DNA from: a virus
Length of the DNA: 34,556 nucleotides
Virus record (IMG/VR): IMGVR_UViG_3300045790_002272
Coordinates: 1-34,556 of that record
Reading direction: 5' to 3' (one strand)
This document shows, one piece after another, positions 1 to 34,556 of this stretch (positions are counted from its first letter, which is position 1; each line of letters opens with the position of its first letter). The notes beneath the pieces are model-generated. The model was given only the letters and a program-made list of their open reading frames with translations. It did not search any database and had not been told where the DNA came from. Made by a program: the position numbers and the translations under genes.

Positions 1-127
1 CTTGGCACCTCGCAGCCCCCGAGGTTTCTAAAAGCCGCTTTGCTTGGTCGCGTATTTTTAAAAATTGCTTTTGGCCTTCTTCTGTAAAAATGGCTGCCTT
101 TTCATCTTCATAGTTGTACATAAATCA
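1..127. repeat. Terminal redundancy: bases 1-127 are identical to 34430-34556, consistent with the overlap of a circular contig
   Basis: Direct comparison of the first and last 127 nt shows an exact match. Content is the 5' part of the 85-aa gene annotated at 34293-34550. Confidence 0.9.
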
Positions 128-144
128 CTCCGTAGTTGGGCGCT

Positions 145-208
145 GCCTAACAACGCCATTAAAAATCGGACTCCGCTACCGCTACGCCGTTTATGGCAAG
201 GGTTATAT
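145..208 (+). repeat. attC-like site f1 (64 nt), duplicate of 33635-33698
   Basis: GCCTAAC-AACGC-CAT[T]AAA[AAT]CGG...CCGTTTATG-GCAAGG-GTTATAT. TAAC/GTTA ends, imperfect palindrome, extra bases on the 5' arm. Stop codon of ORF 203-535 lies in the GTTA box. Confidence 0.6.
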
Positions 209-535
209 TTCAAACATGCCTTTGAACTGTGGTGGATGATCTATATTCCTGATCAAGCAATGGTCTTTCATGCTCCTCATTTGGTTTACAAGTTGTTCAA
301 ATTGACCGTCGCCAATGTCGTAAAACCTTACAAATGCATTTTTTCTGTACACGCCTGTTAGCACTATTGTGTTGTTTCCTCTAACCCCTACATCAGCATC
401 AACACGGGTGTAATCTTTCAGCTCTGAAACCTTGTTTTGTACAAATTTACGATGATTTTTCAGGGCAATTCGTAACATCTCGTTTTCTTTTTCAAGAGCT
501 GTAATTCCTAGTTTTCTTTTAATCCAATCTTTCAT
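203..535 (-). CDS. Hypothetical protein (110 aa), cassette-like ORF
   Basis: ORF fills the space between sites f1 and j. TAA stop is the complement of TTA in GTTATAT (202-208). No family recognised. Confidence 0.6.
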   Translation of the reverse strand: MKDWIKRKLGITALEKENEMLRIALKNHRKFVQNKVSELKDYTRVDADVGVRGNNTIVLTGVYRKNAFVRFYDIGDGQFEQLVNQMRSMKDHCLIRNIDHPPQFKGMFEI

Positions 536-556
536 ATTCCATCTCTAGTATTTTAA

Positions 557-606
557 ATATAACAAGGTTTATCAAGCCGACTTCGTAAACTCGGCTGGTG
601 TTATTC
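557..606 (+). repeat. Truncated attC-like site j (50 nt)
   Basis: ATATAAC-AAGGT-TTATCAAGCCGA-loop-TCGGCT-GGT-GTTATTC. 6-bp stem AGCCGA/TCGGCT. The right arm lacks a full L' box. Stop of ORF 601-852 lies in GTTATTC. Confidence 0.35.
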
Positions 607-852
607 TTCTATCACATCCCCAGTTAGCGAGAACCCAAACACAACCTGATTGCTTGGTTGGTTGTAGTTTGACACGTATGTAATTTCCACAAGCTGTGCT
701 CGTCCTGTTGGGGTTTCTTTTTCTTGCTCAATTAAGTAAACCGTATCGCCTTTTTGGAAGCCGCGATCATCGTTATTTCTAATCTCAAAGTTCTTTTCAC
801 CCCTGATTGCAGACTCGAAAAAAGCGGGTAGTATTTTTAGGTGATGCATCAT
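601..852 (-). CDS. ASCH/DUF3850-like (PUA-fold) protein
   Basis: N-terminus HHLKILPAFFESAIRGEKNFEIRNNDDRGFQKGD matches the DUF3850/ASCH pattern as I recall it. RBS AAGGA lies upstream of ATG 852. Confidence 0.6.
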   Translation of the reverse strand: MMHHLKILPAFFESAIRGEKNFEIRNNDDRGFQKGDTVYLIEQEKETPTGRAQLVEITYVSNYNQPSNQVVFGFSLTGDVIEE

Positions 853-862
853 TTTTTAATCC

Positions 863-1159
863 TTAAACGACTTTTAATGTGTTTGATGTTTTTAGGGTTT
901 GCCTTGGTTTTCTGCCTTTTGGTATTTTTATTTGGCGTACTGATTGCTGTTGTGCGGCTTGGTTATAGTTTGACTTTACCCAGTCTTCCATCGCGCGGGT
1001 GCTTATCCATAAGCTGCCAACGGGGTCTTTGAAGATGTGTTTGCCTTCGCGAATGTTGCCTTTGCTTTTCCAGCTGCGCACGGTGGTTTCTTTTTTGTCG
1101 TTTTGGGCGCACCAGACTTTTAGTGGCACCAAATCTTGTGTTTGTTTGTTATTTAGCAT
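863..1159 (-). CDS. Lambda Xis-like excisionase / DNA-binding protein
   Basis: LVPLKVWCAQNDKKETTVRSWKSKG...WISTRAMEDWV resembles lambda Xis YLTLQEWNARQRRPRSLETVRRWVRE. The tail is basic. Confidence 0.45.
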   Translation of the reverse strand: MLNNKQTQDLVPLKVWCAQNDKKETTVRSWKSKGNIREGKHIFKDPVGSLWISTRAMEDWVKSNYNQAAQQQSVRQIKIPKGRKPRQTLKTSNTLKVV

Positions 1160-1310
1160 GACGGTATTGATATCTAGCTATGTGTACGAGTAAGCAGGCT
1201 GTAATGAATAGCGCTGCGCTAAAGCCGCCATATTGCAATTTTGCAGCGGCGTTGCCGAGCGATAAGTAAATAAGCGGTAGGGATTCGTATAAGAATTTTG
1301 GTAGTTTCAT
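1149..1310 (-). CDS. Small membrane protein (53 aa)
   Basis: Internal ATG at 1310 overlaps the TGA stop of the upstream gene (ATGA). Hydrophobic MKLPKFLYESLPLIYLSLG...FSAALFITACLLV. Confidence 0.4.
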   Translation of the reverse strand: MKLPKFLYESLPLIYLSLGNAAAKLQYGGFSAALFITACLLVHIARYQYRHAK

Positions 1311-1684
1311 AATCGCACCTGTATGGGTTGGTTTATGTTGCCAAGTGGTTTGGAGCCAAATACGCTGGCCCATTGTTGCTTTATGTTTGCTTTATTCACT
1401 GAACCGCAGGCGTTGCAGCGTGATTTGAACCCCGTTATGCTGGTTTGATGCGGTTCAAAATAATCAGTTGATTTGGTTTGGTGGCATCCGCTGCACGTTA
1501 GTTGCTCTGTTGCTGGGTTAGTGCCTGCTAGTGCGTTTTTTATGGCGTGTTCGGTGGTTAGACCGCTTTTTTTAAGCCTTGCTACTCGCTTAGTGAACGC
1601 CTGTAAGCTTGCAGCTGGCTTGTTGGCTTGATATATCGCCTTGGCTGATGAATATTGTTTGCCGTTGTAGGTTAGTTTAGTCAT
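1307..1684 (-). CDS. Hypothetical protein with a CxxC...CxxC zinc-finger-like motif
   Basis: 125-aa ORF with CSGC...CNAC. Lies in the early-left operon and is closely packed with its neighbours. Confidence 0.55.
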   Translation of the reverse strand: MTKLTYNGKQYSSAKAIYQANKPAASLQAFTKRVARLKKSGLTTEHAIKNALAGTNPATEQLTCSGCHQTKSTDYFEPHQTSITGFKSRCNACGSVNKANIKQQWASVFGSKPLGNINQPIQVRL

Positions 1685-1687
1685 GGC

Positions 1688-1843
1688 TTAATGTTTGAAT
1701 GGTTGGAAGGTAACAACAATGTTAAGCCCGGCGGCAAGTAGCCAGTAGCTAGCTAGGTTTCGGTCGCCTTTTATGCCGTAGACGATGGCTGCGCCGATGC
1801 TTAGGGCGATCATTGCGATGGGGAATAGGAATTCAATTTTCAT
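1688..1843 (-). CDS. Small 2-TM membrane protein (51 aa), not in the supplied ORF track
   Basis: Hand translation gives MKIEFLFPIAMIALSIGAAIVYGIKGDRNLASYWLLAAGLNIVVTFQPFKH. ATG 1843 overlaps the TGA of gene 1840-2208 (ATGA). Confidence 0.45.
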   Translation of the reverse strand: MKIEFLFPIAMIALSIGAAIVYGIKGDRNLASYWLLAAGLNIVVTFQPFKH

Positions 1844-2208
1844 TGTTGTTCCTTGTTGATAATGAATACATCAATCGGTAGGTTGTAGCGCCAAATAGTT
1901 TGGTATAGGCGAATGATGTATCGCTGGTCTTTGGGTAGGTCTACTATGAGCAATATGCCTGCGCGTTTGCCGGTGTGCATGGCGTAGAAGAGTGATTGAC
2001 CGATGGCTTCGTAGAATTTGCTGGCAAAGTCTACTTCTATTGCGTGCGTGGCGGTTAAGCAGTCTACTTGTGTGCCGTTGGGTAGCCTGTGTGGTGCGCC
2101 GTTGTGGGCTTTGCACCACGGTAGTTGATAGTCGCGCTCTAGTGCGTGGCTGGTGGTGGTTATTAACAGTAGGGTGATGGTGATGAGTGTTTTCACGATT
2201 TTATCCAT
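1840..2208 (-). CDS. Secreted/periplasmic hypothetical protein
   Basis: N-terminal signal-like MDKIVKTLITITLLLITTTSHA. Motif D..HAIEVDFASK weakly recalls PD-(D/E)xK nucleases, but I cannot confirm this. Confidence 0.5.
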   Translation of the reverse strand: MDKIVKTLITITLLLITTTSHALERDYQLPWCKAHNGAPHRLPNGTQVDCLTATHAIEVDFASKFYEAIGQSLFYAMHTGKRAGILLIVDLPKDQRYIIRLYQTIWRYNLPIDVFIINKEQQ

Positions 2209-2468
2209 TGCATAATATGAGTGTGCATTTGTTTTATCTGCTGATCGTTATAGATTGATTGCTCTATGCAGGTTAGTTCATCGTTTTCTTTTATTCTAAA
2301 TAAGGCAGATGATATTTTTTCGAGGTCCTGCCCTTTATAAAATGCACTGAACTCAAGAGGGTTCATTGTTTGATGTACGCAGTAAAGAAAGTCAGAGTCT
2401 GGTTTTAATTCGTCTTCTAAGCGGGTTAACTCGTTCTGTAGATTTAGATACCTAGTTAATGTATTCAT
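2193..2468 (-). CDS. Hypothetical protein (91 aa)
   Basis: ORF in the operon with overlapping stop/start at both neighbours. Confidence 0.5.
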   Translation of the reverse strand: MNTLTRYLNLQNELTRLEDELKPDSDFLYCVHQTMNPLEFSAFYKGQDLEKISSALFRIKENDELTCIEQSIYNDQQIKQMHTHIMQWIKS

Positions 2469-2665
2469 TTAAATGACCCCGCTATGCGTGCGCGTTCTAC
2501 TTGTTCTGGCCAGCTCATGGCTAGTTCTTGCTTTGCTTCTGTTGATTTGTCGCTAATGAGCGCTAATGACATGATGTTGCCGATTTGTAGTAATTTACGA
2601 AGTTCTTTTCTTTCAACGCTTTCTGAGCGTTGATCTTTAACCATAAAGTTTGCTTTTTTCATCAT
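2465..2665 (-). CDS. Hypothetical protein (about 66 aa; start trimmed to MMKKANF)
   Basis: Strong RBS GGAGG immediately upstream of ATGATG at 2665/2662. The longer 100-aa form overlaps the neighbouring ORF. Confidence 0.45.
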   Translation of the reverse strand: MMKKANFMVKDQRSESVERKELRKLLQIGNIMSLALISDKSTEAKQELAMSWPEQVERARIAGSFK

Positions 2666-2673
2666 ATCCTCCG

Positions 2674-2895
2674 TTAGCGTGTTGCTACTGTGATTCGATT
2701 GTATTTGTTGGGCAGGTTGTTGCAGGCGGTTAGGTCGCGCCCGTACTTGTTTTCTACCCATTGGCATTGACCATTGCCATTAAAAGCTACGGTTGGTGTG
2801 TTAATACAGCTAACAACAGCCAGTGCGATAAACGCCCAAAGGGCTGCTATGGCGGCTACTGTTTGTAAAACGTTTTTGTTGTTATTGTTTTGCAT
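2674..2895 (-). CDS. Small membrane-anchored or secreted protein (73 aa), first gene after the PL-like promoter
   Basis: Hydrophobic segment VLQTVAAIAALWAFIALAVV, several Cys, RBS AAGGA. Confidence 0.5.
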   Translation of the reverse strand: MQNNNNKNVLQTVAAIAALWAFIALAVVSCINTPTVAFNGNGQCQWVENKYGRDLTACNNLPNKYNRITVATR

Positions 2896-2929
2896 GTCCT
2901 TTTGCCTCTTTTTTGTTTAACGTGGAGAT

Positions 2930-2960
2930 AATATATACGTAATGTATACGTATAGTCAAC
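2930..2960 (-). promoter_or_regulatory. PL-like early-left promoter with operator motifs
   Basis: Minus strand reads GTTGACT-atac-GTATAC-atta-CGTATATATT. It matches the PR block 4285-4315 at 23 of 31 positions. Contains TATAC-N5-GTATA (2934-2948). Confidence 0.65.
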
Positions 2961-2983
2961 AAAATGTATATGTTTTTTTTACG

Positions 2984-3012
2984 GACAATAAAAAACCCGC
3001 CGTAGCGGGTTA
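2984..3012 (-). terminator. Rho-independent terminator ending the cI operon
   Basis: Minus strand: ACCCGC-tacg-GCGGGT followed by TTTTTTATT. Confidence 0.75.
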
Positions 3013-3036
3013 GAATTTATTGGTTTTGTGCGTGTA

Positions 3037-3540
3037 TTATTTATTTGCTGATGTTACCCAGCAGGCAGATTTGCTAGCCTGACTTTGAATAAAGCCCATA
3101 TTGATATCATTGAATGTTTTAGAGGTGTTGGCAGGGATTATTTCATAGATAGTGTGCGTGTTTGAGTCTATAACGGTGCCGCTGTTTGCGCTGTGCTGGC
3201 ATTTTATTGTAATGTCTTTAACGGGGAAGGGATTGGTATTGTTAATGGTGAAGTTGGCTTCCATGACTGTGTTAAATGCTGTGGTTTTCCATGAGAAGTC
3301 GCTTATTGTTACTTTGTTTATAATGGATTGCGTTTTTGTTGCCATTTCTTTTGATTTTTGTTCGTTCTCGCTGATGATGCTGGTGCATTGATACACGATG
3401 AACCCGACGAATATGGCGAGGAGTATTTTTATAATTTTACCGATGCCAATGGGTTGCTTTATGGGTGCTCCGCAGGATGGGCATTGGGTGGCTTTTTTGC
3501 TTATTTCTTTGTTGCATTCTTTGCAGGTTGTTAGTGACAT
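3037..3540 (-). CDS. Zinc-ribbon membrane protein co-transcribed with the repressor
   Basis: CKECNKEISKKATQCPSCGAP, then a TM helix (IIKILLAIFVGFIVY), then a roughly 110-aa extracytoplasmic domain. Sits between cI and its terminator. Confidence 0.6.
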   Translation of the reverse strand: MSLTTCKECNKEISKKATQCPSCGAPIKQPIGIGKIIKILLAIFVGFIVYQCTSIISENEQKSKEMATKTQSIINKVTISDFSWKTTAFNTVMEANFTINNTNPFPVKDITIKCQHSANSGTVIDSNTHTIYEIIPANTSKTFNDINMGFIQSQASKSACWVTSANK

Positions 3541-3601
3541 GTTGCATCCTTGTTTGGTTAATGGCTACTTTGAACAGCTTAATCCATTGTAGCGCTGTTT
3601 T

Positions 3602-4237
3602 TTATATCCACGTTTTTAATGATTGTACAACAACGCCGCATAACCTGGCATCAGCTTGCATTTCCATGATGGGGTAACGTGGATTGATGGGCTTTAGATA
3701 GCGTTTTCCGCCATCTATCACTAGTTGTTTGCAGGTTGCTTCGGTGTTGCCGTTTTGGATAACGATAACAATGCTGTTGTGTTCTGCGATGCGAAGCGGG
3801 TCTACGATAACAATTTCATTGTCTTTTATATCAGGTTCCATTGAATCGCCTTGTATGCGCAGTGCAAAGGCGTTTTCGCTGGTTGTGGCGGTGCTTAAAA
3901 CCCAATCTTGCTCATCTTTTGGGTCGTAGTTGTCGCCAATGTCTTTCCAGTTGCCTGCGGCGACACTTGAGATAAGGGGGACGGGTTTAGAATGCACTTG
4001 GTAGGTGTTTGGGGCTTCTTTAACAGCATGGGGCGGTTTGCTGGTTCCTTCTGAGAGCCAAGCTGGGTCAACGTCTAAAACATCACAGGCTTTTATAAAA
4101 TGTGCTCTGGGGATGCCTCCGCGAACTTTCCATAGGTTTACGTTTTGTGGTTCGGTGCTCATTTTTCTAGCAAATTCTGCTTGGCTGATGCCTTTTTGCT
4201 TAAGTGCTAGGTTTAGTCTTTCTCTAAATTTTTCCAT
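3602..4237 (-). CDS. CI/LexA-like repressor (HTH_XRE plus S24 peptidase)
   Basis: GISQAEFARKM HTH, AAG cleavage-site-like motif, GDSM serine and CKQL lysine motifs. Start trimmed to ATG 4237 (MEKFRERL); no SD upstream. Confidence 0.85.
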   Translation of the reverse strand: MEKFRERLNLALKQKGISQAEFARKMSTEPQNVNLWKVRGGIPRAHFIKACDVLDVDPAWLSEGTSKPPHAVKEAPNTYQVHSKPVPLISSVAAGNWKDIGDNYDPKDEQDWVLSTATTSENAFALRIQGDSMEPDIKDNEIVIVDPLRIAEHNSIVIVIQNGNTEATCKQLVIDGGKRYLKPINPRYPIMEMQADARLCGVVVQSLKTWI

Positions 4238-4251
4238 ATACAAAAAGTATA
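4237..4251. promoter_or_regulatory. Operator-like palindrome TATAC-N5-GTATA abutting the cI start codon
   Basis: TATACAAAAAGTATA. The same half-sites recur at 4297-4311 and 2934-2948. Confidence 0.5.
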
Positions 4252-4284
4252 GTTATTAATTGTTATCAAATATATATACGTATT

Positions 4285-4315
4285 GTTGACTTACTGTATA
4301 CGTTTCGTATATATT
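4285..4315 (+). promoter_or_regulatory. PR-like promoter with operator
   Basis: GTTGACT-tact-GTATAC-gttt-CGTATATATT. -35 is TTGACT, spacer 16-18 nt, -10 is TATATA/TATATT. TATACGTTTCGTATA overlaps the -10. Confidence 0.7.
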
Positions 4316-4321
4316 CAACAC

Positions 4322-4522
4322 ATGAGTAAATTAGATAAAGCAATTGAAATTGTTGGCAGTCAGGCAATGTTAGCTAAACAGCTAGGTGTTACTCCACCTG
4401 TTGTATTCCACTGGAAGAAACGAGGTGTTCCTGCTAAGTATTGTCGGAAAATCCAGAAAATAACGGGTGACGCTGTTATTGCCTCTGATTTGCGCCCCGA
4501 TGTGTTTGGGGATGCTGGCTGA
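4322..4522 (+). CDS. Cro/YdaS-like HTH protein
   Basis: MSKLDKAIEIVGSQAMLAKQLGVTPPVVFHWKKRGVPAKY..DLRPD matches the YdaS/Cro-like pattern. Divergent from cI. The ATG lies about 7 nt after the -10, so the transcript may be leaderless. Confidence 0.7.
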   Translation: MSKLDKAIEIVGSQAMLAKQLGVTPPVVFHWKKRGVPAKYCRKIQKITGDAVIASDLRPDVFGDAG

Positions 4523-4566
4523 TGTTTTGTTTTCTTCCATTTTTACACTCGCTTGGTTGGCGTGTT

Positions 4567-4598
4567 GCCCGTTCCTGTTGGTTCGGGCTTTTTTATTT
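4567..4598 (+). terminator. Intrinsic terminator after cro (tR1-like)
   Basis: GCCCG-12 nt-CGGGC followed by TTTTTTATTT. Confidence 0.6.
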
Positions 4599-4666
4599 AA
4601 CGTGGGTTTATTGTGCGGGGTTGCGGTTACTGAATCTATCCGTGCAAATACGGATAAGGAGGTTTT

Positions 4667-5047
4667 ATGGCTATGGTTGTATTTGAAAAGGGCTGCTTAA
4701 CAGATACGGAGCTGTCGGTTTTAAGGCTGTTGGCAGATGGTTTAACGCATAAGGAGATTGCGCGTTCTATTGAATGTACAACTGCTAGCCATCGAACGGT
4801 TGAAAGCCATGTTAAGCATATTTCTGAGAAATTAGGCAGTAGGAACGCGGCGCATATGATTACGGAGGCCATGAAGGTTGGCATTATTAAGCTGCTGACA
4901 TTCGGGGTGGTTTGTGTGTTGTCTTTTAATTGCGTAATGCCTGGTTTGGATAATAGAGCGCCACTTCGCCGCCCACCGCGTGCGGTAAGGGTTAGTAGAA
5001 CGGTTGCTCGGGTTAGGGTTGAGCGTTTGGGTGGAGCGGCTGCATGA
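4667..5047 (+). CDS. LuxR/GerE-type HTH regulator with a hydrophobic C-terminal segment
   Basis: LTDTELSVLRLLADGLTHKEIARSI..SHRTVESHVKHISEKLG, then LLTFGVVCVLSFNCVM and an Arg-rich tail. RBS GGAGG. Confidence 0.7.
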   Translation: MAMVVFEKGCLTDTELSVLRLLADGLTHKEIARSIECTTASHRTVESHVKHISEKLGSRNAAHMITEAMKVGIIKLLTFGVVCVLSFNCVMPGLDNRAPLRRPPRAVRVSRTVARVRVERLGGAAA

Positions 5048-5826
5048 GCATTGGTTTAATGGGGCTCGTTTTTAAAGATGAAGAGTTGCAGAGCAATGAG
5101 AAGTTGGTGTTGTTGGCGCTGGCTGATAATGCGAATGACGAGGGGATTTGTTATCCATCGTTAAGCACTTTGCAGGTTAAAACAAGTTTATCGCGCCCGA
5201 CTGTTTCTAAAATTTTGAAAAAGTTGGCGGCGAATGATTATTTATTTGGTGTTAATCGTGCGCGTAAAAAAGGCGGTAGAAGTTCGAATATGTATTTGCT
5301 TTTTCCGGCTAAAAATTACCCTAACTTGGATGAGTTTTTTAAGTCTAAATTTGAGGCGTATGAGTGTGTTAATTCTGAGTTATCCACAGGCCAAAGTAAA
5401 GAGGCTTTACTACCCCCCCAAAGTAAAGAGGCTTTACTAGGGTTAGGGAGCCAAAGTAAAGAGGCTTTACTAGAAAGTGAATCATTACTTAAAAGCTTAT
5501 TTAACCATAAGGGATTTTCTTGTTTAAAACGTGATGAGAAAACGCTGTTTCTGTCGTACCTAAAATTACGCAAAAAAATGGGCTTGATTACGACGATGGA
5601 AATTAAGATTCGGTTGCTTGAAAAATATCATGCATTTGGCCGTGATATGCAGATTATTGAAAACGCGATTAATGCAAATTGGAAAGATTTTTATTCAACG
5701 GGAGGGAAAGATGGAGCGAGTGGAAAATTTAGTAAAACAACATCAGCCGCGCAATCCCACCACGACACGCTCAAGCAAATTGCAAAAGAAGCCGATGAGC
5801 GAGAAATGGGTGAGCGCGTTGTTTAG
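5044..5826 (+). CDS. Replication initiator (HTH, lambda O-like role)
   Basis: N-terminal HTH_36-like EKLVLLALADNANDEGICYPSLSTLQVKTSLSRPTVSKILKKL. Iterons lie inside the gene. Confidence 0.65.
   Translation: MSIGLMGLVFKDEELQSNEKLVLLALADNANDEGICYPSLSTLQVKTSLSRPTVSKILKKLAANDYLFGVNRARKKGGRSSNMYLLFPAKNYPNLDEFFKSKFEAYECVNSELSTGQSKEALLPPQSKEALLGLGSQSKEALLESESLLKSLFNHKGFSCLKRDEKTLFLSYLKLRKKMGLITTMEIKIRLLEKYHAFGRDMQIIENAINANWKDFYSTGGKDGASGKFSKTTSAAQSHHDTLKQIAKEADEREMGERVV
5391..5472. repeat. Origin iterons: 3 copies of CCAAAGTAAAGAGGCTTTACTA
   Basis: Exact 22-mers at 5391, 5418 and 5451, each with the dyad GTAAAG/CTTTAC, followed by an AT-rich stretch. They encode QSKEALL x3. Confidence 0.7.
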
Positions 5827-6133
5827 CAAATTTCAGGTGAGGTATGGGCATAAGTGGACATCGTGCATGCCTACGGCTGAATTAACGCGGCTGGCAGTTA
5901 GCGAGTGGAGTGATCGTTTGGCGGGGTTGACTGGTGACCAGGTAAAGCACGGGCTTGATACGTGGCGTGAAGGTTGGCCACCGAGCGCGGATGAATTTAG
6001 GAAGGTGTGTATGGGTTCGCAAGGCGCGCTACACAACACGGCGGCATATAAGCCGTTTGTGGCATTGCCCAAGCCGCCGCGTGATAAGGCGGTAGGTGTT
6101 GCTGCGTTGGCTGCTATGCGGGGCGCGTTGTAA
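5795..6133 (+). CDS. Lambda P-like replication protein (helicase-loader-like)
   Basis: GWPPSADEFRKVC resembles lambda P PFLPSPGQFVAWC. Start is uncertain (ATG 5795, or 5711 which has RBS GGGAGGG). Confidence 0.45.
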   Translation: MSEKWVSALFSKFQVRYGHKWTSCMPTAELTRLAVSEWSDRLAGLTGDQVKHGLDTWREGWPPSADEFRKVCMGSQGALHNTAAYKPFVALPKPPRDKAVGVAALAAMRGAL

Positions 6134-6339
6134 TGATTAACTGGGAGCAATGTGCATTGAATTTACGGCGGGTAATGCCGCTAAGCCTCGTTGCGAAAAA
6201 AGTGAATATGGATGCTGACACGTTGCGCCGTTTGTCGCGGGGTGAGACGAAAGAGCCAAAATTTACGGCGGGTGTGTTGTTGTTGGATTTGCATTGGCAG
6301 TTGTGTGCAGATCGACATGCGGGGTTGATGGCGCGATGA
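6133..6339 (+). CDS. Hypothetical protein (68 aa)
   Basis: TAATG overlap with the upstream stop. Packed operon. Confidence 0.45.
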   Translation: MINWEQCALNLRRVMPLSLVAKKVNMDADTLRRLSRGETKEPKFTAGVLLLDLHWQLCADRHAGLMAR

Positions 6340-6572
6340 CAAACACTGATGCACAAAATAAAACATTGGCTAGGTTGGCTGGCGCCGATTGGCGGGTGTT
6401 GGGTTTTTGTGGTGATGATTTGTGGATTTGCAAGCAGTGCAGAATTCAAAAAGTATTTTCGGTGGTGGATGCAAAAGGCGCGTTGTTGGGTAAGGGGCGG
6501 TTAGATTTTATTGCGGCCTTTGGTAAGGCAAAGGCTATTCGGCTGGTTGAGGAGGTATTTGATCATGGTTGA
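6336..6572 (+). CDS. Hypothetical protein (78 aa; start trimmed)
   Basis: ATGA overlap with the stop of 6133-6339. Confidence 0.4.
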   Translation: MTNTDAQNKTLARLAGADWRVLGFCGDDLWICKQCRIQKVFSVVDAKGALLGKGRLDFIAAFGKAKAIRLVEEVFDHG

Positions 6573-6984
6573 GTTATATCACGAATATGGGTTGCCCACT
6601 GTGGAGGAAGCGATTGAGGGCGGTGTTGTTCGGCGCTTGCAATCGAGTTGGGAGCACGACGCGGTGTTTATTGCGCGAGATAGAACAAAGCGCGCTGTTG
6701 GGTGGCAGTGCTTTAGCTGTGGTGCGCCATCGGAACGCGGCGGTGAGGTGCGCGACAAGGTGGCGAATGAGCGCGTGGTGACTCGATTTGTGCATGAGTA
6801 TAAAAAACTGTGTGCGTTGGTGCGAGAGGGTGAGGTGCTGACCAGCGGCGCGCATATTACGGGGTTACGGCCAAGGTTCCGCGAATCTAAAACGGCGGTG
6901 GTTGAAAAAACAGGTTTTAACAAGCGATTGAGTTTTGATGAAGAGTCGGCGCGGTTGAAAGGGCTAAAAGATTTACTGAGTTAA
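6565..6984 (+). CDS. Hypothetical protein (139 aa; start trimmed)
   Basis: RBS GAGGAGG upstream of ATG 6565. Contains CFSC. Confidence 0.45.
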   Translation: MVELYHEYGLPTVEEAIEGGVVRRLQSSWEHDAVFIARDRTKRAVGWQCFSCGAPSERGGEVRDKVANERVVTRFVHEYKKLCALVREGEVLTSGAHITGLRPRFRESKTAVVEKTGFNKRLSFDEESARLKGLKDLLS

Positions 6985-7008
6985 TTTTTTAATAAACGGA
7001 GGGGTGGT

Positions 7009-7263
7009 ATGGCGATTAGCAAAGTGGAATTAGAAAATGGAAGTGTGGTAAAAACTTCTGCACTTGACAGGCAAGTAGCAGGTGGGCATTACAAGGGTCT
7101 TAAAATACAGCCAATTGAATATTGTCATGCGAATGGGCTTGGGTTTATTGAGGGCGCTGTTGTGAAGTATGTGACGCGATGGCCCAACAAGGGTGGTATT
7201 GATGATTTGCGCAAGGCAAGGCATTGCATTGACATGTTGATTGAGTTGGAGGGTAAGGCATGA
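7009..7263 (+). CDS. DUF3310-family phage protein
   Basis: GGHYKGLKIQPIEY...GAVVKYVTRWPNKGGIDDLRKARHCIDMLIE matches the DUF3310 pattern as I recall it. Confidence 0.65.
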   Translation: MAISKVELENGSVVKTSALDRQVAGGHYKGLKIQPIEYCHANGLGFIEGAVVKYVTRWPNKGGIDDLRKARHCIDMLIELEGKA

Positions 7264-7610
7264 GCACTGGCGTACACGATAGCGGAGTAGATGCGAATGG
7301 CGTAATGGATGGAATGGAATCGGTGAATTTAGCCATTGCATTTTCTTATCTGATGGGCAGTTCATTATCAAGCAGTTCGGGTGTTCAGCATTATTTTTTG
7401 GGCGAAGCGCGAGAGAGCGTGGCGAGGCAAATTAATGTACTGCGGGATGATTCTGCACCGCTGAGTGATATTTTTCTAGCGTGTGAGGATGATGAGTTGT
7501 TTCACAAGTTGATTGCAGCAGATAGAAGCGGCGGCATTGCTGATCTAGCGGATGTGTTAACGATGATTGATGAGCGCTTGCAGGCGTTGGGAGGTTGTGA
7601 TGAGTGTTAA
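7260..7610 (+). CDS. Hypothetical protein (116 aa)
   Basis: ORF with start/stop overlaps at both ends. Confidence 0.45.
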   Translation: MSTGVHDSGVDANGVMDGMESVNLAIAFSYLMGSSLSSSSGVQHYFLGEARESVARQINVLRDDSAPLSDIFLACEDDELFHKLIAADRSGGIADLADVLTMIDERLQALGGCDEC

Positions 7611-8112
7611 TTGGGCAGAGGTTGATAGGTTTTTGGAAGATAATCGGCCATTTATTCGTGCGCTGATTGCTGTGGAAAGTGGTGGTGATGTGTTTGCATC
7701 GCGATACGAGCCGCACTATGCGTACCTGTGGGATGTGGTTGCTAACGCACCTAAGCGTTGTTATGGAACGTATCGCCCCAACGGGTTTTTGGGCGTTAAC
7801 GGGGTTACGAGTAATCACACAGAGTTTATACAGCAGCGTACAAGCTGGGGGCCTATTCAAATAATGGGGGCGGTGGCGCGCGAGTATGGCTATAAGGGAT
7901 CGTTTCCTGCGTTGTGTGGCGAGCTTGGCGTTCGGTATGGTGTATGGCACTTATTAACGCTTAAGCGCCGCTTGGAAAATAAAGACTTTTTTCAGCAAAG
8001 CGATTTGATTGCAGCGTATAACGCGGGTTGGGTAAGGCATAGCAAAGATGGGCGTTATGTGAATCAGCAGTATGTGGATAAGGTGAATGCTGAATTAAAG
8101 GCGGTGGCGTAA
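7600..8112 (+). CDS. Peptidoglycan hydrolase (muramidase/transglycosylase-like endolysin)
   Basis: ALIAVESGGDVFASRYEPHY and SWGPIQIMGAVAREYGY resemble the N-acetylmuramidase (PF11860-like) motifs. RBS GGAGG. Confidence 0.55.
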   Translation: MSVNWAEVDRFLEDNRPFIRALIAVESGGDVFASRYEPHYAYLWDVVANAPKRCYGTYRPNGFLGVNGVTSNHTEFIQQRTSWGPIQIMGAVAREYGYKGSFPALCGELGVRYGVWHLLTLKRRLENKDFFQQSDLIAAYNAGWVRHSKDGRYVNQQYVDKVNAELKAVA

Positions 8113-8747
8113 TGGCTAGCTTAGCAGGGTTGGCCATGTTAAGTGCGGGTACGTCTAATCTTAATCGCCTGGGCGGTGGTAAACGCTCGACGGTGCGAGA
8201 GGATTTAATGTGCTTATTGGGCAAGGTGAGCGATCATGCGTTTGATTACGCGGCGTTGAAATACATGCTGGCGCCATCCATGGACGAAGTGCTGGCGTGC
8301 TCAACGGGCGATACAGACAAAATGTTTTTACCCAATGACCCAGAGGCAATTAGGCGCGTTCGGATAATGAACAAGGTGATGTGGGTAGAGGCAGGCAGGT
8401 TAGCACGTAAGCATAAATGGAAGCCGCGTGATGTGAAAACGCTAGTTAGACTAGCAGAATTAGCGCTGGCAGAATCCATTGGCGACCCGCGCTGCAAATG
8501 CTGCAACGGCACAGGTGAGCGTATGGCGGGTGCTACGGTTGGTGTGTGCAGGCGTTGCGATGGGTCGGGTAATAGACGCATTACAGGTCGATCATATGCA
8601 GACATGATCGGCATTGACGAAAAAGCATGGCGCACGACATGGAGTGATCGCTATTGGCACTTGCAGCAAGTATGCGACGCATGGCGAGCAGAAGTGGCGG
8701 CTGTGTTATGGGTTGGGTCCAGCGATGAGAGGGTGGGGATATGTTAG
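8112..8747 (+). CDS. Q-like late antiterminator
   Basis: CKCCNGTGER...CRRCDGSGNR double CxxCxGxG zinc motif typical of phage antitermination Q proteins. Lies upstream of the late promoter and terminator cluster. Confidence 0.55.
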   Translation: MASLAGLAMLSAGTSNLNRLGGGKRSTVREDLMCLLGKVSDHAFDYAALKYMLAPSMDEVLACSTGDTDKMFLPNDPEAIRRVRIMNKVMWVEAGRLARKHKWKPRDVKTLVRLAELALAESIGDPRCKCCNGTGERMAGATVGVCRRCDGSGNRRITGRSYADMIGIDEKAWRTTWSDRYWHLQQVCDAWRAEVAAVLWVGSSDERVGIC

Positions 8748-8773
8748 GCTTGAATAATTTTTTTGGAGTCGAT

Positions 8774-8935
8774 ATGAGTGTGTTTTCGCTTGTTGTTGTG
8801 GTATTAATTACTATTTTGCAGTTTGTGTATTTTTATAAAAAGCACTACCCAAAAGATATTCCAGTTAATTCGATGCTTGTGGCTGTTGGGTTTAATTTAT
8901 TTGTGTACGGATTGATTATTTGGGTATTTTTCTAA
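8774..8935 (+). CDS. Small 2-TM membrane protein (53 aa)
   Basis: MSVFSLVVVVLITILQFVYFY...LVAVGFNLFVYGLIIWVFF. RBS GGAG. Confidence 0.4.
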   Translation: MSVFSLVVVVLITILQFVYFYKKHYPKDIPVNSMLVAVGFNLFVYGLIIWVFF

Positions 8936-9060
8936 TTGAATTACTTGTTAGGGGAGGGGGGTAATATGGAAACACTATTTACAATACTACGATCGTCTTT
9001 CTTATGGATCGATTACGGACAAATAGAAGGGTTTTACGAAAAAGAAGATAGGGTGGGGAT

Positions 9061-9258
9061 ATGTTAAGTGATGATTTGAGTAAAGAGACAAGGAAAGCGG
9101 AGGAGGCGATACGCGTCGCGCTTCAAAAGCTTCATGAGACGACAGGGTTAATACCTGTTTCTGTATCGTTTAGCCCCGTTGATGTTAGATGTATGGATGA
9201 TCATGGGAAACGCAAGCAGGTGGTTATTTCTGATGTGGAAGTGATAGCGAATACTTAA
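9061..9258 (+). CDS. Hypothetical protein (65 aa)
   Basis: ORF preceded by the repeated GGGTGGGGATATG initiation context. Confidence 0.4.
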   Translation: MLSDDLSKETRKAEEAIRVALQKLHETTGLIPVSVSFSPVDVRCMDDHGKRKQVVISDVEVIANT

Positions 9259-9368
9259 CACCCGCATAACCGGCGCAGCTTTTAGCGCCCGGTTCATGCG
9301 CTGGTTAGAAAATTAAGTAAAAGAAACCATTTTAATTCCAACCTTTTTTAATTTTTTTAAATTAATGC

Positions 9369-9398
9369 TTGACGGTTAAGTCCGCACTTTGATACTAT
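9369..9398 (+). promoter_or_regulatory. Late promoter (PR'-like)
   Basis: TTGACG, 18-nt spacer, extended -10 TGaTACTAT, in an AT-rich gene-free region. Confidence 0.6.
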
Positions 9399-9427
9399 TT
9401 TTCCCCATAGTACGGATTATTACGCAA

Positions 9428-9453
9428 AGCTCCTTTTGAAGGGGCTTTTTTTA
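9428..9453 (+). terminator. Late-leader terminator 1
   Basis: AGCTCCTT-ttg-AAGGGGCT followed by TTTTTTT. Confidence 0.65.
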
Positions 9454-9504
9454 TGCCTATAATTCTTTGTAAGGCGTTGTTTTAATCCGTCTTTTTCTCC
9501 TCCT

Positions 9505-9528
9505 AGTCGCTTTTTGCGGCTTTTTTTA
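9505..9528 (+). terminator. Late-leader terminator 2
   Basis: AGTCGC-ttttt-GCGGCT followed by TTTTTTT. Confidence 0.55.
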
Positions 9529-9529
9529 T

Positions 9530-9559
9530 GCCCGTTGTTTTCAGCGGGCTTTTTTTTTG
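9530..9559 (+). terminator. Late-leader terminator 3
   Basis: GCCCG-10 nt-CGGGC followed by T9. Confidence 0.6.
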
Positions 9560-9567
9560 GGTGTTTT

Positions 9568-10206
9568 ATGGGTCAATCGTCTTGTCAGTTTAATTGTTTG
9601 GCGGGTGATTGTGCTTGCTCTGATGTGTGCTTGCGTTCTACTGGTGGCAAGGATTATTTCTTATTGCATGGGTTTAATGTTAAGGATGGCGGGGCTTCTA
9701 CGATGGGGCGCTTGTTGCCGTTGTTGCCTAATGCTCGCATCTGGCCTTATGGCTGGCTGGGGTTGATGGGTGTTAGGTTTTTTAATGGGCGTATTGCTGG
9801 CATGTTAGCGGCTTCGTTAACTGAGGGCTGTGTTGTTATTGCGCACAGTAATGCGGCGGCTATTGTTCAGCGTGCGTTACAGTTGGATGGTTGCCCACAG
9901 GTTGAGCGGCTGGTGTTGATTAGGCCAGCGCTGGATTCAGATGCTACGTTTGGCGATAAGGTTGATAGGGTGGATGTGTTCCATCATGCGGATGATATGC
10001 CTGTGTCTGTGAGCAGGTTTATTCCCTGCCATGAGTGGGGCGATATGGGCGCAGTGGGGTATGAAGGTGATGAGCTGCATGTGGTGAATCATGATTCTGC
10101 GGTGTTGTTTGGTGAGTATGCGGGGCATCATTCGGCGTTTGCGAATGAGTCGTTTGGCGCGTTTGCTAAGTATTTGGTGAAGCTGTTGGGGCTGGATGAT
10201 GCTTGA
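9568..10206 (+). CDS. Alpha/beta-hydrolase-fold protein (start trimmed to MGQSS)
   Basis: LLHGF..., nucleophile-elbow-like IAHSNAA, later D and H residues. Cys-rich N-terminus CQFNCLAGDCACSDVC. First ORF after the late leader. Confidence 0.55.
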   Translation: MGQSSCQFNCLAGDCACSDVCLRSTGGKDYFLLHGFNVKDGGASTMGRLLPLLPNARIWPYGWLGLMGVRFFNGRIAGMLAASLTEGCVVIAHSNAAAIVQRALQLDGCPQVERLVLIRPALDSDATFGDKVDRVDVFHHADDMPVSVSRFIPCHEWGDMGAVGYEGDELHVVNHDSAVLFGEYAGHHSAFANESFGAFAKYLVKLLGLDDA

Positions 10207-10504
10207 GCGTGACCCGACTACGTATTCATTGCTAACGTATTTTTGGGTTCTTGGCATCAGTATTTGGGGCGGCTTTGTTGGGTATTTGCGTAAGGTACGT
10301 GAGGGGCATACGCCACGGTTTAGTATTACTGAGTTGATTGGTGAGGTATGCACGAGTGCGTTTAGTGGCGTGCTTACGTTTTATTTGTGTGAGCTGGCAA
10401 AGTTCGACCCGCTATTGACTGCTGCTTTTGTTGGTATTGCAGGGCACATGGGAAGCCGTGCGATTTATATCATTGAGAAGTGTTTGCGTAATAAGTTTGG
10501 GTGA
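10196..10504 (+). CDS. LydA-like holin (holin superfamily III)
   Basis: Pattern GGFVGYLRK...ELIGEVCTSAFSGVL...AAFVGIAGHMGSRAI parallels P1 LydA as I recall it. Overlaps the upstream stop. Confidence 0.55.
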   Translation: MMLERDPTTYSLLTYFWVLGISIWGGFVGYLRKVREGHTPRFSITELIGEVCTSAFSGVLTFYLCELAKFDPLLTAAFVGIAGHMGSRAIYIIEKCLRNKFG

Positions 10505-10812
10505 GCATGTCTTCTTCATCTAATGTTATTTACGGCGGCAGATGGCGCAAGGCAAGGCTGGCTTATCTTGCTAAGCACCCGCTATGTCGGCGGCATCAAG
10601 AAAGAGGTGAGATTGTTGCTGCTACTGTTGTTGATCATATTGTTCCGCATAAGGGTGATATGAAGTTGTTCTGGGATAGTAAGAATAATTGGCAGTCATT
10701 GTGTAAGCATTGCCACGATAGCTGGAAGCAAAGGCTTGAACGTAGTGGAAAAGAGCTAGGTTGTGACGTAAAAGGCGCGCCAATTGACCCAAATCATCAC
10801 TGGAATAGGTAG
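10501..10812 (+). CDS. HNH endonuclease (terminase-associated)
   Basis: VVDHIVPHKGD...NNWQSLCKHCHDSWK. Sits immediately upstream of terS/terL as in HK97-like cos phages. Start is GTG 10501 or ATG 10507. Confidence 0.85.
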   Translation: MSMSSSSNVIYGGRWRKARLAYLAKHPLCRRHQERGEIVAATVVDHIVPHKGDMKLFWDSKNNWQSLCKHCHDSWKQRLERSGKELGCDVKGAPIDPNHHWNR

Positions 10813-10820
10813 TTGTTAGT

Positions 10821-10911
10821 GGGAGGGGGGGGTAAATTCTCTAGGAATTGGCGCATTGGTGACCGCAGCCCACTGTTTTTTTTTGGCGGCGGGAGTTTTG
10901 GAGGGGGGGGG
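10821..10911 (+). other. Two G-rich direct repeats in the HNH-terS gap (candidate cos/packaging region)
   Basis: GGGAG8TAAAT at 10821 and GGAG9TATTAA at 10900, with a T9 run between them. A related GGGGAG6TAAT lies at 8951. Confidence 0.3.
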
Positions 10912-10999
10912 TATTAAGCCCTAATCCAATTGCTGCTAAGTCTTTTTATTGAAATTTTAATCTTATGCGCGTTTGCGTAGATATTTTATCGGGTGATTT

Positions 11000-11488
11000 A
11001 TGGGAGCAAGAGGACCAAAGCCATTGCCTAATGTTGTTCATCTGACAACAGGCAACAGAAGCAAGAAACCAGCGCACGAGTTAATAGATGACGTTAAGCC
11101 GGATATTGAAATTCCAAAATGTCCTTCGCATTTATTGCCGCAAGCGAAAAGAGAGTGGAAGCGAATTTCACCTCAGCTTGAAAAACTTGGCTTAATTACG
11201 GCGATGGATATGGCAGCGTTAGCGGCTTATTGCCAAGCGTATGCCCGTTGGTCAACAACCGAGGCCAAATTAAAAGAATTGGGTGAAGAAGGCCTGGTTG
11301 AAACAACAAAATCAGGCTACAAACAAATCTCAGTGTTATTGCAAATAAGCAATCGCGCATCAGAGCAAATGCACAAATTCATGTGTGAATTTGGCATGTC
11401 GCCATCGTCTCGATCACGAGTAACAGCGTCACCACAAAGCGACATGTTTGGAAATGAAGAAGAAACAGGCCCCGGCAGATATTTTTGA
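11000..11488 (+). CDS. Terminase small subunit (P27 family)
   Basis: MGARGPKP...W..ISPQLEKLGLITAMDMAALAAYCQAYARW...EFGMSPSSRSR is typical of the P27-family TerS. Confidence 0.85.
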   Translation: MGARGPKPLPNVVHLTTGNRSKKPAHELIDDVKPDIEIPKCPSHLLPQAKREWKRISPQLEKLGLITAMDMAALAAYCQAYARWSTTEAKLKELGEEGLVETTKSGYKQISVLLQISNRASEQMHKFMCEFGMSPSSRSRVTASPQSDMFGNEEETGPGRYF

Positions 11489-13163
11489 TAGCGTCACCGA
11501 TTACGCACAAAGCGTAGTTAACGGTGACATTATCGCTGGTCCGCATGTTAGAGATGCCTGTAAGCGCCACTTAGACGACCTAATCAAAGCACCTAAACGG
11601 GGCTTTTTTTTTAATGTTGAATTAGCCGAATACGTTATTGGCTTCTTCAAGCATGTCTTAAAACTCAACGGTGGGGATTTTGAAGGTGTGCCTTATGAGC
11701 CATTGCCTTGGCAGTGCTTCGTAATCGGTAGCCTATTTGGATGGATTGATGAAAATGGATATCGCCGCTTTAGAGTGTCCTTTATTGAAACAGGAAAAGG
11801 ATCAGGCAAAAGTCCATTAGCCGCTGGCATAGGCATGTATGGCCTAATAGCCGACAACGAAAACAGGGCAGAAGTTTACGCAGCCGCCGCAAAAAAAGAT
11901 CAAGCAATGATCTTGTTTCGCGATGCCGTGGCAATGGTTGATCTGTCGCCAGACCTGCACAAACGAATCGTGCAATCAGGCGCAGGGCAAAACGTATGGA
12001 ATCTAGCTTATTTAGAAAAAGGCTCGTTCTTTAGGCCCATTAGTGCAGATCAAGGTCAGTCTGGCCCAAGGCCACACATATCATTGCTTGATGAGATACA
12101 CGAACACAAAAACGGCAATGTCGTAAAAATGCTACGTGCCGGAACAAAAGGGCGCAAGCAAGCCCTCATGTTCATGATTACCAACAGCGGTCACGACAAA
12201 ACAACCATCTGTTGGGACTACCACGACTACGGCGCCAAAGTAGCAGCAGGCCAAATACAAGACGACGCGTTCTTTAGCTATATCTGCGCGTTAGATGAAG
12301 ATGACGACCCAATTAATGACGAATCTTGCTGGCCTAAAGCCAACCCAAGCCTCGGCATAACCATACCGCATAAATACTTACGCGAACTGGTAAACCAAGC
12401 GCGAGGTATGCCATCGGCAGAATCAGAAGTGCGGCGGCTTAATTTCTGCCAGTGGGTCGGGGCTGAAAACCCGTGGATAAGCTCAGATGTATGGTTTAAC
12501 GCGCAAGAAGAAATAGACCCAGAGCTATTAAAAGGCCGCGCATGTCATGGCGGCTTAGATTTATCGTCAACCCAAGATTTAACATCGCTTGTTTTGGAAT
12601 TTGAGCCAACAGAACAAGACCCAGTGTATCGATATTTACACTACTTCTGGTTACCCAGCGAAGGGTTAAAAGCAAAATCAGATGCCGACAACGTAGATTA
12701 TCTAGCATGGGAAAAAGCAGGGTATTTAGAAACAACACCCGGCAAAGCCATCAGTAAATTATTCGTCATTGCGCGATTAGCCGAAATAACACAGCAGTTT
12801 GACCTAAAAATGGTCGGCTACGACCGATGGCGAATAGAGGACCTAAAGCAAATGCTGCTAGATGAAGGTATCGATATACCCCTAATGGGCTACGGCCAAG
12901 GGTTTAAAGACATGGCCCCAGCGCTAGATGAATTTGAACGAGTGCTGCTTAACGACGAATGCAAACACAGCGTTAATCCAGTCATGACCTGGTGCGCAGC
13001 AAATGCCGTTGTAGATACCGACCCAGCAGGCAACCGAAAAGTAACAAAATCAAAAGCCACAGGCCGAGTGGACGGCGTAGTAGCAGGGCTAATGGCAACA
13101 GGCACGAGGTTAAAAATGGCAACAGAAGATCATGAGCCTAAAGCGGAACTAATAATTTTATGA
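11448..13163 (+). CDS. Terminase large subunit
   Basis: Walker-A-like ETGKGSGKS, LPWQ motif, 571 aa, position after TerS. Confidence 0.9.
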   Translation: MEMKKKQAPADIFDSVTDYAQSVVNGDIIAGPHVRDACKRHLDDLIKAPKRGFFFNVELAEYVIGFFKHVLKLNGGDFEGVPYEPLPWQCFVIGSLFGWIDENGYRRFRVSFIETGKGSGKSPLAAGIGMYGLIADNENRAEVYAAAAKKDQAMILFRDAVAMVDLSPDLHKRIVQSGAGQNVWNLAYLEKGSFFRPISADQGQSGPRPHISLLDEIHEHKNGNVVKMLRAGTKGRKQALMFMITNSGHDKTTICWDYHDYGAKVAAGQIQDDAFFSYICALDEDDDPINDESCWPKANPSLGITIPHKYLRELVNQARGMPSAESEVRRLNFCQWVGAENPWISSDVWFNAQEEIDPELLKGRACHGGLDLSSTQDLTSLVLEFEPTEQDPVYRYLHYFWLPSEGLKAKSDADNVDYLAWEKAGYLETTPGKAISKLFVIARLAEITQQFDLKMVGYDRWRIEDLKQMLLDEGIDIPLMGYGQGFKDMAPALDEFERVLLNDECKHSVNPVMTWCAANAVVDTDPAGNRKVTKSKATGRVDGVVAGLMATGTRLKMATEDHEPKAELIIL

Positions 13164-14428
13164 AAATACCATTCTTCGGAAATCAAAAAAATAGTGCGCT
13201 TAATGAGCTTATAGATGCGGCTGACAAAGTAAACAACCAGCAGCAAATTAATAATGCCATATCAATCAATTCAGATGAACTATCTTCATTTATAAGTGGC
13301 GGCATGAATGCAGGTGTGGCAGTTAATGAGCAAAGCGCTATGAAAGTCAGCGCGGTTTATGCGTCAGTAGCCCTAATCGGTGGCGCTATAGCATCATTAC
13401 CATTGCCGATATATAAATACAGTGGGGGAGATCGTGAAAAAACAGATCACCCCGCTTGGTGGTTATTAAATAGACAGCCAAGCCCAATATGTTCAGCGGC
13501 TGTCTTTTGGGAGTCATTTATCGGTTCGTTGCTTCTACACGGTGACGGATTCGCTAAAATAATCAGGCCATCAAAAGTAAGCAGAGATGTAATAGGGTTC
13601 GAATGGTATAAAAAGTCAGAAGTTGAAGTATTAGAAGATAAAGGCAGGCTGATTTACGTATTACAGCGCGATAATAAGCGCGAAACAGTGTCACAAGACG
13701 ACATGATTCATGTCCCAGGACCGGGTTTCAACGGCAAAAATGGCATGAGCCAAATTAAATATGTGTTGTTGAACGCAGCAGGTATAGCCATTGCAGCAGA
13801 CCAATTCAGTAGCGCGTTCTTTAAAAATGGTGCTAGACCGGATTTTGCGCTTGAGTTCCCCAGTTCAATAACCGAAGACCAGCAAGACATGATACGCAGG
13901 ACGTGGGGAGATAGACATCAAGGGCCAAGTAATGCACATTTACCCGCTTTAATGTCCGGCGGTGCAAAAGTTCACGAGCTAACAATGAACGCAGAAGACG
14001 CGCAGTTGATTACTACGCGAGAATTTCAAGTTGAGGATATTGCGCGAATATTTGGCGTTCCACCGCACATGATTGGTCACACAAAAAACAATACAAGCTG
14101 GGGAACAGGTGTGGAGCAAATGTCGATTGGCTTTGTTAAATACACGTTAGGCCGTTACTTGGTAAAAATAGAACAAGAACTAAATAGAAAGCTATTCGGC
14201 AATACGAGAGAGTATTTTGCTGAATTTAACACCGCAGGGCTAGAGCGTGGTGATTATAAGACGAGAATGGAAGGGTACCGGATAGCGTTAGGTCGCGCAG
14301 GCGAACCGGGCTGGTTAACACAGCAGGAAATCCGCAAATTAGAAAACCTATCAACCGAGCCAAAAGCCGGAACACTCAACAAGGGGCAAACAAATGAATC
14401 CACTACTGAAGCTATTAGCGCAGAATAA
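13160..14428 (+). CDS. Portal protein (HK97 family)
   Basis: 422 aa. ...FGVPPHMIGH...GVEQMSIGFVKYTL... and gene order. Confidence 0.85.
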   Translation: MKIPFFGNQKNSALNELIDAADKVNNQQQINNAISINSDELSSFISGGMNAGVAVNEQSAMKVSAVYASVALIGGAIASLPLPIYKYSGGDREKTDHPAWWLLNRQPSPICSAAVFWESFIGSLLLHGDGFAKIIRPSKVSRDVIGFEWYKKSEVEVLEDKGRLIYVLQRDNKRETVSQDDMIHVPGPGFNGKNGMSQIKYVLLNAAGIAIAADQFSSAFFKNGARPDFALEFPSSITEDQQDMIRRTWGDRHQGPSNAHLPALMSGGAKVHELTMNAEDAQLITTREFQVEDIARIFGVPPHMIGHTKNNTSWGTGVEQMSIGFVKYTLGRYLVKIEQELNRKLFGNTREYFAEFNTAGLERGDYKTRMEGYRIALGRAGEPGWLTQQEIRKLENLSTEPKAGTLNKGQTNESTTEAISAE

Positions 14429-15182
14429 GGGCAAAGGCCAGCCAATAAAGGCTGTTAAAGAAGGAAATGAGGCTACTATTTACGTTTACGGCGCCATTGT
14501 CACCGAGGATTATTGGGGAGATTCTGTCGTCGCTGAATCTTTTGTAAGGGAGCTTAGGTCAGTTACTGAAGATACAGTACATATTCGCGTGCAATCGCCT
14601 GGCGGTGATGTGTTCGCAGGTGTTGCGATGGCTCAGGCAATATTAGAGCATCCAAGTAAAACAGTCGTTCATATCGACGGCATGGCAGCGAGCGCGGCTA
14701 CATTCTTAGTCATGGCAGCGGATGAAACAGTTATATCAGCCGGTGCAGAGTTTATGATACATAAAGCATGGACGATAGCCGCCGGTAATGAGCACGACTT
14801 TATAAAAGTAGCTAATGATTTAGCCCGTATAGACAGCACTATTGTTGATAAGTATATGACTAAAGTCGGTGAAGAACGTGCTCAGGTTGTAGCTTGGATG
14901 GATGACGAGACTAGTTGGTTTGGCCAAGAAGCTGTAGACGCAGGGTTTGTCGATAACGTTTCACAAGCAAGCGTTAAAAACGTTATTAAATGGGATTTAT
15001 CGGCATATAAAGAAGATTTAACGCCAAAGAATAACGCCCCAAAAACTGAAGAGCTAGAACCAGCGGCGAAAATAGAAGCTGGGCCAAAACAAGAGCCAGC
15101 AAATAAAGAAGAATTAGAGTTAGATAAACAAGATTTATCAGCTCAATATAGGCAACTAGAAGTTGTGACACTAACCGCGTAG
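14394..15182 (+). CDS. ClpP-like prohead protease (S14)
   Basis: IYVYGAI...VQSPGGDVFAGVAM...GMAASAATFLVMAADE...MIHKAW. Confidence 0.85.
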   Translation: MNPLLKLLAQNKGKGQPIKAVKEGNEATIYVYGAIVTEDYWGDSVVAESFVRELRSVTEDTVHIRVQSPGGDVFAGVAMAQAILEHPSKTVVHIDGMAASAATFLVMAADETVISAGAEFMIHKAWTIAAGNEHDFIKVANDLARIDSTIVDKYMTKVGEERAQVVAWMDDETSWFGQEAVDAGFVDNVSQASVKNVIKWDLSAYKEDLTPKNNAPKTEELEPAAKIEAGPKQEPANKEELELDKQDLSAQYRQLEVVTLTA

Positions 15183-15243
15183 CTCACGCCGCGCATTTCA
15201 AACAGCCCGTTTTACGGGTTTTTTATACATAAAGGAAATTATT

Positions 15244-16455
15244 ATGAAATCTATCCAAGACCTTCGTGAGCAACGTAGTTCAGTAGCTCAAAACATGAAA
15301 GCATTGCTTGATGATAACAAAGACAAGAAATGGGAAAGCTCGCACCAAGAAAAATATGATTCATATTTGAAAGAAGTAGACGCGCTAGACGCCGACATTA
15401 AGAACGTTCAAAATTACATGGACACCGTCGCCGACGAGCATATGAAAGACAAGCAAGAAGAGACTTTCAACGGTAAAACCAAAGACAAAACAGTTCGTGA
15501 CATCCATGCCAAATGGTTACGTGGTGGCGACAGTGCTATTAATGCGGAAGAATGGGGCGTTATCCGCAACACATTAAGCACAAGTACAGGCAGCGAGGGC
15601 GGTTATTCTGTTCAATCAGAAGTTGCTCAGACCCTAGTTGAAGCATTAAAAGCATACGGCGGCGTTCGTGAAGTGGCCACTGTCATTCAAACTGAAATGG
15701 GCAATCCATTATCATTCCCAACAACAGATGGTACCGCAGAAGTTGGTGAGTTGATCGGCGAAAATACAACCGCAACAGACCAAGACCCAACATTCGGAAC
15801 TGTGCCTGTTGACGCTTATAAGTTCAGTTCAAAAGTAGTTGCTGTGCCATTTGAATTACTACAAGATAGCCAAATTGATATTGAATCATTCGTAAATAGC
15901 CGATTAATTGATCGCTTAGGCCGTGTTACTAATCAATACTTGACAACCGGTACAGGAACATCACAGCCGGGCGGTATTGTCACTGGTGCGTCATCTGGTA
16001 AGGTTGGTACAACGGGTCAAACAACAAGCATTATTTACGATGACCTAGTTGATTTGGTTCATTCTGTAGACCCCGCTTACCGCCGTCAAGGTGGGACAGG
16101 CTTTATGATGAATGATGCTTCATTAAAAGTTATTCGCAAAATTAAAGACTCACAAGGCCGCCCTATATTCTTACCGGGTTATGACGGGTTGAGCGGTCCA
16201 ATGGCTGATACTATTCTTGGTGAAAGTGTAACTATTAACCAAGATGTTGCAGTTATGGCAGCTAGTGCGAAATCAATTTTATTCGGTGACTTCAGCAAAT
16301 ACATCGTGCGAGATGTTATGCAAGCGTCATTGTTTAGATTCACAGATTCGGCTTACGCAAAACTAGGTCAGGTCGGTTTCTTAATGTGGATGCGTGCAGG
16401 CGGTAACCTTACTGACTCTTCAGCTGTTAAGTATTACCAAAACTCAGCGACTTAA
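15244..16455 (+). CDS. Major capsid protein (HK97 family)
   Basis: 403 aa with an N-terminal coiled delta-like region, then GGYSVQSEVAQTLVEALK.... Follows the protease. Confidence 0.85.
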   Translation: MKSIQDLREQRSSVAQNMKALLDDNKDKKWESSHQEKYDSYLKEVDALDADIKNVQNYMDTVADEHMKDKQEETFNGKTKDKTVRDIHAKWLRGGDSAINAEEWGVIRNTLSTSTGSEGGYSVQSEVAQTLVEALKAYGGVREVATVIQTEMGNPLSFPTTDGTAEVGELIGENTTATDQDPTFGTVPVDAYKFSSKVVAVPFELLQDSQIDIESFVNSRLIDRLGRVTNQYLTTGTGTSQPGGIVTGASSGKVGTTGQTTSIIYDDLVDLVHSVDPAYRRQGGTGFMMNDASLKVIRKIKDSQGRPIFLPGYDGLSGPMADTILGESVTINQDVAVMAASAKSILFGDFSKYIVRDVMQASLFRFTDSAYAKLGQVGFLMWMRAGGNLTDSSAVKYYQNSAT

Positions 16456-16475
16456 TAAGAAGCTATCTAAATGGA

Positions 16476-16500
16476 GGGGTGAGAAATCACCCCTTCTATT
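16476..16500 (+). terminator. Hairpin/terminator after the capsid gene
   Basis: GGGGTGA-gaaa-TCACCCC followed by TTCTATT (weak U tract). Confidence 0.5.
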
Positions 16501-16521
16501 GATAATAAAAATGGAAATATT

Positions 16522-16734
16522 ATGACAAGCCAAAAAAGTAAAACTACAGCAAAAGTCAAGGCACTTGTATTAGTTGATTGTGTTGTTTGCGGCGAGAAAT
16601 TTAAAAGCGGCGGTATAATCGAGGGCAGTAATGATGATTTGAAGGCGTATATCGGCGTAGAGCTAGACAGTAACGCAGCAGCGGTTAAATACGCATTAAG
16701 CCAAGGCGCTGAAGTAAAAAGCATCATCAAATGA
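16522..16734 (+). CDS. Hypothetical protein (70 aa)
   Basis: ORF between two hairpins. No family recognised. Confidence 0.4.
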   Translation: MTSQKSKTTAKVKALVLVDCVVCGEKFKSGGIIEGSNDDLKAYIGVELDSNAAAVKYALSQGAEVKSIIK

Positions 16735-16793
16735 TTGCACCCATTAAAGAGCCGCTTAATCGGGGCTTTTTTATTAAAAAAAGGTAGAAAAAC

Positions 16794-17270
16794 ATGTCAA
16801 ACATCACATTCAACATCGCTAAAGGTCGCATTGTCGAGCTTTATAAAAACGTAAAATCAAACAATCCGGCAAACTCAGCCTTTGTTGTTGTGCTACTAAA
16901 AGCAGCAGAAGCAGATGCCGTGTTAGAAGATTATGACACTTTATCAGCACTACTAACAGCGGGCGGCAATACAGAGGCCGACTTTACAAACTATGCCCGT
17001 AAAACACTAACCGATGCGGAAATAGCCGCTTTACCAGCGCCTAACGATACATCAGATGCCTACGAATTGACCTGGCCAGATTTGGTGTATTCATCAGCCG
17101 GTGGCGCAACTAATAACACCATGACCAAGCTTATTCTTTGTTACGACGACGACACCACCGCTGGTACCGATGCAGACATTGTGCCGCTTGGCGCGCTGGA
17201 CTATACGGGCACAACAGATGGGTCTGATATCACGTTACAATTTCCAGCCATTGCTTATTCAGCGAGTTAA
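16794..17270 (+). CDS. Hypothetical structural-region protein (158 aa)
   Basis: RBS AAAGG. No family recognised. Confidence 0.5.
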   Translation: MSNITFNIAKGRIVELYKNVKSNNPANSAFVVVLLKAAEADAVLEDYDTLSALLTAGGNTEADFTNYARKTLTDAEIAALPAPNDTSDAYELTWPDLVYSSAGGATNNTMTKLILCYDDDTTAGTDADIVPLGALDYTGTTDGSDITLQFPAIAYSAS

Positions 17271-17273
17271 GTC

Positions 17274-18833
17274 ATGCAAAAAATACTATTACTAACGCTT
17301 CTGCTATGCAGCTCGCATCTGTACGCGCAAAACTACTATGTGTGCGATACGGGCGACGACAATAACGCAGGCACTTCTATTGCTGCGCCGTTTAAAACAG
17401 CCTCTCGTGCTTTAGGTGTATTCAATTCTATGAACGGCGGTGATAGCGTTTTGTTTTGCAAAGGAGGCAAGTTTCCTGCACCTAATCGAAATACGCTCTT
17501 TAATCAAAAATGTAGCGCAAGCTCAGTGTGTACACTTGGTGCATATGGGCAAGGTAATAAGCCAGAAATATTTTCTACAGGCCAAACGGCGGCGCTTTAC
17601 TTTACAGACAGTGGCGACCCGTCCCCCAGCAAAGGCTATGTGGTTAAGGATTTAGCATTAGTCTCAGACAATACAACAATGTTTGGTATTGAGCTTTTTA
17701 ATGATGTTGATGATGTCACGATTGAAAATGTGCGCATTGAAGGGTTTGGTATAGGGGTCTATTCAGCAGGCGCTAATGCCGTTACCTCGTCAACTGTAAA
17801 CGGCACGAATGACAGACTTGTGTTACGAGACTCAACCATTATTAATAATTATGGACAGGGCTGGTTAGGTGGTGGTGTCGGTGTGCTGATTGAGAACAAT
17901 ATTTTTGAAAATAATGGGTTTGAAAAAGCAGTCTTTAACCATAATATTTATTTATCTGGGCATGAAAATAACCCAAGCTCAGACATTATTGTCCGTGGGA
18001 ACACGCTGTATAAATCTGCGTTTATCAACGGCAGTTGCCAAGGCGTCTCGTTGGTGGGGCATGGATTAATTAGTAATTTACTGATTGAAGATAACCTTAT
18101 TAAAGAAGATGAAGGCACCGCCGGGTTTGGTTGTTGGGGTATTGCCATAGACCCAGGGTATTCAATGCAAGAAGCCTTCACAGGTTTAACGATTAGAAAT
18201 AATAGAGTCGAAAACGTTGGCGGTTTAGCCATTGGTTGTGCCTCGTGTGTTGATGTAGTTGTAGAGGGCAACACGATACTTGACCCTTCAGGTTCTATAC
18301 GCTCTGGCGTTGCTATTCCTGATCGCGCAGAAGATTCTTTATTATCCGACAATGTGGTGATTAAAAATAACACAATGCTGTTAGGTCGCGTTGATGCGAC
18401 CGGGGTAAGGGCCTCTGGCGCTAATTTATTTACTGTTATTAATAACAGTATAGATCAAGTATCAAACAGTACAGAACCGTGCATTGATGGGTGGGCAGGG
18501 AACGCGAACTTAGACACATCGACAAATATTTGTACAAAAAACGGCGTATTGCCTACGCCAGTTGATGAACCCGTTGACGAACCAGTTGATGAACCCGTTG
18601 ACGAACCTATTGATGAACCTATTGATGAACCTGTTGGATGTGCTGATGTCTCAAAACAGCAGTTAGCTGGGCTATTAACGCAGCTAACAAATTTAATGAA
18701 TAACGCGGGTAATACAGTATCTGCAATGCGTTCAGTAACAGATTTGTATAGTAAAGATCAGGAAGTATTAAATGAGTTAGCGGCATTTAAAATGCTGTTA
18801 CAAGGCAAAAAACTTTGCAGTGAGGCAAACTAA
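17274..18833 (+). CDS. Secreted right-handed beta-helix (pectate-lyase-fold) protein
   Basis: Sec signal MQKILLLTLLLCSSHLYA|QN. Repeated xNNxI/V motifs (IENNIFENN, IEDNLI, IRNNRVENV, VEGNTI, IKNNTM, INNSI). (VDEP)n linker. Confidence 0.65.
   Translation: MQKILLLTLLLCSSHLYAQNYYVCDTGDDNNAGTSIAAPFKTASRALGVFNSMNGGDSVLFCKGGKFPAPNRNTLFNQKCSASSVCTLGAYGQGNKPEIFSTGQTAALYFTDSGDPSPSKGYVVKDLALVSDNTTMFGIELFNDVDDVTIENVRIEGFGIGVYSAGANAVTSSTVNGTNDRLVLRDSTIINNYGQGWLGGGVGVLIENNIFENNGFEKAVFNHNIYLSGHENNPSSDIIVRGNTLYKSAFINGSCQGVSLVGHGLISNLLIEDNLIKEDEGTAGFGCWGIAIDPGYSMQEAFTGLTIRNNRVENVGGLAIGCASCVDVVVEGNTILDPSGSIRSGVAIPDRAEDSLLSDNVVIKNNTMLLGRVDATGVRASGANLFTVINNSIDQVSNSTEPCIDGWAGNANLDTSTNICTKNGVLPTPVDEPVDEPVDEPVDEPIDEPIDEPVGCADVSKQQLAGLLTQLTNLMNNAGNTVSAMRSVTDLYSKDQEVLNELAAFKMLLQGKKLCSEAN
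18558..18635 (+). repeat. 12-bp tandem repeat encoding (P-V/I-D-E)x6-7
   Basis: ccagttgatgaa/cccgttgacgaa units, in frame within 17274-18833. Confidence 0.85.
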
Positions 18834-19261
18834 TGGCTGGCGATACAATTAATGTAGAAGGCGCTTGGGCAACGCTGCAAGCAGCCGCGAGCACAGCAAA
18901 CGGCGCGATGTCGGCTGGCGCTAGAACGGATATAGTGACAGCGCTTGGCGCGACAGAAGCGGCTTACCCGTTGATTGATTTTAAAGTTAGCGTGAGTGTT
19001 GGTACGCCCACATTAAACGGCAAGGTTCATATTTTTAGGCGCTCTAAAGCAGACACTGACGAAAGCCCTGCGCCAACCTCTGCTTACTTGTCTGAGCGTG
19101 TTGCGAGCATAAAAATGAGTAGCACAGCGTCAAGTCATTATTATGCTTACGGTATACCGAATTTTGACAAAAACGCAACGTACTACATTCAAAACAGCGA
19201 TGGCGCTAATACGCTAACACTAGCGCTAAAAGCAAGAGCGCGGTCATATAACACTAACTAA
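18833..19261 (+). CDS. Hypothetical protein (142 aa)
   Basis: TAATG overlaps at both ends (translational coupling). Confidence 0.5.
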   Translation: MAGDTINVEGAWATLQAAASTANGAMSAGARTDIVTALGATEAAYPLIDFKVSVSVGTPTLNGKVHIFRRSKADTDESPAPTSAYLSERVASIKMSSTASSHYYAYGIPNFDKNATYYIQNSDGANTLTLALKARARSYNTN

Positions 19262-20799
19262 TGTCGATTATACTACCGAATAGCCGATTCCAAGCCCCTG
19301 AGTTATTCGACGGCACTAAAAAGCCTGCCGTTAATGTACAAATTGATTGGTCGAATCCGGTCACAGAGGGTTTAGTCGGCTTTTGGATATTTCAAAACGG
19401 CCTAGCTATCAATTTAGTTGATGGCACTATTGTTAGCGATACAGCTGGCATGACCGAGGCAGATGCTGAAACAATCGCGTGGGATGATGCGGCCTCAACT
19501 AATGCGGCGTTTACATTACAAAGCGGATTCGATTTTACAAGCAATGCGACGGTTATCGCGCGCGTTAAAAAAATAGGCACGGAAGGCTGGCCTATTCTAT
19601 TCAGTATGGGCAGTAATCCCGCCGCGACAGATGATTTTGTCGGCATGGGCTACTGGGACACGGGCCCCAATCTTAGAACGTTTTATGCATCATCCTCACG
19701 TGTTATTAGTAAGTCTGTGAACCGAGGGGTTTATCTTACGGGCGCTTTAACGGCGGACGTTGCTGCAAATGAAATAAAAGCTTATGTGGATGGGCAGTAC
19801 AGGGTAACTGACTCAATCAGCTCAAAAGGGTTAGATCTTACGAAGATTGATAACATCACGCTCTTTGGTCAAGGTACAACAGTTGTAGAGCCGCTAGGAT
19901 TGTTTGAAGGTGACTACGTTATTGCGTTTGAGTCTACTAAAACGGCTGAAGAGGTAGCATCACTTTATGATTCGCCGTATCAGTTTTTAATACCTGAGGT
20001 TGGGGCGTCGCTTATATCGCTTGGTCATCTGCAAAGTGCTGATGGGCTTGGTTCCTTTGCCGATACAAGTAGCTGGCAGCCGTTAACTTCCGTTAAGTTG
20101 TCGGGGTTAGTAACGCTTGGCAGTGTTGACAGTTTTAATGACTTGTCGATTAGTAAAACAGTTCAATTAGGCAGTTTTGCAGAAGCATCAACATTTAGTG
20201 CGCTAAACAGCAGTAAAGTTATACAGCTGGGTTCATTTAGTGAATTAAGTGCATTTGGTTCTATCACTAGCACGCAAGGCGTTCAGCTAGGTGCGCTATC
20301 TGAATCATCAGCGTTTGGCAGCTTAAATGCTGGCAAAGTGTTGCAGCTTGGCTCGTTTGGCGAGTTAACTACGTTTAATGCGATAACCTCTGGCAGTGCG
20401 GTAACGCTGGGTGCATTGGCTGATGCGGGCGCATTTGGTGGCATAACTAGCACTAAAACAGCGGTGCTTAATCCCTTTAACGATGCATCGGCGTTTACTG
20501 CATTAAGCAGCAGTAAAGCAACTCAGCTGGGTGCCTTTGGTGAGTTAAGTGTTTTTAATGCGGTAACCCAGGGTAATTTTGTAACGCTTGGTGCATTTGG
20601 CGAGGCCAGCAGTTTTGCAAACATTGCCACAGCTAAAGCGTTTAATCTTACCGGGTTTAGCACGACTGATTTATTCGGCGCTATTAATGCCAGCGGTGGC
20701 GCTCAAGTAATAGGTGGTCACCGTGCAACTGTGCAGCAATCACTTAATAGCAGCGTCATTACTCAATCGAATAGCAAAGCAACGATAACGCTTCAATAA
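19261..20799 (+). CDS. LamG/ConA-like N-domain protein with a C-terminal 20-aa repeat array
   Basis: N-terminus LVGFWIFQNG...DGT.. is LamG-like. aa 261-480 are 10-11 units of xxLGxFxExSxFxxIxSxxx. Confidence 0.55.
   Translation: MSIILPNSRFQAPELFDGTKKPAVNVQIDWSNPVTEGLVGFWIFQNGLAINLVDGTIVSDTAGMTEADAETIAWDDAASTNAAFTLQSGFDFTSNATVIARVKKIGTEGWPILFSMGSNPAATDDFVGMGYWDTGPNLRTFYASSSRVISKSVNRGVYLTGALTADVAANEIKAYVDGQYRVTDSISSKGLDLTKIDNITLFGQGTTVVEPLGLFEGDYVIAFESTKTAEEVASLYDSPYQFLIPEVGASLISLGHLQSADGLGSFADTSSWQPLTSVKLSGLVTLGSVDSFNDLSISKTVQLGSFAEASTFSALNSSKVIQLGSFSELSAFGSITSTQGVQLGALSESSAFGSLNAGKVLQLGSFGELTTFNAITSGSAVTLGALADAGAFGGITSTKTAVLNPFNDASAFTALSSSKATQLGAFGELSVFNAVTQGNFVTLGAFGEASSFANIATAKAFNLTGFSTTDLFGAINASGGAQVIGGHRATVQQSLNSSVITQSNSKATITLQ
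20041..20700 (+). repeat. 60-bp (20-aa) tandem repeats, about 11 copies, diverged
   Basis: Exact 20-residue periodicity counted from the translated ORF (VQLGSFAEASTFSALNSSKV / IQLGSFSELSAFGSITSTQG ...). Confidence 0.8.
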
Positions 20800-20812
20800 C
20801 AAAAGGCACACA

Positions 20813-21103
20813 ATGACTCAAGCATACGACATTGGCGATAAGCCAAGGCTATCGGTCGCGTTTTCTAATTATCAAAATACGGCGACAGACCCCACAGCAA
20901 TAACATTTTTTTGCATAGAACCAGATGGCGTTAGCGTTAGTTATGTATACGCAACAGATAGTGAGCTAGTCAAAGATAGTGTTGGCAATTACCACGTTGA
21001 ATATTCAATTACAAAACAAGGCAGGCATACGTTTAAATTTGTTGGCACGGGTACTGTTGAATCGACTGAGCAATCAGAATTTTACGCGAGGGCGAATGGA
21101 TGA
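20813..21103 (+). CDS. Hypothetical protein (96 aa)
   Basis: ORF preceding the connector gene. No family recognised. Confidence 0.5.
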   Translation: MTQAYDIGDKPRLSVAFSNYQNTATDPTAITFFCIEPDGVSVSYVYATDSELVKDSVGNYHVEYSITKQGRHTFKFVGTGTVESTEQSEFYARANG

Positions 21104-21672
21104 ATAATTACGTAATCACCAAGCCGTCAAGAGAGCCGGTAACGCTTCAGCAAGCAAAAGATCACTTAAATATTGATGATGATTTCATTGATGATGACTC
21201 AATTATTGAGCTAATTATTCAGACAGCGCGTGAAGCGGTTGAAAATAAAACAGGCCGCAAACTCATTACAACAACAATGGGCCATCAACGCGATTGTTTT
21301 AACTCGGTTATGGAGCTGCCGCATACCGTTCAATCAGTCACAGAAATTACTTACGTAGATACCGATGGTGCAACACAAATACTTGCTAACACAGAATACG
21401 AGGTAGACGTGAATAGAACGCCTGGGCGAGTAATGCTGGCATACGATAAAACGTACCCGTCTACACGCAATAAATCAAACGCAGTGACTATTAAATATGC
21501 AACAGGCTTTGGCAGTAACGCGCAAGACGTGCCCAGCGCATTACAACACGCCATGCTATTGCTGATAGGTCATTATTATGAGAACAGAGAAGCGACAGCG
21601 CCTATCAACATAAACACAATACCGATGTCAGTTGAGTTCTTGCTAAACCCATACCGAATTTATAGTTTCTAA
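21100..21672 (+). CDS. Head-tail connector (gp6-like)
   Basis: LQQAKDHLNIDDDFIDDDSIIELIIQTAREAVENKTGRKL is typical of gp6-like connector proteins. Confidence 0.7.
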   Translation: MNNYVITKPSREPVTLQQAKDHLNIDDDFIDDDSIIELIIQTAREAVENKTGRKLITTTMGHQRDCFNSVMELPHTVQSVTEITYVDTDGATQILANTEYEVDVNRTPGRVMLAYDKTYPSTRNKSNAVTIKYATGFGSNAQDVPSALQHAMLLLIGHYYENREATAPININTIPMSVEFLLNPYRIYSF

Positions 21673-21989
21673 TGCGCGCTGGCAGATTAAGACACAAAGT
21701 AGAAATTCAGCAGGCCACTGAATCGCAAGATAGCACGGGCGCTATTGTTGAAACATGGGCAACATTTCTTACTTTGCGCGCCAGTTACGAGCCAAAAACA
21801 GCAAAAGAAAGCTATCAATCTAGTCAAGAATTTGCTCAATCTAGCGCTATGTTTAGAACACGCTATAGATCGGGAGTAACTACTAAAATGCGCTTATTAT
21901 TCGATAACAGACTATTTGATATTGAAGGCGTTGTTGATATGTACGGACGGGGACGAGAAATGCAAATATTGTGTACTGAAAATGTCTGA
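21672..21989 (+). CDS. Head-tail adaptor / head closure protein
   Basis: MRAGRLRHKVEIQQ...D.TGAIVETW...RTRYRSGV... matches the SPP1 gp16-like pattern. Confidence 0.7.
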   Translation: MRAGRLRHKVEIQQATESQDSTGAIVETWATFLTLRASYEPKTAKESYQSSQEFAQSSAMFRTRYRSGVTTKMRLLFDNRLFDIEGVVDMYGRGREMQILCTENV

Positions 21990-22440
21990 TGATGTGTTGG
22001 CGGGGTTAAAAGAACTGAACGCAAAGCTATTAAAAATAGACGCAAAGCTGGCTAAAAAAACACTTAAAAGCGCCATGATGTACGCAACAGGCCCTACAGT
22101 TAAAGAAATAAAGTTAGCGGCACCGCGTGGCAGAGAGGCGCATAAAACGTATAAAGGCAGGCTAGTTGCACCGGGGTTTTTAAGCCGCTCAATTGTAAGG
22201 CGTGGCGCACTAGGCAAAAACGCCTATGAGTTAAAGATAGGCGCAAAAGGCGAAGCGTTTTATGGCTTGTCTTTTTTAGACAAAGGTATTACCGTTACAT
22301 CACGCAAGGGTAAAAAAATAAAACCCTACACTATTAAAGCAGACAATTGGTTTAAGTCACGTTTTGAAAAAGATCAGCATAAAATAGTGGCACGCTTTAG
22401 AAGTAAATTACAACAACGAGTAGAGGAAGCTACCCGATGA
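21982..22440 (+). CDS. HK97 gp10-like tail-completion protein (start trimmed)
   Basis: ATG 21982 overlaps the upstream stop. Position and size fit the gp10 family. Confidence 0.55.
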   Translation: MSDDVLAGLKELNAKLLKIDAKLAKKTLKSAMMYATGPTVKEIKLAAPRGREAHKTYKGRLVAPGFLSRSIVRRGALGKNAYELKIGAKGEAFYGLSFLDKGITVTSRKGKKIKPYTIKADNWFKSRFEKDQHKIVARFRSKLQQRVEEATR

Positions 22441-22820
22441 TTCAAGATGCCATTTACTCGATACTGGTTAATGATTCTGGGGTTAACAGCCTTGTTTCTA
22501 CGCGCGTTTATCCGTTATCCGTTCCGCAACATGGCGTTATGCCGTGTATTTCGTATTCGCTTAACGACTACGAAGATGATGAAACATTCGACGGCCAAAG
22601 CGGGTTAAGCCGAAAAGAGCTTCAAATTGATTGCTGGGCCAGTGATTATATGGGCACGCTAACACTCGCAGCGGCAGTTAAAGCGGCATTGCAAAATTAT
22701 ACTGGCACGTTAAATGGCGTAACTATTCAGCGCTTAGTAATTGATACGGCCGTATCAGTCTTTGAAGAAAACGTAGATTTATACAGAACATCGCAAAGCT
22801 ATACCCTTAATGCCAGCTAA
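22437..22820 (+). CDS. DUF3168-like tail terminator protein
   Basis: MIQDAIYSILVNDSGVNSLVSTRVYP... is a typical DUF3168 N-terminus. Gene order agrees. Confidence 0.6.
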   Translation: MIQDAIYSILVNDSGVNSLVSTRVYPLSVPQHGVMPCISYSLNDYEDDETFDGQSGLSRKELQIDCWASDYMGTLTLAAAVKAALQNYTGTLNGVTIQRLVIDTAVSVFEENVDLYRTSQSYTLNAS

Positions 22821-22845
22821 ATAAACAATTAAAGCCACCCTAACG

Positions 22846-22892
22846 CCCGCTTATGCGGGTTTTTTTATGCCTGCTTCATGCAGGTTTTTTTA
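22846..22892 (+). terminator. Two tandem intrinsic terminators upstream of the major tail gene
   Basis: CCCGC-ttat-GCGGG plus T7, then CCTGC-ttcat-GCAGG plus T7. Each is followed by ATGCCTG. Confidence 0.7.
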
Positions 22893-22926
22893 TGCCTGTT
22901 TTTAGGCAAAACAACGGAGAAATATA

Positions 22927-23343
22927 ATGTCTAACGCATTTTTAAACGGCGTCACAATCAAGCGCGGCGATGGTGCCGGAACAGAAGTTTTTACCCTATT
23001 CCCAGAAGTGACCAGTATGTCGGGCTTGGGTAAAACTAATCCATTGGTAGAAGTCACCAATTTTGACTCAACAGCAAAAGAATATATTGCAGGTTTAGCA
23101 GACGGCACAGAAGTCACGCTAGAAGCCAACTATTTGCCAGCAGATACCCAGCAGCAAGGCTTAATAGCCGATGTAGATGCAGGGCTTAACCGCAACTTTG
23201 AGATATTGATTACAGATGGCACGACTCCTAAGACTTATGCGGTTACTTTTACCTGTTTATCTTGGGTTATTAATCCGTCTTATGACGATAAAAACACCAT
23301 TTCTTTCACACTTAAAATATCTGGCGACATCGTCGTATCGTAA
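22927..23343 (+). CDS. Major tail (tube) protein
   Basis: 138 aa, TP901-1-like tail tube pattern. Strong RBS GGAG. Precedes the chaperone pair. Confidence 0.75.
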   Translation: MSNAFLNGVTIKRGDGAGTEVFTLFPEVTSMSGLGKTNPLVEVTNFDSTAKEYIAGLADGTEVTLEANYLPADTQQQGLIADVDAGLNRNFEILITDGTTPKTYAVTFTCLSWVINPSYDDKNTISFTLKISGDIVVS

Positions 23344-23636
23344 TGGATAAATCTAAATTATTAACGGGGTACAAGCCTGCCAAAACTGATTTTGCAATGC
23401 CAGATGGCGAGGTACTTATATTAAACGGCTTAACAGTATCCCAGCGCGGCAAAATGTCCGAAGCGGTGCGTAATGATGCCGTGCGTGGTCAGGCGTTAGT
23501 TGTGTGTATGAGCGCCGATATTCTGGATGAATCAGACATTGACTTGGTGCTAGAAATGGACGGCAAGCTAGTCAGCTCAATATCAGACAAAATTTTAGAA
23601 ATTAGCGGGTTAGGTGGTGCAGTAAAAAACTCATAA
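23343..23636 (+). CDS. Tail assembly chaperone (gpG-like)
   Basis: Position between the tube and tape-measure genes. Ends 4 nt after the slippery heptamer. Confidence 0.7.
   Translation: MDKSKLLTGYKPAKTDFAMPDGEVLILNGLTVSQRGKMSEAVRNDAVRGQALVVCMSADILDESDIDLVLEMDGKLVSSISDKILEISGLGGAVKNS
23624..23630 (+). promoter_or_regulatory. Slippery heptamer A_AAA_AAC for a -1 programmed frameshift (G to G-T)
   Basis: Zero frame reads GTA AAA AAC TCA TAA. The -1 frame reads ..AAA AAA CTC ATA AAC CGA CCA GAG CAA GTG TTT AAG, continuous with ORF 23651-23956. Confidence 0.75.
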
Positions 23637-23650
23637 ACCGACCAGAGCAA

Positions 23651-23956
23651 GTGTTTAAGCACCGTTTAGCGCTTGCTTTAGGTCGTACTATTCAGGAACT
23701 AGATAACGGCATGAGTAGCGCCGAGTTTAGCGACTGGATAGAGTTTTACAGCATGCACCCATTCGGCAGTGAGCGCGACAACCTGCACGCCGCCATGTTA
23801 GCCGCATTAATTAGCAACAGTAATCGCGCTAAAGGTAAGCCACCAGCGGAAGTTAACGATTTTATGATTATGTCTCAGCAACAACGCAAAGATAACGAAA
23901 CACAACAATTCTTAGCAGCTATTCAGGCCGTTGCTGTTAAAAAAGAGGATAAATAA
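23651..23956 (+). CDS. gpT-like extension, probably expressed only as a G-T fusion (23343..23956 via -1 frameshift)
   Basis: No ATG/RBS of its own (GTG). It is in the -1 frame relative to G. EFSDWIEFYSMHPFG... matches the tail-assembly-T-like pattern. Confidence 0.65.
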   Translation: MFKHRLALALGRTIQELDNGMSSAEFSDWIEFYSMHPFGSERDNLHAAMLAALISNSNRAKGKPPAEVNDFMIMSQQQRKDNETQQFLAAIQAVAVKKEDK

Positions 23957-25767
23957 TGTCCACAGCTATATCTAAATTAGTCGTTCAGATGGATGCGGAA
24001 AACGCAAAACTGCACCGCAAATTAGAGCAAAGCCAAAATAAATTAAAGAGCTTCAGTAAATCGACTAATCAGTCGATGAAGGCGCTAAAAGACTTTGGCA
24101 AAATTGGCGCAACCGCAGTCACCGGCGTGGTGGCAGCGGTTGGGTATATGAGTAAAGGCCTGCTCGAAACGGCCGATAGGGTGGGTAAGCTGAATATTGC
24201 AACGGGCATTAGTACAGAAGCGTTAAGCCAGTACGCATTCGCGGCCGAGTTAACCGGCAGTAATTTTGAATCGTTGGTAAAAGGATTCACTAAGCTACAG
24301 CGATCAATGCAAGATAGCTCAGATGGCTTAAGCACGCAAACACGCGCGTTTGATCAGCTAGGTGTGGTGGTTACTGACAATAACGGTCAATTAAAAGACA
24401 CCGATGAAGTCATTGGCGATGTGGCCGATGCGTTTAAGAACATGGAAGATGGCGCTAAAAAAGGCGCGTTAGCTCAAATTATATTTGGACGTGCTGGGCG
24501 GGACATGATTCCGTTTTTAAACCAAGGGCGCGATGGCATTGCTGACATGCGAAAAGAAGCCGACGCGCTAGGTATCACCATGTCGGGCGGTTTAACGAAA
24601 GCCGCTGAAGATACTAATGATAATTTACACCGATTAAGCACCGCTTTTCAGGGTGTATTATTAAAGGTTCTTACTCCATTATTGCCTAAAATTGTTGACA
24701 CAACAAAAGCAATGGTCGAGTGGGCCAAGGAAGGCGATAACGTATCAAAGGCAGTTGAGGGGATTACCAACTTTGGCAAAGGGTTGTTAACGACGTTTTA
24801 TCTTGTTAAAGGCGTATTAACTGCCGTTGCATTAGCTGGCGCAAGTTTGGCAGCTGGTATCGCAGCAGCAGTGCGGGGTGACTTCTCGCAAGCAATGGAT
24901 ATCATCCAAATGGGCGCGGAAGATTCCGACAAGGCGTGGTCAGATGCTACCGATAATGTTGGCAAGTTATGGGAGAAAGCAGCCAAGGACGTTAAATCTC
25001 AATCCGTTGAAACGGGTAAAAAATTAGCGTCGCCAGTGATTGAAGCGGCGGATGTTGCGCAGTCAGCAGAAGAAAGTATGACTGCCACTATGGATAAAAT
25101 ACGCGATAAATTTGCAGCCGGTGTAAAAAGCGCACAGAAATTTGCCGAAGAAATAAACAAAGATTTTGCCGACCGTTCGCAGAAGCTACAACAAGGCGAT
25201 GATGATAACGCCGGTGGTAATGTGCTTGATGTATCGCTATTAGAACTGCAAGCCAAAACATTATTAAAAAACGGTGACATTGAAGGCGCAGCAGATAAAG
25301 CTCGGCAAGCCTTTGATGTGCTTCAGCAGATTAAAGACGCGGGTACAGAATCTAATTTAGTATTGGAAGGTATGGCCGCAAAACTGCGAGCGGTTGGAGA
25401 GGAAATAGGCAACGAAAAACTAGCCACCGTAGGCGCTGAAATACAGTTCGACTTAGAAGCTGCTAAGGAGCAAGCAAAGCAAGTTAACGACATGATGCAG
25501 GCGTATATAACGGCTAACCCGCTAATTCAAAAAATAGTGCTAGATCAAGACGGTCAGGCGAGTGCCTTGGGCGCAGCCGATGGCGCTGGTGCAAATACTG
25601 ACATTACGCCAAATGTTGACAGTAAAGACCAGCGTCAAACAGATTTAACGCCCGTAAACATCACTATGCCAGATGGCAACGTGGTGCCCATGTACGCAGA
25701 CCCAGGCGTTGCCGAGCGAACACAACGCGATATAGCGTTAGAAGCACTGAAGAGAGGTAGACGTTGA
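23956..25767 (+). CDS. Tape measure protein
   Basis: 603 aa, helical and Ala/Gly-rich with a hydrophobic central segment. Lies after G/G-T. Confidence 0.85.
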   Translation: MSTAISKLVVQMDAENAKLHRKLEQSQNKLKSFSKSTNQSMKALKDFGKIGATAVTGVVAAVGYMSKGLLETADRVGKLNIATGISTEALSQYAFAAELTGSNFESLVKGFTKLQRSMQDSSDGLSTQTRAFDQLGVVVTDNNGQLKDTDEVIGDVADAFKNMEDGAKKGALAQIIFGRAGRDMIPFLNQGRDGIADMRKEADALGITMSGGLTKAAEDTNDNLHRLSTAFQGVLLKVLTPLLPKIVDTTKAMVEWAKEGDNVSKAVEGITNFGKGLLTTFYLVKGVLTAVALAGASLAAGIAAAVRGDFSQAMDIIQMGAEDSDKAWSDATDNVGKLWEKAAKDVKSQSVETGKKLASPVIEAADVAQSAEESMTATMDKIRDKFAAGVKSAQKFAEEINKDFADRSQKLQQGDDDNAGGNVLDVSLLELQAKTLLKNGDIEGAADKARQAFDVLQQIKDAGTESNLVLEGMAAKLRAVGEEIGNEKLATVGAEIQFDLEAAKEQAKQVNDMMQAYITANPLIQKIVLDQDGQASALGAADGAGANTDITPNVDSKDQRQTDLTPVNITMPDGNVVPMYADPGVAERTQRDIALEALKRGRR

Positions 25768-26273
25768 GAAACTTAGTAATCGGCGGTATTGAAATACCCG
25801 TTGATGCATCGCATCAGTTAAATCAAGACTATTCAGAAATTAGGGCGGTTAATCGCGTGCGCATGTCCGACGGTTCTCTTAAACAACAGAGTAGTTGGAG
25901 CGGAAAAATATTAACGCAAATATCAGGCTCAGGCCGGTTGCCAATTGGCTTAGATGGCTTAGATTATTTAGCAGGAATAACGATTAAGTGCGTAGCAGAA
26001 AGACGTATTGCCAGCACTGTTAATGCTATTTCAGTGCCGATTGGTAGACGTTCAGATTACGCGGTAGAAGGTGAAGCGTTAGTGAATGGCAAGTGGCAAT
26101 CAACACCGGTTAGCATGTCTGGCGACACTGCAACATTAACAACGGTGACAGGTGCAACGCAGTACCAAGCGATTTATTGGCCAGAAATTGTTTGTTTTGT
26201 TGATCCGCCTGATCTGAATCGCGATGCAAGGCGCTCGGTTTATTCCTGGTCGTTGAAAGCAGAGGAAATTTAA
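25764..26273 (+). CDS. Minor/distal tail protein
   Basis: 169 aa with a TTG start overlapping the TMP stop. Assigned by position only. Confidence 0.5.
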   Translation: MRNLVIGGIEIPVDASHQLNQDYSEIRAVNRVRMSDGSLKQQSSWSGKILTQISGSGRLPIGLDGLDYLAGITIKCVAERRIASTVNAISVPIGRRSDYAVEGEALVNGKWQSTPVSMSGDTATLTTVTGATQYQAIYWPEIVCFVDPPDLNRDARRSVYSWSLKAEEI

Positions 26274-26274
26274 C

Positions 26275-27954
26275 GTGGCTATTTTTAAGGCCGTTATCAC
26301 GCTGAATGGCGTTGATATTACTGCCAACACGTTAGGCGTTGTTAAAGTCGAAGCTGAAGAGAGCGTGGCTAGAATTGCTCGTTTTTTCATGGTGCCGACA
26401 AGTGGGGCGATTAATGCAGGCGATTGGCTGGGCAAGGCTGTAACAATTAATTATCAAACTTTAAACAGTGCCGGAAGCGTGTTAACGGATGACCGAATAT
26501 TTACTGGTATTGTGGATGTTGCTGTTTATGACCATAATAATATTCTAGTAGATTTTAGTTGTACTGATGATTTTCAAAACACAATGGAGTCATTAACGCA
26601 AGCCCAAATAGACACCCTTATTACTGGCTCAAATTGGTCTGAGGCTGTTTTTGGTGAATATAAAGATGGTTGGCAGTATTTAGAAAATCTGCTCGATTCA
26701 GTGCCTAAAGCATACGACATTAACAAAGATGGCGCAGCGGGAACGCTAGTTGATTGGGCGGCTAAGGTAACGCCTGATTATAGTTTTGATGTTAGTAGTA
26801 TCATCAATAATTCAATGAGCTATTCGCTAGCGCCAAGGCGCGAACTATACAATTCTACTGTTTTAACGTATCAATACAGGTTCGGTCGATTAAAACACCG
26901 TGAGCATTCATTCGGCTGGGCGGTTTCCAATGGCATCCCTTTTTGGACGTTTTGCGATGTTTACTTGGTTGATGCGCACGAGTTACCCACGCGAGATATG
27001 ATTAACGCGGCGGCTGAAGGGTCTGGGTGGAAAATTCAAGCGCCTATTTCTTATACTAAATTACCCGATACTGGTTTAGTTTGTGGCAATCAATCGTGGG
27101 GGATAACGGATGCGTTGAGGGATAGCCTGGTAACCGGAGCATCATTCACCGCTGCGAAACGATGGTCACAAACGGCAACGGAAACGTATACGATAACAGT
27201 CGATGCGCCACAGTCTGTCGCATGGCTGGGTTCAATTAATTTTGATGAGGGCATATCTAACAGCACAGAATTAGATGCTGATGGATGGACAGATACAGGC
27301 GAAACACCAACAGGCTACAGAGTTGATGCACTAGGTGATTTTGTGATTGATAAACATGACAGGGCGGTATCAGATCAGGATATTATCACGGCTATATCAC
27401 GCGCAAGAACTGAGATATTAGCAGCGCATAGGGCTAATTGGGTGGAGGCATCAATACTATTAAAGCCAGAGCTTGAACGATTCCACACCGTAGAATTAGA
27501 TGGACTTATGGCTAACGGTGCGGAGTTGACGGGTAAGGGCAAGGTAGTTCATTTAACGCATGAAATTGATATTGATAATGGCACAGCTGAAACATTGGTA
27601 AGAGTAGCTGTGTCGTTAAATGGTGGCGCAGCAGCGGGTGGTGATTCTGCTATCACGCCACCAGCCGCCCCATTAAGTGACCCTATTGGCGCTGTGCCTA
27701 GCAATACAACGTCGCTATCAACGCGCTTGGGTAATGATGATTCGGTGCCTGTGTTTGATGAAGCGTGGGATGGTTTTACCGGCAACTGGACAGCCGCAAA
27801 AGGTACGCCATCGGAAAGCCAAATCTACCCGCGCCGTTTCTCAGTCACAACGCCTGATATTAATCAGGATGCGGTTGATGCAGCAGAAGGCTCAACGAGT
27901 CAAACTTATAGTTTTGATATACCCAACGAAACATTAACAATAGTGGTCCCATAA
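26275..27954 (+). CDS. Tail tip / baseplate-hub-like protein
   Basis: 559 aa with a GTG start. Assigned by position after the TMP and distal tail protein. Confidence 0.5.
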   Translation: MAIFKAVITLNGVDITANTLGVVKVEAEESVARIARFFMVPTSGAINAGDWLGKAVTINYQTLNSAGSVLTDDRIFTGIVDVAVYDHNNILVDFSCTDDFQNTMESLTQAQIDTLITGSNWSEAVFGEYKDGWQYLENLLDSVPKAYDINKDGAAGTLVDWAAKVTPDYSFDVSSIINNSMSYSLAPRRELYNSTVLTYQYRFGRLKHREHSFGWAVSNGIPFWTFCDVYLVDAHELPTRDMINAAAEGSGWKIQAPISYTKLPDTGLVCGNQSWGITDALRDSLVTGASFTAAKRWSQTATETYTITVDAPQSVAWLGSINFDEGISNSTELDADGWTDTGETPTGYRVDALGDFVIDKHDRAVSDQDIITAISRARTEILAAHRANWVEASILLKPELERFHTVELDGLMANGAELTGKGKVVHLTHEIDIDNGTAETLVRVAVSLNGGAAAGGDSAITPPAAPLSDPIGAVPSNTTSLSTRLGNDDSVPVFDEAWDGFTGNWTAAKGTPSESQIYPRRFSVTTPDINQDAVDAAEGSTSQTYSFDIPNETLTIVVP

Positions 27955-28931
27955 TGGCCGATAAAAAATATATACGTGATTTAAACAGCCTAATTCGCTT
28001 CAACCCACGAAAGCGGCTAAAAACGCCACCATTAAGAAACTCAATATTAGGTGGAAGGGGCTTAGCAGAACTAGGCGAGCCAGAACCAACAGATGCAGGA
28101 GCGCAAAATATGTATTTCAATCATCCGTCCCCCGTTGGCGCTTACGAATATTTAAGCGACGGCTCAGCACCTTCATTGTTTGGCAGTGTTGGTGGAAATA
28201 GCGGTCTTGGTATTGTGGGCGCAGATGTTTTTTCAAGCGACGCTAATCAAGGTCTGGTGTATAAAAACGGCTCGTCTTTCTTTAGTACAGTAAATTCATA
28301 TGCTCGTGTGGCAGCTAATTCAACAAAGCTTGTCGTAGAAAATGGAGATTATACAGTTAGCTTATATGATCACGATGGGACGTTTGATAGAACGTTTTCA
28401 CTACCGTTTGGGTGGCAGGCATCGGGCGTCCCCTTCGCAGCTAATGATGTTGGGGTTGCTTATATACACGATACCACAAGCGGCACGGAAATGATTATGT
28501 CTGATTATGCCGGGGTGCAGCTAAGCAGCACTTTGTTTAATGACATTGGCAATTCTGATATGTGCGCAGCCAGTAAGCATTGTTTCTTATTTGTAGATCG
28601 AGATTATAATAGTGACGAAAAAAGACTAAAGGTATTTAATACTGCGGGTACGTTGATTGGTACGCACATTATCGTTGAATCGACGCTAGAAACTGCGCTA
28701 AATGGACAACTTGATGCGGTTGGTATTACAGAAAATGAAATATACTTGGTTGGATGGAATGGCTCAAGCGCTCCGAACGTATTAATATATGATTTAACGC
28801 TGACGATAGACGGGGCAGGGCTTGCAACAGCATCGGCGCTAGGCACATTACAGTATACTGTGACAAGCCCCGGTGTCAACGGTGCTGCAAGTGCTGTTCA
28901 CGGCGTTATTAATGCTGAATTAATGGCTTAG
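27954..28931 (+). CDS. Putative receptor-binding / tail fibre protein
   Basis: 325 aa, last structural ORF before attP. No family recognised. Confidence 0.4.
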   Translation: MADKKYIRDLNSLIRFNPRKRLKTPPLRNSILGGRGLAELGEPEPTDAGAQNMYFNHPSPVGAYEYLSDGSAPSLFGSVGGNSGLGIVGADVFSSDANQGLVYKNGSSFFSTVNSYARVAANSTKLVVENGDYTVSLYDHDGTFDRTFSLPFGWQASGVPFAANDVGVAYIHDTTSGTEMIMSDYAGVQLSSTLFNDIGNSDMCAASKHCFLFVDRDYNSDEKRLKVFNTAGTLIGTHIIVESTLETALNGQLDAVGITENEIYLVGWNGSSAPNVLIYDLTLTIDGAGLATASALGTLQYTVTSPGVNGAASAVHGVINAELMA

Positions 28932-29111
28932 TTTGAATAGATATTTTGATACTCGAAATATTTATCAACATAAAGTGAAGATTGCTATATAATCCCCGAC
29001 ACACTTTTTGCCCCACTTTGCATAATACAATGCAATATGAGGCAACGAAGATTGTGCCGAAACGAGTAAAAACAACAACTTAAGCATTGTATAGTGTTGA
29101 CTTAAAACGCT

Positions 29112-29142
29112 TAAAAGAGTTCGAGTCTCTCCTTTCGCACCA
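29112..29142 (+). other. attP core candidate: 3' fragment of a tRNA (T-arm, acceptor, CCA)
   Basis: AAGAG-TTCGAGT-CTCTC-CTTTCGC-A-CCA ends at 29142, 42 nt from the int stop. Resembles tRNA-Leu 3' ends (..GTTCGAGTC..CCTTCGGCACCA). No matching 5' half upstream. Confidence 0.65.
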
Positions 29143-29183
29143 TCTATTTAGTTATAAATCAATAGGTTATGTTTTTATATAAT

Positions 29184-30371
29184 CTATTTGACACCGTTTA
29201 GACCCTTTTTCTCTTGGAATGGGGTAGATTCGCGCATTATTTGTGATTGTTTTGCTTTGTCGGATTTTTCTATCCATCGTGCATAGCTTCTGAAGAATTC
29301 TTTTAATGAATTGCCCATTTGATCTGCTAGATAGCCTGGTGAGCAGCCTTGTGTGAGGTAATAGCTGGCGTAGCTGTGGCGCATGTTGTACATGGGGCGG
29401 TGGCGTAGTTTTAGGTGCGTGAGTACGCGTTTCCATGCCAGTTGCAGGGGTTCTATGTTGATGAGGGGTTTTTGATTGGCTTGGGTGAATACCCATTCTT
29501 TTTTGAAGCCGCTTATTTCGCGCATGGTGTTTAGTGCGTGTTCTGTGCGGCTGTTTAAGTCGATGATTCTGCTTTCGCCTGTTTTTGTGCCTTGTTCGAT
29601 GCCGTTGCGGGTTCGTTTGCGGCAGATGCGTGCTTCTTGGTTGCGGATGGATATTTCGTTCCAGAGTAGTGCGGTGGGCTCGCTGGGTGATCGTACGCCG
29701 CTGTAAAAGCAAAATTCTATGTATGCTGCGTGTTCTTTGCTTTCGCGCGCGTAGAAGGCGTCTATTATTGCGTTGGCTTCTACGTTGTCGAACGGGTCTG
29801 GTAGGGGTGTTGGCCGTGTTTTGTTGGTGATTTGTTCGCAGGGGTTTTGGTGTTTTAGTATGGCGCCGTCTTTTACCGCTTGGTTGAATGTGCCGCGCAA
29901 GCAGGTTAGCCAGTCGTTATACGTGCTAACGCTGGGGGTTTTGTTGTATTCTTGCTGAAATTCATCTATTACGCTGGCGAGTGTGTCTGATATTAGGCTG
30001 TAGCTGATGCTGGCTATTTGTCGATCGCTTAAGTAGGGCATCCATATCCGGTTGAGGATGCCTTTCCATTTGTAGCTGGTGCGCTCTGTCCAGCCGTTTT
30101 GTGGGTTGTTGACCCATGATTGTGCATAGTGATGAAATGTGCCTGCGCTGCGGCTGGTGGCGCGTGGGTCGTTCGGGAAGTAATCGCTCCACCTGAATGT
30201 GCCGTATTTGCATTTTAGGCGTATTTGCTCGCGTAGTTCGGCGGCTTTTTGGACGTTGGCGGGTGTGGCGGTCCATCCATCGAGTGTGACATAGCTGTAT
30301 TTTTTATCGCCTGGTGGTTTAAATTTTATTTGTATTTGACCGCCGCGAATTCGTACGCCTTTTGTTGCCAT
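29184..30371 (-). CDS. int: Tyrosine integrase (lambda-type, with an arm-binding N-domain)
   Basis: N-terminus GVRIRGGQIQIKF (arm-binding type). Catalytic YSGVRSPSE (R), NMRHSYASY (H-x-x-R region), FFRSYARW (Y). About 100 aa separate box I and box II, so there is no IntI-type insertion. Confidence 0.9.
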   Translation of the reverse strand: MATKGVRIRGGQIQIKFKPPGDKKYSYVTLDGWTATPANVQKAAELREQIRLKCKYGTFRWSDYFPNDPRATSRSAGTFHHYAQSWVNNPQNGWTERTSYKWKGILNRIWMPYLSDRQIASISYSLISDTLASVIDEFQQEYNKTPSVSTYNDWLTCLRGTFNQAVKDGAILKHQNPCEQITNKTRPTPLPDPFDNVEANAIIDAFYARESKEHAAYIEFCFYSGVRSPSEPTALLWNEISIRNQEARICRKRTRNGIEQGTKTGESRIIDLNSRTEHALNTMREISGFKKEWVFTQANQKPLINIEPLQLAWKRVLTHLKLRHRPMYNMRHSYASYYLTQGCSPGYLADQMGNSLKEFFRSYARWIEKSDKAKQSQIMRESTPFQEKKGLNGVK

Positions 30372-30383
30372 GTTTTTCCTTTT

Positions 30384-30671
30384 TTACATTGCTGATACGC
30401 GTGGGAATGCTTTGCGCGTCCATTCCTGTACGCGACTCCACCCGATTCTTGATTTCCATAGTTTGCCGTCTATATAGCAGTCGTAACAATCGATTCTATC
30501 TGTTTTGCGCAATTCCATGCGGTATTCTTTGCGACCAAAGTCGTGATCTATGATGATGATTTCACGACGTAGGTCGGGCAGTTTAGCTGGATAGTCTGGC
30601 TGTGGGCTTTCTAAGCGTGTTCGTTCACGGGCTTTTAACGCTTGTTGTGCTCGTTTGGTTGTTCTGTACAT
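30384..30671 (-). CDS. Hypothetical basic protein upstream of int
   Basis: 95 aa, 12 nt from the int start. RBS AGGTAGGA. No family recognised. Confidence 0.5.
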   Translation of the reverse strand: MYRTTKRAQQALKARERTRLESPQPDYPAKLPDLRREIIIIDHDFGRKEYRMELRKTDRIDCYDCYIDGKLWKSRIGWSRVQEWTRKAFPRVSAM

Positions 30672-30706
30672 TTTTTCCTACCTTGCACGGTTAGGTTAAT
30701 GCGGTG

Positions 30707-31048
30707 TTATGCAGCATTCGAGAAGTTGGTAATCTCAGAGATTCCAACACGTTCTTGGTATCCGCTAGATTGAGTAAAATCTTTTGTTAGCCACACATCA
30801 CCCATGCGGCTGGCTCCAGTGACTCGGTAGCGCTCGCCTTTATAATCACAATAGAGTTGGTACTGAGTAATAATATTGGAGAACTTACACTTCAATGTTT
30901 CCGGCATTCTCTTCATATTCAAAAACCAGCTTGCGTACACGTCTGTGTCGGGATGGTCAATGAATTCGTCAACATGCTCCATAACAAGCAGGTCAACTCG
31001 ACCGCTTACCGCGTCGTTTGTTTCAAATTCTGTGGTTCCGTTTATCAT
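30707..31048 (-). CDS. Hypothetical protein (113 aa)
   Basis: RBS GGAGA. TAA stop is the complement of TTA in GTTATGC (30706-30712). Confidence 0.55.
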   Translation of the reverse strand: MINGTTEFETNDAVSGRVDLLVMEHVDEFIDHPDTDVYASWFLNMKRMPETLKCKFSNIITQYQLYCDYKGERYRVTGASRMGDVWLTKDFTQSSGYQERVGISEITNFSNAA

Positions 31049-31107
31049 TTTCGTGTCTCCAAGTTTGTGCCACTCAATCGCGGCAAGTTACCTTCATCGT
31101 TATGTGT

Positions 31108-31356
31108 CTAAATCATATCGTCGATTCGTTTTTTTAATCCGTTAATATTGCGAATATCATCAAGCCTTCTATGGCCATGGAAATAATCATCAATTAGATT
31201 CATATCTACCCACCGACTTTCCTCTAAGTCAAAAAACTGCTTTTCGCAATTAAGATACACTCCTTCCATTTCATCGCCATAGTTGTACATGCAATAAGTG
31301 ACTGCCATATTCGGTGCATCATCCACTATCTGCGTATCAGTTTTGTAGCCCTTCAT
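31108..31356 (-). CDS. Hypothetical protein (82 aa; start trimmed to MKGYKTD)
   Basis: Strong RBS GGGAGGA 4 nt upstream of ATG 31356. Confidence 0.5.
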   Translation of the reverse strand: MKGYKTDTQIVDDAPNMAVTYCMYNYGDEMEGVYLNCEKQFFDLEESRWVDMNLIDDYFHGHRRLDDIRNINGLKKRIDDMI

Positions 31357-31371
31357 AAATCCTCCCGTAAC

Positions 31372-31496
31372 ACATAACAACAGCTTCATTGCGACCCTGC
31401 GGGTCGTGGCTTTGTTCTGTATTTTCGTTTGCGTCTGTCATCGTCTCAATCTCCTAAACCTACTTCCCCGCAGGGCGCTATAAGCAGGGGTTATAC
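31372..31496 (+). repeat. attC-like site (125 nt)
   Basis: ACATAAC-AACA-GCTT[C]ATTGCG[A]CCCTGCGGG...63 nt...CCCGCAGGG-CGCTAT-AAGC-AGGG-GTTATAC. About 19 bp of pairing, with two unpaired bases 6 nt apart on the 5' arm. Confidence 0.65.
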
Positions 31497-31769
31497 GGAT
31501 AGTCCGTCTCGATCAGCCAGCGCTGTCTCGCATGAATTTAGTAGCGTTGATGTGTGAACTAAGTTTCTTTCTGCCAATCCTAGCTGTAGCTCAAGCTCCT
31601 TAATTCTATTCAAGCTTCGCTCAGCAAGATCAACGCAGGAAACGGTAATGAACGACTCGTACCCTGATTCAGTTTCATACAGAACATCAATCTCTGAGTT
31701 ACCCAAGTCGTCAGGAGAGTAAGCGGCTAATGTTTCTAGTTGATATTTTATGTGTTCGTTTTCATTCAT
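31491..31769 (-). CDS. Hypothetical acidic protein (92 aa; start trimmed to MNENEH)
   Basis: RBS GGAG upstream of ATG 31769. The longer form would run into the attC-like site. Stop lies in GTTATAC. Confidence 0.55.
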   Translation of the reverse strand: MNENEHIKYQLETLAAYSPDDLGNSEIDVLYETESGYESFITVSCVDLAERSLNRIKELELQLGLAERNLVHTSTLLNSCETALADRDGLSV

Positions 31770-31787
31770 AGTTTTTACTCCGTTTTC

Positions 31788-31849
31788 GTATAACAAGTCT
31801 TTCAAAAAGAGCCGGAACAGCACCGGCCTGTTTAACTAGGGCGTTAGCG
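31788..31849 (+). repeat. attC-like site (62 nt, type 1)
   Basis: GTATAAC-AAGTC-TTT[C]AAAAAG[A]GCCGG-aacagca-CCGGCCTGTTTAAC-TAGGGC-GTTAGCG. Confidence 0.7.
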
Positions 31850-32005
31850 AGCCTGGCGGCGCTTGTTCAGCTTCGCAACATAGGCCCGTATCTGCTTAAA
31901 ATCGTCAGGGTGGGCATAAAGGCTTCGAATCTCTTTAAGCCCCTCTGCTGCCCTGCGCTCCTTTAATTCTGCCTGCCGCTCCGCAACGGTTTTGGCAGCA
32001 CTCAT
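31844..32005 (-). CDS. Small basic protein (53 aa), ERQAxLxERRAAxG family; not in the ORF track
   Basis: Hand translation gives MSAAKTVAERQAELKERRAAEGLKEIRSLYAHPDDFKQIRAYVAKLNKRRQAR. ATGA overlap with the upstream ORF. Paralogue of 33693-33836. Confidence 0.55.
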   Translation of the reverse strand: MSAAKTVAERQAELKERRAAEGLKEIRSLYAHPDDFKQIRAYVAKLNKRRQAR

Positions 32006-32187
32006 ATCCGTTCCGCCTTTGTCGCTGGAACAGACTTGAGGTCTCCTTTAGGCCAGTTGCACTTAGATGACTGAGGGGAGCAAAGCAGTATCACGCGCCC
32101 ACTTGCTCCAAATTCGATATCCTCAATCTTCCAGTCTGCACCGTTGAATTTAACTATTGCGCCCTTTTCAATTTCTTCCAGTTTCAT
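32002..32187 (-). CDS. Hypothetical protein (61 aa), first gene of a two-gene unit
   Basis: RBS GGTGA. Preceded by its own promoter. Translationally coupled to the 53-aa ORF. Confidence 0.5.
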   Translation of the reverse strand: MKLEEIEKGAIVKFNGADWKIEDIEFGASGRVILLCSPQSSKCNWPKGDLKSVPATKAERI

Positions 32188-32213
32188 ATCTTCACCTTTA
32201 GGTTAGTCGTAAC

Positions 32214-32244
32214 ATAATAATAGCTGTTAGTCGTAACGTGTCAA
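32214..32244 (-). promoter_or_regulatory. Cassette-internal sigma70-like promoter flanked by 12-bp direct repeats
   Basis: Minus strand: TTGACA, 17-19 nt spacer, ATTATT/TATTAT. GTTACGACTAAC occurs twice (32226-32237 and 32202-32213), bracketing the -10. Confidence 0.55.
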
Positions 32245-32251
32245 GTGTTTT

Positions 32252-32321
32252 CGCTAACACCCCGCAGCATCCGACCCTCAAAGCTTGCAGCTTTTCGGTC
32301 GGCTGTGCTCCAAGGTTATAT
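32252..32321 (+). repeat. attC-like site (70 nt)
   Basis: CGCTAAC-ACCCC-GCAGCATCCGACC-ctc-AAAGCT-tgc-AGCTTT-tc-GGTCGGCTGTGC-TCCAAG-GTTATAT. Spacers are 5 and 6 nt. Extra bases on the 5' arm. Confidence 0.55.
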
Positions 32322-32537
32322 GTACGCCTTTACAAAAAGTGGTGCTCTTAAATATGTCTTTGACGCGTCATCAAAAACCATATTATTCGGATTTAGCTCT
32401 CTGTAATTTTTAAAATCTCTCGTAGCAGTTGCAGGGCTAATTCCAAAGAAATCTATAATAAATTCACGTTTTATTTGGCCGTATTTATCTAGCAAAAAGT
32501 CAATCAGCCTGAGTCTTTGTTCAATTGCGTAGTTCAT
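32316..32537 (-). CDS. Small wHTH protein (73 aa; DeoR/HTH_11-like)
   Basis: RLRLIDFLLDKYGQIKREFIIDFFGISPATATRDFKNYRE. Stop lies in GTTATAT. Confidence 0.55.
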   Translation of the reverse strand: MNYAIEQRLRLIDFLLDKYGQIKREFIIDFFGISPATATRDFKNYRELNPNNMVFDDASKTYLRAPLFVKAYI

Positions 32538-32560
32538 AATTTACCTTTTTCACGGTTTTC

Positions 32561-32622
32561 ATATAACAATTCTTTCAATCAGAGCCGGAAAAGCACCGGC
32601 CTGTTTAACTAAAGCGTTATGT
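32561..32622 (+). repeat. attC-like site (62 nt, type 1)
   Basis: ATATAAC-AATTC-TTT[C]AATCAG[A]GCCGG-aaaagca-CCGGCCTGTTTAAC-TAAAGC-GTTATGT. Confidence 0.7.
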
Positions 32623-32952
32623 GTCTTCATTTCTTGATTTCATTAAGACTCTAATTTCTTGGGCTATTATTTGACGCGCCCTGGTCGCGCTTACACCTAG
32701 AACTTCGCCAGCTTGTGCGTAAGTCTTTCCGTCTAATTTATGTAGTGTTAGGATGATTCCTCGGAGTCGCTTATTCTGATTTTGTAGCTTTTGATAGCTC
32801 TCGTAGGTCACGTTGGCTTCTTTTTTATCGCTTCTGTTGCTTTTTTTGAGATCAGCTTCTTTTTTTCTAGAGGCCTTGATTTCCTCCGTTAGGCTCCTTT
32901 CTTTATTTCTCACTCTTTCTCGTTCTTCAATTAATACGCTTAAATCGCTCAT
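32617..32952 (-). CDS. Coiled-coil protein with a C-terminal sigma70-region-4-like HTH (111 aa)
   Basis: KTYAQAGEVLGVSATRARQIIAQEIRVL. ATG lies in GTTATG (complement of the TAAC box). Stop lies in GTTATGT. Confidence 0.55.
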   Translation of the reverse strand: MSDLSVLIEERERVRNKERSLTEEIKASRKKEADLKKSNRSDKKEANVTYESYQKLQNQNKRLRGIILTLHKLDGKTYAQAGEVLGVSATRARQIIAQEIRVLMKSRNEDT

Positions 32953-33051
32953 AACAAGTATCTCCAGTTGACAAATAACCGCATCGGCATTTGTCGTTAA
33001 ATTTAAAGTTTTCAGTAGCGGTTATTTGCTACTGAGAATTTGGCGTTATGC
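32949..33051 (+). repeat. attC-like site (103 nt, type 2)
   Basis: TCATAAC-AAGTA-TCTC[C]AGT-tga-CAAATAACCGC...GCGGTTATTTG-ct-ACTGAGA-ATTTGGC-GTTATGC. The complement of TCTCC is the GGAGA RBS of ORF 32617-32952. Confidence 0.65.
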
Positions 33052-33261
33052 TTCGGGCAGTTTGTAGTTTCCATCATTTCGCGGCCACAAGAAAATAGCA
33101 TCCTTCGGAGGAATCCACCCTCTAGCCTTTGACCCTACAGGGTGAGCTATACAGTCTGATCGATTAACACCGTAAAGTTTTGGCAGTTGCCAAGCGCTTA
33201 TATAGTGCCTATCACCATCTTTGGCTACTACCCCACCTCCGCTTAATACATAAATAGGCAT
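33046..33261 (-). CDS. Hypothetical protein (71 aa)
   Basis: ATG lies in GTTATG, RBS GGAGA lies inside the type-2 site, stop lies in GTTATGC. Confidence 0.55.
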   Translation of the reverse strand: MPIYVLSGGGVVAKDGDRHYISAWQLPKLYGVNRSDCIAHPVGSKARGWIPPKDAIFLWPRNDGNYKLPEA

Positions 33262-33359
33262 AACAAGTATCTCCAGTTGACAAATAACCGTTCCGGCTTT
33301 GTCATTAAATTTAAAGTTTTCAGTAGCGGTTATTTGCTACTGAGAATCGGGCGTTAGGC
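33258..33359 (+). repeat. attC-like site (102 nt, type 2)
   Basis: Near-identical to 32949-33051, with differences in the central loop and the right-hand spacer. Ends GTTAGGC. Confidence 0.65.
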
Positions 33360-33696
33360 CGCTATGTAAACGCGGTGTTGTCCGGCAACTTTCATATCTT
33401 TTGTAAGCTCCTTTATTTCACCAAGCTCAACCAGCCTGTCTACGCAAGCCAGCATTGCCCACGAATCACCAGTGCAGCCAGCAATAATCTCTTGGCACCT
33501 CGCAGCCCCCGAGGTTTCTAAAAGCCGCTTTGCTTGGTCGCGTATTTTTAAAAATTGCTTTTGGCCTTCTTCTGTAAAAATGGCTGCCTTTTCATCTTCA
33601 TAGTTGTACATAAATCAATCCGTAGTTGGGCGCTGCCTAACAACGCCATTAAAAATCGGACTCCGCTACCGCTACGCCGTTTATGGCAAGGGTTAT
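33351..33696. repeat. 346-bp direct repeat, copy A (ORF plus attC-like site)
   Basis: Identical to 34290-34556 continued at 128-206, except one base (33618 a versus 128 c). Confidence 0.9.
33354..33611 (-). CDS. Hypothetical protein (85 aa), copy A
   Basis: Protein identical to 34293-34550. Stop lies in GTTAGGC. Confidence 0.6.
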   Translation of the reverse strand: MYNYEDEKAAIFTEEGQKQFLKIRDQAKRLLETSGAARCQEIIAGCTGDSWAMLACVDRLVELGEIKELTKDMKVAGQHRVYIAA

Positions 33697-33698
33697 GT
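33635..33698 (+). repeat. attC-like site f2 (64 nt)
   Basis: Same as 145-208 but ends GTTATGT. Confidence 0.6.
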
Positions 33699-33836
33699 TG
33701 CCTTTCGCAATTTTCTTACTAATTCATCAACTTTTACTTTCTCAGCATTGGTTAAGAAAAACTCCCGTCTTTTTTGGCCTAAAGCAGCTCTACGTTCTCG
33801 CAGAGCTGCTTGGCGTTCTTTATTTGATTTAGGCAT
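33693..33836 (-). CDS. Small basic protein (47 aa), ERQAxLxERRAAxG family; not in the ORF track
   Basis: Hand translation gives MPKSNKERQAALRERRAALGQKRREFFLTNAEKVKVDELVRKLRKAT. ATG lies 2 nt after the stop of 33839-34144. Stop lies in GTTATGT. Confidence 0.5.
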   Translation of the reverse strand: MPKSNKERQAALRERRAALGQKRREFFLTNAEKVKVDELVRKLRKAT

Positions 33837-33838
33837 TG

Positions 33839-34144
33839 TTATCCGCCAAAAGGCTCTGATCCGTTATTGCTACCAAAATCTTGTCCCCAAATTTCAATAT
33901 TCCAATCCTGTATCGCTTTTTGACAGATGGGTTCGTAGTAGCTTTTTTCTCCTGATTTAACAATAATATCAAGAGCTTTTATAGTCGCTTCCATTTCACT
34001 ATCAGATGTTTCTCCGTTAAATCCTTCCCCCATTATATCTATAGCATCTATACCAGAATCTATCCCATCACATAATGTTTCTATGTCATTCATATTGAAG
34101 TTTTCTTCTAATCCATCTACTACATGTTTAAATAAAGTTGTCAT
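33839..34144 (-). CDS. Strongly acidic hypothetical protein (101 aa)
   Basis: About 21 D/E versus 5 K and 0 R by my count. RBS GGAG. Preceded by its own promoter. Confidence 0.55.
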   Translation of the reverse strand: MTTLFKHVVDGLEENFNMNDIETLCDGIDSGIDAIDIMGEGFNGETSDSEMEATIKALDIIVKSGEKSYYEPICQKAIQDWNIEIWGQDFGSNNGSEPFGG

Positions 34145-34173
34145 TTCCTACTCCTTTTCGTTAATGTAGGTAT

Positions 34174-34202
34174 ATTATTGCATTGTTACCGGTAACAGTC
34201 AA
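34174..34202 (-). promoter_or_regulatory. Cassette-internal sigma70-like promoter with a palindromic operator
   Basis: Minus strand: TTGACT, 17-nt spacer, AATAAT. The perfect palindrome GTTACCGGTAAC (34185-34196) fills the spacer. Confidence 0.6.
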
Positions 34203-34236
34203 GCGATTAATGCAAATAAAATAATTTAGGACGGCA

Positions 34237-34298
34237 ACATAACAAGTCATTCAATCAGAGCCGGTAAAGCACCGGCCTGTTTAACTAAAGCGTTAGGC
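34237..34298 (+). repeat. attC-like site (62 nt, type 1)
   Basis: ACATAAC-AAGTC-ATT[C]AATCAG[A]GCCGG-taaagca-CCGGCCTGTTTAAC-TAAAGC-GTTAGGC. Confidence 0.7.
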
Positions 34299-34556
34299 CG
34301 CTATGTAAACGCGGTGTTGTCCGGCAACTTTCATATCTTTTGTAAGCTCCTTTATTTCACCAAGCTCAACCAGCCTGTCTACGCAAGCCAGCATTGCCCA
34401 CGAATCACCAGTGCAGCCAGCAATAATCTCTTGGCACCTCGCAGCCCCCGAGGTTTCTAAAAGCCGCTTTGCTTGGTCGCGTATTTTTAAAAATTGCTTT
34501 TGGCCTTCTTCTGTAAAAATGGCTGCCTTTTCATCTTCATAGTTGTACATAAATCA
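34290..34556. repeat. 346-bp direct repeat, copy B (continues at 128-206 across the circular junction)
   Basis: Exact match to 33351-33617. The remainder matches 33618-33696 with one mismatch. Confidence 0.9.
34293..34550 (-). CDS. Hypothetical protein (85 aa), copy B
   Basis: Identical to 33354-33611. Confidence 0.6.
   Translation of the reverse strand: MYNYEDEKAAIFTEEGQKQFLKIRDQAKRLLETSGAARCQEIIAGCTGDSWAMLACVDRLVELGEIKELTKDMKVAGQHRVYIAA

Follow-up and report, generated by a model that had tools for sequence, protein, structure and literature searches.

A probable integron-type gene-cassette array in the genome of a temperate phage

The DNA analysed here (the window; IMGVR_UViG_3300045790_002272:1-34556, 34,556 nt) very probably carries an integron-type gene-cassette array without an integrase gene (CALIN) as a regular constituent of the genome of a temperate phage. 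The window represents a circular genome of approximately 34.4 kb. The array is 4.3 kb in length and comprises eleven attC-like sites (E0 to E10), which delimit eleven cassettes (c0 to c10; Table 1). It lies between the integration module (ORF95/int) and the early-left genes, on the side of int opposite to the putative attP, and the phage tyrosine integrase gene is 0.3 kb away. This lambda-type integrase, which possesses an arm-binding domain, is the sole recombinase in the window and is not an integron integrase. As the sequence-only reading had stated, there is no IntI: none was found in the whole genome, and the 395-aa integrase was not matched by NCBIfam TIGR02249. In IntegronFinder, a CALIN is defined as two or more attC sites that are separated by less than 4 kb and have no intI in their vicinity. 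The array meets this definition with three sites at E<0.01 within 2.5 kb, eleven sites by combined criteria and no intI genome-wide. The sequence-only description of a CALIN on a temperate phage therefore holds. The criterion for a complete integron, an intI gene adjoining the array, was not met because the window encodes only the lambda-type integrase.

Table 1. Positions of the attC-like sites, the cassettes that they close and associated features in the window. R1 is the covariance model built from true attCs (see text).
Feature	Position	Strand	Cassette closed	Support or remarks
Phage tyrosine integrase, lambda type, 395 aa	29184..30371	-		Pfam PF12167, PF22022, PF00589
Left array junction, attI-like	30690..30712	+		GTTAGGTTAATGCGGTG↓TTATGC
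E0, 127 nt	30979..31105	+	c0, 30707-31099; 113-aa ORF on - strand	CCATAAC...GTTATGT; geometry scanner score 12; geometry table
E1, 125 nt	31372..31496	+	c1, 31100-31490	Scanner; geometry table; fold
E2, 62-nt family	31788..31849	+	c2, 31491-31843; 110-aa ORF	R1 21.0 bits, E=0.009; scanner
E3, 70 nt, without second bulge	32252..32321	+	c3, 31844-32315; ORFs of 53 and 61 aa	R1 10.7 bits (weak); neighbour rule; fold
E4, 62-nt family	32561..32622	+	c4, 32316-32616; 73-aa ORF	R1 29.4 bits, E=1.4e-4
E5, 103 nt	32949..33051	+	c5, 32617-33045; 111-aa HTH protein	Scanner; fold
E6, 102 nt, E5 family	33258..33359	+	c6, 33046-33353; 71-aa ORF, phrog_7644	Scanner
E7, 64 nt	33635..33698	+	c7, 33354-33692; 85-aa ORF	R1 16.2 bits
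E8, 62-nt family	34237..34298	+	c8, 33693-34292; ORFs of 47 and 101 aa, palindrome	R1 33.8 bits, E=1.7e-5 (+ strand); 8.8 bits (- strand)
E9, copy of E7	145..208	+	c9, 34293-34429 plus 1-202; second copy of the 85-aa cassette c7	
E10, terminal site, 50 nt	557..606	+	c10, 203-600; 110-aa ORF	L box looks degenerate
S2, solitary site	9253..9310	- (top strand)		R1 22.9 bits, E=0.0036

All eleven array sites begin with nnnTAAC and end with GTTAnnn on the + strand. The ten elements described in the sequence-only reading (E1 to E10) were all found where it had placed them, each with both motifs; its count was incomplete, and E0 and S2 have been added. E9 and E10 had been placed across a junction: both are present, and the junction is simply the circularity of the genome, with a 127-nt overlap between the window ends. 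The consensus RYYYAAC/GTTRRRY is fitted in full by most array sites, and some differ at the outer degenerate positions. We compared the layout of nine phage sites with that of four attCs (aadA2, aac(6')-IIc, ereA2 and dfrA14), all taken from integrons annotated as class 1 or class 2. The R''/spacer/L''...L'/spacer/R' arrangement that had been proposed was matched to these true attCs segment by segment. In the common layout, R'' (7 nt) is followed by a spacer of 5 nt and 3 bp of stem; a single bulged base (C or G), a further 6 bp and a single bulged A come next, then the remainder of the stem, a spacer of 5-7 nt and R' (7 nt). This layout is shown by seven sites of the window and by sites in relatives; E3 and E7/E9 deviate, and E10 has no proper L box. 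The geometry also confirmed that the 5' arm of the + strand has an unpaired C and an unpaired A at a distance of 6 nt. The bulges occupy the same positions as in the four true attCs. The extrahelical C (or G) and A of the + strand correspond to G/C and T on the - strand, and their role in strand choice is inferred only. The noted likeness of the 62-nt copies to the aadA attC was borne out by comparison with attC(aadA2) from plasmid NZ_KY270855.

A scanner for strict attC geometry gave seven matches in the window, all on the + strand and all inside the array. The null expectation was 0.52 per genome for both strands, and the maximum in 200 Markov shuffles was 4. Around 66 IntI loci, the scanner gave 37 matches in the 296 kb where side and strand are those expected of attCs, against 12 in 1.27 Mb elsewhere. 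Two covariance models were built: R1 from 36 true attCs only and R2 from 12 phage sites only. R1, used for the covariance-model check that had been proposed, matched E8, E4 and E2 with E<0.01 (best E=1.7e-5) and gave weaker full-length matches to E7, E9 and E3, all on the + strand. Its + strand scores far exceeded its - strand scores. R1 missed the four long-loop sites E0, E1, E5 and E6. In the reciprocal search, the best match of R2 was attC(aadA2) (47.1 bits, E=3.3e-8), and 22 of its 30 matches lay at true integrons, with side and strand as expected. It should be mentioned that both models are home-made and are not the attc_4 model of IntegronFinder; since R1 also missed sites in one further genome (L166) that obey the neighbour rule described below, it is not equivalent to the IntegronFinder model. 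Folding as single-stranded DNA, a further check proposed at the outset, gave z=-3.2, -3.35 and -3.8 for E1, E3 and S2, respectively; the bottom-strand fold of E1 contains the R box and the bulged stem. Compensatory changes were present in 11 of 13 variable pairs. The covariation score was 0.513, as compared with 0.124 after shuffling (0/500) and 0.07-0.13 with the partner slid. A pairing-based scanner had served to pick the training attCs of R1 and the majority of the phage sites in the covariation count, which inflates the "percent paired" values. Judged from sequence alone, the elements satisfy every attC criterion that can be tested at this level: core sites, R/L-box geometry including both bulges, reciprocal model matches and cassette boundaries at G↓TT (the arrow marks the inferred crossover point) all support the attC reading.

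The boundaries follow a neighbour rule. At 9 of the 10 junctions, the R' of one site is the reverse complement of the R'' of the next site (7-mers), as for E0 and E1, and the complementarity reaches 8-12 nt at several junctions. When R' and R'' of the same site were tested, none of the 11 sites showed it. In 100,000 permutations the mean was 1.7 junctions and the maximum 8 (P<1e-5). Each cassette begins with TTAnnn, continues with one or two small ORFs on the - strand and ends with its own attC, whose last base is G. The units are thus bounded at G↓TTRRRY, and their first bases are complementary to the R'' of their own attC, which meets the criterion for a cassette. For example, the start of c8 (GTTATGTTGCC) and its own R'' (GGCAACATAAC) share an 11-nt match. 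At the left junction, the backbone is conserved through G 30706 and the first cassette begins at T 30707. The window and two relatives (L004 and IMGVR_UViG_3300031841_004194) are the same up to GCGGTG and continue with TTATGC, TTATGT and TTATAA, respectively; beyond this the three sequences are unrelated and represent three different first cassettes. The junction GCGGTG↓TTAT therefore behaves like attI. This function is inferred without binding data: no attI feature was demonstrated there except a GTTA direct repeat. At the right end, the backbone restarts at 601, where the TTA is the stop codon of a DUF3850 gene. In IMGVR_UViG_3300031841_004194 the last attC differs, and the continuation G↓TTATTCTTCTATCAC is unchanged.

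Comparison with related phages had been suggested as a check, and three phages were found to possess the same boundaries with different ORF content. The window carries 11 cassettes, L004 (Int 99%) carries 7 and IMGVR_UViG_3300031841_004194 (Int 98%) carries 4, between identical flanks. Three cassettes are 100% identical in the window and L004 and have different neighbours; c4 is one such copy. Cassettes c7 and c9 are identical at 338 of 339 nt, and the duplicate is bounded at G↓TT on both sides (GCG↓TTAGGC and GGG↓TTAT). In L004 c9 is missing, and E8 is joined straight to c10. The solitary site S2, opposite in orientation to the array, lies downstream of a 65-aa ORF (9061-9258, +), whose stop codon is the TTA of G↓TTA, as in the array. 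S2 is conserved in a relative (R1 30.3 bits), which carries an additional cassette of approximately 410 nt, ending in an attC of the 62-nt family and inserted exactly at G↓TT. Cassette gain and loss between phages thus fall at G↓TT both in the array and at S2.

The cassette array inferred in the sequence-only reading stands, and what that reading had overlooked is the direction of the genes. All array ORFs are on the - strand, antisense to the top (+) strand of attC; each ORF has its attC on the 5' side and uses the TTA of G↓TTA as its stop codon. In c0, the ribosome-binding site and ATG of the ORF are inside the attC loop, and in c5 the start codon is within the R'' box and the ribosome-binding site within the 5' arm. 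The criterion for a canonical cassette, an ORF in the orientation of attC with attC downstream, was therefore not met, whereas canonical metagenomic arrays with the same attC family gave "same strand" in the same test. This antisense placement makes the ORFs co-directional with the leftward phage operon leading into int. They are presumably expressed from phage promoters and not from an integron Pc; expression is inferred. The two two-gene cassettes bear their own promoter-like sites (TTGACA-16-TATTAT at 32244-32217 in c3; 34202-34174 in c8). The gene products possibly have counter-defence or other accessory functions, as far as can be inferred.

An integron integrase is encoded by more distant phages. 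L006, whose phage integrase is 63% identical to that of the window, encodes an IntI (TIGR02249 390 bits; cutoff 265). L006, L008 and L009 have a common attI ending in ACTGG↓TTA, followed by different first cassettes; no similarity was found between this attI and the left junction of the window. Eight IntI clusters are related to the IntI of L006, and all of them are phage-borne; a genome scan for relatives of this IntI gave none more than 52% identical. The IntI-bearing phages share only the integrase type with the window, and their tail genes differ. Members of the 62-nt attC family are also present in ordinary metagenomic arrays of several cassettes (66 contigs, 131 R1 matches). The attC top strand corresponds to the + strand; the bottom strand is therefore the - strand, which is at the same time the sense strand of the cassette genes. 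We propose that this strand would fold into the substrate recognised by an integron integrase. Cassettes may then be excised as circles by attC x attC recombination and re-enter the genome at another attC, at S2 (9253-9310) or at the fixed junction with the backbone (G↓TTAT, 30706). Since the window lacks intI, the enzyme would have to be supplied in trans, by a host integron or a co-resident IntI-encoding phage; this is hypothetical, and the host is unknown. The acting enzyme and the timing are inferred, and the support for recombination as folded single-stranded DNA is wholly comparative, with no event observed.

If the elements were ordinary hairpins between the genes of a phage operon, for instance intrinsic terminators, REP-like repeats or elements that stabilise RNA, they would need no role in DNA recombination. 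The elements do lie between co-directional genes and fold as hairpins, the E2 stem on the - strand is followed by a T-rich tail, and stem-loops would form in mRNA regardless of other roles. However, terminator-like sites are not enriched (4 found, 4.2 expected), and hairpins leave unexplained why the TAAC/GTTA cores are conserved, why two bulges at a constant distance are shared with true attCs, why neighbouring sites are complementary and why whole units of gene plus site are gained and lost exactly at G↓TT in near-identical phages. We regard this explanation as the least probable of those considered. The repeats might instead be phage linkers, shuffled through homologous recombination or else by the lambda-type integrase that the phage itself encodes. 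Phage genomes are mosaic, and recombination at short conserved intergenic sequences is frequent in them; moreover, the tyrosine integrase gene is close to the array, and three near-identical 62-mers could support homologous exchange. Against this, unrelated site families with only approximately 9 nt in common are joined: the two copies of the duplicated cassette, for instance, are preceded by E6 (102 nt) and E8 (62 nt), respectively. The crossovers fall at a single phosphodiester, and the outer 3-5 nt of each site match the neighbour and not the opposite end of the same site, which is what a circular cassette intermediate would produce. The maintenance of structure by compensatory change points to a folded single-strand substrate, and other phages with the same kind of cassette encode IntI and attI. 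Shuffled linkers are thus very unlikely, though of the alternatives they retain slightly more weight than the others.

A fragment of a host chromosomal integron may also have been acquired passively through aberrant prophage excision, which has been proposed for Vibrio anguillarum prophages (PMC9892861). The occurrence of the 62-nt attC family in ordinary arrays with sense-oriented ORFs is compatible with this origin. However, the array is internal, away from the putative attP; two backbone junctions are reused in three phages with different arrays; S2 behaves alike; the ORFs follow the phage operon and are antisense to attC, unlike those of canonical metagenomic arrays; and the L006-related IntI clusters are without exception phage-borne. 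This origin therefore seems highly improbable, though a little less so than ordinary hairpins. We prefer the reading of an integron-type cassette array that is regularly carried by these phages.

Several known systems resemble the array in part. The PeSLs of T4-type phages, reportedly described by Arbiol and colleagues in 2010, are said to be promoter-plus-hairpin units that are thought to recombine homologously. They likewise place repeated intergenic stem-loop elements around small variable early phage genes; to our knowledge, RYYYAAC/GTTRRRY cores, extrahelical bases and G↓TT boundaries are absent from them. In the "inverted integrase" integrons of Treponema, Chlorobium and others, reportedly described by Boucher and colleagues in 2007, intI is said to be flipped while the ORFs are sense to attC. 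The integrase gene and the cassette ORFs run in the same direction in both cases, but here the relation of attC to intI is canonical and the ORFs are flipped relative to attC. Sedentary chromosomal integrons (Vibrio, Shewanella and Xanthomonas) share many small ORFan cassettes, similar attC families per array, two-gene cassettes with their own promoters (toxin-antitoxin-like) and an array directed away from the integrase gene. In contrast, the window array is short, lies in a 34-kb phage without intI and has ORFs antisense to attC, which are presumably not driven by Pc. As for attC(aadA1/aadA2) of class 1 mobile integrons, E2, E4 and E8 have the same geometry and similar R'', spacer and L-box sequences, whereas the central stem differs, no resistance genes are present and the gene is on the other strand.

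The sequence-only reading knew of no described example of such an array. This does not hold, because 17 CALINs and a few integrons have been reported in phage genomes, and recombination of phage attCs by IntI1 has been demonstrated (Qi et al. 2023, Front Microbiol; PMC9892861). Those CALINs also consist of phage-borne attCs and cassettes without nearby intI, the cassettes are of unknown function or encode methyltransferases, and the idea that phages tap the cassette pool is common to both studies. They have 2-4 predicted sites, mostly in virulent phages, whereas the window has 11 sites and a second locus. In the featured examples TJE1 and PH101, the ORFs are co-directional as in bacterial arrays, and other cases have divergent attC directions or several ORFs between sites; in the window the ORFs are uniformly antisense. 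That study (PMC9892861) contains no comparison of related genomes, whereas cassette gain and loss were observed here among 98-99% related phages. The fixed attI-like junction by int and the IntI-encoding phages of the same integrase type are further differences. Thus, phage CALINs are already published, and what is new here is a variant and not a kind. Because the genes are backward and IntI is carried by phages with a related integrase, the array appears to be a phage-adapted form of the gene-capture system that is familiar from the spread of antibiotic resistance.

All ten attC-like elements listed in the sequence-only reading are present as described, and an eleventh array site, E0, was found in addition (Table). 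Together with the conserved backbone junction, these eleven sites (E0-E10) delimit eleven cassettes (c0-c10), and the array covers 4.3 kb in total with a GC content of 42%. We divided the phage sites and four reference attCs (aadA2, aac(6')-IIc, ereA2 and dfrA14, from plasmid-borne integrons annotated as class 1 and class 2) into segments starting from both ends. One layout was common to the four reference attCs and nine phage sites: a 7-nt R'', a 5-nt spacer, 3 bp and a 1-nt bulge (C or G) in the outer 5' part; 6 bp, a 1-nt bulge (A), the stem and a centre that varies from 5 to 74 nt in the inner part; and the complementary arm, a 5-7-nt spacer and a 7-nt R' in the 3' part. In its initial, loose form, the geometry scanner returned many matches in the background; it was then tightened to demand exactly this layout. 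The strict scanner is specific for real integrons: near 66 genes for the integron integrase IntI, 37 matches fell in the 296 kb where side and strand are as expected, and 12 in 1.27 Mb elsewhere. In the window, seven matches were obtained, all on the + strand and all within the array, where 0.52 were expected for both strands. The interpretation of the elements as an attC array on a temperate phage, that is, a CALIN (an attC cluster without integron integrase), is supported, as far as sequence evidence can support it.

Table. Coordinates of features in the window and in other loci.
Feature	Record	Position	Strand	Remarks
Terminal repeat	Window	1-127 and 34430-34556		Exact, 127 nt
Solitary attC-like site	Window	9253-9310	- (top strand)	R1 22.9 bits; after 65-aa ORF, rightward early region
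tRNA-like sequence	Window	about 29118-29145		GAGTTCGAGTCTCTCCTTTCGCACCA; just beyond integrase gene
Tyrosine integrase	Window	29184-30371	-	Lambda type, with arm-binding domain; only recombinase; not IntI
Conserved backbone junction	Window	30706
Cassette array	Window	30707-34429, then on to 600
Site E0	Window	30979-31105	+
34-codon ORF	Window	31339-31441	-	Good AGGAG RBS
Promoter-like site of c3 (61 + 53 aa ORFs)	Window	32217-32244	-	TTGACA-16-TATTAT; overlaps GTTACGACTAAC, present twice
Promoter-like site of c8 (101 + 47 aa ORFs)	Window	34174-34202	-	TTGACT-17-AATAAT; overlaps palindrome GTTACCGGTAAC
Counterpart of solitary site	L003	2252-2309		R1 30.3 bits
Additional cassette	L003	about 2660-3070		~410 nt; two small ORFs
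IntI, 319 aa	L006	733-1692		Just upstream of phage Int
attC matches	L034	14464-20726	+	Downstream of intI, same strand
attC matches	L053	1704-4083	+	Downstream of intI, same strand
attC match	L050	13760	+	Downstream of intI, same strand

Since MAFFT did not align the 3' ends of the full-length sites correctly, its alignment was unfit for a structure model, and covariance models were built instead on 58-nt "mini" constructs of fixed geometry, with trimmed loops and N-padded spacers. Model R1 was trained on only 36 true attCs selected by the scanner. It matched the 62-nt family, namely E8 (33.8 bits, E=1.7e-5), E4 (E=1.4e-4) and E2 (E=0.009), and gave weaker full-length matches at E7, E9 and E3. 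All of its array matches were on the + strand, and the - strand of E8 scored 8.8 bits. Thus, significant covariance-model matches were obtained for three sites (E<0.01), on the basis of R1, which is not equivalent to the IntegronFinder model. Four sites with 70-nt loops were missed, which is a limit of R1. There was also no R1 match in loci L005, L166, L169 and L170; because L166 nevertheless has clear chain-rule cassettes by eye, the sensitivity of R1 is limited. Model R2 was trained on only 12 phage sites. Its best match was attC(aadA2) (47.1 bits, E=3.3e-8), and 22 of its 30 matches were in true integrons, with side and strand as expected. Loci of the L034, L053 and L050 type account for most "wrong-side" matches of the scanner and R2. 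In these bacterial IntI loci the attC matches follow intI downstream and share its strand (Table), and the integrons are probably of the inverted-integrase type. Among the phage sites, 11 of 13 variable pairs changed on both sides, and the covariation score was 0.513 versus 0.124 for shuffled and about 0.1 for slid registers. It should be mentioned that a pairing criterion had been used to choose most of the sites.

The single-stranded folding expected of attCs was reproduced only in part. On the - strand, DNA folds gave z values of -1.5 to -3.4 for most sites and the R box and bulged stem for E1, E4 and E5, but the fold of E7 was no better than shuffles. The reading of the elements as terminators was rejected; terminator-like sites were not enriched in a scan of the window. 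Explanations by homologous linkers and by passive capture were also weighed and rejected. No Rfam match was found in the window at the gathering threshold, and we are not aware of any attC family in Rfam. Exact-pattern scans of IMG/VR found one contig with the 62-nt family and none with the 102-nt family (E5 and E6).

Four lines of evidence identify the attC-like sites as cassette boundaries. At 9 of 10 junctions, the 7 nt that close a site and the 7 nt that open the next are exact reverse complements, and the same complementarity within a single site occurs in none of 11; 100,000 permutations of neighbour complementarity gave a mean of 1.7 and a maximum of 8. In several cassettes, the neighbour match reaches 8-12 nt (for example, GTTATGTTGCC with GGCAACATAAC). 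This complementarity is the prediction of a circular cassette intermediate cut at G|TT. The cassette with the 85-aa ORF is present twice (338 of 339 nt identical): the two copies follow unrelated attCs (E6 and E8) with GCG|TTAGGC as left boundary, and on the right they are bounded by GGG|TTAT and include the attC of that side. In phage contig L004 (Int 99% identical to that of the window) and in IMGVR_UViG_3300031841_004194 (Int 98%; retrieved as L002 and L003; hereafter, the relative), the backbone equals that of the window on both sides of the array, ending at GCGGTG|TTAT on one side and resuming with G|TTATTCTTCTATCAC on the other. Between these junctions, the window has 11 cassettes, L004 has 7 and the relative has 4, so that the idea that related phages share boundaries with different ORFs holds. 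Three cassettes are 100% identical between L004 and the window with different neighbours, and the duplicated cassette is absent from L004, exactly at G|TT. Among all loci retrieved, the window cassette proteins recur in L004 alone. Recent gain, loss and duplication of cassettes are directly readable from the three near-identical genomes. Because the variable segment begins with TTAnnn and a gene and ends with the attC, the + strand is the top strand; the R1 strand and the bulge positions agree with this assignment.

A solitary attC-like site was found in the rightward early region (Table). In the relative, the additional cassette is placed exactly at G|TT of the counterpart of this site and closes with a 62-nt-family attC, the R'' of which has decayed (ATATAGC). 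This locus is a second cassette-insertion hotspot.

Because the ends of the window are identical over 127 nt, the genome is circular or terminally redundant with a length of 34,429 nt (44% GC). Such an exact terminal repeat points to a circularly closed assembly; an exact-pattern search of IMG/VR did not find the window itself. Genes for the large terminase, portal, capsid and tail are on the + strand, and an S24-peptidase (CI/LexA-like) repressor is encoded. In a TerL comparison, the nearest isolated phages were temperate phages of Proteobacteria with only 55-63% identity, and megablast with the array and structural region found no near-identical record among 50,697 deposited phages. All homologues of the integrase are metagenomic. 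An IntI-based scan of 185,579 species genomes for the host gave nothing above 52% identity. ARAGORN found no tRNA genes in the window. The sequence just beyond the integrase gene looks like the 3' end of a tRNA gene (T arm and acceptor) and is probably the attP core; no full tRNA was found there by ARAGORN. ORF95 was not detectably related to the small ORFs beside Int in L005 and L006.

As the sequence-only reading stated, the window has no IntI; its only recombinase is a lambda-type Int, without an IntI match. Locus L006 encodes a phage Int 63% identical to that of the window, and just upstream a protein that scores 390 bits with NCBIfam TIGR02249 (cutoff 265) and is 42% identical to IntI1. 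The IntI proteins of the phage loci L006, L008 and L009 are 93% identical. Their common sequence upstream of intI extends to ACTGG|TTA, at a distance of about 50 nt from the ATG; beyond this point the loci diverge. They thus have an attI in common and different first cassettes. In L166, the chain-rule cassettes include two DNA methyltransferases and are antisense too. The eight IntI clusters examined, with 54-93% identity to the L006 IntI, are without exception located in phages or prophages, mostly with IntI adjoining the phage integrase, usually directly upstream and co-directional. Genes near IntI in L006, L008, L012, L166 and L169-L173 encode Dam/N6_N4/MT-A70 methylases, an AcrVA2-like protein, ANT and Cro/CI. 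The IntIs of these loci may form a phage-specific clade. Integrase type aside, the IntI-bearing phages are not closely related to the window, from which they differ in their tail genes; what connects them is the module rather than the entire genome. Neither IntI nor phage Int was found in the retrieved parts of 66 metagenome contigs.

The ORFs of the array are all encoded by the - strand and run antisense to the top strand of the attCs. In 10 of 11 cassettes, the TTA after the crossover G serves as stop codon, and the backbone DUF3850 gene at the right array end likewise stops at the TTA of G|TTA. E5 and E6 contain a start codon inside R'' and an RBS inside the attC arm, and E0 contains an RBS and ATG inside its loop. 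The 34-codon ORF starts in the E1 loop and reads through the E1 5' arm. For the main E1-adjacent cassette ORF, a start at 31356 (GGGAGG and ATG) is more likely than the listed one at 31389. When the same orientation test was applied to ordinary metagenomic 62-nt-family arrays (L127, L134, L137, L158 and others), most cassettes were "same strand"; the four named are canonical sense arrays with higher GC. "Opposite" orientation was found in a set of small-ORF arrays of this attC family on short contigs (L135, L130, L165, L140 and L142), of which L142 is the IMG/VR viral contig UViG_3300027852_000195. Therefore, the antisense arrangement is not an artefact of the orientation call; it is a real property of phage-type arrays.

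The sequence-only reading knew of no described example, but a precedent exists. In a screen of 10,705 phage genomes, Qi et al. 2023 (PMC9892861) found 17 CALINs with two or more attCs, together with three complete integrons and one In0; furthermore, IntI1 recombined five of six tested phage attCs. An attC cluster in a phage is therefore already known. Our literature search found no report of the array as a conserved, variable module of a phage lineage, of uniformly antisense cassettes, or of a phage-borne IntI clade beside the phage integrase. To our knowledge, integrons are held to be bacterial devices, and their known phage ties are a few small CALINs and seemingly accidental captures. Here, the accessory region of a temperate-phage lineage is itself organized and diversified as a cassette array, and phages would gain a site-specific, homology-independent exchange of small genes with one another and with bacterial integrons.

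In the mechanism that we propose, an IntI acting in trans would bind the attCs in their folded, - strand form. Cassettes would then be excised by attC x attC recombination, could enter the backbone junction, another attC or the second site, and would be expressed from the leftward phage operon. In integrons, intI is commonly under LexA control. Speculatively, if this holds here, prophage induction, with its abundance of single-stranded phage DNA, would also be the time of cassette shuffling. We lean, with some reserve, towards an unrecognised phage-resident integron class. It would rest on one clade of IntIs encoded directly upstream of the phage integrase of temperate phages, each with its own attI and with all cassettes antisense and read in the early-left operon. 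To this class the window would belong as a member without IntI, served in trans. Recombination, probably switched on with prophage induction, would shuffle accessory or counter-defence genes, and the antisense cassettes would be a phage-specific pool.

Uniformly antisense cassettes need not rely on Pc for expression, and antisense cassettes with the crossover triplet as stop codon bear on the unsolved origin of cassettes. Among the cassette products of IntI-bearing phages, DNA methyltransferases and an AcrVA2-like protein are candidates for counter-defence. They mirror the defence cassettes recently found in bacterial integrons. For the window cassette proteins, Pfam, PHROG and NCBIfam gave no function except a weak HTH match and phrog_7644. 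Cassettes c3 and c8 are two two-gene cassettes, each with a strong sigma-70-like promoter sequence and operator-like repeats. Their proteins had no toxin-antitoxin or other family matches. In having promoter-like sites of their own, c3 and c8 resemble the self-promoted toxin-antitoxin cassettes of chromosomal integrons.

Follow-up and report, generated by a model that had tools for sequence, protein, structure and literature searches.

The window (34,556 nt, the whole stretch of DNA that was analysed) represents the circular 34.4-kb genome of a temperate marine phage; its final 127 nt are identical to its opening 127 nt (an assembly overlap), and the circular join was also present in an independent contig. 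An array of 11 integron-type cassettes is situated between xis-int and the early-left genes, within the early-left operon, and runs from 30707 to 34429, over the circular junction, and on to 600 (Table 1). The earlier note had assigned the array to 31491–34298; this region is an array, but its true extent is the larger one given here. The cassettes are very small (about 300–600 bp), with one or two phage-type genes each, and 10–11 attC sites in one shared orientation were found within 4.3 kb.

Table 1. Features of the cassette array and of the phage genome around it. Coordinates are those of the window; aa, length of the predicted protein.
Feature	Position	Strand	Details
Predicted PL-like promoter	2959-2930	-	Consensus match only; would drive early-left operon through array
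Three 23-nt iterons	5390..5472	+	In initiator gene 5044-5826; likely replication origin
Lambda-type phage integrase	29184..30371	-	Not an integron integrase
Backbone/first-cassette junction	30700..30713	+	GCGGTG|TTATGC; crossover 30706|30707; conserved to G, diverges after G|TTA
attC 1	30979..31105	+	19.3 bits, E 0.011; weak/degenerate; overlaps N-terminus of cassette 1 ORF
attC 2	31372..31496	+	By eye; long variable loop; R'' ACATAAC, bulged C16 + A23, R' GTTATAC
attC 3 (type 1)	31788..31849	+	30.2 bits; 93.7% identical to attC in Cycloclasticus genome bin (L038)
attC 4	32252..32321	+	14.8 bits, E 0.15; 5'-arm bulge by eye; bottom-strand fold z = -3.35
attC 5 (type 1)	32561..32622	+	32.1 bits
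attC 6 (type 2, ~100 nt)	32949..33051	+	21.5 bits; 96% identical to attC in L018
attC 7 (type 2)	33258..33359	+	28.3 bits
attC 8 (type 3, arr-3 attC-like)	33635..33698	+	26.5 bits
attC 9 (type 1)	34237..34298	+	37.2 bits
attC 10 (type 3, copy of attC 8)	145..208	+	25.1 bits
attC 11, decayed	557..606	+	By eye; ~13 nt (L' + spacer) absent vs intact relative L019 3848-3922
Solo attC	9253..9310	- (minus = top)	19.1 bits; in rightward, opposite operon
Cassette 1	30707..31099	-	ORF 30707-31048, 113 aa; start + RBS within loop of own weak attC
Cassette 2	31100..31490	-	ORF 31108-31356, 82 aa; TAG stop 8 nt inside cassette, sole exception
Cassette 3	31491..31843	-	ORF 31491-31769, 92 aa
Cassette 4	31844..32315	-	ORFs 32002-32187 (61 aa) and 31844-32005 (53 aa); promoter-like site 32244-32217
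Cassette 5	32316..32616	-	ORF 32316-32537, 73 aa; BrxR-type winged-helix domain (precomputed Pfam match)
Cassette 6	32617..33045	-	ORF 32617-32952, 111 aa; HTH resembling sigma-70 region 4
Cassette 7	33046..33353	-	ORF 33046-33261, 71 aa, phrog_7644; ATG + RBS within own attC
Cassette 8	33354..33692	-	ORF 33354-33611, 85 aa; second copy = cassette 10
Cassette 9	33693..34292	-	ORFs 33839-34144 (101 aa, acidic) and 33693-33836 (47 aa, basic); promoter-like site 34202-34174
Cassette 10	34293..34556, resuming 128-202 past the 127-nt overlap	-	Copy of cassette 8
Cassette 11	203..600	-	ORF 203-535, 110 aa; 94% nt identity with L019
Backbone gene DUF3850/ASCH	601..852	-	Its TAA stop = last G|TTA junction of array

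All of the sites read xxxTAAC ... GTTA[G/T]xx on the + strand, i.e., the inverse core sites R'' (RYYYAAC) and R' (G|TTRRRY). Strand was assigned with a covariance model (R1) that we built on the top strands of 11 class 1 integron attCs, and which called the correct strand for 7/7 held-out class 1 attCs and in two complete integrons with intI (L016, L033). The model placed nine array sites on the + strand at 15–37 bits, within the range of held-out genuine attCs (seven with E < 0.01, and the two weaker ones, 30979–31105 and 32252–32321, at 19 and 15 bits), whereas none of these nine sites scored above 9 bits on the minus strand; attC 2 was missed by the model. In the type 1 sites the 5' arm of the + strand bears bulges at C16 and A23, and the spacers are 5/6 nt; the same bulge pattern occurs at attC 2, in type 2 and at the solo site; bulge position is the published criterion for an attC top strand (PMC5027507). 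Bulges, spacers and model thus agree with the claim of the earlier note that the + strand is the canonical top strand. The hairpin covaried over 47 phage-borne sites, with 89.9% of cells paired versus 27–38% when the partner was slid, and 140 compensatory cells versus 48.5 in shuffles. Unconstrained single-strand folds were unremarkable for 31788–31849 (z -1.5 and -1.2 for the two strands) and for the type 3 site 33635–33698 (z 0.0); the fold of attC 2 covered 31390–31497, leaving out the R''/L'' arm. The bottom strand of the solo attC folded with z = -3.8, with both bulges on its 3' arm. A homologue of the solo site lies within the L018 array. Like the array sites, the solo site runs antisense to the genes around it, and the + strand ORF 9061–9258 ends TAA|C at the crossover.

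The 13–14 ORFs of the array all lie on the bottom strand, and the canonical layout, a top-strand ORF upstream of its attC, was not seen in the array. The minus-strand ORFs are evidently real genes, because homologue clusters were found (51 for the 110-aa family and 657 for the 85-aa family) and further cassette proteins match a PHROG family and Pfam families. With attCs on the + strand and real genes on the minus strand, the cassettes are therefore inverted relative to the canonical order, as had been claimed, and the recombinogenic bottom strand is the mRNA-sense strand of the early-left operon, for which a promoter is predicted at 2959–2930.

Tabulation of the stop codons revealed that TAA is the complement of TTA in a + strand G|TTA[T/G] for 11/11 ORFs listed in the earlier note (lowest + coordinates 203, 601, 30707, 31491, 31844, 32316, 32617, 33046, 33354, 33693 and 34293), and for 12/12 when the solo site (9258) is included (p ~2e-6, assuming a frame chance of 1/3). 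The statement that every ORF ends at the crossover holds for those 11, but not for ORF 31108–31356 of the array, which terminates at TAG. Two of the 11 boxes need qualification: at 30707 the TAA is read from G|TTA, but the position is the backbone/first-cassette junction and has no attC; at 601 the TAA is likewise read from G|TTA, but it is the stop of a backbone gene adjoining the decayed attC. The type 2 sites do hold, as described earlier, the ATG (GTTATG, minus strand) and GGAGA of ORFs 32617–32952 and 33046–33261; for the cassette 6 ORF the ATG is in R'' and the GGAGA in L'' of its own attC. The count of TAAC at 1/9 early-left genes outside the array did not survive a recount, which gave 3/15 minus-strand ORFs not adjoining a site.

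We examined if the inverted orientation occurs elsewhere by scoring bacterial arrays of the same attC subfamily, and viral arrays, with the method used for the window. Bacterial arrays were 33/35 canonical and 2/35 inverted; six viral arrays held 25 inverted and 4 canonical (Fisher p = 1.7e-11 versus bacterial). Orientation was judged from the longest ORF, a crude rule for loci of high GC, and the call for L015 was ambiguous. In the window, 11/11 cassettes have cargo antisense to the attC top strand, and these statistics bear out the unusual orientation that the earlier note had proposed. Several viral contigs are mostly inverted, as is Pseudoalteromonas phage H101, where + is the published top strand and minus carries every gene annotated there; our model called the same strand as the authors' primers (PMC9892861). 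IntI1 recombines the H101 attCs, and does so better with the bottom strand than with the top one (Qi et al. 2023, PMC9892861). None of 4 H101 ORFs ends at the crossover, so that this feature is not universal.

Three independent lines, all drawn from sequence comparison, place the crossover at G|TT. Cassette 8 is duplicated exactly from G|TT to G|TT as cassette 10 (99.7–100% identical) with different neighbours on each side, and the duplication is also seen in an independent contig. Cassette 11 is shared with the unrelated SU10-like phage contig L019 at 94% identity, the similarity beginning from G|TTATAT. Sister phages (L046/L047, L048), with backbones 93–96% identical to the window, lose similarity at 30709/30710 and 595, the outermost G|TT sites, and have different cassettes at both array ends. 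At the xis side, three different first cassettes (window, L046, L048) follow the same G; the backbone GGTTAGGTTAATGCGGTG|TT is kept in the three phages, and the 30706|30707 junction (GGTTAGGTTAATGCGGTG) behaves as a fixed docking point and is a candidate attI-like site.

IntI was absent from the window and from every phage-like locus fetched (neither the NCBIfam integron-integrase models nor tblastn with IntI1 gave a match), and neither a recognised attI nor a Pc promoter was found with the array; the only tyrosine recombinase near it is of the lambda type. Because no IntI is encoded, we infer that a host IntI acts in trans. The host is assigned as Cycloclasticus from binning of the circular phage contig, one copy of which was binned with Cycloclasticus pugetii; the type 1 attC in the Cycloclasticus genome bin is followed by canonical cassettes, and intI has been reported in this genus. 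Together, the region is probably an integrase-less cassette array (CALIN) in a phage early-left operon, with inverted cargo and served by host IntI in trans.

Other readings of the locus were weighed against this one. Since R'' and R' are inverse repeats, both strands read RYYYAAC...GTTRRRY, and stop codons within R'' are common in ordinary cassettes (e.g., aadA1), the minus strand might be the top strand, with TAAC merely R'' and the crossover at the opposite end of the site. We regard this canonical orientation as extremely improbable and it was not supported: the strand scores and the 5'-arm bulges of the + strand oppose it, the duplicated unit comprises an ORF and the attC on its right, both ends of the unit being the G|TT of right-hand boxes, and the homology breakpoints of L019, L046, L047 and L048 fall at the same right-hand boxes. 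The sites might instead be RNA or regulatory hairpins that resemble attC (terminators, processing sites or mobile promoter stem-loops of the T4 type) shuffled by homologous recombination between repeats; they stand between every gene of the operon, their mRNA copies would fold, some supply an RBS and ATG, one is terminator-like (31828–31810), and there is no IntI. We consider this unlikely, as terminator-like and promoter-like elements occur about as often as chance predicts (8 promoter-like sites found versus 8.4 expected), no Rfam family matched, the sites have scores similar to those of held-out genuine attCs and show the strand-specific bulge geometry, and H101 sites of the same class are recombined by IntI1; moreover, the three cassettes joined to the same backbone base at the xis side have no left repeat to recombine with. 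The minus-strand promoter-like sites include two that cassettes 4 and 9 carry beyond the repeats; the attC 2 loop contains a weaker one (9/12).

Genuine attCs could also be a frozen relic, captured once from a bacterial array, in which exchange has ended. The 85-aa cassette protein occurs in 13 contigs from several samples, in two groups, and contigs grouped with the two examined share the neighbouring genes around it, so turnover is not fast; L055, the sole contig compared directly, is 100% identical over the array, the last attC is decayed and IntI is not encoded. Cessation of exchange nevertheless seems improbable to us, given the differing cassettes at both ends of closely related sister phages, the nearly identical internal duplication, the cassette common to an unrelated SU10-like phage, and cargo from phage gene families that also occur without attCs and are not bacterial cassette genes. 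Lastly, a recombinase encoded by the phage, either the adjoining lambda-type Int/Xis or an unrecognised protein, might act on the sites in place of host IntI; the array abuts xis-int in integron geometry, with the integrase divergent from the top strand and by the fixed docking junction. This is very unlikely, for Int carries an arm-binding domain and gave no match to any integron-integrase model, inverted arrays occur in other phage types with other neighbours (by a portal gene in L019, and in H101), and the sites fit the IntI substrate model, with those of H101 working with IntI1.

If a host IntI acts on the array, it would fold the bottom strands and swap cassettes at A|C (top-strand G|TT), and such exchange would form a hypervariable accessory-gene store adjoining xis. 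The bottom-strand R' reads RYYYAA|C, and therefore a gene that takes TAA as its stop can finish at the cassette's final base; with the start codon and RBS in or adjoining R''/L'' of the attC belonging to that cassette, each mobile unit thus holds a complete gene. Most cassettes appear to depend on read-through from the predicted PL, while the two 2-gene cassettes (4 and 9) have their own promoter-like sites. The reasons for the inversion are the least certain part of the explanation. An array might originate by IntI-mediated insertion of a cassette at a secondary G|TTA, opposite which lies the TAA|C stop of a tightly packed phage gene; insertion there, and there alone, would disrupt nothing. 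The attC would then be fixed with its top strand antisense to the operon, and cargo would be expressed only if it shared the operon's direction, which makes it inverted. Seeding at stop codons is suggested by the two backbone-gene/attC junctions (600|601 and 9258|9259), both at TAA|C, and a putative replication geometry by the iterons at 5390–5472 and Loot et al. 2017.

Bacterial integrons (class 1 and Xanthomonadales-type) share with the window the attC architecture (R'', 5-nt spacer, L'' with bulges 16 and 23, variable loop, L', 5–6-nt spacer, R' G|TTRRRY) and a single orientation of all sites per array. The window differs in lacking intI, a recognised attI and Pc, in its antisense cargo (11/11 versus 2/35), and in its cassettes of about 300–600 bp with phage-type genes. 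Cassette duplication also occurs in chromosomal integrons. Inverted cassettes are known in sedentary chromosomal integrons, e.g., toxin-antitoxin cassettes with their own promoters, where they are a minority and must carry a promoter. Cargo is antisense in both, and cassettes 4 and 9 of the window are 2-gene units with promoter-like sites, but every window cassette is inverted and most seem reliant on phage-promoter read-through. Promoter-early stem-loops (PeSLs), reportedly described by Arbiol and colleagues in 2010, are said to flank short ORFs in the hyperplastic regions of T4-type phage genomes. They are promoter plus terminator-like hairpins, thought to work via homologous recombination. 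Like the window, PeSLs place a repeated stem-loop between small, fast-changing early phage genes, with modular shuffling; the window sites differ in that they fit the attC model, bear strand-specific bulges, have a defined crossover point (G|TT) and are not enriched for promoters or terminators, and the early promoter with stem-loop in every repeat, as in PeSLs, was not found.

Integrase-less attC arrays have been reported from phages before; a form with inverted cargo and stops at the crossover seems to be undescribed. The phage CALINs (Qi et al. 2023, PMC9892861; e.g., H101/PH101) are likewise attC arrays without intI in a phage genome, and this source also provides a phage-borne example of an inverted cassette; its text does not mention inverted cargo and describes the arrangement in H101 as typical for bacterial arrays. 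The H101 and window attCs belong to the same aadA-like sequence class, and genes are antisense to the attC top strand in both; the same layout in other phages suggests a phage-owned pool of swappable genes. Compared with H101, the window has 11 cassettes in the early-left operon of a temperate phage, ORFs that end at the crossover, an RBS and ATG embedded in attC, and direct comparative evidence of cassette-level turnover.

We examined the strand of the attC sites with a covariance model (R1) made from 11 attC top strands of plasmid-borne class 1 integrons, whose intI1 and resistance genes define the orientation. Seven held-out attCs scored 23–39 bits in the correct orientation, and the training sites read on the wrong strand gave only 10–16 bits. 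In L016 and L033, both complete integrons that have an IntI homologue, the top strand pointed away from intI, as expected. A search of the window with filters off returned nine + strand matches, and the minus strand at these sites gave nothing above 9.1 bits; the model thus assigns + as the attC top strand, as the earlier note had read it, and the better minus-strand score that the note named as refuting this reading did not appear. The type 1 site, GTATAAC-AAGTC-TTT[C]AAAA-AG[A]GCCGG ... CCGGC-CT-GTTTAAC-TAGGGC-GTTAGCG on the + strand, has C16 and A23 on its 5' arm and 5/6-nt spacers and is nearly base for base the aadA1 attC; the extrahelical bases of the attC bottom strand are G16 in L'' and T23/24 (PMC5027507). 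When 47 phage-borne sites were aligned to the model, 89.9% of cells were paired versus 27–38% with the partner slid, and compensatory cells numbered 140 versus 48.5 in shuffles, in an alignment that was fitted to the model and so is biased towards the structure. Rfam had no match at the sites at E ≤ 1; the exact type 1 core had 0 matches across 185,000 species genomes, and a looser pattern found 9 loci. The sites are of the attC type, with + as top strand and with inverted cargo.

attC sites and principal phage features of the window (bit scores from model R1)
Feature	Position	Strand	Remark
attC	34237-34298	+	37.2 bits
attC	32561-32622	+	32.1 bits
attC	31788-31849	+	30.2 bits
attC	33258-33359	+	28.3 bits
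attC	33635-33698	+	26.5 bits
attC	145-208	+	25.1 bits
attC	32949-33051	+	21.5 bits
attC	30979-31105	+	19.3 bits
attC	32252-32321	+	14.8 bits
attC, long loop	31372-31496	+	by eye; missed by R1
attC, decayed	557-606	+	by eye
S24-peptidase repressor	3602-4243	minus	
PL-like promoter	2959-2930	minus	predicted; mirrored with PR-like
PR-like promoter	4286-4315	+	predicted
Initiator gene	5044-5826		contains three 23-nt iterons at 5390-5472
Large terminase, portal, tail genes		+	
Lambda-type integrase	29184-30371	minus	
Putative xis	30384-30671	minus	

Cargo orientation was counted with R1 and a longest-ORF rule, applied alike to every set. Bacterial arrays with the same attC subfamily (Lysobacter, Pseudoxanthomonas, Stenotrophomonas, Arenimonas and others) held 33 canonical and 2 inverted cassettes, with an antisense ORF ending at the crossover in 8/44, and the complete integron L016 held 11 and 1 (3/13); all 11 cassettes of the window were inverted, with such an ORF at 8/9 of the R1 matches, which upholds the proposal that its ORFs are reversed relative to the usual ORF-then-attC arrangement. 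Six viral arrays of small cassettes gave 4 canonical and 25 inverted (L012 7/7, L005 7/8, L019 3/3, L011 2/2, L015 4/7, L020 2/2), and crossover stops were found at 4/4 sites in L019, 6/8 in L012, 6/8 in L015, 5/9 in L005, 2/3 in L011 and 3/5 in L020. By Fisher test, both the six viral arrays (p = 1.7e-11) and the window (p = 6e-9) differed from the bacterial set. The strand of the flanking genes near the other viral arrays was of no use in high-GC loci, where spurious long ORFs obscured it, and only L019 and L011 were clean. The window also has a solo site (9253-9310) in the rightward operon, whose top strand is minus and at whose crossover the + strand ORF 9061-9258 terminates with TAA|C; this site too is antisense to its operon. 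One rule thus applies to either side of the origin, namely that the bottom strand of attC doubles as the sense strand. A weak attC-like match (17.4 bits, E 0.08) lies at 9226-9270 of a Porticoccaceae genome bin (L041), in a prophage-like region, antisense to a series of small + strand genes, one of them encoding a homologue of the 110-aa cassette protein.

The 11 ORF ends listed in the earlier note were all right, each TAA being read from a + strand G|TTA[T/G]; its wider statement that every ORF ends at the crossover fails for one array ORF, 31108-31356, which stops with TAG 8 nt inside its cassette. For 12/12 stops at the crossover, p is about 2e-6 when the frame chance is 1/3. Two type 2 sites do hold the ATG and GGAGA of neighbouring ORFs, as claimed; TAAC ends elsewhere, said to be rare (1 of 9), were counted at 3 of 15 minus-strand ORFs without an adjacent site. 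On the minus strand, 31337-31441 is a leader ORF of 34 codons whose RBS (AGGAG) is good; it begins within the variable loop of attC 31372-31496, continues across L''/R'' and reaches into the first part of the cassette 2 gene. Upstream of ORF 32002-32187, at 32200-32240, two GTTAGTCGTAAC mini-palindromes stand in tandem, with an R'-like box abutting an R''-like box; they may mark where cassettes were lost, or may bind protein.

Sequence comparisons place the crossover at G|TT and show that related phages exchange or replace cassettes. The stretch 33351-33699 recurs at 34290-34556 plus 1-209 with 99.7–100% identity, and the duplicated unit is exactly one cassette (G|TTAGGCC, the 85-aa ORF, its type 3 attC, ...GG|G) whose two copies have different neighbours on both sides. 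Cassette 11 (198-582) is 94% identical to L019, an otherwise unrelated phage with an SU10-type portal; the similarity starts at G|TTATAT, and the decayed site has an intact relative at L019 3848-3922. The backbones of sister phages, IMG/VR contig 3300031841_004194 (L046, L047) and metagenome contig L048, are 93–96% identical to the window, and the similarity ends at 30709/30710 and 595. On the xis side all three phages read ...GGTTAGGTTAAT[G/A]CGGTG| and then diverge (TTATGCAG, TTATAAGG, TTAGTTTC); on the other side, the sister phages have a different, intact attC before an identical G|TTATTCTTC... Different cassettes on the same backbone base argue for site-specific insertion. The conserved backbone before the first cassette (30672-30706, also in L046 and L048) has three GTTA-type boxes in 25 nt (GGTTAGGTTAATGCGGTG|TTA), which recall the repeated integrase-binding boxes of attI sites.

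Exchange of cassettes by homologous recombination fails to explain how different cassettes come to be joined to one backbone base. The duplication might instead have been an artefact of circularising inside a repeat; this was rejected, as a contig assembled independently from a different sample has the array internal and is 100% identical to the circularised sequence over 11,650 bp. With this contig, and with the first 127 nt of the window equal to its last 127 nt, the window is a circular genome of 34,429 bp. The sites were also considered as intrinsic terminators, and this was rejected on terminator-like and promoter-like counts that stood at chance level. For the 110-aa cassette gene an origin in bacterial integrons was rejected, because its homologues sit in several phage types without attCs; their placement argues that the cargo comes from the phage gene pool.

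The family of the 110-aa protein comprises 51 clusters and that of the 85-aa protein 657, which indicates that both are products of real genes. Searches of the cassette proteins against PHROGs, PADLOC, NCBIfam and Pfam gave almost no matches, the exceptions being phrog_7644, an HTH, an ASCH and a precomputed match to the BrxR winged-helix domain (PF26109); an AlphaFold2 model of the 110-aa family (pLDDT 66, pTM 0.38) was too poor for fold search. The BrxR match is to the 73-aa product of cassette 5 (32316-32537), which had no match in our own Pfam scan; that a phage carries a BREX-regulator domain is a hint of interference with host defence, and an anti-defence role for the cargo at large is only a guess. 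Only two cassettes (31844-32315 and 33693-34292) have two ORFs, the first of 61 aa, or of 101 aa and very acidic, followed by small basic proteins of 53 or 47 aa that resemble each other (motif ERQAxLxERRAAxG). Strong sigma-70-like promoters are predicted on the minus strand at 32244-32217 (11/12 matches) and 34202-34174 (10/12, plus TG). The pairs could be regulators or of a toxin-antitoxin-like kind, or could combine a DNA-mimic anti-restriction protein and a partner.

The genome is organised as in a lambdoid temperate phage. When 20 kb of the window was compared with cultured phages by megablast there was no match, distant blastn of the array gave nothing but a trivial 56-nt match, and the closest large-terminase match was 63% identical, so that no cultured phage is near. 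Following the solo attC, at the end of the rightward early operon, are a promoter-like TTGACG...TACTAT, and three terminator-like hairpins with T runs, where repeat family D8 (9434-9539 and 22848-22903) also lies; the region 9253-9560 could be an ORF-less cassette or a late-operon control region. In the late block, the long + strand ORFs 17274-18833 and 19261-20799, with products lacking annotation, contain repeats at 18546-18641 and 20182-20556, namely a 12-nt tandem repeat, which codes for repeated P-[VI]-D-E tetrapeptides, and three 75-nt repeats 120–180 nt apart.

No IntI is encoded in the window, and we infer that a host IntI acts in trans. NCBI names the exact 85-aa cassette protein as from a Cycloclasticus pugetii genome bin, the contig is present in 8 samples, and there is a published report of intI in a Cycloclasticus symbiont. 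A contig of a Cycloclasticus genome bin (L038) has a type 1 attC 93.7% identical to that of the window, with canonical sense cassettes after it and a small inverted ORF before it. This 50-aa Cys-rich ORF, in the stretch 6376-6601 at the head of a chromosomal array, is antisense to the attC with its RBS adjoining R'', resembles a phage-style inverted cassette, and may be a trace of phage-host exchange.

Integrons are bacterial devices that capture genes, those for antibiotic resistance and anti-phage defence among them; attC arrays are already known in phages, having been noted in a few as curiosities or possible vehicles for bacterial cassettes. Here the arrays recur in different phage types and carry phage genes in the opposite orientation to bacterial cassettes, with coding signals merged into the recombination site, and near-identical phages differ in cassettes exactly at the integrase crossover; our literature search found no description of systematic inversion, the crossover stop, coding signals in attC or the breakpoint evidence. 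We regard the finding as real and the interpretation as supported. As to why the cargo is inverted, cassettes may have been seeded at stop codons, G|TTA being the complement of TAA|C, an idea drawn from both backbone gene-attC junctions (600|601 and 9258|9259) being at TAA|C stops. The recombinogenic strand would also be the lagging-strand template, favouring high turnover; lagging-strand placement favours attC folding and excision (PMC5371416). Inversion might further insulate expression, each cassette type being silent in the other kind of array, so that phage and bacterial pools would be kept apart.

A tentative reading, at somewhat less than even chance, is that phages maintain an integron-like system of their own, a compact inverted cassette pool shuffled by host IntI and shared by unrelated phages. 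A cassette would have its gene on the attC bottom strand, its stop as the last three bases and its RBS and start inside attC; its docking point would be either a fixed attI-like junction or the TAA|C stop of a backbone gene; and host integron integrases would shuffle cassettes during infection or lysogeny. Such a pool would be an exchange network for accessory or counter-defence genes across unrelated phages, and if host integrases drive the exchange, phages diversify early, probably host-takeover or counter-defence, genes via bacterial integron machinery. The arrays offer a natural case where the orientation of cassettes, the replication strand and transcription are arranged otherwise than in bacteria, which bears on cassette origin and strand choice, and integron-finding pipelines that assume same-strand cargo would mis-annotate such cassettes.

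The precedent is Pseudoalteromonas phage H101, which has an attC array and no integrase, and whose sites were recombined by IntI1, the bottom strand better than the top; inverted cargo is not mentioned in the text of that report (Qi et al. 2023, PMC9892861). Our model finds four + strand sites in H101, the published primer table places the PH101_attC1 and attC2 top strands at exactly the model's positions on the + strand, and all annotated genes of the stretch with attCs are on the minus strand. The H101 ORFs do not end at the crossover.

Follow-up and report, generated by a model that had tools for sequence, protein, structure and literature searches.

A predicted autoregulated gene cassette with exchangeable cargo and a plasmid F-repressor-like regulator in the attC-like array of a lambdoid phage

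Introduction

In a viral genome of 34,556 nucleotides (IMG/VR record IMGVR_UViG_3300045790_002272, positions 1 to 34,556; this whole stretch is referred to as the window), two short transcription units on the minus strand each end with a gene for a very small protein. A preliminary description, made from the sequence alone, had regarded these units as members of a modular family in which a variable first gene is combined with a conserved small autoregulator, and had implied a toxin role for one of the first genes. The locus raises the question of what such a unit is: a self-regulated cassette with exchangeable content, a toxin-antitoxin (TA) pair, a replication control operon, or a chance arrangement of open reading frames (ORFs). 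In the following, unit 1 denotes the genes for the 61-aa and 53-aa proteins (the 61+53 unit) and unit 2 the genes for the 101-aa and 47-aa proteins; the first genes are referred to as cargo and the second ones as regulators (Table 1).

The phage genome and its attC-like array

The window is a circularly permuted lambdoid temperate phage encoding a CI-like S24 repressor, an O-like initiator, terminase, a major capsid protein, and a lambda-type integrase. The genome is regarded as circularly permuted and complete because the same 127 nt stand at its start and at its end and contig L033 spans this junction. Both units are located in the minus-strand early-left operon between recombination/accessory genes and xis-int, in an array of at least ten small gene modules. 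Between the modules lie imperfect palindromes, 50-120 nt in length, whose ends (...TAAC / GTTA...) are conserved; three of them belong to 'type A' and two to 'type B', one type is present twice, and several are unique. The temperate phage background, the attC-like bounds of the units, a named relative of the regulator, and a layout like that of P4-E-F in plasmid RSF1010 all go beyond the preliminary description.

The palindromes were judged to be attC-like by inspection and by alignment of their arms to attC_aadA1 of R100, in which aadA1 is followed by TCTAAC-AATTC-GTT[C]AAGCC...GGCTTAAC-TCAAGC-GTTAGAT, which served as the polarity reference. The sites have RYYYAAC/GTTRRRY cores, asymmetric spacers of 5/6 nt and an extra-helical base. 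Type A arms score 10-19 against attC_aadA1 on the + strand and about -6 on the - strand; since type A matches on the + strand only, the genes, including all ORFs of the array, are placed on the attC bottom strand, inverted with respect to canonical cassettes. This polarity agrees with the retention of 5' attC sites and with the positions of breakpoints at CATAAC cores: a duplicated 85-aa cassette has kept its attC on the 5' side and has different ones on the 3' side, and unit 2 retains its promoter-side type A site in the sister phage L034. The window and its sister L034 are 99-100% identical except in the array, which alone varies between them. Cassette content differs with breakpoints at the CATAAC cores; the 61+53 unit is missing from L034, where different cassettes are found instead. 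One of the array cassettes of L034, flanked by attC-like sites, encodes a protein of PF21825 (E 4.6e-15), a family of 3'cADPR sponges that counteract Thoeris and are known as Sequestins (bioRxiv 10.1101/2025.07.12.664507).

No integron integrase is encoded in the window, whose one integrase (29184-30371) is an Int of the lambda type that contains an arm-binding domain. Because of this sole integrase and the lack of an adjacent IntI or attI, the array is considered CALIN-like. Clusters of attC sites are rare in phages, with 17 CALINs reported in 10,705 genomes (Qi et al. 2023, PMC9892861). The array shares with these phage CALINs the position of attC-like sites between small ORFs in a phage without integron integrase, but differs in that all ORFs are on the attC bottom strand, in its position within a lambdoid early-left operon and in being a hypervariable segment between near-identical phages. 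The gain and loss of whole cassettes at core sites between the window and L034 resembles the behavior of integron gene cassettes, from which the modules differ in that their ORFs are not on the attC top strand. The type A core is also found in a Cycloclasticus MAG, ahead of ORFs that have the canonical orientation, and this gives a hint to the host lineage. An Rfam search returned nothing in the window.

Organization of the two units

Table 1. Coordinates of the features of both units in the window
Feature	Coordinates	Strand	Remarks
Unit 1 attC-like imperfect palindrome, unique type 'X'	32252..32317	-	directly upstream of unit 1 promoter
Unit 1 promoter, sigma-70-type	32217..32244	-	-35 TTGACA 32244-32239, 16-nt spacer, -10 TATTAT 32222-32217
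Unit 1 operator copy 1, GTTACGACTAAC	32226..32237	-	between -35 and -10
Unit 1 operator copy 2, GTTACGACTAAC	32202..32213	-	3 nt downstream of -10
Shine-Dalgarno AAGGTGA of the 61-aa gene	32192..32198	-	read from sequence
Unit 1 cargo gene, 61 aa	32002..32187	-	no assigned function
Unit 1 regulator gene, 53 aa	31844..32005	-	F-repressor family, predicted autorepressor
attC-like 'type A' site closing unit 1	31788..31849	-	CGCTAAC core contains regulator stop codon
attC-like 'type A' site at unit 2	34237..34298	-	upstream of unit 2 promoter; retained with unit 2 in L034
Unit 2 promoter, TTGACT-17-AATAAT, TG-extended	34174..34202	-	contains perfect palindrome GTTACCGGTAAC
Unit 2 operator, GTTACCGGTAAC	34185-34196	-	one perfect palindrome, abuts -35
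Unit 2 cargo gene, 101 aa	33839..34144	-	acidic, pI 4.1; no assigned function
Unit 2 regulator gene, 47 aa	33693..33836	-	F-repressor family
attC-like site 'Y'	33628..33700	-	after unit 2; second copy 128-209

The two-gene cassette of the preliminary description was found again in all its parts. With 11 of 12 consensus positions, the promoter of unit 1 is the top promoter-like site between 30.3 and 34.5 kb in a consensus scan, followed by the promoter of unit 2 as second-best. Two exact copies of GTTACGACTAAC flank the -10 element at a distance of 24 bp from start to start, and these are the only two occurrences of this 12-mer in the whole 34.5 kb. On the gene strand, the region reads TTGACA-C-GTTACGACTAAC-AGC-TATTAT-TAT-GTTACGACTAAC-CTAAAGGTGAAGAT-ATG. 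The 61-aa and 53-aa ORFs share 4 nt (ATGA); the genes of unit 2 are separated by a gap of 2 nt and have no overlap. The remark that neither small ORF of unit 1 appears in a track of ORFs with a 60-aa threshold has to be corrected, as the 61-aa ORF does pass this threshold.

Two further phages with unrelated backbones (L020 and L021) also carry the 61+53 unit. Homology between loci begins at the GTTAGC core of the type X site, which on the gene strand has the form ATATAAC...GGGGT-GTTAGCG, and a pair of inverted 7-mers (GTTAGCG...CGCTAAC) delimits the conserved block. The closing type A site forms a hairpin followed by a T-run and, on the gene strand, also has a terminator-like score. As a separate observation, the attC-like hairpins on either side of the unit are unrelated in all five loci, which is not predicted by canonical integrase chemistry.

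Differences between the window and L020 are mostly at codon position 3 in both genes of unit 1. Synonymous codon differences outnumber non-synonymous ones by 18 to 5 in the 53-aa gene and by 20 to 11 in the 61-aa gene. Both genes evolve as coding sequences under purifying selection. The 61-aa cargo is represented by only 4 clusters among 5.8 billion proteins; it is probably beta-rich, and its AF2 model is of low confidence (pLDDT 59).

The regulators as relatives of the plasmid repressor F

The relationship between the 53-aa and the 47-aa protein claimed in the preliminary description is modest in a pairwise comparison alone (BLASTP E=2e-5, 13/20 identical). It is further supported by the fact that one profile recovers both proteins together with intermediates that link them. 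A profile of the two proteins retrieved 56 small metagenomic proteins, none of which has a Pfam domain. The family motif is K-x3-R-[VQ]-A-A-L-R-x-R-R-A-A-x-G-L-x-R-[LV]-E-x-[YW]-x-x-P-x-D-x3-I-[KR]-x-[YF]-A-x2-L, and both proteins of the window fit it. An exhaustive HMM search with the family profile gave 1695 matches at E<=1e-3. Its top matches are giant repeat proteins that align only with profile positions 24-50 and were judged spurious; among the best 150 matches, about two thirds are full-length and reside in proteins of 50-110 aa. On these sequence grounds, the 53-aa and 47-aa proteins are assigned to one real family of hundreds of proteins of 50-100 aa outside Pfam coverage.

A named relative of this family was found in NCBIfam model NF041430 ('UrfF, plasmid repression protein F'), which matches 16 of 64 family members with a best E of 4.7e-9. 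The 53-aa protein of the window matches this model with E=0.0021 and 18 bits, far under the 100-bit equivalog cut-off. The 47-aa protein and F of RSF1010 are 41% identical over 39 aa (BLASTP 6e-7), and the family profile aligns with F in hhalign over 51 columns (90.6%, E 1.3e-6). The whole length of 47-53 aa aligns to a conserved core that is common with the F repressor. F is described as the autorepressor of P4, the promoter of the E-F-repA-repC operon, in a passage of PMC2200642 that cites Maeser et al. 1990. By homology, the phage regulators are placed in a new, distant branch of this known plasmid repressor family, the 53-aa protein being classified as a member of that branch and not as an orthologue of IncQ F. 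The earlier proposal that the small proteins are autoregulators gains support from this homology to an experimentally known autorepressor.

Other searches were less informative. Pfam, PHROGs and PADLOC returned nothing significant for the four proteins of both units except phrog_536 ('transcriptional regulator', 1e-4) for the 47-aa protein, and a sequence search of the PDB with the unit 1 and unit 2 proteins gave nothing significant. The small-protein family has neither an RHH nor an HTH match in Pfam. No INPHARED phage matched the region in blastn, the 53-aa protein had only two weak Acidovorax plasmid matches and no phage match in tblastn, and a single-protein scan of GTDB genomes gave no relative. 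Suspected resemblances to DUF3018/MazE-like proteins and to RepB-RCR_reg found no confirmation in hmmscan, and an NCBIfam match to BacA was dismissed, as BacA is a T3SS-chaperone-like protein of about 140 aa (DUF2170).

The AF2 monomer model of the 53-aa protein (pLDDT 89) consists of a helix (residues 7-20), an extended segment (21-32), and a second helix (33-52), and Foldseek found no match for it in the PDB. The alternating hydrophobic, strand-like pattern of the middle segment (VRVEVWV) and weak matches of two family members to the CopG-type LexA-regulated protein PRK11675 suggest that the family may form dimers of the ribbon type in which a basic helix lies at the N-terminus. DNA binding, repression, and oligomeric state of the 53-aa and 47-aa proteins are predictions from these sequence relationships.

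Operators at the promoters of regulator-containing units

The family was surveyed in about 20 independent loci, all of which are phage-like. The GTTA..TAAC operator theme noted before in the two units of the window extends to this survey, as a GTT-N6-AAC palindrome, most often GTTACCGGTAAC, is present at the unit promoter in nearly every locus. The sequence GTTACCGGTAAC is found at the head of the operon whose last gene is the regulator in L008, L014, L015, L017, L018, L026, and unit 2 of the window, where it is often the sole GTT-N6-AAC site within 4-8 kb. Usually, an operator of this type is located immediately upstream of the first cargo gene, with the exception of L008, in which about 2 kb separate it from the regulator gene downstream. 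A one-pair variant, GTTACCGGAAAC, takes the equivalent position in L009-13 and L028, and other palindromes are located between -35 and -10 in L002 (GTTAGCGCTAAC), L005/6 (GTTGCGCGCAAC), and L019 (GTTACGCGTAAC).

In the five loci with a unit-1 regulator (the window, L020, L021, L001, and L007), the promoter is near-invariant, operator copy 1 is invariant, and the entire block from -35 to operator copy 2 is almost invariant, whereas variation is seen in the 5'UTR, the cargo, and the flanks. Among the computational results, the co-occurrence of site and regulator argues best, if indirectly, for recognition of the GTT-N6-AAC site by the conserved protein. Several features count against an autorepressor model: the operator of unit 1 is an imperfect palindrome with a central CGAC, unit 2 has a single site and not two, the nearest operator in L008 and L016 is far upstream or was not found, the NF041430 score of the 53-aa protein is low, and its AF2 monomer has just two helices joined by an extended segment, with no Foldseek match.

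Cargo variability and the toxin-antitoxin alternative

In every locus surveyed, the family member is the last gene of its unit and in most cases overlaps or directly adjoins the gene before it. These upstream genes encode proteins of 37-126 aa that are frequently acidic. All-versus-all BLASTP revealed at least 14 unrelated cargo families in 16 units, with only the 61-aa family recurring, and a comparison of the first genes of units 1 and 2 likewise revealed no relationship, as had been stated before. A variable first gene in front of a conserved small regulator, the core of the preliminary description, is supported by this survey.

The same arrangement could represent a type II TA cassette in reversed order, with a toxin encoded first and an antitoxin, the small basic protein, that also acts in autoregulation. 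This reading fits a pair of small coupled genes that have a palindrome-controlled promoter of their own and lie inside an attC-bounded cassette, as self-promoted TA cassettes are a textbook case in integron arrays. Reversed gene order is common in self-promoted two-gene cassettes of chromosomal integrons. The units resemble the TA cassettes of chromosomal integrons in having an own promoter, two genes, a position in an attC array, and genes inverted with respect to attC polarity, and a self-promoted TA cassette has been reported from the integron array of a Vibrio phage (PMC9892861). However, Pfam, PADLOC and PHROGs searches with about 16 cargo partners returned no match to a toxin or to any other family. 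The regulators consist wholly of the F-like core, which leaves no space for a toxin-specific neutralizing domain, and are too small and generic for a cognate antitoxin. Regulators of the unit-1 type are 83-96% identical and yet have unrelated partners: L007 has the promoter and both operators of unit 1 and an 83%-identical regulator, but a different cargo of 71 aa, and in L001 the 61-aa cargo is cut to a truncated version of 40 aa. Finally, the 101-aa cargo also occurs in L031 and L035, where neither a called regulator gene nor room for one is present behind it. We regard the TA reading as rather improbable, and the toxin role implied for the 61-aa ORF is not supported. Because one pair of regulator and operator serves unrelated cargos, a generic autorepressor is favored over a TA pair.

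Comparison with RSF1010 and the replication-control alternative

One of the closest described counterparts of the units is the P4-E-F region of RSF1010, in which the homologous repressor is also encoded by the second gene behind a small gene without assigned function. In the IncQ1 plasmid L025, urfF (68 aa) is located between the 70-aa hypothetical gene E and repA-repC. Its P4 promoter has the form TTGCGT-tg-GTACTCACGC-ctgt-TATACT-atga-GTACTCACGC, in which the two operator copies are 24 bp apart from start to start, one in the spacer and one just after the -10 element, as in unit 1. Differences concern F itself, which has longer tails, and the operator GTACTCACGC, which has another sequence. 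In addition, negative autoregulation has been demonstrated for F according to the cited passage, whereas for the phage units it is a prediction. The IncQ operon runs on into repA-repC and sets copy number, whereas the phage units stop after the regulator, have exchangeable cargo, and are bounded by attC-like sites.

Since RSF1010 F, which controls repA-repC from P4, is the sole characterized relative, the units could be IncQ-like modules of replication or copy-number control, in which the true target of the regulator would be downstream replication genes. Against this, the regulator stop codon is directly followed by an attC-like site and then by unrelated cassettes and not by rep genes, and in other phages convergent lysis or structural genes come next after the regulator. 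Rep-type genes co-transcribed downstream of the regulator were found in none of the phage loci examined, and at another place in its genome the phage encodes an O-like initiator of its own, with iterons. Replication control is thereby a very unlikely function of the units. The notion that unit 1 consists of chance ORFs and a chance promoter in a non-coding spacer between repeats, to which the very short ORFs without Pfam annotation might lend themselves, is refuted by the codon-position bias of substitutions, the 56 profile-retrieved and hundreds of representative homologues, the conservation of gene order and operators in many independent loci, and the exact duplication of a 12-mer 24 bp apart, and its probability is close to nil.

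A model for autoregulated cassettes with exchangeable cargo

The units are likely to be self-contained, negatively autoregulated cassettes with exchangeable cargo which are moved between phages as attC-bounded units. In this model, a near-consensus sigma-70 promoter would drive the small cargo gene, and the F-family DNA-binding protein of 47-53 aa would be translationally coupled to it. The regulator, presumably as a dimer, would bind to its 12-bp GTT-N6-AAC site or sites, which overlap the core of the promoter, and repress its own transcript. Because the regulator would repress its own promoter, expression of the cassette is predicted to rise fast and then to be capped, and it would be independent of early-left transcription of the phage. 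With a generic regulator, the cargo could be swapped, and the entire unit would travel as an attC-bounded cassette.

This architecture is a variant of the P4-E-F and acr-aca kinds in a rare setting, namely a phage attC array. As in acr-aca operons, one or two small variable and unannotated genes are followed by a conserved gene for a small putative DNA-binding protein, a strong promoter is overlapped by an inverted repeat, and the operons are located in phage accessory regions, where the conserved gene can serve as a guilt-by-association marker. The autorepressor logic of Aca proteins is the one proposed here for the units. In contrast to acr-aca operons, none of the cargos matches a known Acr or anti-defense protein, and the regulator has no HTH; a non-HTH Aca, Aca14, has recently been described in acr-aca operons (PMC13551039).

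Implications

A plasmid repressor known since 1990 is now linked to a sizeable family of phage proteins outside Pfam, and this family gains a predicted operator consensus, GTTACCGGTAAC. As the regulator is always encoded last behind variable genes, it may be used as an Aca-style bait for orphan accessory or anti-defense genes of phages. A function of the cargos in counter-defense or host takeover is a plausible guess, though less likely than not, because of their location in phages, their small size, their frequent acidity, and the Sequestin neighbor; this neighboring cassette in the sister phage belongs to a proven class of immune-signal sponges. More tentatively, F-family genes might be an unrecognized, non-HTH 'Aca-like' marker of such counter-defense or host-takeover genes, and the attC arrays that carry them, with genes on the attC bottom strand, might be banks of exchangeable anti-defense cassettes, a possibility we hold to be real but doubtful at present. 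The idea that integron-type recombination shuffles counter-defense genes among phages becomes testable with these units. If the reading as an Aca-like marker is true, the 61-aa, the 101-aa, and other orphan cargos would be new anti-defense proteins, and phage attC arrays would mirror the defense cassettes of bacterial integrons.

Genome form and repeats

The same 127 nt are found at both ends of the window and the junction of these ends is covered by another contig (L033). The window represents a complete, circularly permuted genome of a lambdoid temperate phage of ~34.4 kb, which has a GC content of 44% and is present in at least 8 samples. The gene for the O-like replication initiator contains three copies of the 23-nt direct repeat GCCAAAGTAAAGAGGCTTTACTA; these probably represent iterons of the origin, like those of lambda. 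Further repeats, in tandem and in frame, occur in large structural ORFs of the tail region and consist of six 12-nt units and three 75-nt copies, respectively.

Features of the array and related loci (window coordinates unless a locus is named)
Feature	Position	Strand
Identical ends	34430-34556 = 1-127
O-like replication initiator gene	5044-5826
GCCAAAGTAAAGAGGCTTTACTA repeats	5390-5472
Tail-region repeats	18558-18629 and 20182-20556
attC-like array	~30980-34556 and 1-600	minus
Type A hairpin with CTTTTTG	31810-31828	minus
Inverted 7-mers of 61+53 block	32252-32258 / 31843-31849
73-aa cassette	32316-32537	minus
Duplicated 85-aa ORF cassette	33351-33699 and 34290-34556 plus 1-209
Sequestin-family cassette	L034 3837-4058
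Self-promoted pair, 62-aa gene then 136-aa HTH_3 protein, in array with PF21825 cassette	L034 4059-4873
Type A core in Cycloclasticus MAG	L022 6548-7300
LexA-box-like sequence	L014 ~470-490; L017 ~3690-3710; L018 ~1215-1235

The attC-like cassette array

The early-left operon contains at least ten attC-like sites between small ORFs. No integron integrase accompanies this array, which is CALIN-like. In contrast to canonical integron cassettes, all of its ORFs are carried by the attC bottom strand. An 85-aa ORF with an attC-like site at its 5' side forms a cassette that occurs twice; the two copies are 99-100% identical and are followed by unlike attC types, B and A.

The same type A core adjoins metabolic genes in a contig of a Cycloclasticus MAG (L022, CAJXOJ010000032.1), where the subsequent ORFs have the canonical top-strand orientation. 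This stretch is possibly a chromosomal cassette array, and the shared core could be a pointer to the host lineage.

When the window is compared with its sister phage L034, the array is the sole variable region between these 99-100% identical genomes. Both phages share the 73-aa single-gene cassette adjoining the 61+53 unit, for which there is a precomputed match to the winged-helix domain of BrxR (PF26109) together with a weak one to HTH_DeoR. At the array position of the 61+53 unit, L034 encodes a 73-aa protein matching PF21825 (Sequestin, anti-Thoeris 3'cADPR sponge; 4.6e-15), with attC-like sites on both sides of the cassette. The self-promoted pair of L034 has the promoter TTGACT-N17-TATAAT with a GTGAAC..GTGCAC repeat, and its HTH_3 protein is a second regulator type in the last-gene role.

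Borders and regulation of the 61+53 unit

The conserved 61+53 block ends at the inverted 7-mers GTTAGCG...CGCTAAC in the window and in L020, L021, L001, and L007, four other loci with this regulator type. Outside these borders, the attC-like hairpins are unrelated in each locus, a pattern not explained by the standard excision and insertion of cassettes. Downstream of the 53-aa gene, the type A hairpin precedes a CTTTTTG sequence and has an intrinsic-terminator-like score. This attC may have a double role as terminator of the unit; the T-run is absent from the other two type A copies in the window.

The LexA-box-like sequence CTGTATGAATTA(C/T)CAG is located ~35 nt upstream of the predicted operator GTTACCGGTAAC in three further units of the F-repressor family, and none was seen at either window unit. 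These sites suggest an SOS input for some members of the family.

Follow-up and report, generated by a model that had tools for sequence, protein, structure and literature searches.

The question raised by this locus is why a viral genome carries the same 346 nt twice, each time with ends at a GTTA motif, and whether those ends mark the movement of a gene cassette. The window is the whole stretch of DNA that was analyzed, a 34,556-nt IMG/VR record. Its ends overlap by 127 nt (1–127 = 34430–34556); therefore the contig is a circularly permuted form of a 34,429-bp circle, and the second copy of the repeat crosses its artificial ends. An earlier note had claimed that positions 33351–33696 equal 34290–34556 plus 128–206 with a single mismatch (33618 A versus 128 C), and we reproduced both the identity and the coordinates. 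On the left, the flanks split at once (...AATCGG|GCGTTAGGCC versus ...ACTAAA|GCGTTAGGCC). The right edge was also found where the note had put it, immediately after GGGTTAT (GGGTTAT|G versus GGGTTAT|A). The positions that it gave for three attC-like sites at these edges were right to 1–2 nt; we place the type-2 site at 33257–33359, the type-1 site at 34236–34298 and the 64-nt site at 33634–33698.

The crossovers are set by the R′ boxes of the attC sites, at 33353|33354 and 33692|33693, so that the cassette proper is 339 bp, from G|TT to G|TT. The 346-nt identity exceeds this cassette by 3 nt (GCG) at its left end and by 4 nt (TTAT) at its right end, an overshoot explained by the likeness of the R′ cores of differing sites. 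Outside the cassette, the two contexts have only 3–4 nt in common. The unit contains an 85-aa ORF followed, in the attC top-strand direction, by its own 64-nt attC. We consider it quite likely that the repeat is one integron-type gene cassette occupying positions 8 and 10 of an 11-cassette array. Its parts are as follows.

33354–33692, cassette c8 (copy B), 339 bp, from the TT after one crossover to the G before the next
33354–33611, minus strand, 85-aa ORF (ORF85) of copy B, stopping at a TAA that is complementary, in reverse, to the TTA with which the cassette opens
33634–33698, plus strand, 64-nt attC of copy B, R″ GCCTAAC ... R′ GTTATGT, 9/12 architecture pairs
34293–34556, cassette c10 (copy A), first part, continuing as 128–202 over the circular junction
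1–202, cassette c10 (copy A), remainder; 1–127 repeat 34430–34556; attC at 145–208, crossover at 202|203
33618 (A) versus 128 (C), the sole difference between the copies, in the ORF85 Shine-Dalgarno sequence

On the minus strand, copy B has GGAT and copy A has GGAG as the ORF85 Shine-Dalgarno sequence, and given this difference the two copies may be unequally translated. GGAG is also the sequence in a phage with one copy (L002, see below).

The 11 cassettes, of 301–600 bp, lie within 4.3 kb (30707–34429 plus 1–600). Crossovers (G|TT) fall after 30706, 31099, 31490, 31843, 32315, 32616, 33045, 33353, 33692, 34292, 202 and 600. The main features outside the repeat are these.

30672–30709, plus strand, left junction, conserved ...CCTTGCACGGTTAGGTTAATGCGGTG|TTA, located where attI would be; four first cassettes follow it in four phages
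30707–34556, plus strand as attC top strand, first part of the array (c1–c10), with every ORF on the minus strand
33257–33359, plus strand, type-2 attC of c7, whose R′ G|TTAGGC is the left junction of copy B; 11/12 pairs
33693–34292, cassette c9, between the copies, with ORF47, ORF101, a promoter-like sequence, the palindrome TGTTACCGGTAACA and a type-1 attC
33693–33836, minus strand, ORF47 of c9
33839–34144, minus strand, ORF101 of c9
34202–34174, minus strand, promoter-like sequence of c9
34236–34298, plus strand, type-1 attC of c9
203–600, cassette c11, the last, with a 110-aa ORF at 203–535 (minus strand) and a short attC at 556–606; backbone from 601

Three GTTA motifs are present in the left junction. 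The attC of the first cassette (30979–31105, 127 nt, 11/12 pairs) overlaps the annotated 5′ end of a 113-aa ORF (30707–31048), which probably starts at an internal ATG at 30982, within a CATAAC box like those of the other cassettes. At the other end of the array, the last attC (556–606) has no L′ box or spacer ahead of GTTATTC, and the TTA past the last crossover is the stop codon of a backbone ASCH/DUF3850 gene (601–852).

What kind of genome carries this array? The terminase is 55–63% related to those of Ralstonia, Halomonas and Klebsiella prophage-type phages. The genome also encodes one tyrosine integrase, a Cro-like gene product and a cI-like repressor that has a Peptidase_S24 domain; the window is a temperate, tailed marine phage. 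Its host is probably Cycloclasticus, the only evidence being that the exact 85-aa protein is labelled at NCBI as belonging to a Cycloclasticus pugetii metagenome-assembled genome. Every gene on the stretch that leads from the repressor gene over the circular junction to int is on the minus strand, and the array is located between the integrase region and the early-left genes. On the plus strand, the entire backbone has a positive GC skew, minus-strand early genes included (1001–4000, +0.14 to +0.22), and the array has a negative one (1–1000 and 31001–34556, −0.08 to −0.14). By this reversal, the array is compositionally foreign to the backbone. Searched as DNA, the array matched none of 50,697 phage records, Rfam reported nothing at gathering thresholds in the whole window, a type-1-site 20-mer and the integrase protein found nothing among species-representative genomes, and a 30-mer from the 64-nt site was absent from IMG/VR. 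We also considered the array as the phage attachment site and rejected this reading, the attachment site being expected beyond the 3′ end of int (~28932–29183), on the opposite side of the gene.

Central to the cassette reading is whether the sites are attC sites and, if so, which strand is their top strand. From 30707 to 600, imperfect palindromes, which read (C)ATAAC...GCGTTA on the plus strand, lie between the small ORFs. Our reference was attC(aadA1) of plasmid R100, in which intI1 is on the minus strand and aadA1 and its site are on the plus strand. Three type-1 sites and the 64-nt site aligned to attC(aadA1) with scores of 50–60 in the plus orientation and 30–42 in the minus orientation, shuffled sequences giving ~24 ± 4. 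Their register is that of attC(aadA1): a 7-nt R″ box, a spacer of 5 nt, 3 bp, an additional C or G, 6 bp, an additional A and the stem. The 3′ arm mirrors this order without the additional bases and terminates in G|TTRRRY. In an alignment of 16 sites, aadA1 included, TAAC and GTTA do not vary, and the inverted core boxes R″ (RYYYAAC, 5′) and R′ (GTTRRRY, 3′) occur in all 11 array sites and in a lone site elsewhere in the window. The sites are also alike among themselves, type-1 sites by 86–93% over ~60 nt and type-2 sites by ~93%.

RNAalifold predicted no structure from a plain MAFFT alignment of the 16 sites because their variable centers were misaligned, and single-site MFE folding often fails to recover the R-box pairing. 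RNAalifold was replaced by an explicit, strand-specific architecture scan with a threshold of at least 10 of 12 pairs; an earlier symmetric hairpin scan could not separate the strands. With plus as the top strand, the scan gave 8 matches in the window, all within the array. With minus as the top strand, it gave one clear match, the lone site at 9253–9311 (12/12 pairs), and shuffled windows gave 0.0 matches per window. Two array sites are weaker, the 64-nt attC with 9/12 pairs and the last site (556–606) with a shortened 3′ arm. An attC-like hairpin at 23428–23501, inside the tail-chaperone coding region, was ambiguous (9–10/12 pairs on either strand) and may be due to chance or be some other structure.

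Polarity controls were scanned in the same way. The aadA1 site was read correctly, and in a Vibrio anguillarum integron on phage record MK672802 ten VCR-like sites were found, all after plus-strand ORFs and facing away from intIA. In IMG/VR contigs encoding IntI, 7 of 8 matches were upstream of intI and all 8 had their top strand opposite the strand of the intI gene. Judged by sequence architecture, the sites are genuine attC sites, and the plus strand of the window is the top strand of the array. The opposite assignment, which would restore the canonical order of ORF then attC, was rejected: the minus strand has the lower aadA1 score, the extra bases are on the wrong arm, the identical ORF85 copies would carry different attC sites, and the integrase end would be left without a complete site. 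An IS200/IS605-type or REP-type hairpin element was rejected as well, there being one site per unit rather than two subterminal hairpins and no TnpA or RAYT gene, and the sites being homologous to attC(aadA1).

The genes of the array run opposite to their sites. At all 11 sites, a bottom-strand open frame of 56–134 codons terminates at R′, usually with TTA as its stop codon TAA, and the top-strand frames ending at R″ are merely 4–49 codons long. In the aadA1 and Vibrio anguillarum controls, top-strand frames of 139–337 codons end at R″. The canonical layout, a promoterless top-strand ORF followed by attC, is thus absent from the array. Start codons lie in or beside the R″ box (CATAAC; GTTATG on the coding strand), and therefore the attC of each cassette is the 5′ leader of its gene. 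This inverted layout also predominates in five other, unrelated viral contigs (L072, L021/L055, L056, L042 and L082), a sample biased by retrieval with a type-1-site 16-mer. These contigs hold arrays of 3–6 attC sites and have only attC types in common with the window; L072, for instance, has type-1 and type-2 sites 90–96% identical to those of the window on a different backbone. We offer only tentatively the broader reading that such arrays, rather than being bacterial cassettes carried along by a phage, form a phage-specific ‘reverse’ cassette system, in which accessory early genes with a 5′ attC on the recombinogenic strand would be swapped among unrelated marine phages via attI-like and lone attC sites. 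In such a system, the attC bottom strand, being the non-template strand, would become exposed when the early operon is transcribed. A bolder version, with the phage's own integrase in place of IntI as the driver, is improbable.

Small genes of phage type make up the cargo of the cassettes. Of the 657 homologues of ORF85, the ones examined lie in operons of large lytic phages without attC sites. ORF71, ORF110 and ORF47 match PHROG families, and other cassette proteins include a BrxR-like winged helix and a sigma-70 region 4-like HTH. Each of the two cassettes with two ORFs (31844–32315 and 33693–34292) has a strong sigma-70-like promoter match on the minus strand (32244–32217 and 34202–34174, respectively), with direct repeats or a palindrome beside it; by their sequence, these cassettes look like self-regulated modules. 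Their distal genes (ORF53 and ORF47) have an ERQAxLxERRAA motif in common. The ORF101 gene (window 33808–34146) is 99% identical in an unrelated phage (L099, L102, L103 and L104), where it adjoins a Peptidase_M15_3 endolysin gene and has a similar operator palindrome and no attC. This gene is thus known both within and outside cassettes.

Comparison of related phage genomes, which the earlier note had recommended, bears directly on the edges of the repeat. The same 85-aa protein was found on 13 contigs. Two copies are present in the window, L001, L097, L004, L005 and L100. Both copies are internal, with 100% identity, in L001 (34,551 bp, from another sample) and L097 (34,610 bp); since these contigs start elsewhere, the repeat is real and not a contig-end artefact. 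One copy is present in L002 (33,650 bp, c7|ORF85|c11, C allele), in which exactly 939 bp are missing. L098 (33,605 bp, backbone 99–100% identical) has none; its array is J|x...|c5|c9|c11, with junctions ...AAAGCG|TTATGTTGCC and ...AAAGCG|TTATATTTC. Here c9 occurs as the same unit, and its direct joining to c11 (...AAAGCG|TTATATTTC) is the empty site of copy c10. A predicted empty junction, GGTTAATRCGGTGTTATTCTTC, was not found in IMG/VR.

Whole arrays differ in the same manner. L006/L007 (IMG/VR), L008 and L098 have backbones 94–100% identical to that of the window and entirely different cassettes. Backbone identity ends at 30706|30707 (...GGTTAATGCGGTG|TTA) and returns at 600|601 (G|TTATTCTTC), such that, with the window, four different first cassettes follow the left junction. 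In one phage, the left junction is followed by the cassette starting TTATAAGGAATGG, which in the unrelated phage L072 follows an attC. In each case the gene moves with the attC beside its start codon, which fits plus as the top strand and not the opposite reading. Each cassette difference between relatives starts and stops at G|TTA, which by genome comparison alone places the crossover between the G and TT of R′. Cassette end points thus coincided with G|TTA every time, as the earlier note had anticipated. Its main proposal, insertion of a single cassette at G|TT after two unrelated sites, is supported by four independent results: the attC(aadA1) architecture, the empty site in L098, the single copy in L002 and the junctions of the relatives. 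A given difference between variants may be either a gain or a loss.

A second locus shows the same precision.

9253–9311, minus strand (top strand = window minus), lone attC, 12/12 pairs, empty in the window

The lone attC is at the end of a plus-strand ORF (9061–9258) that uses the R′-box TTA as its stop codon. In a relative (L052), a ~400-bp cassette is inserted exactly at the G|TTA of this site.

Which enzyme could have moved the cassettes? The only integrase of the window is a phage enzyme.

29184–30371, minus strand, phage tyrosine integrase with an arm-type DNA-binding domain (Arm-DNA-bind_2), lambda-like; not an integron integrase

No NCBIfam integron-integrase model matched this protein above its cutoff, the best hits being weak Xer-type matches far below theirs. 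When IntI1 and IntIA were compared with the window by tblastn, the best E-value was 0.07 and involved only the catalytic box of the phage integrase. The protein had no sequence relative in the PDB. A distant relative (44% identity) lies at a prophage end in L011 (Ga0316207_10001107) with no attC array beside it, and that end adjoins tig-clpP-clpX-lon-hupB and tRNA genes of a gammaproteobacterial chromosome. In the parts examined of other array-bearing viral contigs, no IntI was found; array-bearing IMG/VR contigs were likewise not among the 15 contigs that encode an IntI relative, a weak negative given the few patterns searched. Unlike a complete integron, the array has no intI beside it. With 11 sites and no IntI gene in the 34.4-kb genome, it is therefore a CALIN (at least two attC sites, no integron integrase nearby).

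Lacking an IntI gene of its own, the phage would depend on an enzyme supplied in trans by the host, which would be the most economical explanation. Most likely, an integron integrase would have recombined the folded attC bottom strand. A circle of the ORF85 cassette, or of this cassette plus c9, would be excised by attC × attC recombination and inserted anew into a different attC at its G|TT, with the donor copy kept because such events would be resolved by replication. A host SOS response would also induce the prophage. To our knowledge, attI sites have no general consensus; the left junction may act like attI or like a genomic attG hotspot. Several points count against this explanation: the window has no IntI, the host assignment is based only on the label of a metagenome-assembled genome, bottom-strand genes are non-canonical, mid-array insertion (attC × attC) is the less efficient route in studied integrons, the 64-nt attC and the shortened last site fit the architecture less closely, and the one-copy variant may as well be a deletion. 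The precedents are published ones: IntI1 recombines attC sites of virulent phages (PMC9892861), intI was reported in a Cycloclasticus symbiont by an IntegronFinder screen (PMC10295459), and IntI inserts cassettes at genomic GWT sites (10.1101/2022.09.11.507474).

Alternatively, the phage’s own tyrosine integrase could move the cassettes, maybe with a 95-aa protein (ORF95) encoded between int and the array, in which case the junction 335 nt upstream of int would be attI-like and the platform would be free of IntI. Int, ORF95, the junction and the array do follow the order and polarity of intI, attI and cassettes, the junction with its three GTTA motifs has been used by four first cassettes, and no array-bearing contig was found to carry an IntI gene. 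However, the relative polarity has a 50% chance of being coincidental, and the integrase is lambda-like with an arm-type domain, its similarity to IntI being limited to the catalytic box. Moreover, an unrelated phage has arrays of the same attC types beside a head-morphogenesis-like gene, at an end that lacks an integrase, and attC(aadA1), to which the sites are homologous, is a known substrate of IntI-type enzymes. We consider this alternative improbable and prefer a host integrase acting in trans.

Marginally less credible is the proposal that homologous recombination, unequal crossing-over or replication slippage between similar hairpins made the duplication, the GTTA ends being simply where site similarity stops. 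In its favor are the likeness of type-1 sites to one another (86–93%, ~60 nt) and of type-2 sites (~93%), and the L002 allele, which is that expected from a crossover in the first 267 nt of the repeat. But the copies are flanked by different site types, type-2 versus type-1 on the left, with the 64-nt site adjoining different cassettes on the right. As only 3–4 nt are common outside the cassette, ordinary homologous recombination cannot have produced these junctions, and the view in the earlier note that simple homologous duplication would not keep to such boundaries gains support. Furthermore, the c9|c11 junction of L098 joins a type-1 attC to c11, with no homology to the 64-nt site, and four relatives with unrelated cassettes, as well as the lone attC, show equal G|TTA precision. 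For the one-copy variant, a later deletion by homologous recombination (RecA- or Red-type) between the 346-bp repeats is an equally good explanation.

An assembly artefact, in which the repeat was collapsed or misresolved in a short-read graph and the real molecules are a one-copy phage plus a 939-bp circle or variant, is highly implausible. In its favor, the contig does end inside the repeat (with the break exactly one base before the sole mismatch) and one-copy genomes exist. Against it, at least three assemblies with different start points hold both copies internally. Both ends of the unique 594-bp part of c9 connect to the repeat, and different unique flanks follow the A and C alleles, so that the two-copy path would be the only single-molecule path through the graph.

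Integrons are bacterial gene-capture devices whose cassettes often encode anti-phage defences. Here, integron recombination sites organize the variable early genes of a temperate phage, close relatives of which differ by whole cassettes. Should these sites be served by a host integrase, phages can shuffle accessory genes with host machinery, and cassettes can travel between cells inside virions. The phage-type cargo on the strand opposite to the usual one, together with the ORF101 module that is 99% identical outside cassettes in another phage, is a natural system in which to ask how new cassettes arise.

Several aspects of this locus have been described before. CALINs in bacteriophage genomes were reported by Qi et al. 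2023 (PMC9892861), who found in attC × attI conjugation assays that attC sites of virulent phages are recombined by IntI1 at G|TT. Like the array in the window, these consist of attC sites and cassettes in a phage genome without intI. The published work required at least two predicted attC sites, gave a detailed example with three, and concerned single genomes; in contrast, we found 11 cassettes plus a second locus, population variants differing by whole cassettes, a conserved left junction, attC types that recur in unrelated phages, and genes that without exception occupy the attC bottom strand. Arrays of the Vibrio cholerae superintegron type (PMC13108822) resemble ours in that one array can hold two copies of a cassette, each bounded at the R′ crossover, an arrangement explained by excision of a circle and its re-insertion. 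Those sedentary chromosomal integrons are beside intI and attI on a chromosome and have homogeneous attC sites, whereas the present array is phage-borne, contains several attC types, and has its second copy in mid-array rather than at attI.

The attC(aadA1) site of the class 1 integron In2 on R100 has the same boxes, spacers and two extra bases, and is recognizably similar to the type-1 sites. Yet aadA1 is on the attC top strand, upstream of its site, while the phage genes are on the bottom strand with the attC of their own cassette at the 5′ end. For a first cassette, insertion at attG (GWT) sites (Loot et al., 10.1101/2022.09.11.507474) would be a way into a GTT of the backbone, and a candidate attG-like GTT in the window overlaps the stop codon of the ASCH gene. 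However, attG insertions were shown in E. coli experiments, and at least four first cassettes at one junction are more like attI or a strong hotspot. Publications thus already cover CALINs in phages, the duplication of cassettes and insertion by IntI at non-att sites (PMC9892861, PMC13108822, 10.1101/2022.09.11.507474), and therefore the duplication itself is an ordinary integron event. What is new is the size of the array and its turnover at a fixed, conserved junction of a temperate phage, the second attC locus, the phage-type cargo and the uniformly inverted genes.

What the first reader, a model, noticed from the sequence alone, without database searches (positions are those of the whole stretch)
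33693..34202. Promoter-bearing two-gene cassette: a strongly acidic 101-aa protein plus a 47-aa basic ERQAALRERRAALG protein
This unit has its own promoter: TTGACT, 17-nt spacer, AATAAT, with the perfect palindrome GTTACCGGTAAC in the spacer. It then encodes a 101-aa protein with net charge about -16 by my count. A 47-aa protein with net charge about +9 starts 2 nt after that stop. The layout (own promoter with operator, two tightly coupled small genes, small DNA-binding-looking second gene) is what toxin-antitoxin or effector-regulator cassettes look like in chromosomal integrons. A very acidic small early phage protein could also be a DNA mimic or anti-restriction factor. The function is unknown.
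Basis: partly seen in the sequence, partly recalled or inferred. Interest (0 to 1): 0.7.

Follow-up and report, generated by a model that had tools for sequence, protein, structure and literature searches.

The report
Self-repressed mobile phage cargo cassette
A mobile two-gene unit in a marine temperate phage has a strong promoter with a built-in palindromic operator that drives an acidic protein of unknown role and a 47-residue repressor-like protein, and because the same repressor-operator pair accompanies about two dozen unrelated small genes in other phages, it could serve as a marker for finding such genes, as anti-CRISPR-associated regulators do.

Summary
A 101-aa protein (net charge -16) is followed 2 nt later by a 47-aa protein (+9).

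The 47-aa protein belongs to an uncharacterised family, distantly related to plasmid repression protein F of RSF1010. It is always the last gene of a short operon. In all 25 modules with enough upstream sequence, the promoter is TTGAC followed by a 12-mer operator.

Regulator subtype and operator centre covary without exception:
- KRREFF-type regulators go with CCGG.
- EVRGIY-type regulators go with CGCG.

The cargo in front of the regulator is hypervariable: about 24 unrelated ORFs. The identical 101-aa gene pairs with both regulator subtypes, and its homologues survive after the regulator has decayed. This argues against a toxin-antitoxin pair. It fits an acr-aca-like, self-repressed accessory operon. 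The biochemical role of the 101-aa protein remains unknown, and it has no sequence or fold match.

The unit is also an integron-type cassette (33693-34292) in an 11-cassette array without an integron integrase. Related phages differ by whole cassettes at G|TTA junctions. A second module of the same family lies at 31844-32244.

The parts
33693..34292 (-). Cassette X. This is the whole mobile unit: an attC-like site, the promoter/operator platform, the 101-aa gene and the 47-aa gene.
   Evidence: This stretch, give or take 2-5 nt, is the only part shared with relative L002 at this point (window 33688-34295, 99.7%). It is also the only part shared with the unrelated contig L015 (window 33692-34297, 91%).
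34237..34292 (+). attC-like recombination site of cassette X. The R''-like box ACATAAC is at 34237-34243 (extended form GGCAACATAAC, 34233-34243). It is followed by an imperfect hairpin that ends ...AAAGCG, just before the G|TTA junction at 34292|34293.
   Evidence: The R'' box is the exact reverse complement of the cassette's other end for 11 nt. The reconstituted site folds with an 11-12-bp terminal stem, at -17.6 kcal/mol (top strand) and -19.1 kcal/mol (bottom strand). L015 carries a compensatory change, GTTATATTGCC...GGCAATATAAC.
33692..33702 (+). Left cassette end, G|TTATGTTGCC. It is the R'-like half-site. Its TTA is the reverse-complemented stop codon of the 47-aa gene.
   Evidence: The 349-bp repeat and the similarity to L002 both end here.
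34203..34232 (-). A/T-rich tract upstream of the -35 hexamer. It resembles an UP element and is part of the conserved expression platform.
   Evidence: It is conserved together with the promoter in L015, L016 and L021 even though the cargo differs. Its function is inferred.
34197..34202 (-). -35 hexamer, TTGACT.
   Evidence: TTGAC is conserved in all 25 modules.
34184..34197 (.). Operator: the 14-bp perfect palindrome TGTTACCGGTAACA (core GTTACCGGTAAC, 34185-34196). It starts directly after the -35 hexamer.
   Evidence: It is the only exact copy in the window. It is conserved in position in all modules and covaries with regulator subtype. Binding is inferred, not shown.
34174..34182 (-). Extended -10 element: TG, then c, then AATAAT.
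34151..34156 (-). Shine-Dalgarno sequence AAGGAG, 6 nt before the ATG of the 101-aa gene.
33839..34144 (-). Cargo gene. It encodes a 101-aa acidic protein (net charge -16, pI 4.1) predicted to be four helices.
   Evidence: AlphaFold2 gives pLDDT 92.3 and pTM 0.86. The family is rare: 4 clusters at 90% identity and 24 representatives among 1.84 billion proteins. It has no Pfam, PHROG, PADLOC, PDB or BFVD match.
33693..33836 (-). Regulator gene. It encodes a 47-aa basic protein (+9) with a predicted helix-strand-helix layout. It is a distant relative of plasmid repression protein F and is the presumed autorepressor.
   Evidence: NCBIfam NF041430 gives E = 2.7e-6 and 27 bits, against a cut-off of 100. 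19 of 24 family members match it. phrog_536, 'transcriptional regulator', gives 1e-4. AlphaFold2 gives pLDDT 88.8, with helix 5-19, strand 22-28 and helix 30-46.
33354..33692 (-). Cassette c6: the 85-aa ORF (33611->33354) with its own attC-like site. This is copy A of the duplicated cassette and lies transcriptionally downstream of X.
   Evidence: It lies within the 349-bp repeat 33351-33699. The boundaries fall at G|TTAGGC and G|TTATGT.
34293..34556 (-). Cassette c6', copy B of the same cassette. It continues across the contig junction to position 202.
   Evidence: 34290-34556 equals 33351-33617 at 100%, and 1-209 equals 33491-33699 at 99%. The same c6-X-c6' order lies inside contigs from two other samples, L001 and L003.
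31844..32244 (-). Second module of the same family, in cassette c2. The promoter is TTGACA, 16 nt, TATTAT (32244-32217). The 12-mer GTTACGACTAAC occurs twice (32237-32226 and 32213-32202). A 61-aa gene (32187->32002) overlaps the start of a 53-aa regulator gene (32005->31844).
   Evidence: The promoter scores 11 of 12. The 12-mer occurs twice against 0.07 expected. The regulator matches the family profile at E = 2e-12.
30707..34556 (+). Array of 11 attC-like cassettes, named by attC polarity. It continues over the contig junction to position 600. Boundaries are c0a 30707, c0b 31100, c1 31491, c2 31844, c3 32316, c4 32617, c5 33046, c6 33354, X 33693, c6' 34293 and c9 203-600. All ORFs are on the minus strand.
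   Evidence: Each cassette's R'' box is the reverse complement of its own left end: 29 of 32 positions, against 1.4 of 4 for non-self pairs. Only 1 of 40,320 permutations does as well. All 10 reconstituted sites fold with 7-11-bp terminal stems. Differences from L002 and L020 fall at whole-cassette boundaries.

Best explanation
The region is a self-contained, self-repressed accessory operon of a temperate phage. It is also packaged as an integron-type gene cassette.

**Proposed mechanism**
1. Host sigma-70 RNA polymerase starts at a strong promoter: an A/T-rich upstream tract, TTGACT, a 17-nt spacer, and TG-n-AATAAT.
2. It makes one mRNA for the 101-aa acidic cargo protein and the 47-aa basic protein. 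The two are translationally coupled, with a 2-nt gap here and overlapping stop and start codons in relatives.
3. The 47-aa protein is a helix-strand-helix relative of plasmid repression protein F. It presumably binds as a dimer to the palindrome TGTTAC-CG-GTAACA, which fills the spacer directly after the -35 hexamer, and so blocks the polymerase.
4. The result is a burst of expression on DNA entry, or a low homeostatic level in the lysogen.
5. The 101-aa protein is the payload and does not need the regulator as a protein partner. Its most likely role is to bind and inhibit a host or competitor protein, that is, anti-defence or host takeover. This is how the small variable genes in acr-aca operons work.

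**Two routes of mobility**
- The whole cassette moves by site-specific recombination at G|TTA in attC-like sites.
- The cargo alone is replaced between the conserved promoter platform and the conserved 5' end of the regulator gene.

**What is shown:** the anatomy, the conservation, the regulator-operator covariation, the cargo swapping and the cassette boundaries.

**What is inferred:** DNA binding, repression, the payload's activity and the recombinase.
For: **Architecture.** All 25 modules with at least 300 nt upstream carry TTGAC followed by a 12-mer, then 1-2 small ORFs, then the regulator gene.

**Specificity covariation.**
- 9 regulators with ..G[QL]KR[RK]E[FY].. have GTTACCGGTAAC, and 2 more have that site with one mismatch.
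- 13 regulators with ..E[VLMI]R[GHS][IL].. have GTTACGCGTAAC.
- The window's second regulator (KEIRSLY) has GTTACGACTAAC, twice.
- There are no exceptions.
- The differing residues lie in the predicted strand, residues 22-28.

**Association.** Of 57 exact matches to the promoter-operator pattern in IMG/VR, 15 have a family member on the same strand within about 700 nt downstream. A later search with a broader profile added one more.

**Regulator identity.** The matches are NF041430, plasmid repression protein F, and phrog_536, transcriptional regulator.

**Cargo.** There are about 24 unrelated families of 42-168 aa, with net charge from -28 to +12 and no known domains.

**Independence of cargo and regulator.**
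- The 101-aa gene is 99% identical in DNA over window 33808-34146 only, in an unrelated phage (L005-L008). There it has a subtype-B regulator and a terminator.
- The same slot in L025/L026 holds a 72-aa cargo.
- L016 and L021 share only the platform and the regulator gene with the window.
- L013 keeps the cargo with a frameshifted regulator relic.

**Cassette.**

**Precedent.** Aca proteins, including the ribbon-helix-helix Aca14, repress acr promoters through inverted repeats (bioRxiv 10.64898/2026.07.27.740549).
Against: - No experiment or complex model shows that the 47-aa protein binds the palindrome or represses.
- The predicted layout is helix-strand-helix, not the canonical strand-helix-helix of ribbon-helix-helix proteins. 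No Pfam RHH or HTH model matches, and there is no fold match in the PDB.
- The match to protein F is far below the curated cut-off: 27 bits against 100.
- None of the cargo proteins matches a known anti-defence protein, and no defence system is known to be the target.
- Many modules are close relatives. For example, L005, L025 and L098 share one platform. The covariation therefore rests on fewer independent events than 25.
- Promoter strength is judged only from the consensus.
- The recombinase for the attC-like sites is unknown. The window's only tyrosine recombinase is an arm-type phage integrase.
Confidence: 0.7

Rival explanations
1. The regulatory logic is the same, but the payload benefits the lysogen. 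The cassette would be a moron expressed from the prophage, and its 101-aa product would protect the host, for example by superinfection exclusion or a small defence or abortive-infection factor, rather than help the phage overcome defence.
For: - The phage is temperate: it has an integrase and an S24 repressor.
- An own, autoregulated promoter is what a gene needs in order to be expressed while the early-left operon is silent.
- In L005-L008 and L015 the module is inserted against the direction of its neighbours and ends in a terminator, the classic moron layout.
Against: - The cargo proteins are very small, soluble and often very acidic. They are hypervariable and lack transmembrane segments or enzyme domains.
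- No PADLOC model matches.
- That profile is more typical of inhibitors than of defence effectors.
- None of this is decisive.
Confidence: 0.2
2. The pair is a type II toxin-antitoxin pair, either toxin-first with a DNA-binding antitoxin or the reverse. Such pairs stabilise cassette arrays in chromosomal integrons.
For: - It is a two-gene, tightly coupled, self-promoted unit inside an attC-type array.
- The DNA-binding second gene is small and autoregulatory.
- This layout is known for toxin-antitoxin cassettes (established knowledge).
Against: - One and the same 101-aa protein occurs with two regulators that are only 39% identical and share only residues 1-20.
- One regulator occurs with unrelated cargo of opposite charge.
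- Homologues of the 101-aa gene persist next to a frameshifted regulator relic, or with none.
- No toxin or antitoxin family matches any member.
- A 47-aa protein has little room for both an operator-binding and a toxin-binding domain.
Confidence: 0.04
3. The 47-aa protein is not an autorepressor. It could be an activator, a translational or RNA-binding regulator, or a regulator of other phage genes, with the palindrome serving another factor or the recombination machinery.
For: - Binding is not shown.
- Some Aca proteins also act on RNA (bioRxiv 10.64898/2026.07.27.740549).
- The 5' UTR...ATACC(C/T)ACATTAACGAAA..., is also conserved among subtype-A modules.
Against: - The palindrome sits between -35 and -10 with a normal 17-nt spacer, the standard position for steric repression.
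- Its centre covaries with the regulator's strand residues.
- Only one exact site exists in the genome, at the regulator's own promoter.
- The nearest named relative is a plasmid autorepressor (its autorepressor function is from my own knowledge of Maeser et al. 1990, not checked here).
Confidence: 0.05
4. The arrangement c6-X-c6' is an assembly artefact. Cassette X flanked by two copies of the 85-aa cassette would then come from a population in which X, or a 939-bp circle of c6 plus X, is only sometimes present. This rival concerns the context only, not the operon.
For: - The exact repeat is 267 nt, longer than the 127-nt overlap at the contig ends.
- The contig starts and ends inside it.
- Relative L002 has X without any c6 copy.
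Against: - The same order lies inside contigs from two other samples, L001 (34.6 kb) and L003.
- The two copies differ by one base just outside the 267-nt stretch.
- Duplicated cassettes are common in cassette arrays (established knowledge).
Confidence: 0.1

Closest known systems
acr-aca operons: anti-CRISPR genes followed by an anti-CRISPR-associated autorepressor (Aca1-13 helix-turn-helix; Aca14 ribbon-helix-helix)
   Same: - Small, hypervariable and often acidic cargo genes sit directly upstream of a conserved small regulator gene.
- A strong promoter carries an inverted-repeat operator.
- The regulator gene and promoter act as fixed anchors between which cargo is exchanged.
- The units occur in accessory slots of phages (precedent).
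   Different: - The regulator is 47 aa with a predicted helix-strand-helix layout, and no HTH or RHH model matches.
- The operator is G+C-centred and lies in the spacer next to the -35. The Aca14 repeat is AT-rich and lies over the -10.
- No cargo is a known Acr.
- No inhibition of any defence system is shown.
Plasmid repression protein F of RSF1010/IncQ (NCBIfam NF041430, UrfF)
   Same: - It is the only named sequence relative. The window protein matches at E = 2.7e-6, and 19 of 24 family members match with a best E of 5e-8.
- From my own knowledge (Maeser et al. 1990, Nucleic Acids Res 18:6215, not checked here), F is a 68-aa autorepressor of promoter P4 and follows a small ORF, E, of unknown function.
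   Different: - The score is far below the equivalog cut-off, 27 bits against 100.
- The protein is shorter, aligning to profile positions 16-58 of 68.
- The context is phage rather than a plasmid replication operon.
- I could not retrieve the RSF1010 record or its operator sequence.
Integron gene cassettes, and clusters of attC sites lacking an integrase (CALINs), including those reported in phages (Qi et al. 2023, PMC9892861)
   Same: - Cassettes are bounded at G|TT.
- Each cassette's R''-like box is complementary to its own other end.
- The imperfect hairpin sites are 41-116 nt long, and the bottom strand is the more stable in 8 of 10.
- Relatives differ by whole-cassette gain, loss and duplication.
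- The same site types accompany different genes in another phage, L128.
- Own-promoter cassettes are known from chromosomal integrons.
   Different: - There is no integron integrase. The adjacent recombinase is an arm-type phage integrase.
- All ORFs lie on the opposite strand to the attC polarity and are read towards the integrase.
- The core boxes match GTTRRRY/RYYYAAC only in part, mostly as GTTAT../..ATAAC.
- Extrahelical bases were not assessed.
- No attC model such as IntegronFinder or HattCI was available.
Type II toxin-antitoxin cassettes of sedentary chromosomal integrons
   Same: Both are two-gene, self-promoted, autoregulated units inside a cassette array.
   Different: Partner specificity is absent, the cargo survives loss of the regulator, and there are no toxin or antitoxin domains.
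Phage morons, and the PeSL cassettes of T4-type phages (Arbiol et al. 2010, Genome Biol Evol 2:140; my own knowledge, not checked here)
   Same: - They are autonomous transcription units inserted between phage genes.
- In L005-L008 the module has its own promoter and an intrinsic terminator and is inserted against its neighbours.
- Conserved intergenic stem-loop motifs flank shuffled small ORFs.
   Different: - Morons have no shared regulator-operator pair.
- PeSL shuffling is by homology between promoter/stem-loop repeats. Here the junctions share only G|TTA(TGT).
Acidic DNA-mimic anti-restriction proteins (T7 Ocr, ArdA)
   Same: - The protein is small, helical and very acidic (-16).
- It sits in the early region of a phage.
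- There is a motif-level resemblance to the Ocr N-terminus, F-x-H...E-N...D-D-I.
   Different: - None of the resemblances is significant: hhalign probability 1.8% with P = 0.028, PDB profile E = 1.9, Foldseek E = 4.9 with TM 0.26.
- There is no Pfam Ocr match.

Membership tests
acr-aca type operon (Aca-like regulator) | A conserved small regulator gene lies directly downstream of variable small cargo genes in one operon. | tested here: met
   25 modules carry about 24 unrelated cargo families, with stop and start codons overlapping or 2 nt apart.
acr-aca type operon (Aca-like regulator) | An inverted-repeat operator lies within the operon's own promoter. | tested here: met
   The 12-14-bp palindrome directly follows the -35 in all modules with enough upstream sequence.
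acr-aca type operon (Aca-like regulator) | The regulator binds the repeat and represses the promoter. | not testable with these tools
   This is only inferred, from the operator's position and from regulator-operator covariation. It needs an EMSA and a reporter assay.
acr-aca type operon (Aca-like regulator) | The cargo inhibits CRISPR-Cas or another defence system. | not testable with these tools
   No cargo matches a known family. No anti-defence library was at hand.
acr-aca type operon (Aca-like regulator) | The regulator is homologous to a named Aca family (Aca1-14). | not tested
   No HTH or RHH Pfam model matches. Aca sequences, including Aca14 (HDR1349883.1), were not available for comparison.
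Plasmid repression protein F (NF041430) | The score reaches the curated equivalog cut-off of 100 bits. | tested here: not met
   The score is 27.4 bits at E = 2.7e-6. 19 of 24 members match, none near the cut-off. The protein is a distant relative, not a member.
Ribbon-helix-helix superfamily | An N-terminal strand is followed by two helices, or an RHH profile matches. | tested here: not met
   The AlphaFold2 monomer is helix 5-19, strand 22-28, helix 30-46. There is no Pfam RHH hit and no PDB fold or sequence hit. A ribbon formed by the strand in a dimer remains possible.
Type II toxin-antitoxin system | The two proteins are cognate partners that co-vary and are kept together. | tested here: not met
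   The same cargo occurs with two regulator subtypes, and the same regulator with unrelated cargo. The cargo also occurs with a decayed regulator or with none.
Type II toxin-antitoxin system | A recognisable toxin or antitoxin domain is present. | tested here: not met
   No Pfam, NCBIfam or PADLOC toxin or antitoxin match was found.
Integron gene cassette / attC site | There are inverse core sites with conserved ..AAC and GTT.., and the two are complementary within a cassette. | tested here: met
   10 of 10 cassettes have ..TAAC and GTTA... Complementarity to the cassette's own end is 29 of 32 positions, matched by only 1 of 40,320 permutations. The full RYYYAAC/GTTRRRY pattern is only partly matched.
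Integron gene cassette / attC site | Recombination crossover occurs at G|TT, seen as whole-cassette differences between arrays. | tested here: met
   Blocks shared by the window and L002 end at 30711, 32314-32622, 33688-34295 and 198. L015 shares only X. L020 similarity ends at 30710.
Integron gene cassette / attC site | The single strand folds with extrahelical bases, and the bottom strand is the more recombinogenic. | tested here: inconclusive
   All sites fold as imperfect hairpins with internal loops and bulges. The minus strand is the more stable in 8 of 10, with one tie and one exception. Extrahelical bases were not assigned, and there was no attC model or assay.
Integron gene cassette / attC site | An integron integrase (IntI) lies next to the array. 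| tested here: not met
   The adjacent 395-aa recombinase has Arm-DNA-bind_2 and Phage_integrase domains. It gives only weak XerC-like NCBIfam hits and none to the integron-integrase model. The array therefore resembles a CALIN.
Integron gene cassette / attC site | The ORF is co-oriented with the attC site, with the site downstream of the ORF. | tested here: not met
   In all 11 cassettes the ORF is on the opposite strand and the site lies at its 5' side. The duplicate copies of c6, and the copies of X and c3 in other arrays, keep the 5'-side site and not the 3'-side one.
Ocr-like DNA mimic | Sequence or fold similarity to Ocr is significant. | tested here: not met
   hhalign gives probability 1.8%, the PDB profile gives E = 1.9, and Foldseek gives E = 4.9 with TM 0.26.

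The most novel reading that the evidence does not exclude
The 47-aa proteins would be a new Aca-like family of minimal repressors with a two-state operator code: CCGG or CGCG at the centre of GTTAC-NN-GTAAC. They would mark more than 20 unknown anti-defence proteins in marine and environmental phages. In one phage lineage these self-regulated units would be carried as true recombination cassettes in a phage-borne, integrase-less 'anti-defence integron'. In that array the ORFs are read against attC polarity from the phage early promoter, and it turns over cassette by cassette between near-identical genomes.
Probability: 0.3. Interest if true: 0.8.

Novelty: new variant of a known kind. Interest (0 to 1): 0.62.

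Why it matters
**Regulator as a marker.** If the 47-aa protein is the autorepressor it appears to be, it gives a compact and easily searched handle: a 47-aa gene plus TTGAC-GTTACSSGTAAC. That handle could be used for guilt-by-association discovery of small phage accessory proteins. About two dozen unrelated ones are already collected here, several of them extremely acidic. Aca genes opened up anti-CRISPR discovery in the same way.

**Regulator-operator pairs as tools.** The two subtypes, which differ only at the operator centre, form a natural orthogonal pair. They could be useful for studying minimal DNA recognition, or as small synthetic switches.

**Cassette turnover.** The context shows cassette-by-cassette turnover at attC-like sites between near-identical temperate phage genomes, with no integron integrase on board. 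This bears on how phages acquire and shuffle accessory genes. It extends the report of attC clusters in phages (PMC9892861).

Tried and rejected
**Similarity searches of the window DNA and the two proteins**
- Megablast of 29000-34556 against GenBank phages gave no match.
- tblastn of the 47-aa protein against phages and plasmids gave no match.
- A subtype-B regulator against plasmids gave two weak unannotated hits in Acidovorax.

**Function of the 101-aa protein**
- Pfam, PHROGs, NCBIfam and PADLOC gave nothing.
- PDB sequence profiles gave nothing below E = 0.18.
- Foldseek of a confident model against the PDB and BFVD gave nothing below E = 1.6.
- The Ocr lead appeared in three searches but was never significant, so I rejected it as evidence.
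- A scan of IMG/VR with the 101-aa family found no relative.

**Collection scans**
- The genome collection could not be scanned with the wide alignment. With the regulator alignment it gave one weak hit, so host range stays unknown.
- The IMG/VR scan for the D3-type attC string returned about what I estimate for chance, which is my own rough figure, except for L128.

**Other checks that found nothing**
- Foldseek of the 47-aa model found nothing.
- I could not retrieve the RSF1010 record or the operator of protein F.
- The operator strings occur in the literature only as cloning sites in primers.
- Rfam and tRNA scans of the array were empty.

**Readings considered and rejected**
- A minus-strand attC polarity, with the ORF followed by its own site. 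The two c6 copies, and X and c3 in other arrays, do not share the 3'-side site.
- Homologous recombination between the D3 repeats as the cause of the window/L002 differences. The junctions share only G|TTA(TGT).
- The palindrome or the promoter as significant on their own.


Full report
**1. The observation**

- The 101-aa ORF runs 34144->33839 and the 47-aa ORF runs 33836->33693.
- Their net charges are -16 and +9.
- The first stop codon is followed by CA and then the second ATG.
- The promoter is TTGACT (34202-34197), a 17-nt spacer, and AATAAT (34179-34174), with a TG extended -10.
- The palindrome GTTACCGGTAAC (34196-34185) starts directly after the -35 hexamer. It is part of a 14-bp perfect palindrome.
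- AAGGAG lies 6 nt before the first ATG.

Taken alone these features are not beyond chance. Promoter-like sites occur at the shuffle rate, 10 against 9.6. Perfect 12-bp palindromes are common, 13 against 8.8. The case rests on comparison with other sequences.

**2. The setting**

The window is a whole, circularly closed contig. Positions 1-127 repeat at 34430-34556. It is a temperate phage.
- It encodes an arm-type tyrosine integrase at 29184-30371 and an S24 repressor at 3602-4243.
- It also has a long run of plus-strand ORFs that I take to be the structural genes, including 571-aa and 422-aa ORFs. I did not annotate these. In the related contig L013, the stretch homologous to window 9348-10718 is followed by a gene with a terminase small-subunit domain.
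- The identical 101-aa protein is on record from a metagenome-assembled genome labelled Cycloclasticus pugetii. The same contig was assembled in 8 samples.

**3. The 47-aa protein is a conserved regulator with its own operator**

*Family identity.*
- It has no Pfam match.
- It matches NCBIfam NF041430, 'plasmid repression protein F', at E = 2.7e-6. The score of 27 bits is far below the 100-bit cut-off.
- 19 of 24 family members match the same model, with a best E of 5e-8.
- It also matches phrog_536, 'transcriptional regulator'.
- AlphaFold2 with a 24-sequence alignment predicts helix 5-19, an extended segment 22-28, and helix 30-46, at pLDDT 88.8.
- No solved structure resembles it, by sequence or by fold.

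*Collected relatives.* I gathered relatives by three routes:
- protein search;
- their genomic contexts;
- a scan of IMG/VR for TTGACNGTTACSSGTAAC and a metagenome scan.

*The shared layout.* In every one of the 25 distinct modules with at least 300 nt of upstream sequence, the layout is the same: TTGAC, a 12-mer, a -10 element, one or two small ORFs, and then the regulator gene. The regulator's start overlaps, or lies 2 nt after, the preceding stop.

*Association.* Of the 57 pattern matches in IMG/VR, 15 have a family member on the same strand within about 700 nt downstream. A later search with a broader profile added one more. I estimate that about 30 of the 57 are chance matches, and this figure is rough.

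*Covariation of regulator and operator.*
- Nine regulators with ..G(Q/L)KR(R/K)E(F/Y).. go with GTTACCGGTAAC. Two more have that site with one mismatch.
- Thirteen regulators with ..E(V/L/M/I)R(G/H/S)(I/L).. go with GTTACGCGTAAC.
- There are no exceptions.
- The residues that differ are those of the predicted strand.
- Several modules are close relatives, so the number of independent events is smaller than 25.

I take this as good comparative evidence that the protein binds the palindrome. A site filling a 17-nt spacer implies repression. Neither binding nor repression is shown.

**4. The cargo is variable and does not depend on the regulator**

- The ORFs between operator and regulator fall into about 24 unrelated groups. 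They are 42-168 aa long, with net charge from -28 to +12. None has a known domain.
- The 101-aa gene itself occurs at 99% DNA identity in a quite different phage (L005-L008), between an 88-aa gene and a Peptidase_M15_3 gene and on the opposite strand to both. The identity covers only window 33808-34146, that is, the ORF plus the first 10 codons of the regulator gene. There the promoter carries the CGCG operator, the regulator is of the other subtype, and an intrinsic terminator follows.
- In L025/L026 the same slot, promoter and regulator carry a 72-aa basic protein instead.
- L016 and L021 share only the promoter platform (window 34142-34254) and the regulator gene with the window.
- A 61%-identical homologue of the 101-aa protein (L013) is followed by a frameshifted relic of the regulator. 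A 51% homologue has none.

This pattern argues against a cognate toxin-antitoxin pair. It matches the way anti-CRISPR genes are exchanged in front of aca genes. A ribbon-helix-helix Aca (Aca14) that represses through an inverted repeat in the promoter was recently described (bioRxiv 10.64898/2026.07.27.740549).

**5. The 101-aa protein**

- It belongs to a rare family: 4 clusters among 5.8 billion proteins, and 24 representatives among 1.84 billion.
- Conserved motifs are an N-terminal LF-H and EN-N, and a C-terminal WN..VWG.
- The model is confident, four helices at pLDDT 92.3. It has no significant match in the PDB or BFVD, in PDB sequences, or in any family library.
- T7 Ocr turned up three times, always below significance.

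Its role as an inhibitor of a host or rival protein is therefore an inference from size, charge and genomic company, not a finding.

**6. The unit is an integron-type cassette**

*Structure of the array.* Read on the plus strand, the region from 30707 across the contig junction to 600 consists of 11 units.
- Each unit begins G|TTA. The TTA is the reverse-complemented stop codon of the minus-strand ORF.
- Each unit carries, at the 5' side of its ORF, an imperfect hairpin site that starts ....TAAC.
- The bases before TAAC are the reverse complement of the unit's own other end. This holds at 29 of 32 positions, against 1.4 of 4 for non-self pairs. Only 1 of 40,320 permutations does as well.
- All ten reconstituted sites fold with a 7-11-bp terminal stem, and the minus strand is the more stable in eight.
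- For cassette X (33693-34292) the matching ends are 11 nt long. L015 carries a compensatory change in both ends.

*Whole-cassette differences between relatives.*
- The near-identical relative L002 shares the integrase block up to 30711, c3 (32314-32622, 100%), X (33688-34295) and the sequence from 198 onwards. It lacks c4-c6 and c6' and has other cassettes instead. The junctions share only G|TTA(TGT).
- L020 diverges at 30710.
- L015 holds X alone.
- L128 shares only the hairpin sites, not the genes.

*The flanking repeat.* The 349-bp repeat on either side of X is exactly one cassette, c6, present twice. The same order lies inside contigs from two other samples, so I think it is real. An assembly effect is not excluded.

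*Departures from a canonical integron.* There is no integron integrase, and all ORFs run against the site polarity. This makes it a CALIN-like array of an unusual kind. attC clusters in phages have been reported (PMC9892861).

**7. A second module**

Cassette c2 holds another member of the family.
- Its promoter is TTGACA, 16 nt, TATTAT (32244-32217).
- The 12-mer GTTACGACTAAC occurs once in the spacer and once just after the -10. Two copies are found where 0.07 are expected.
- It encodes a 61-aa protein and an overlapping 53-aa regulator, which matches the family profile at E = 2e-12.

Only these two of the eleven cassettes scored as near-consensus minus-strand promoters in the scan.

**8. 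Verdict**

- The 'effector-regulator cassette' reading is supported, and the toxin-antitoxin reading is not. The DNA-mimic idea remains open.
- The best account is a self-repressed accessory operon of the acr-aca kind, carried on an integron-type cassette.
- The regulator family and its operator code appear to be undescribed.
- I rate it a new variant of a known kind, of moderate to good interest.
- The missing evidence is experimental: binding, repression, and the activity of the cargo.

Noticed in passing
window 1-127 and 34430-34556: The contig ends overlap by exactly 127 nt. The window is therefore a circularly closed assembly of about 34.43 kb, and the finding lies next to the arbitrary break point.
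   Followed up: yes
window 31844-32244 (minus strand): A second self-promoted two-gene module of the same regulator family. It has TTGACA-16-TATTAT, the 12-mer GTTACGACTAAC twice, a 61-aa gene and an overlapping 53-aa regulator gene.
   Followed up: yes
window 30707-34556 and 128-600: An array of 11 attC-like cassettes lies between the integrase side (junction 30706|30707) and a DUF3850 gene (junction 600|601). All ORFs run against the polarity of the sites. There is no integron integrase in the genome.
   Followed up: partly
window 33351-33699 and 34290-34556 plus 128-209: One whole cassette, carrying the 85-aa ORF of unknown function, is present twice, on either side of the finding. The copies differ by a single base at position 128 versus 33618 within the cassette. 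Relative L002 has no copy at all.
   Followed up: partly
L005-L008, L025, L026: In an unrelated phage, the slot between an 88-aa gene and a Peptidase_M15_3 gene holds the same promoter and regulator with either the 101-aa gene (99% DNA identity to the window) or an unrelated 72-aa gene. This indicates recent cargo replacement.
   Followed up: yes
L013:1380-1480: A 61% homologue of the 101-aa protein is followed by a frameshifted, truncated relic of the regulator gene (MPLANHQ... in one frame, ...KKQAALRKRRAEF... in another). A different promoter-like region lies upstream.
   Followed up: yes
L128:8945-10025: A 39-kb viral contig shares only the attC-like elements with the window (96% and 90-94% identity) and none of the genes. 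The same site types therefore accompany other cassettes elsewhere.
   Followed up: partly
L034 and L094: In L034 the regulator is fused to a Cys-rich C-terminal extension (CPDCGYW...CSCGC), and its cargo is a 96-aa protein with net charge -18. In L094 the cargo is a 168-aa protein with net charge -28.
   Followed up: no
window 32316-32537 and 32617-32952: Two neighbouring cassettes encode small DNA-binding-looking proteins. One is 73 aa, with a BrxR-like winged-helix hit on record for the identical gene in L001. The other is 111 aa, with a coiled-coil N-terminus and a sigma-70 region 4-like helix-turn-helix (E = 2.7e-5).
   Followed up: no
window 9434-9539 and 22848-22903: Two pairs of tandem about 31-nt repeats end in GC(G/A)GG(C/T)TTTTTTTATGCC. 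They lie at two places in the late region and look like terminators.
   Followed up: no
window 31810-31828 (minus strand) and the other D3-type sites: On the mRNA strand, the central G+C hairpin of some attC-like sites is followed by a T-run and scores as an intrinsic terminator. If these sites insulate cassettes from read-through, that would explain why the two regulator-bearing cassettes carry their own promoters.
   Followed up: no
window 33839-34144 versus T7 Ocr residues 10-40: There is a motif-level resemblance to the Ocr N-terminus: 31 aligned columns at 35% identity. It recurs in three different searches but is never significant.
   Followed up: yes
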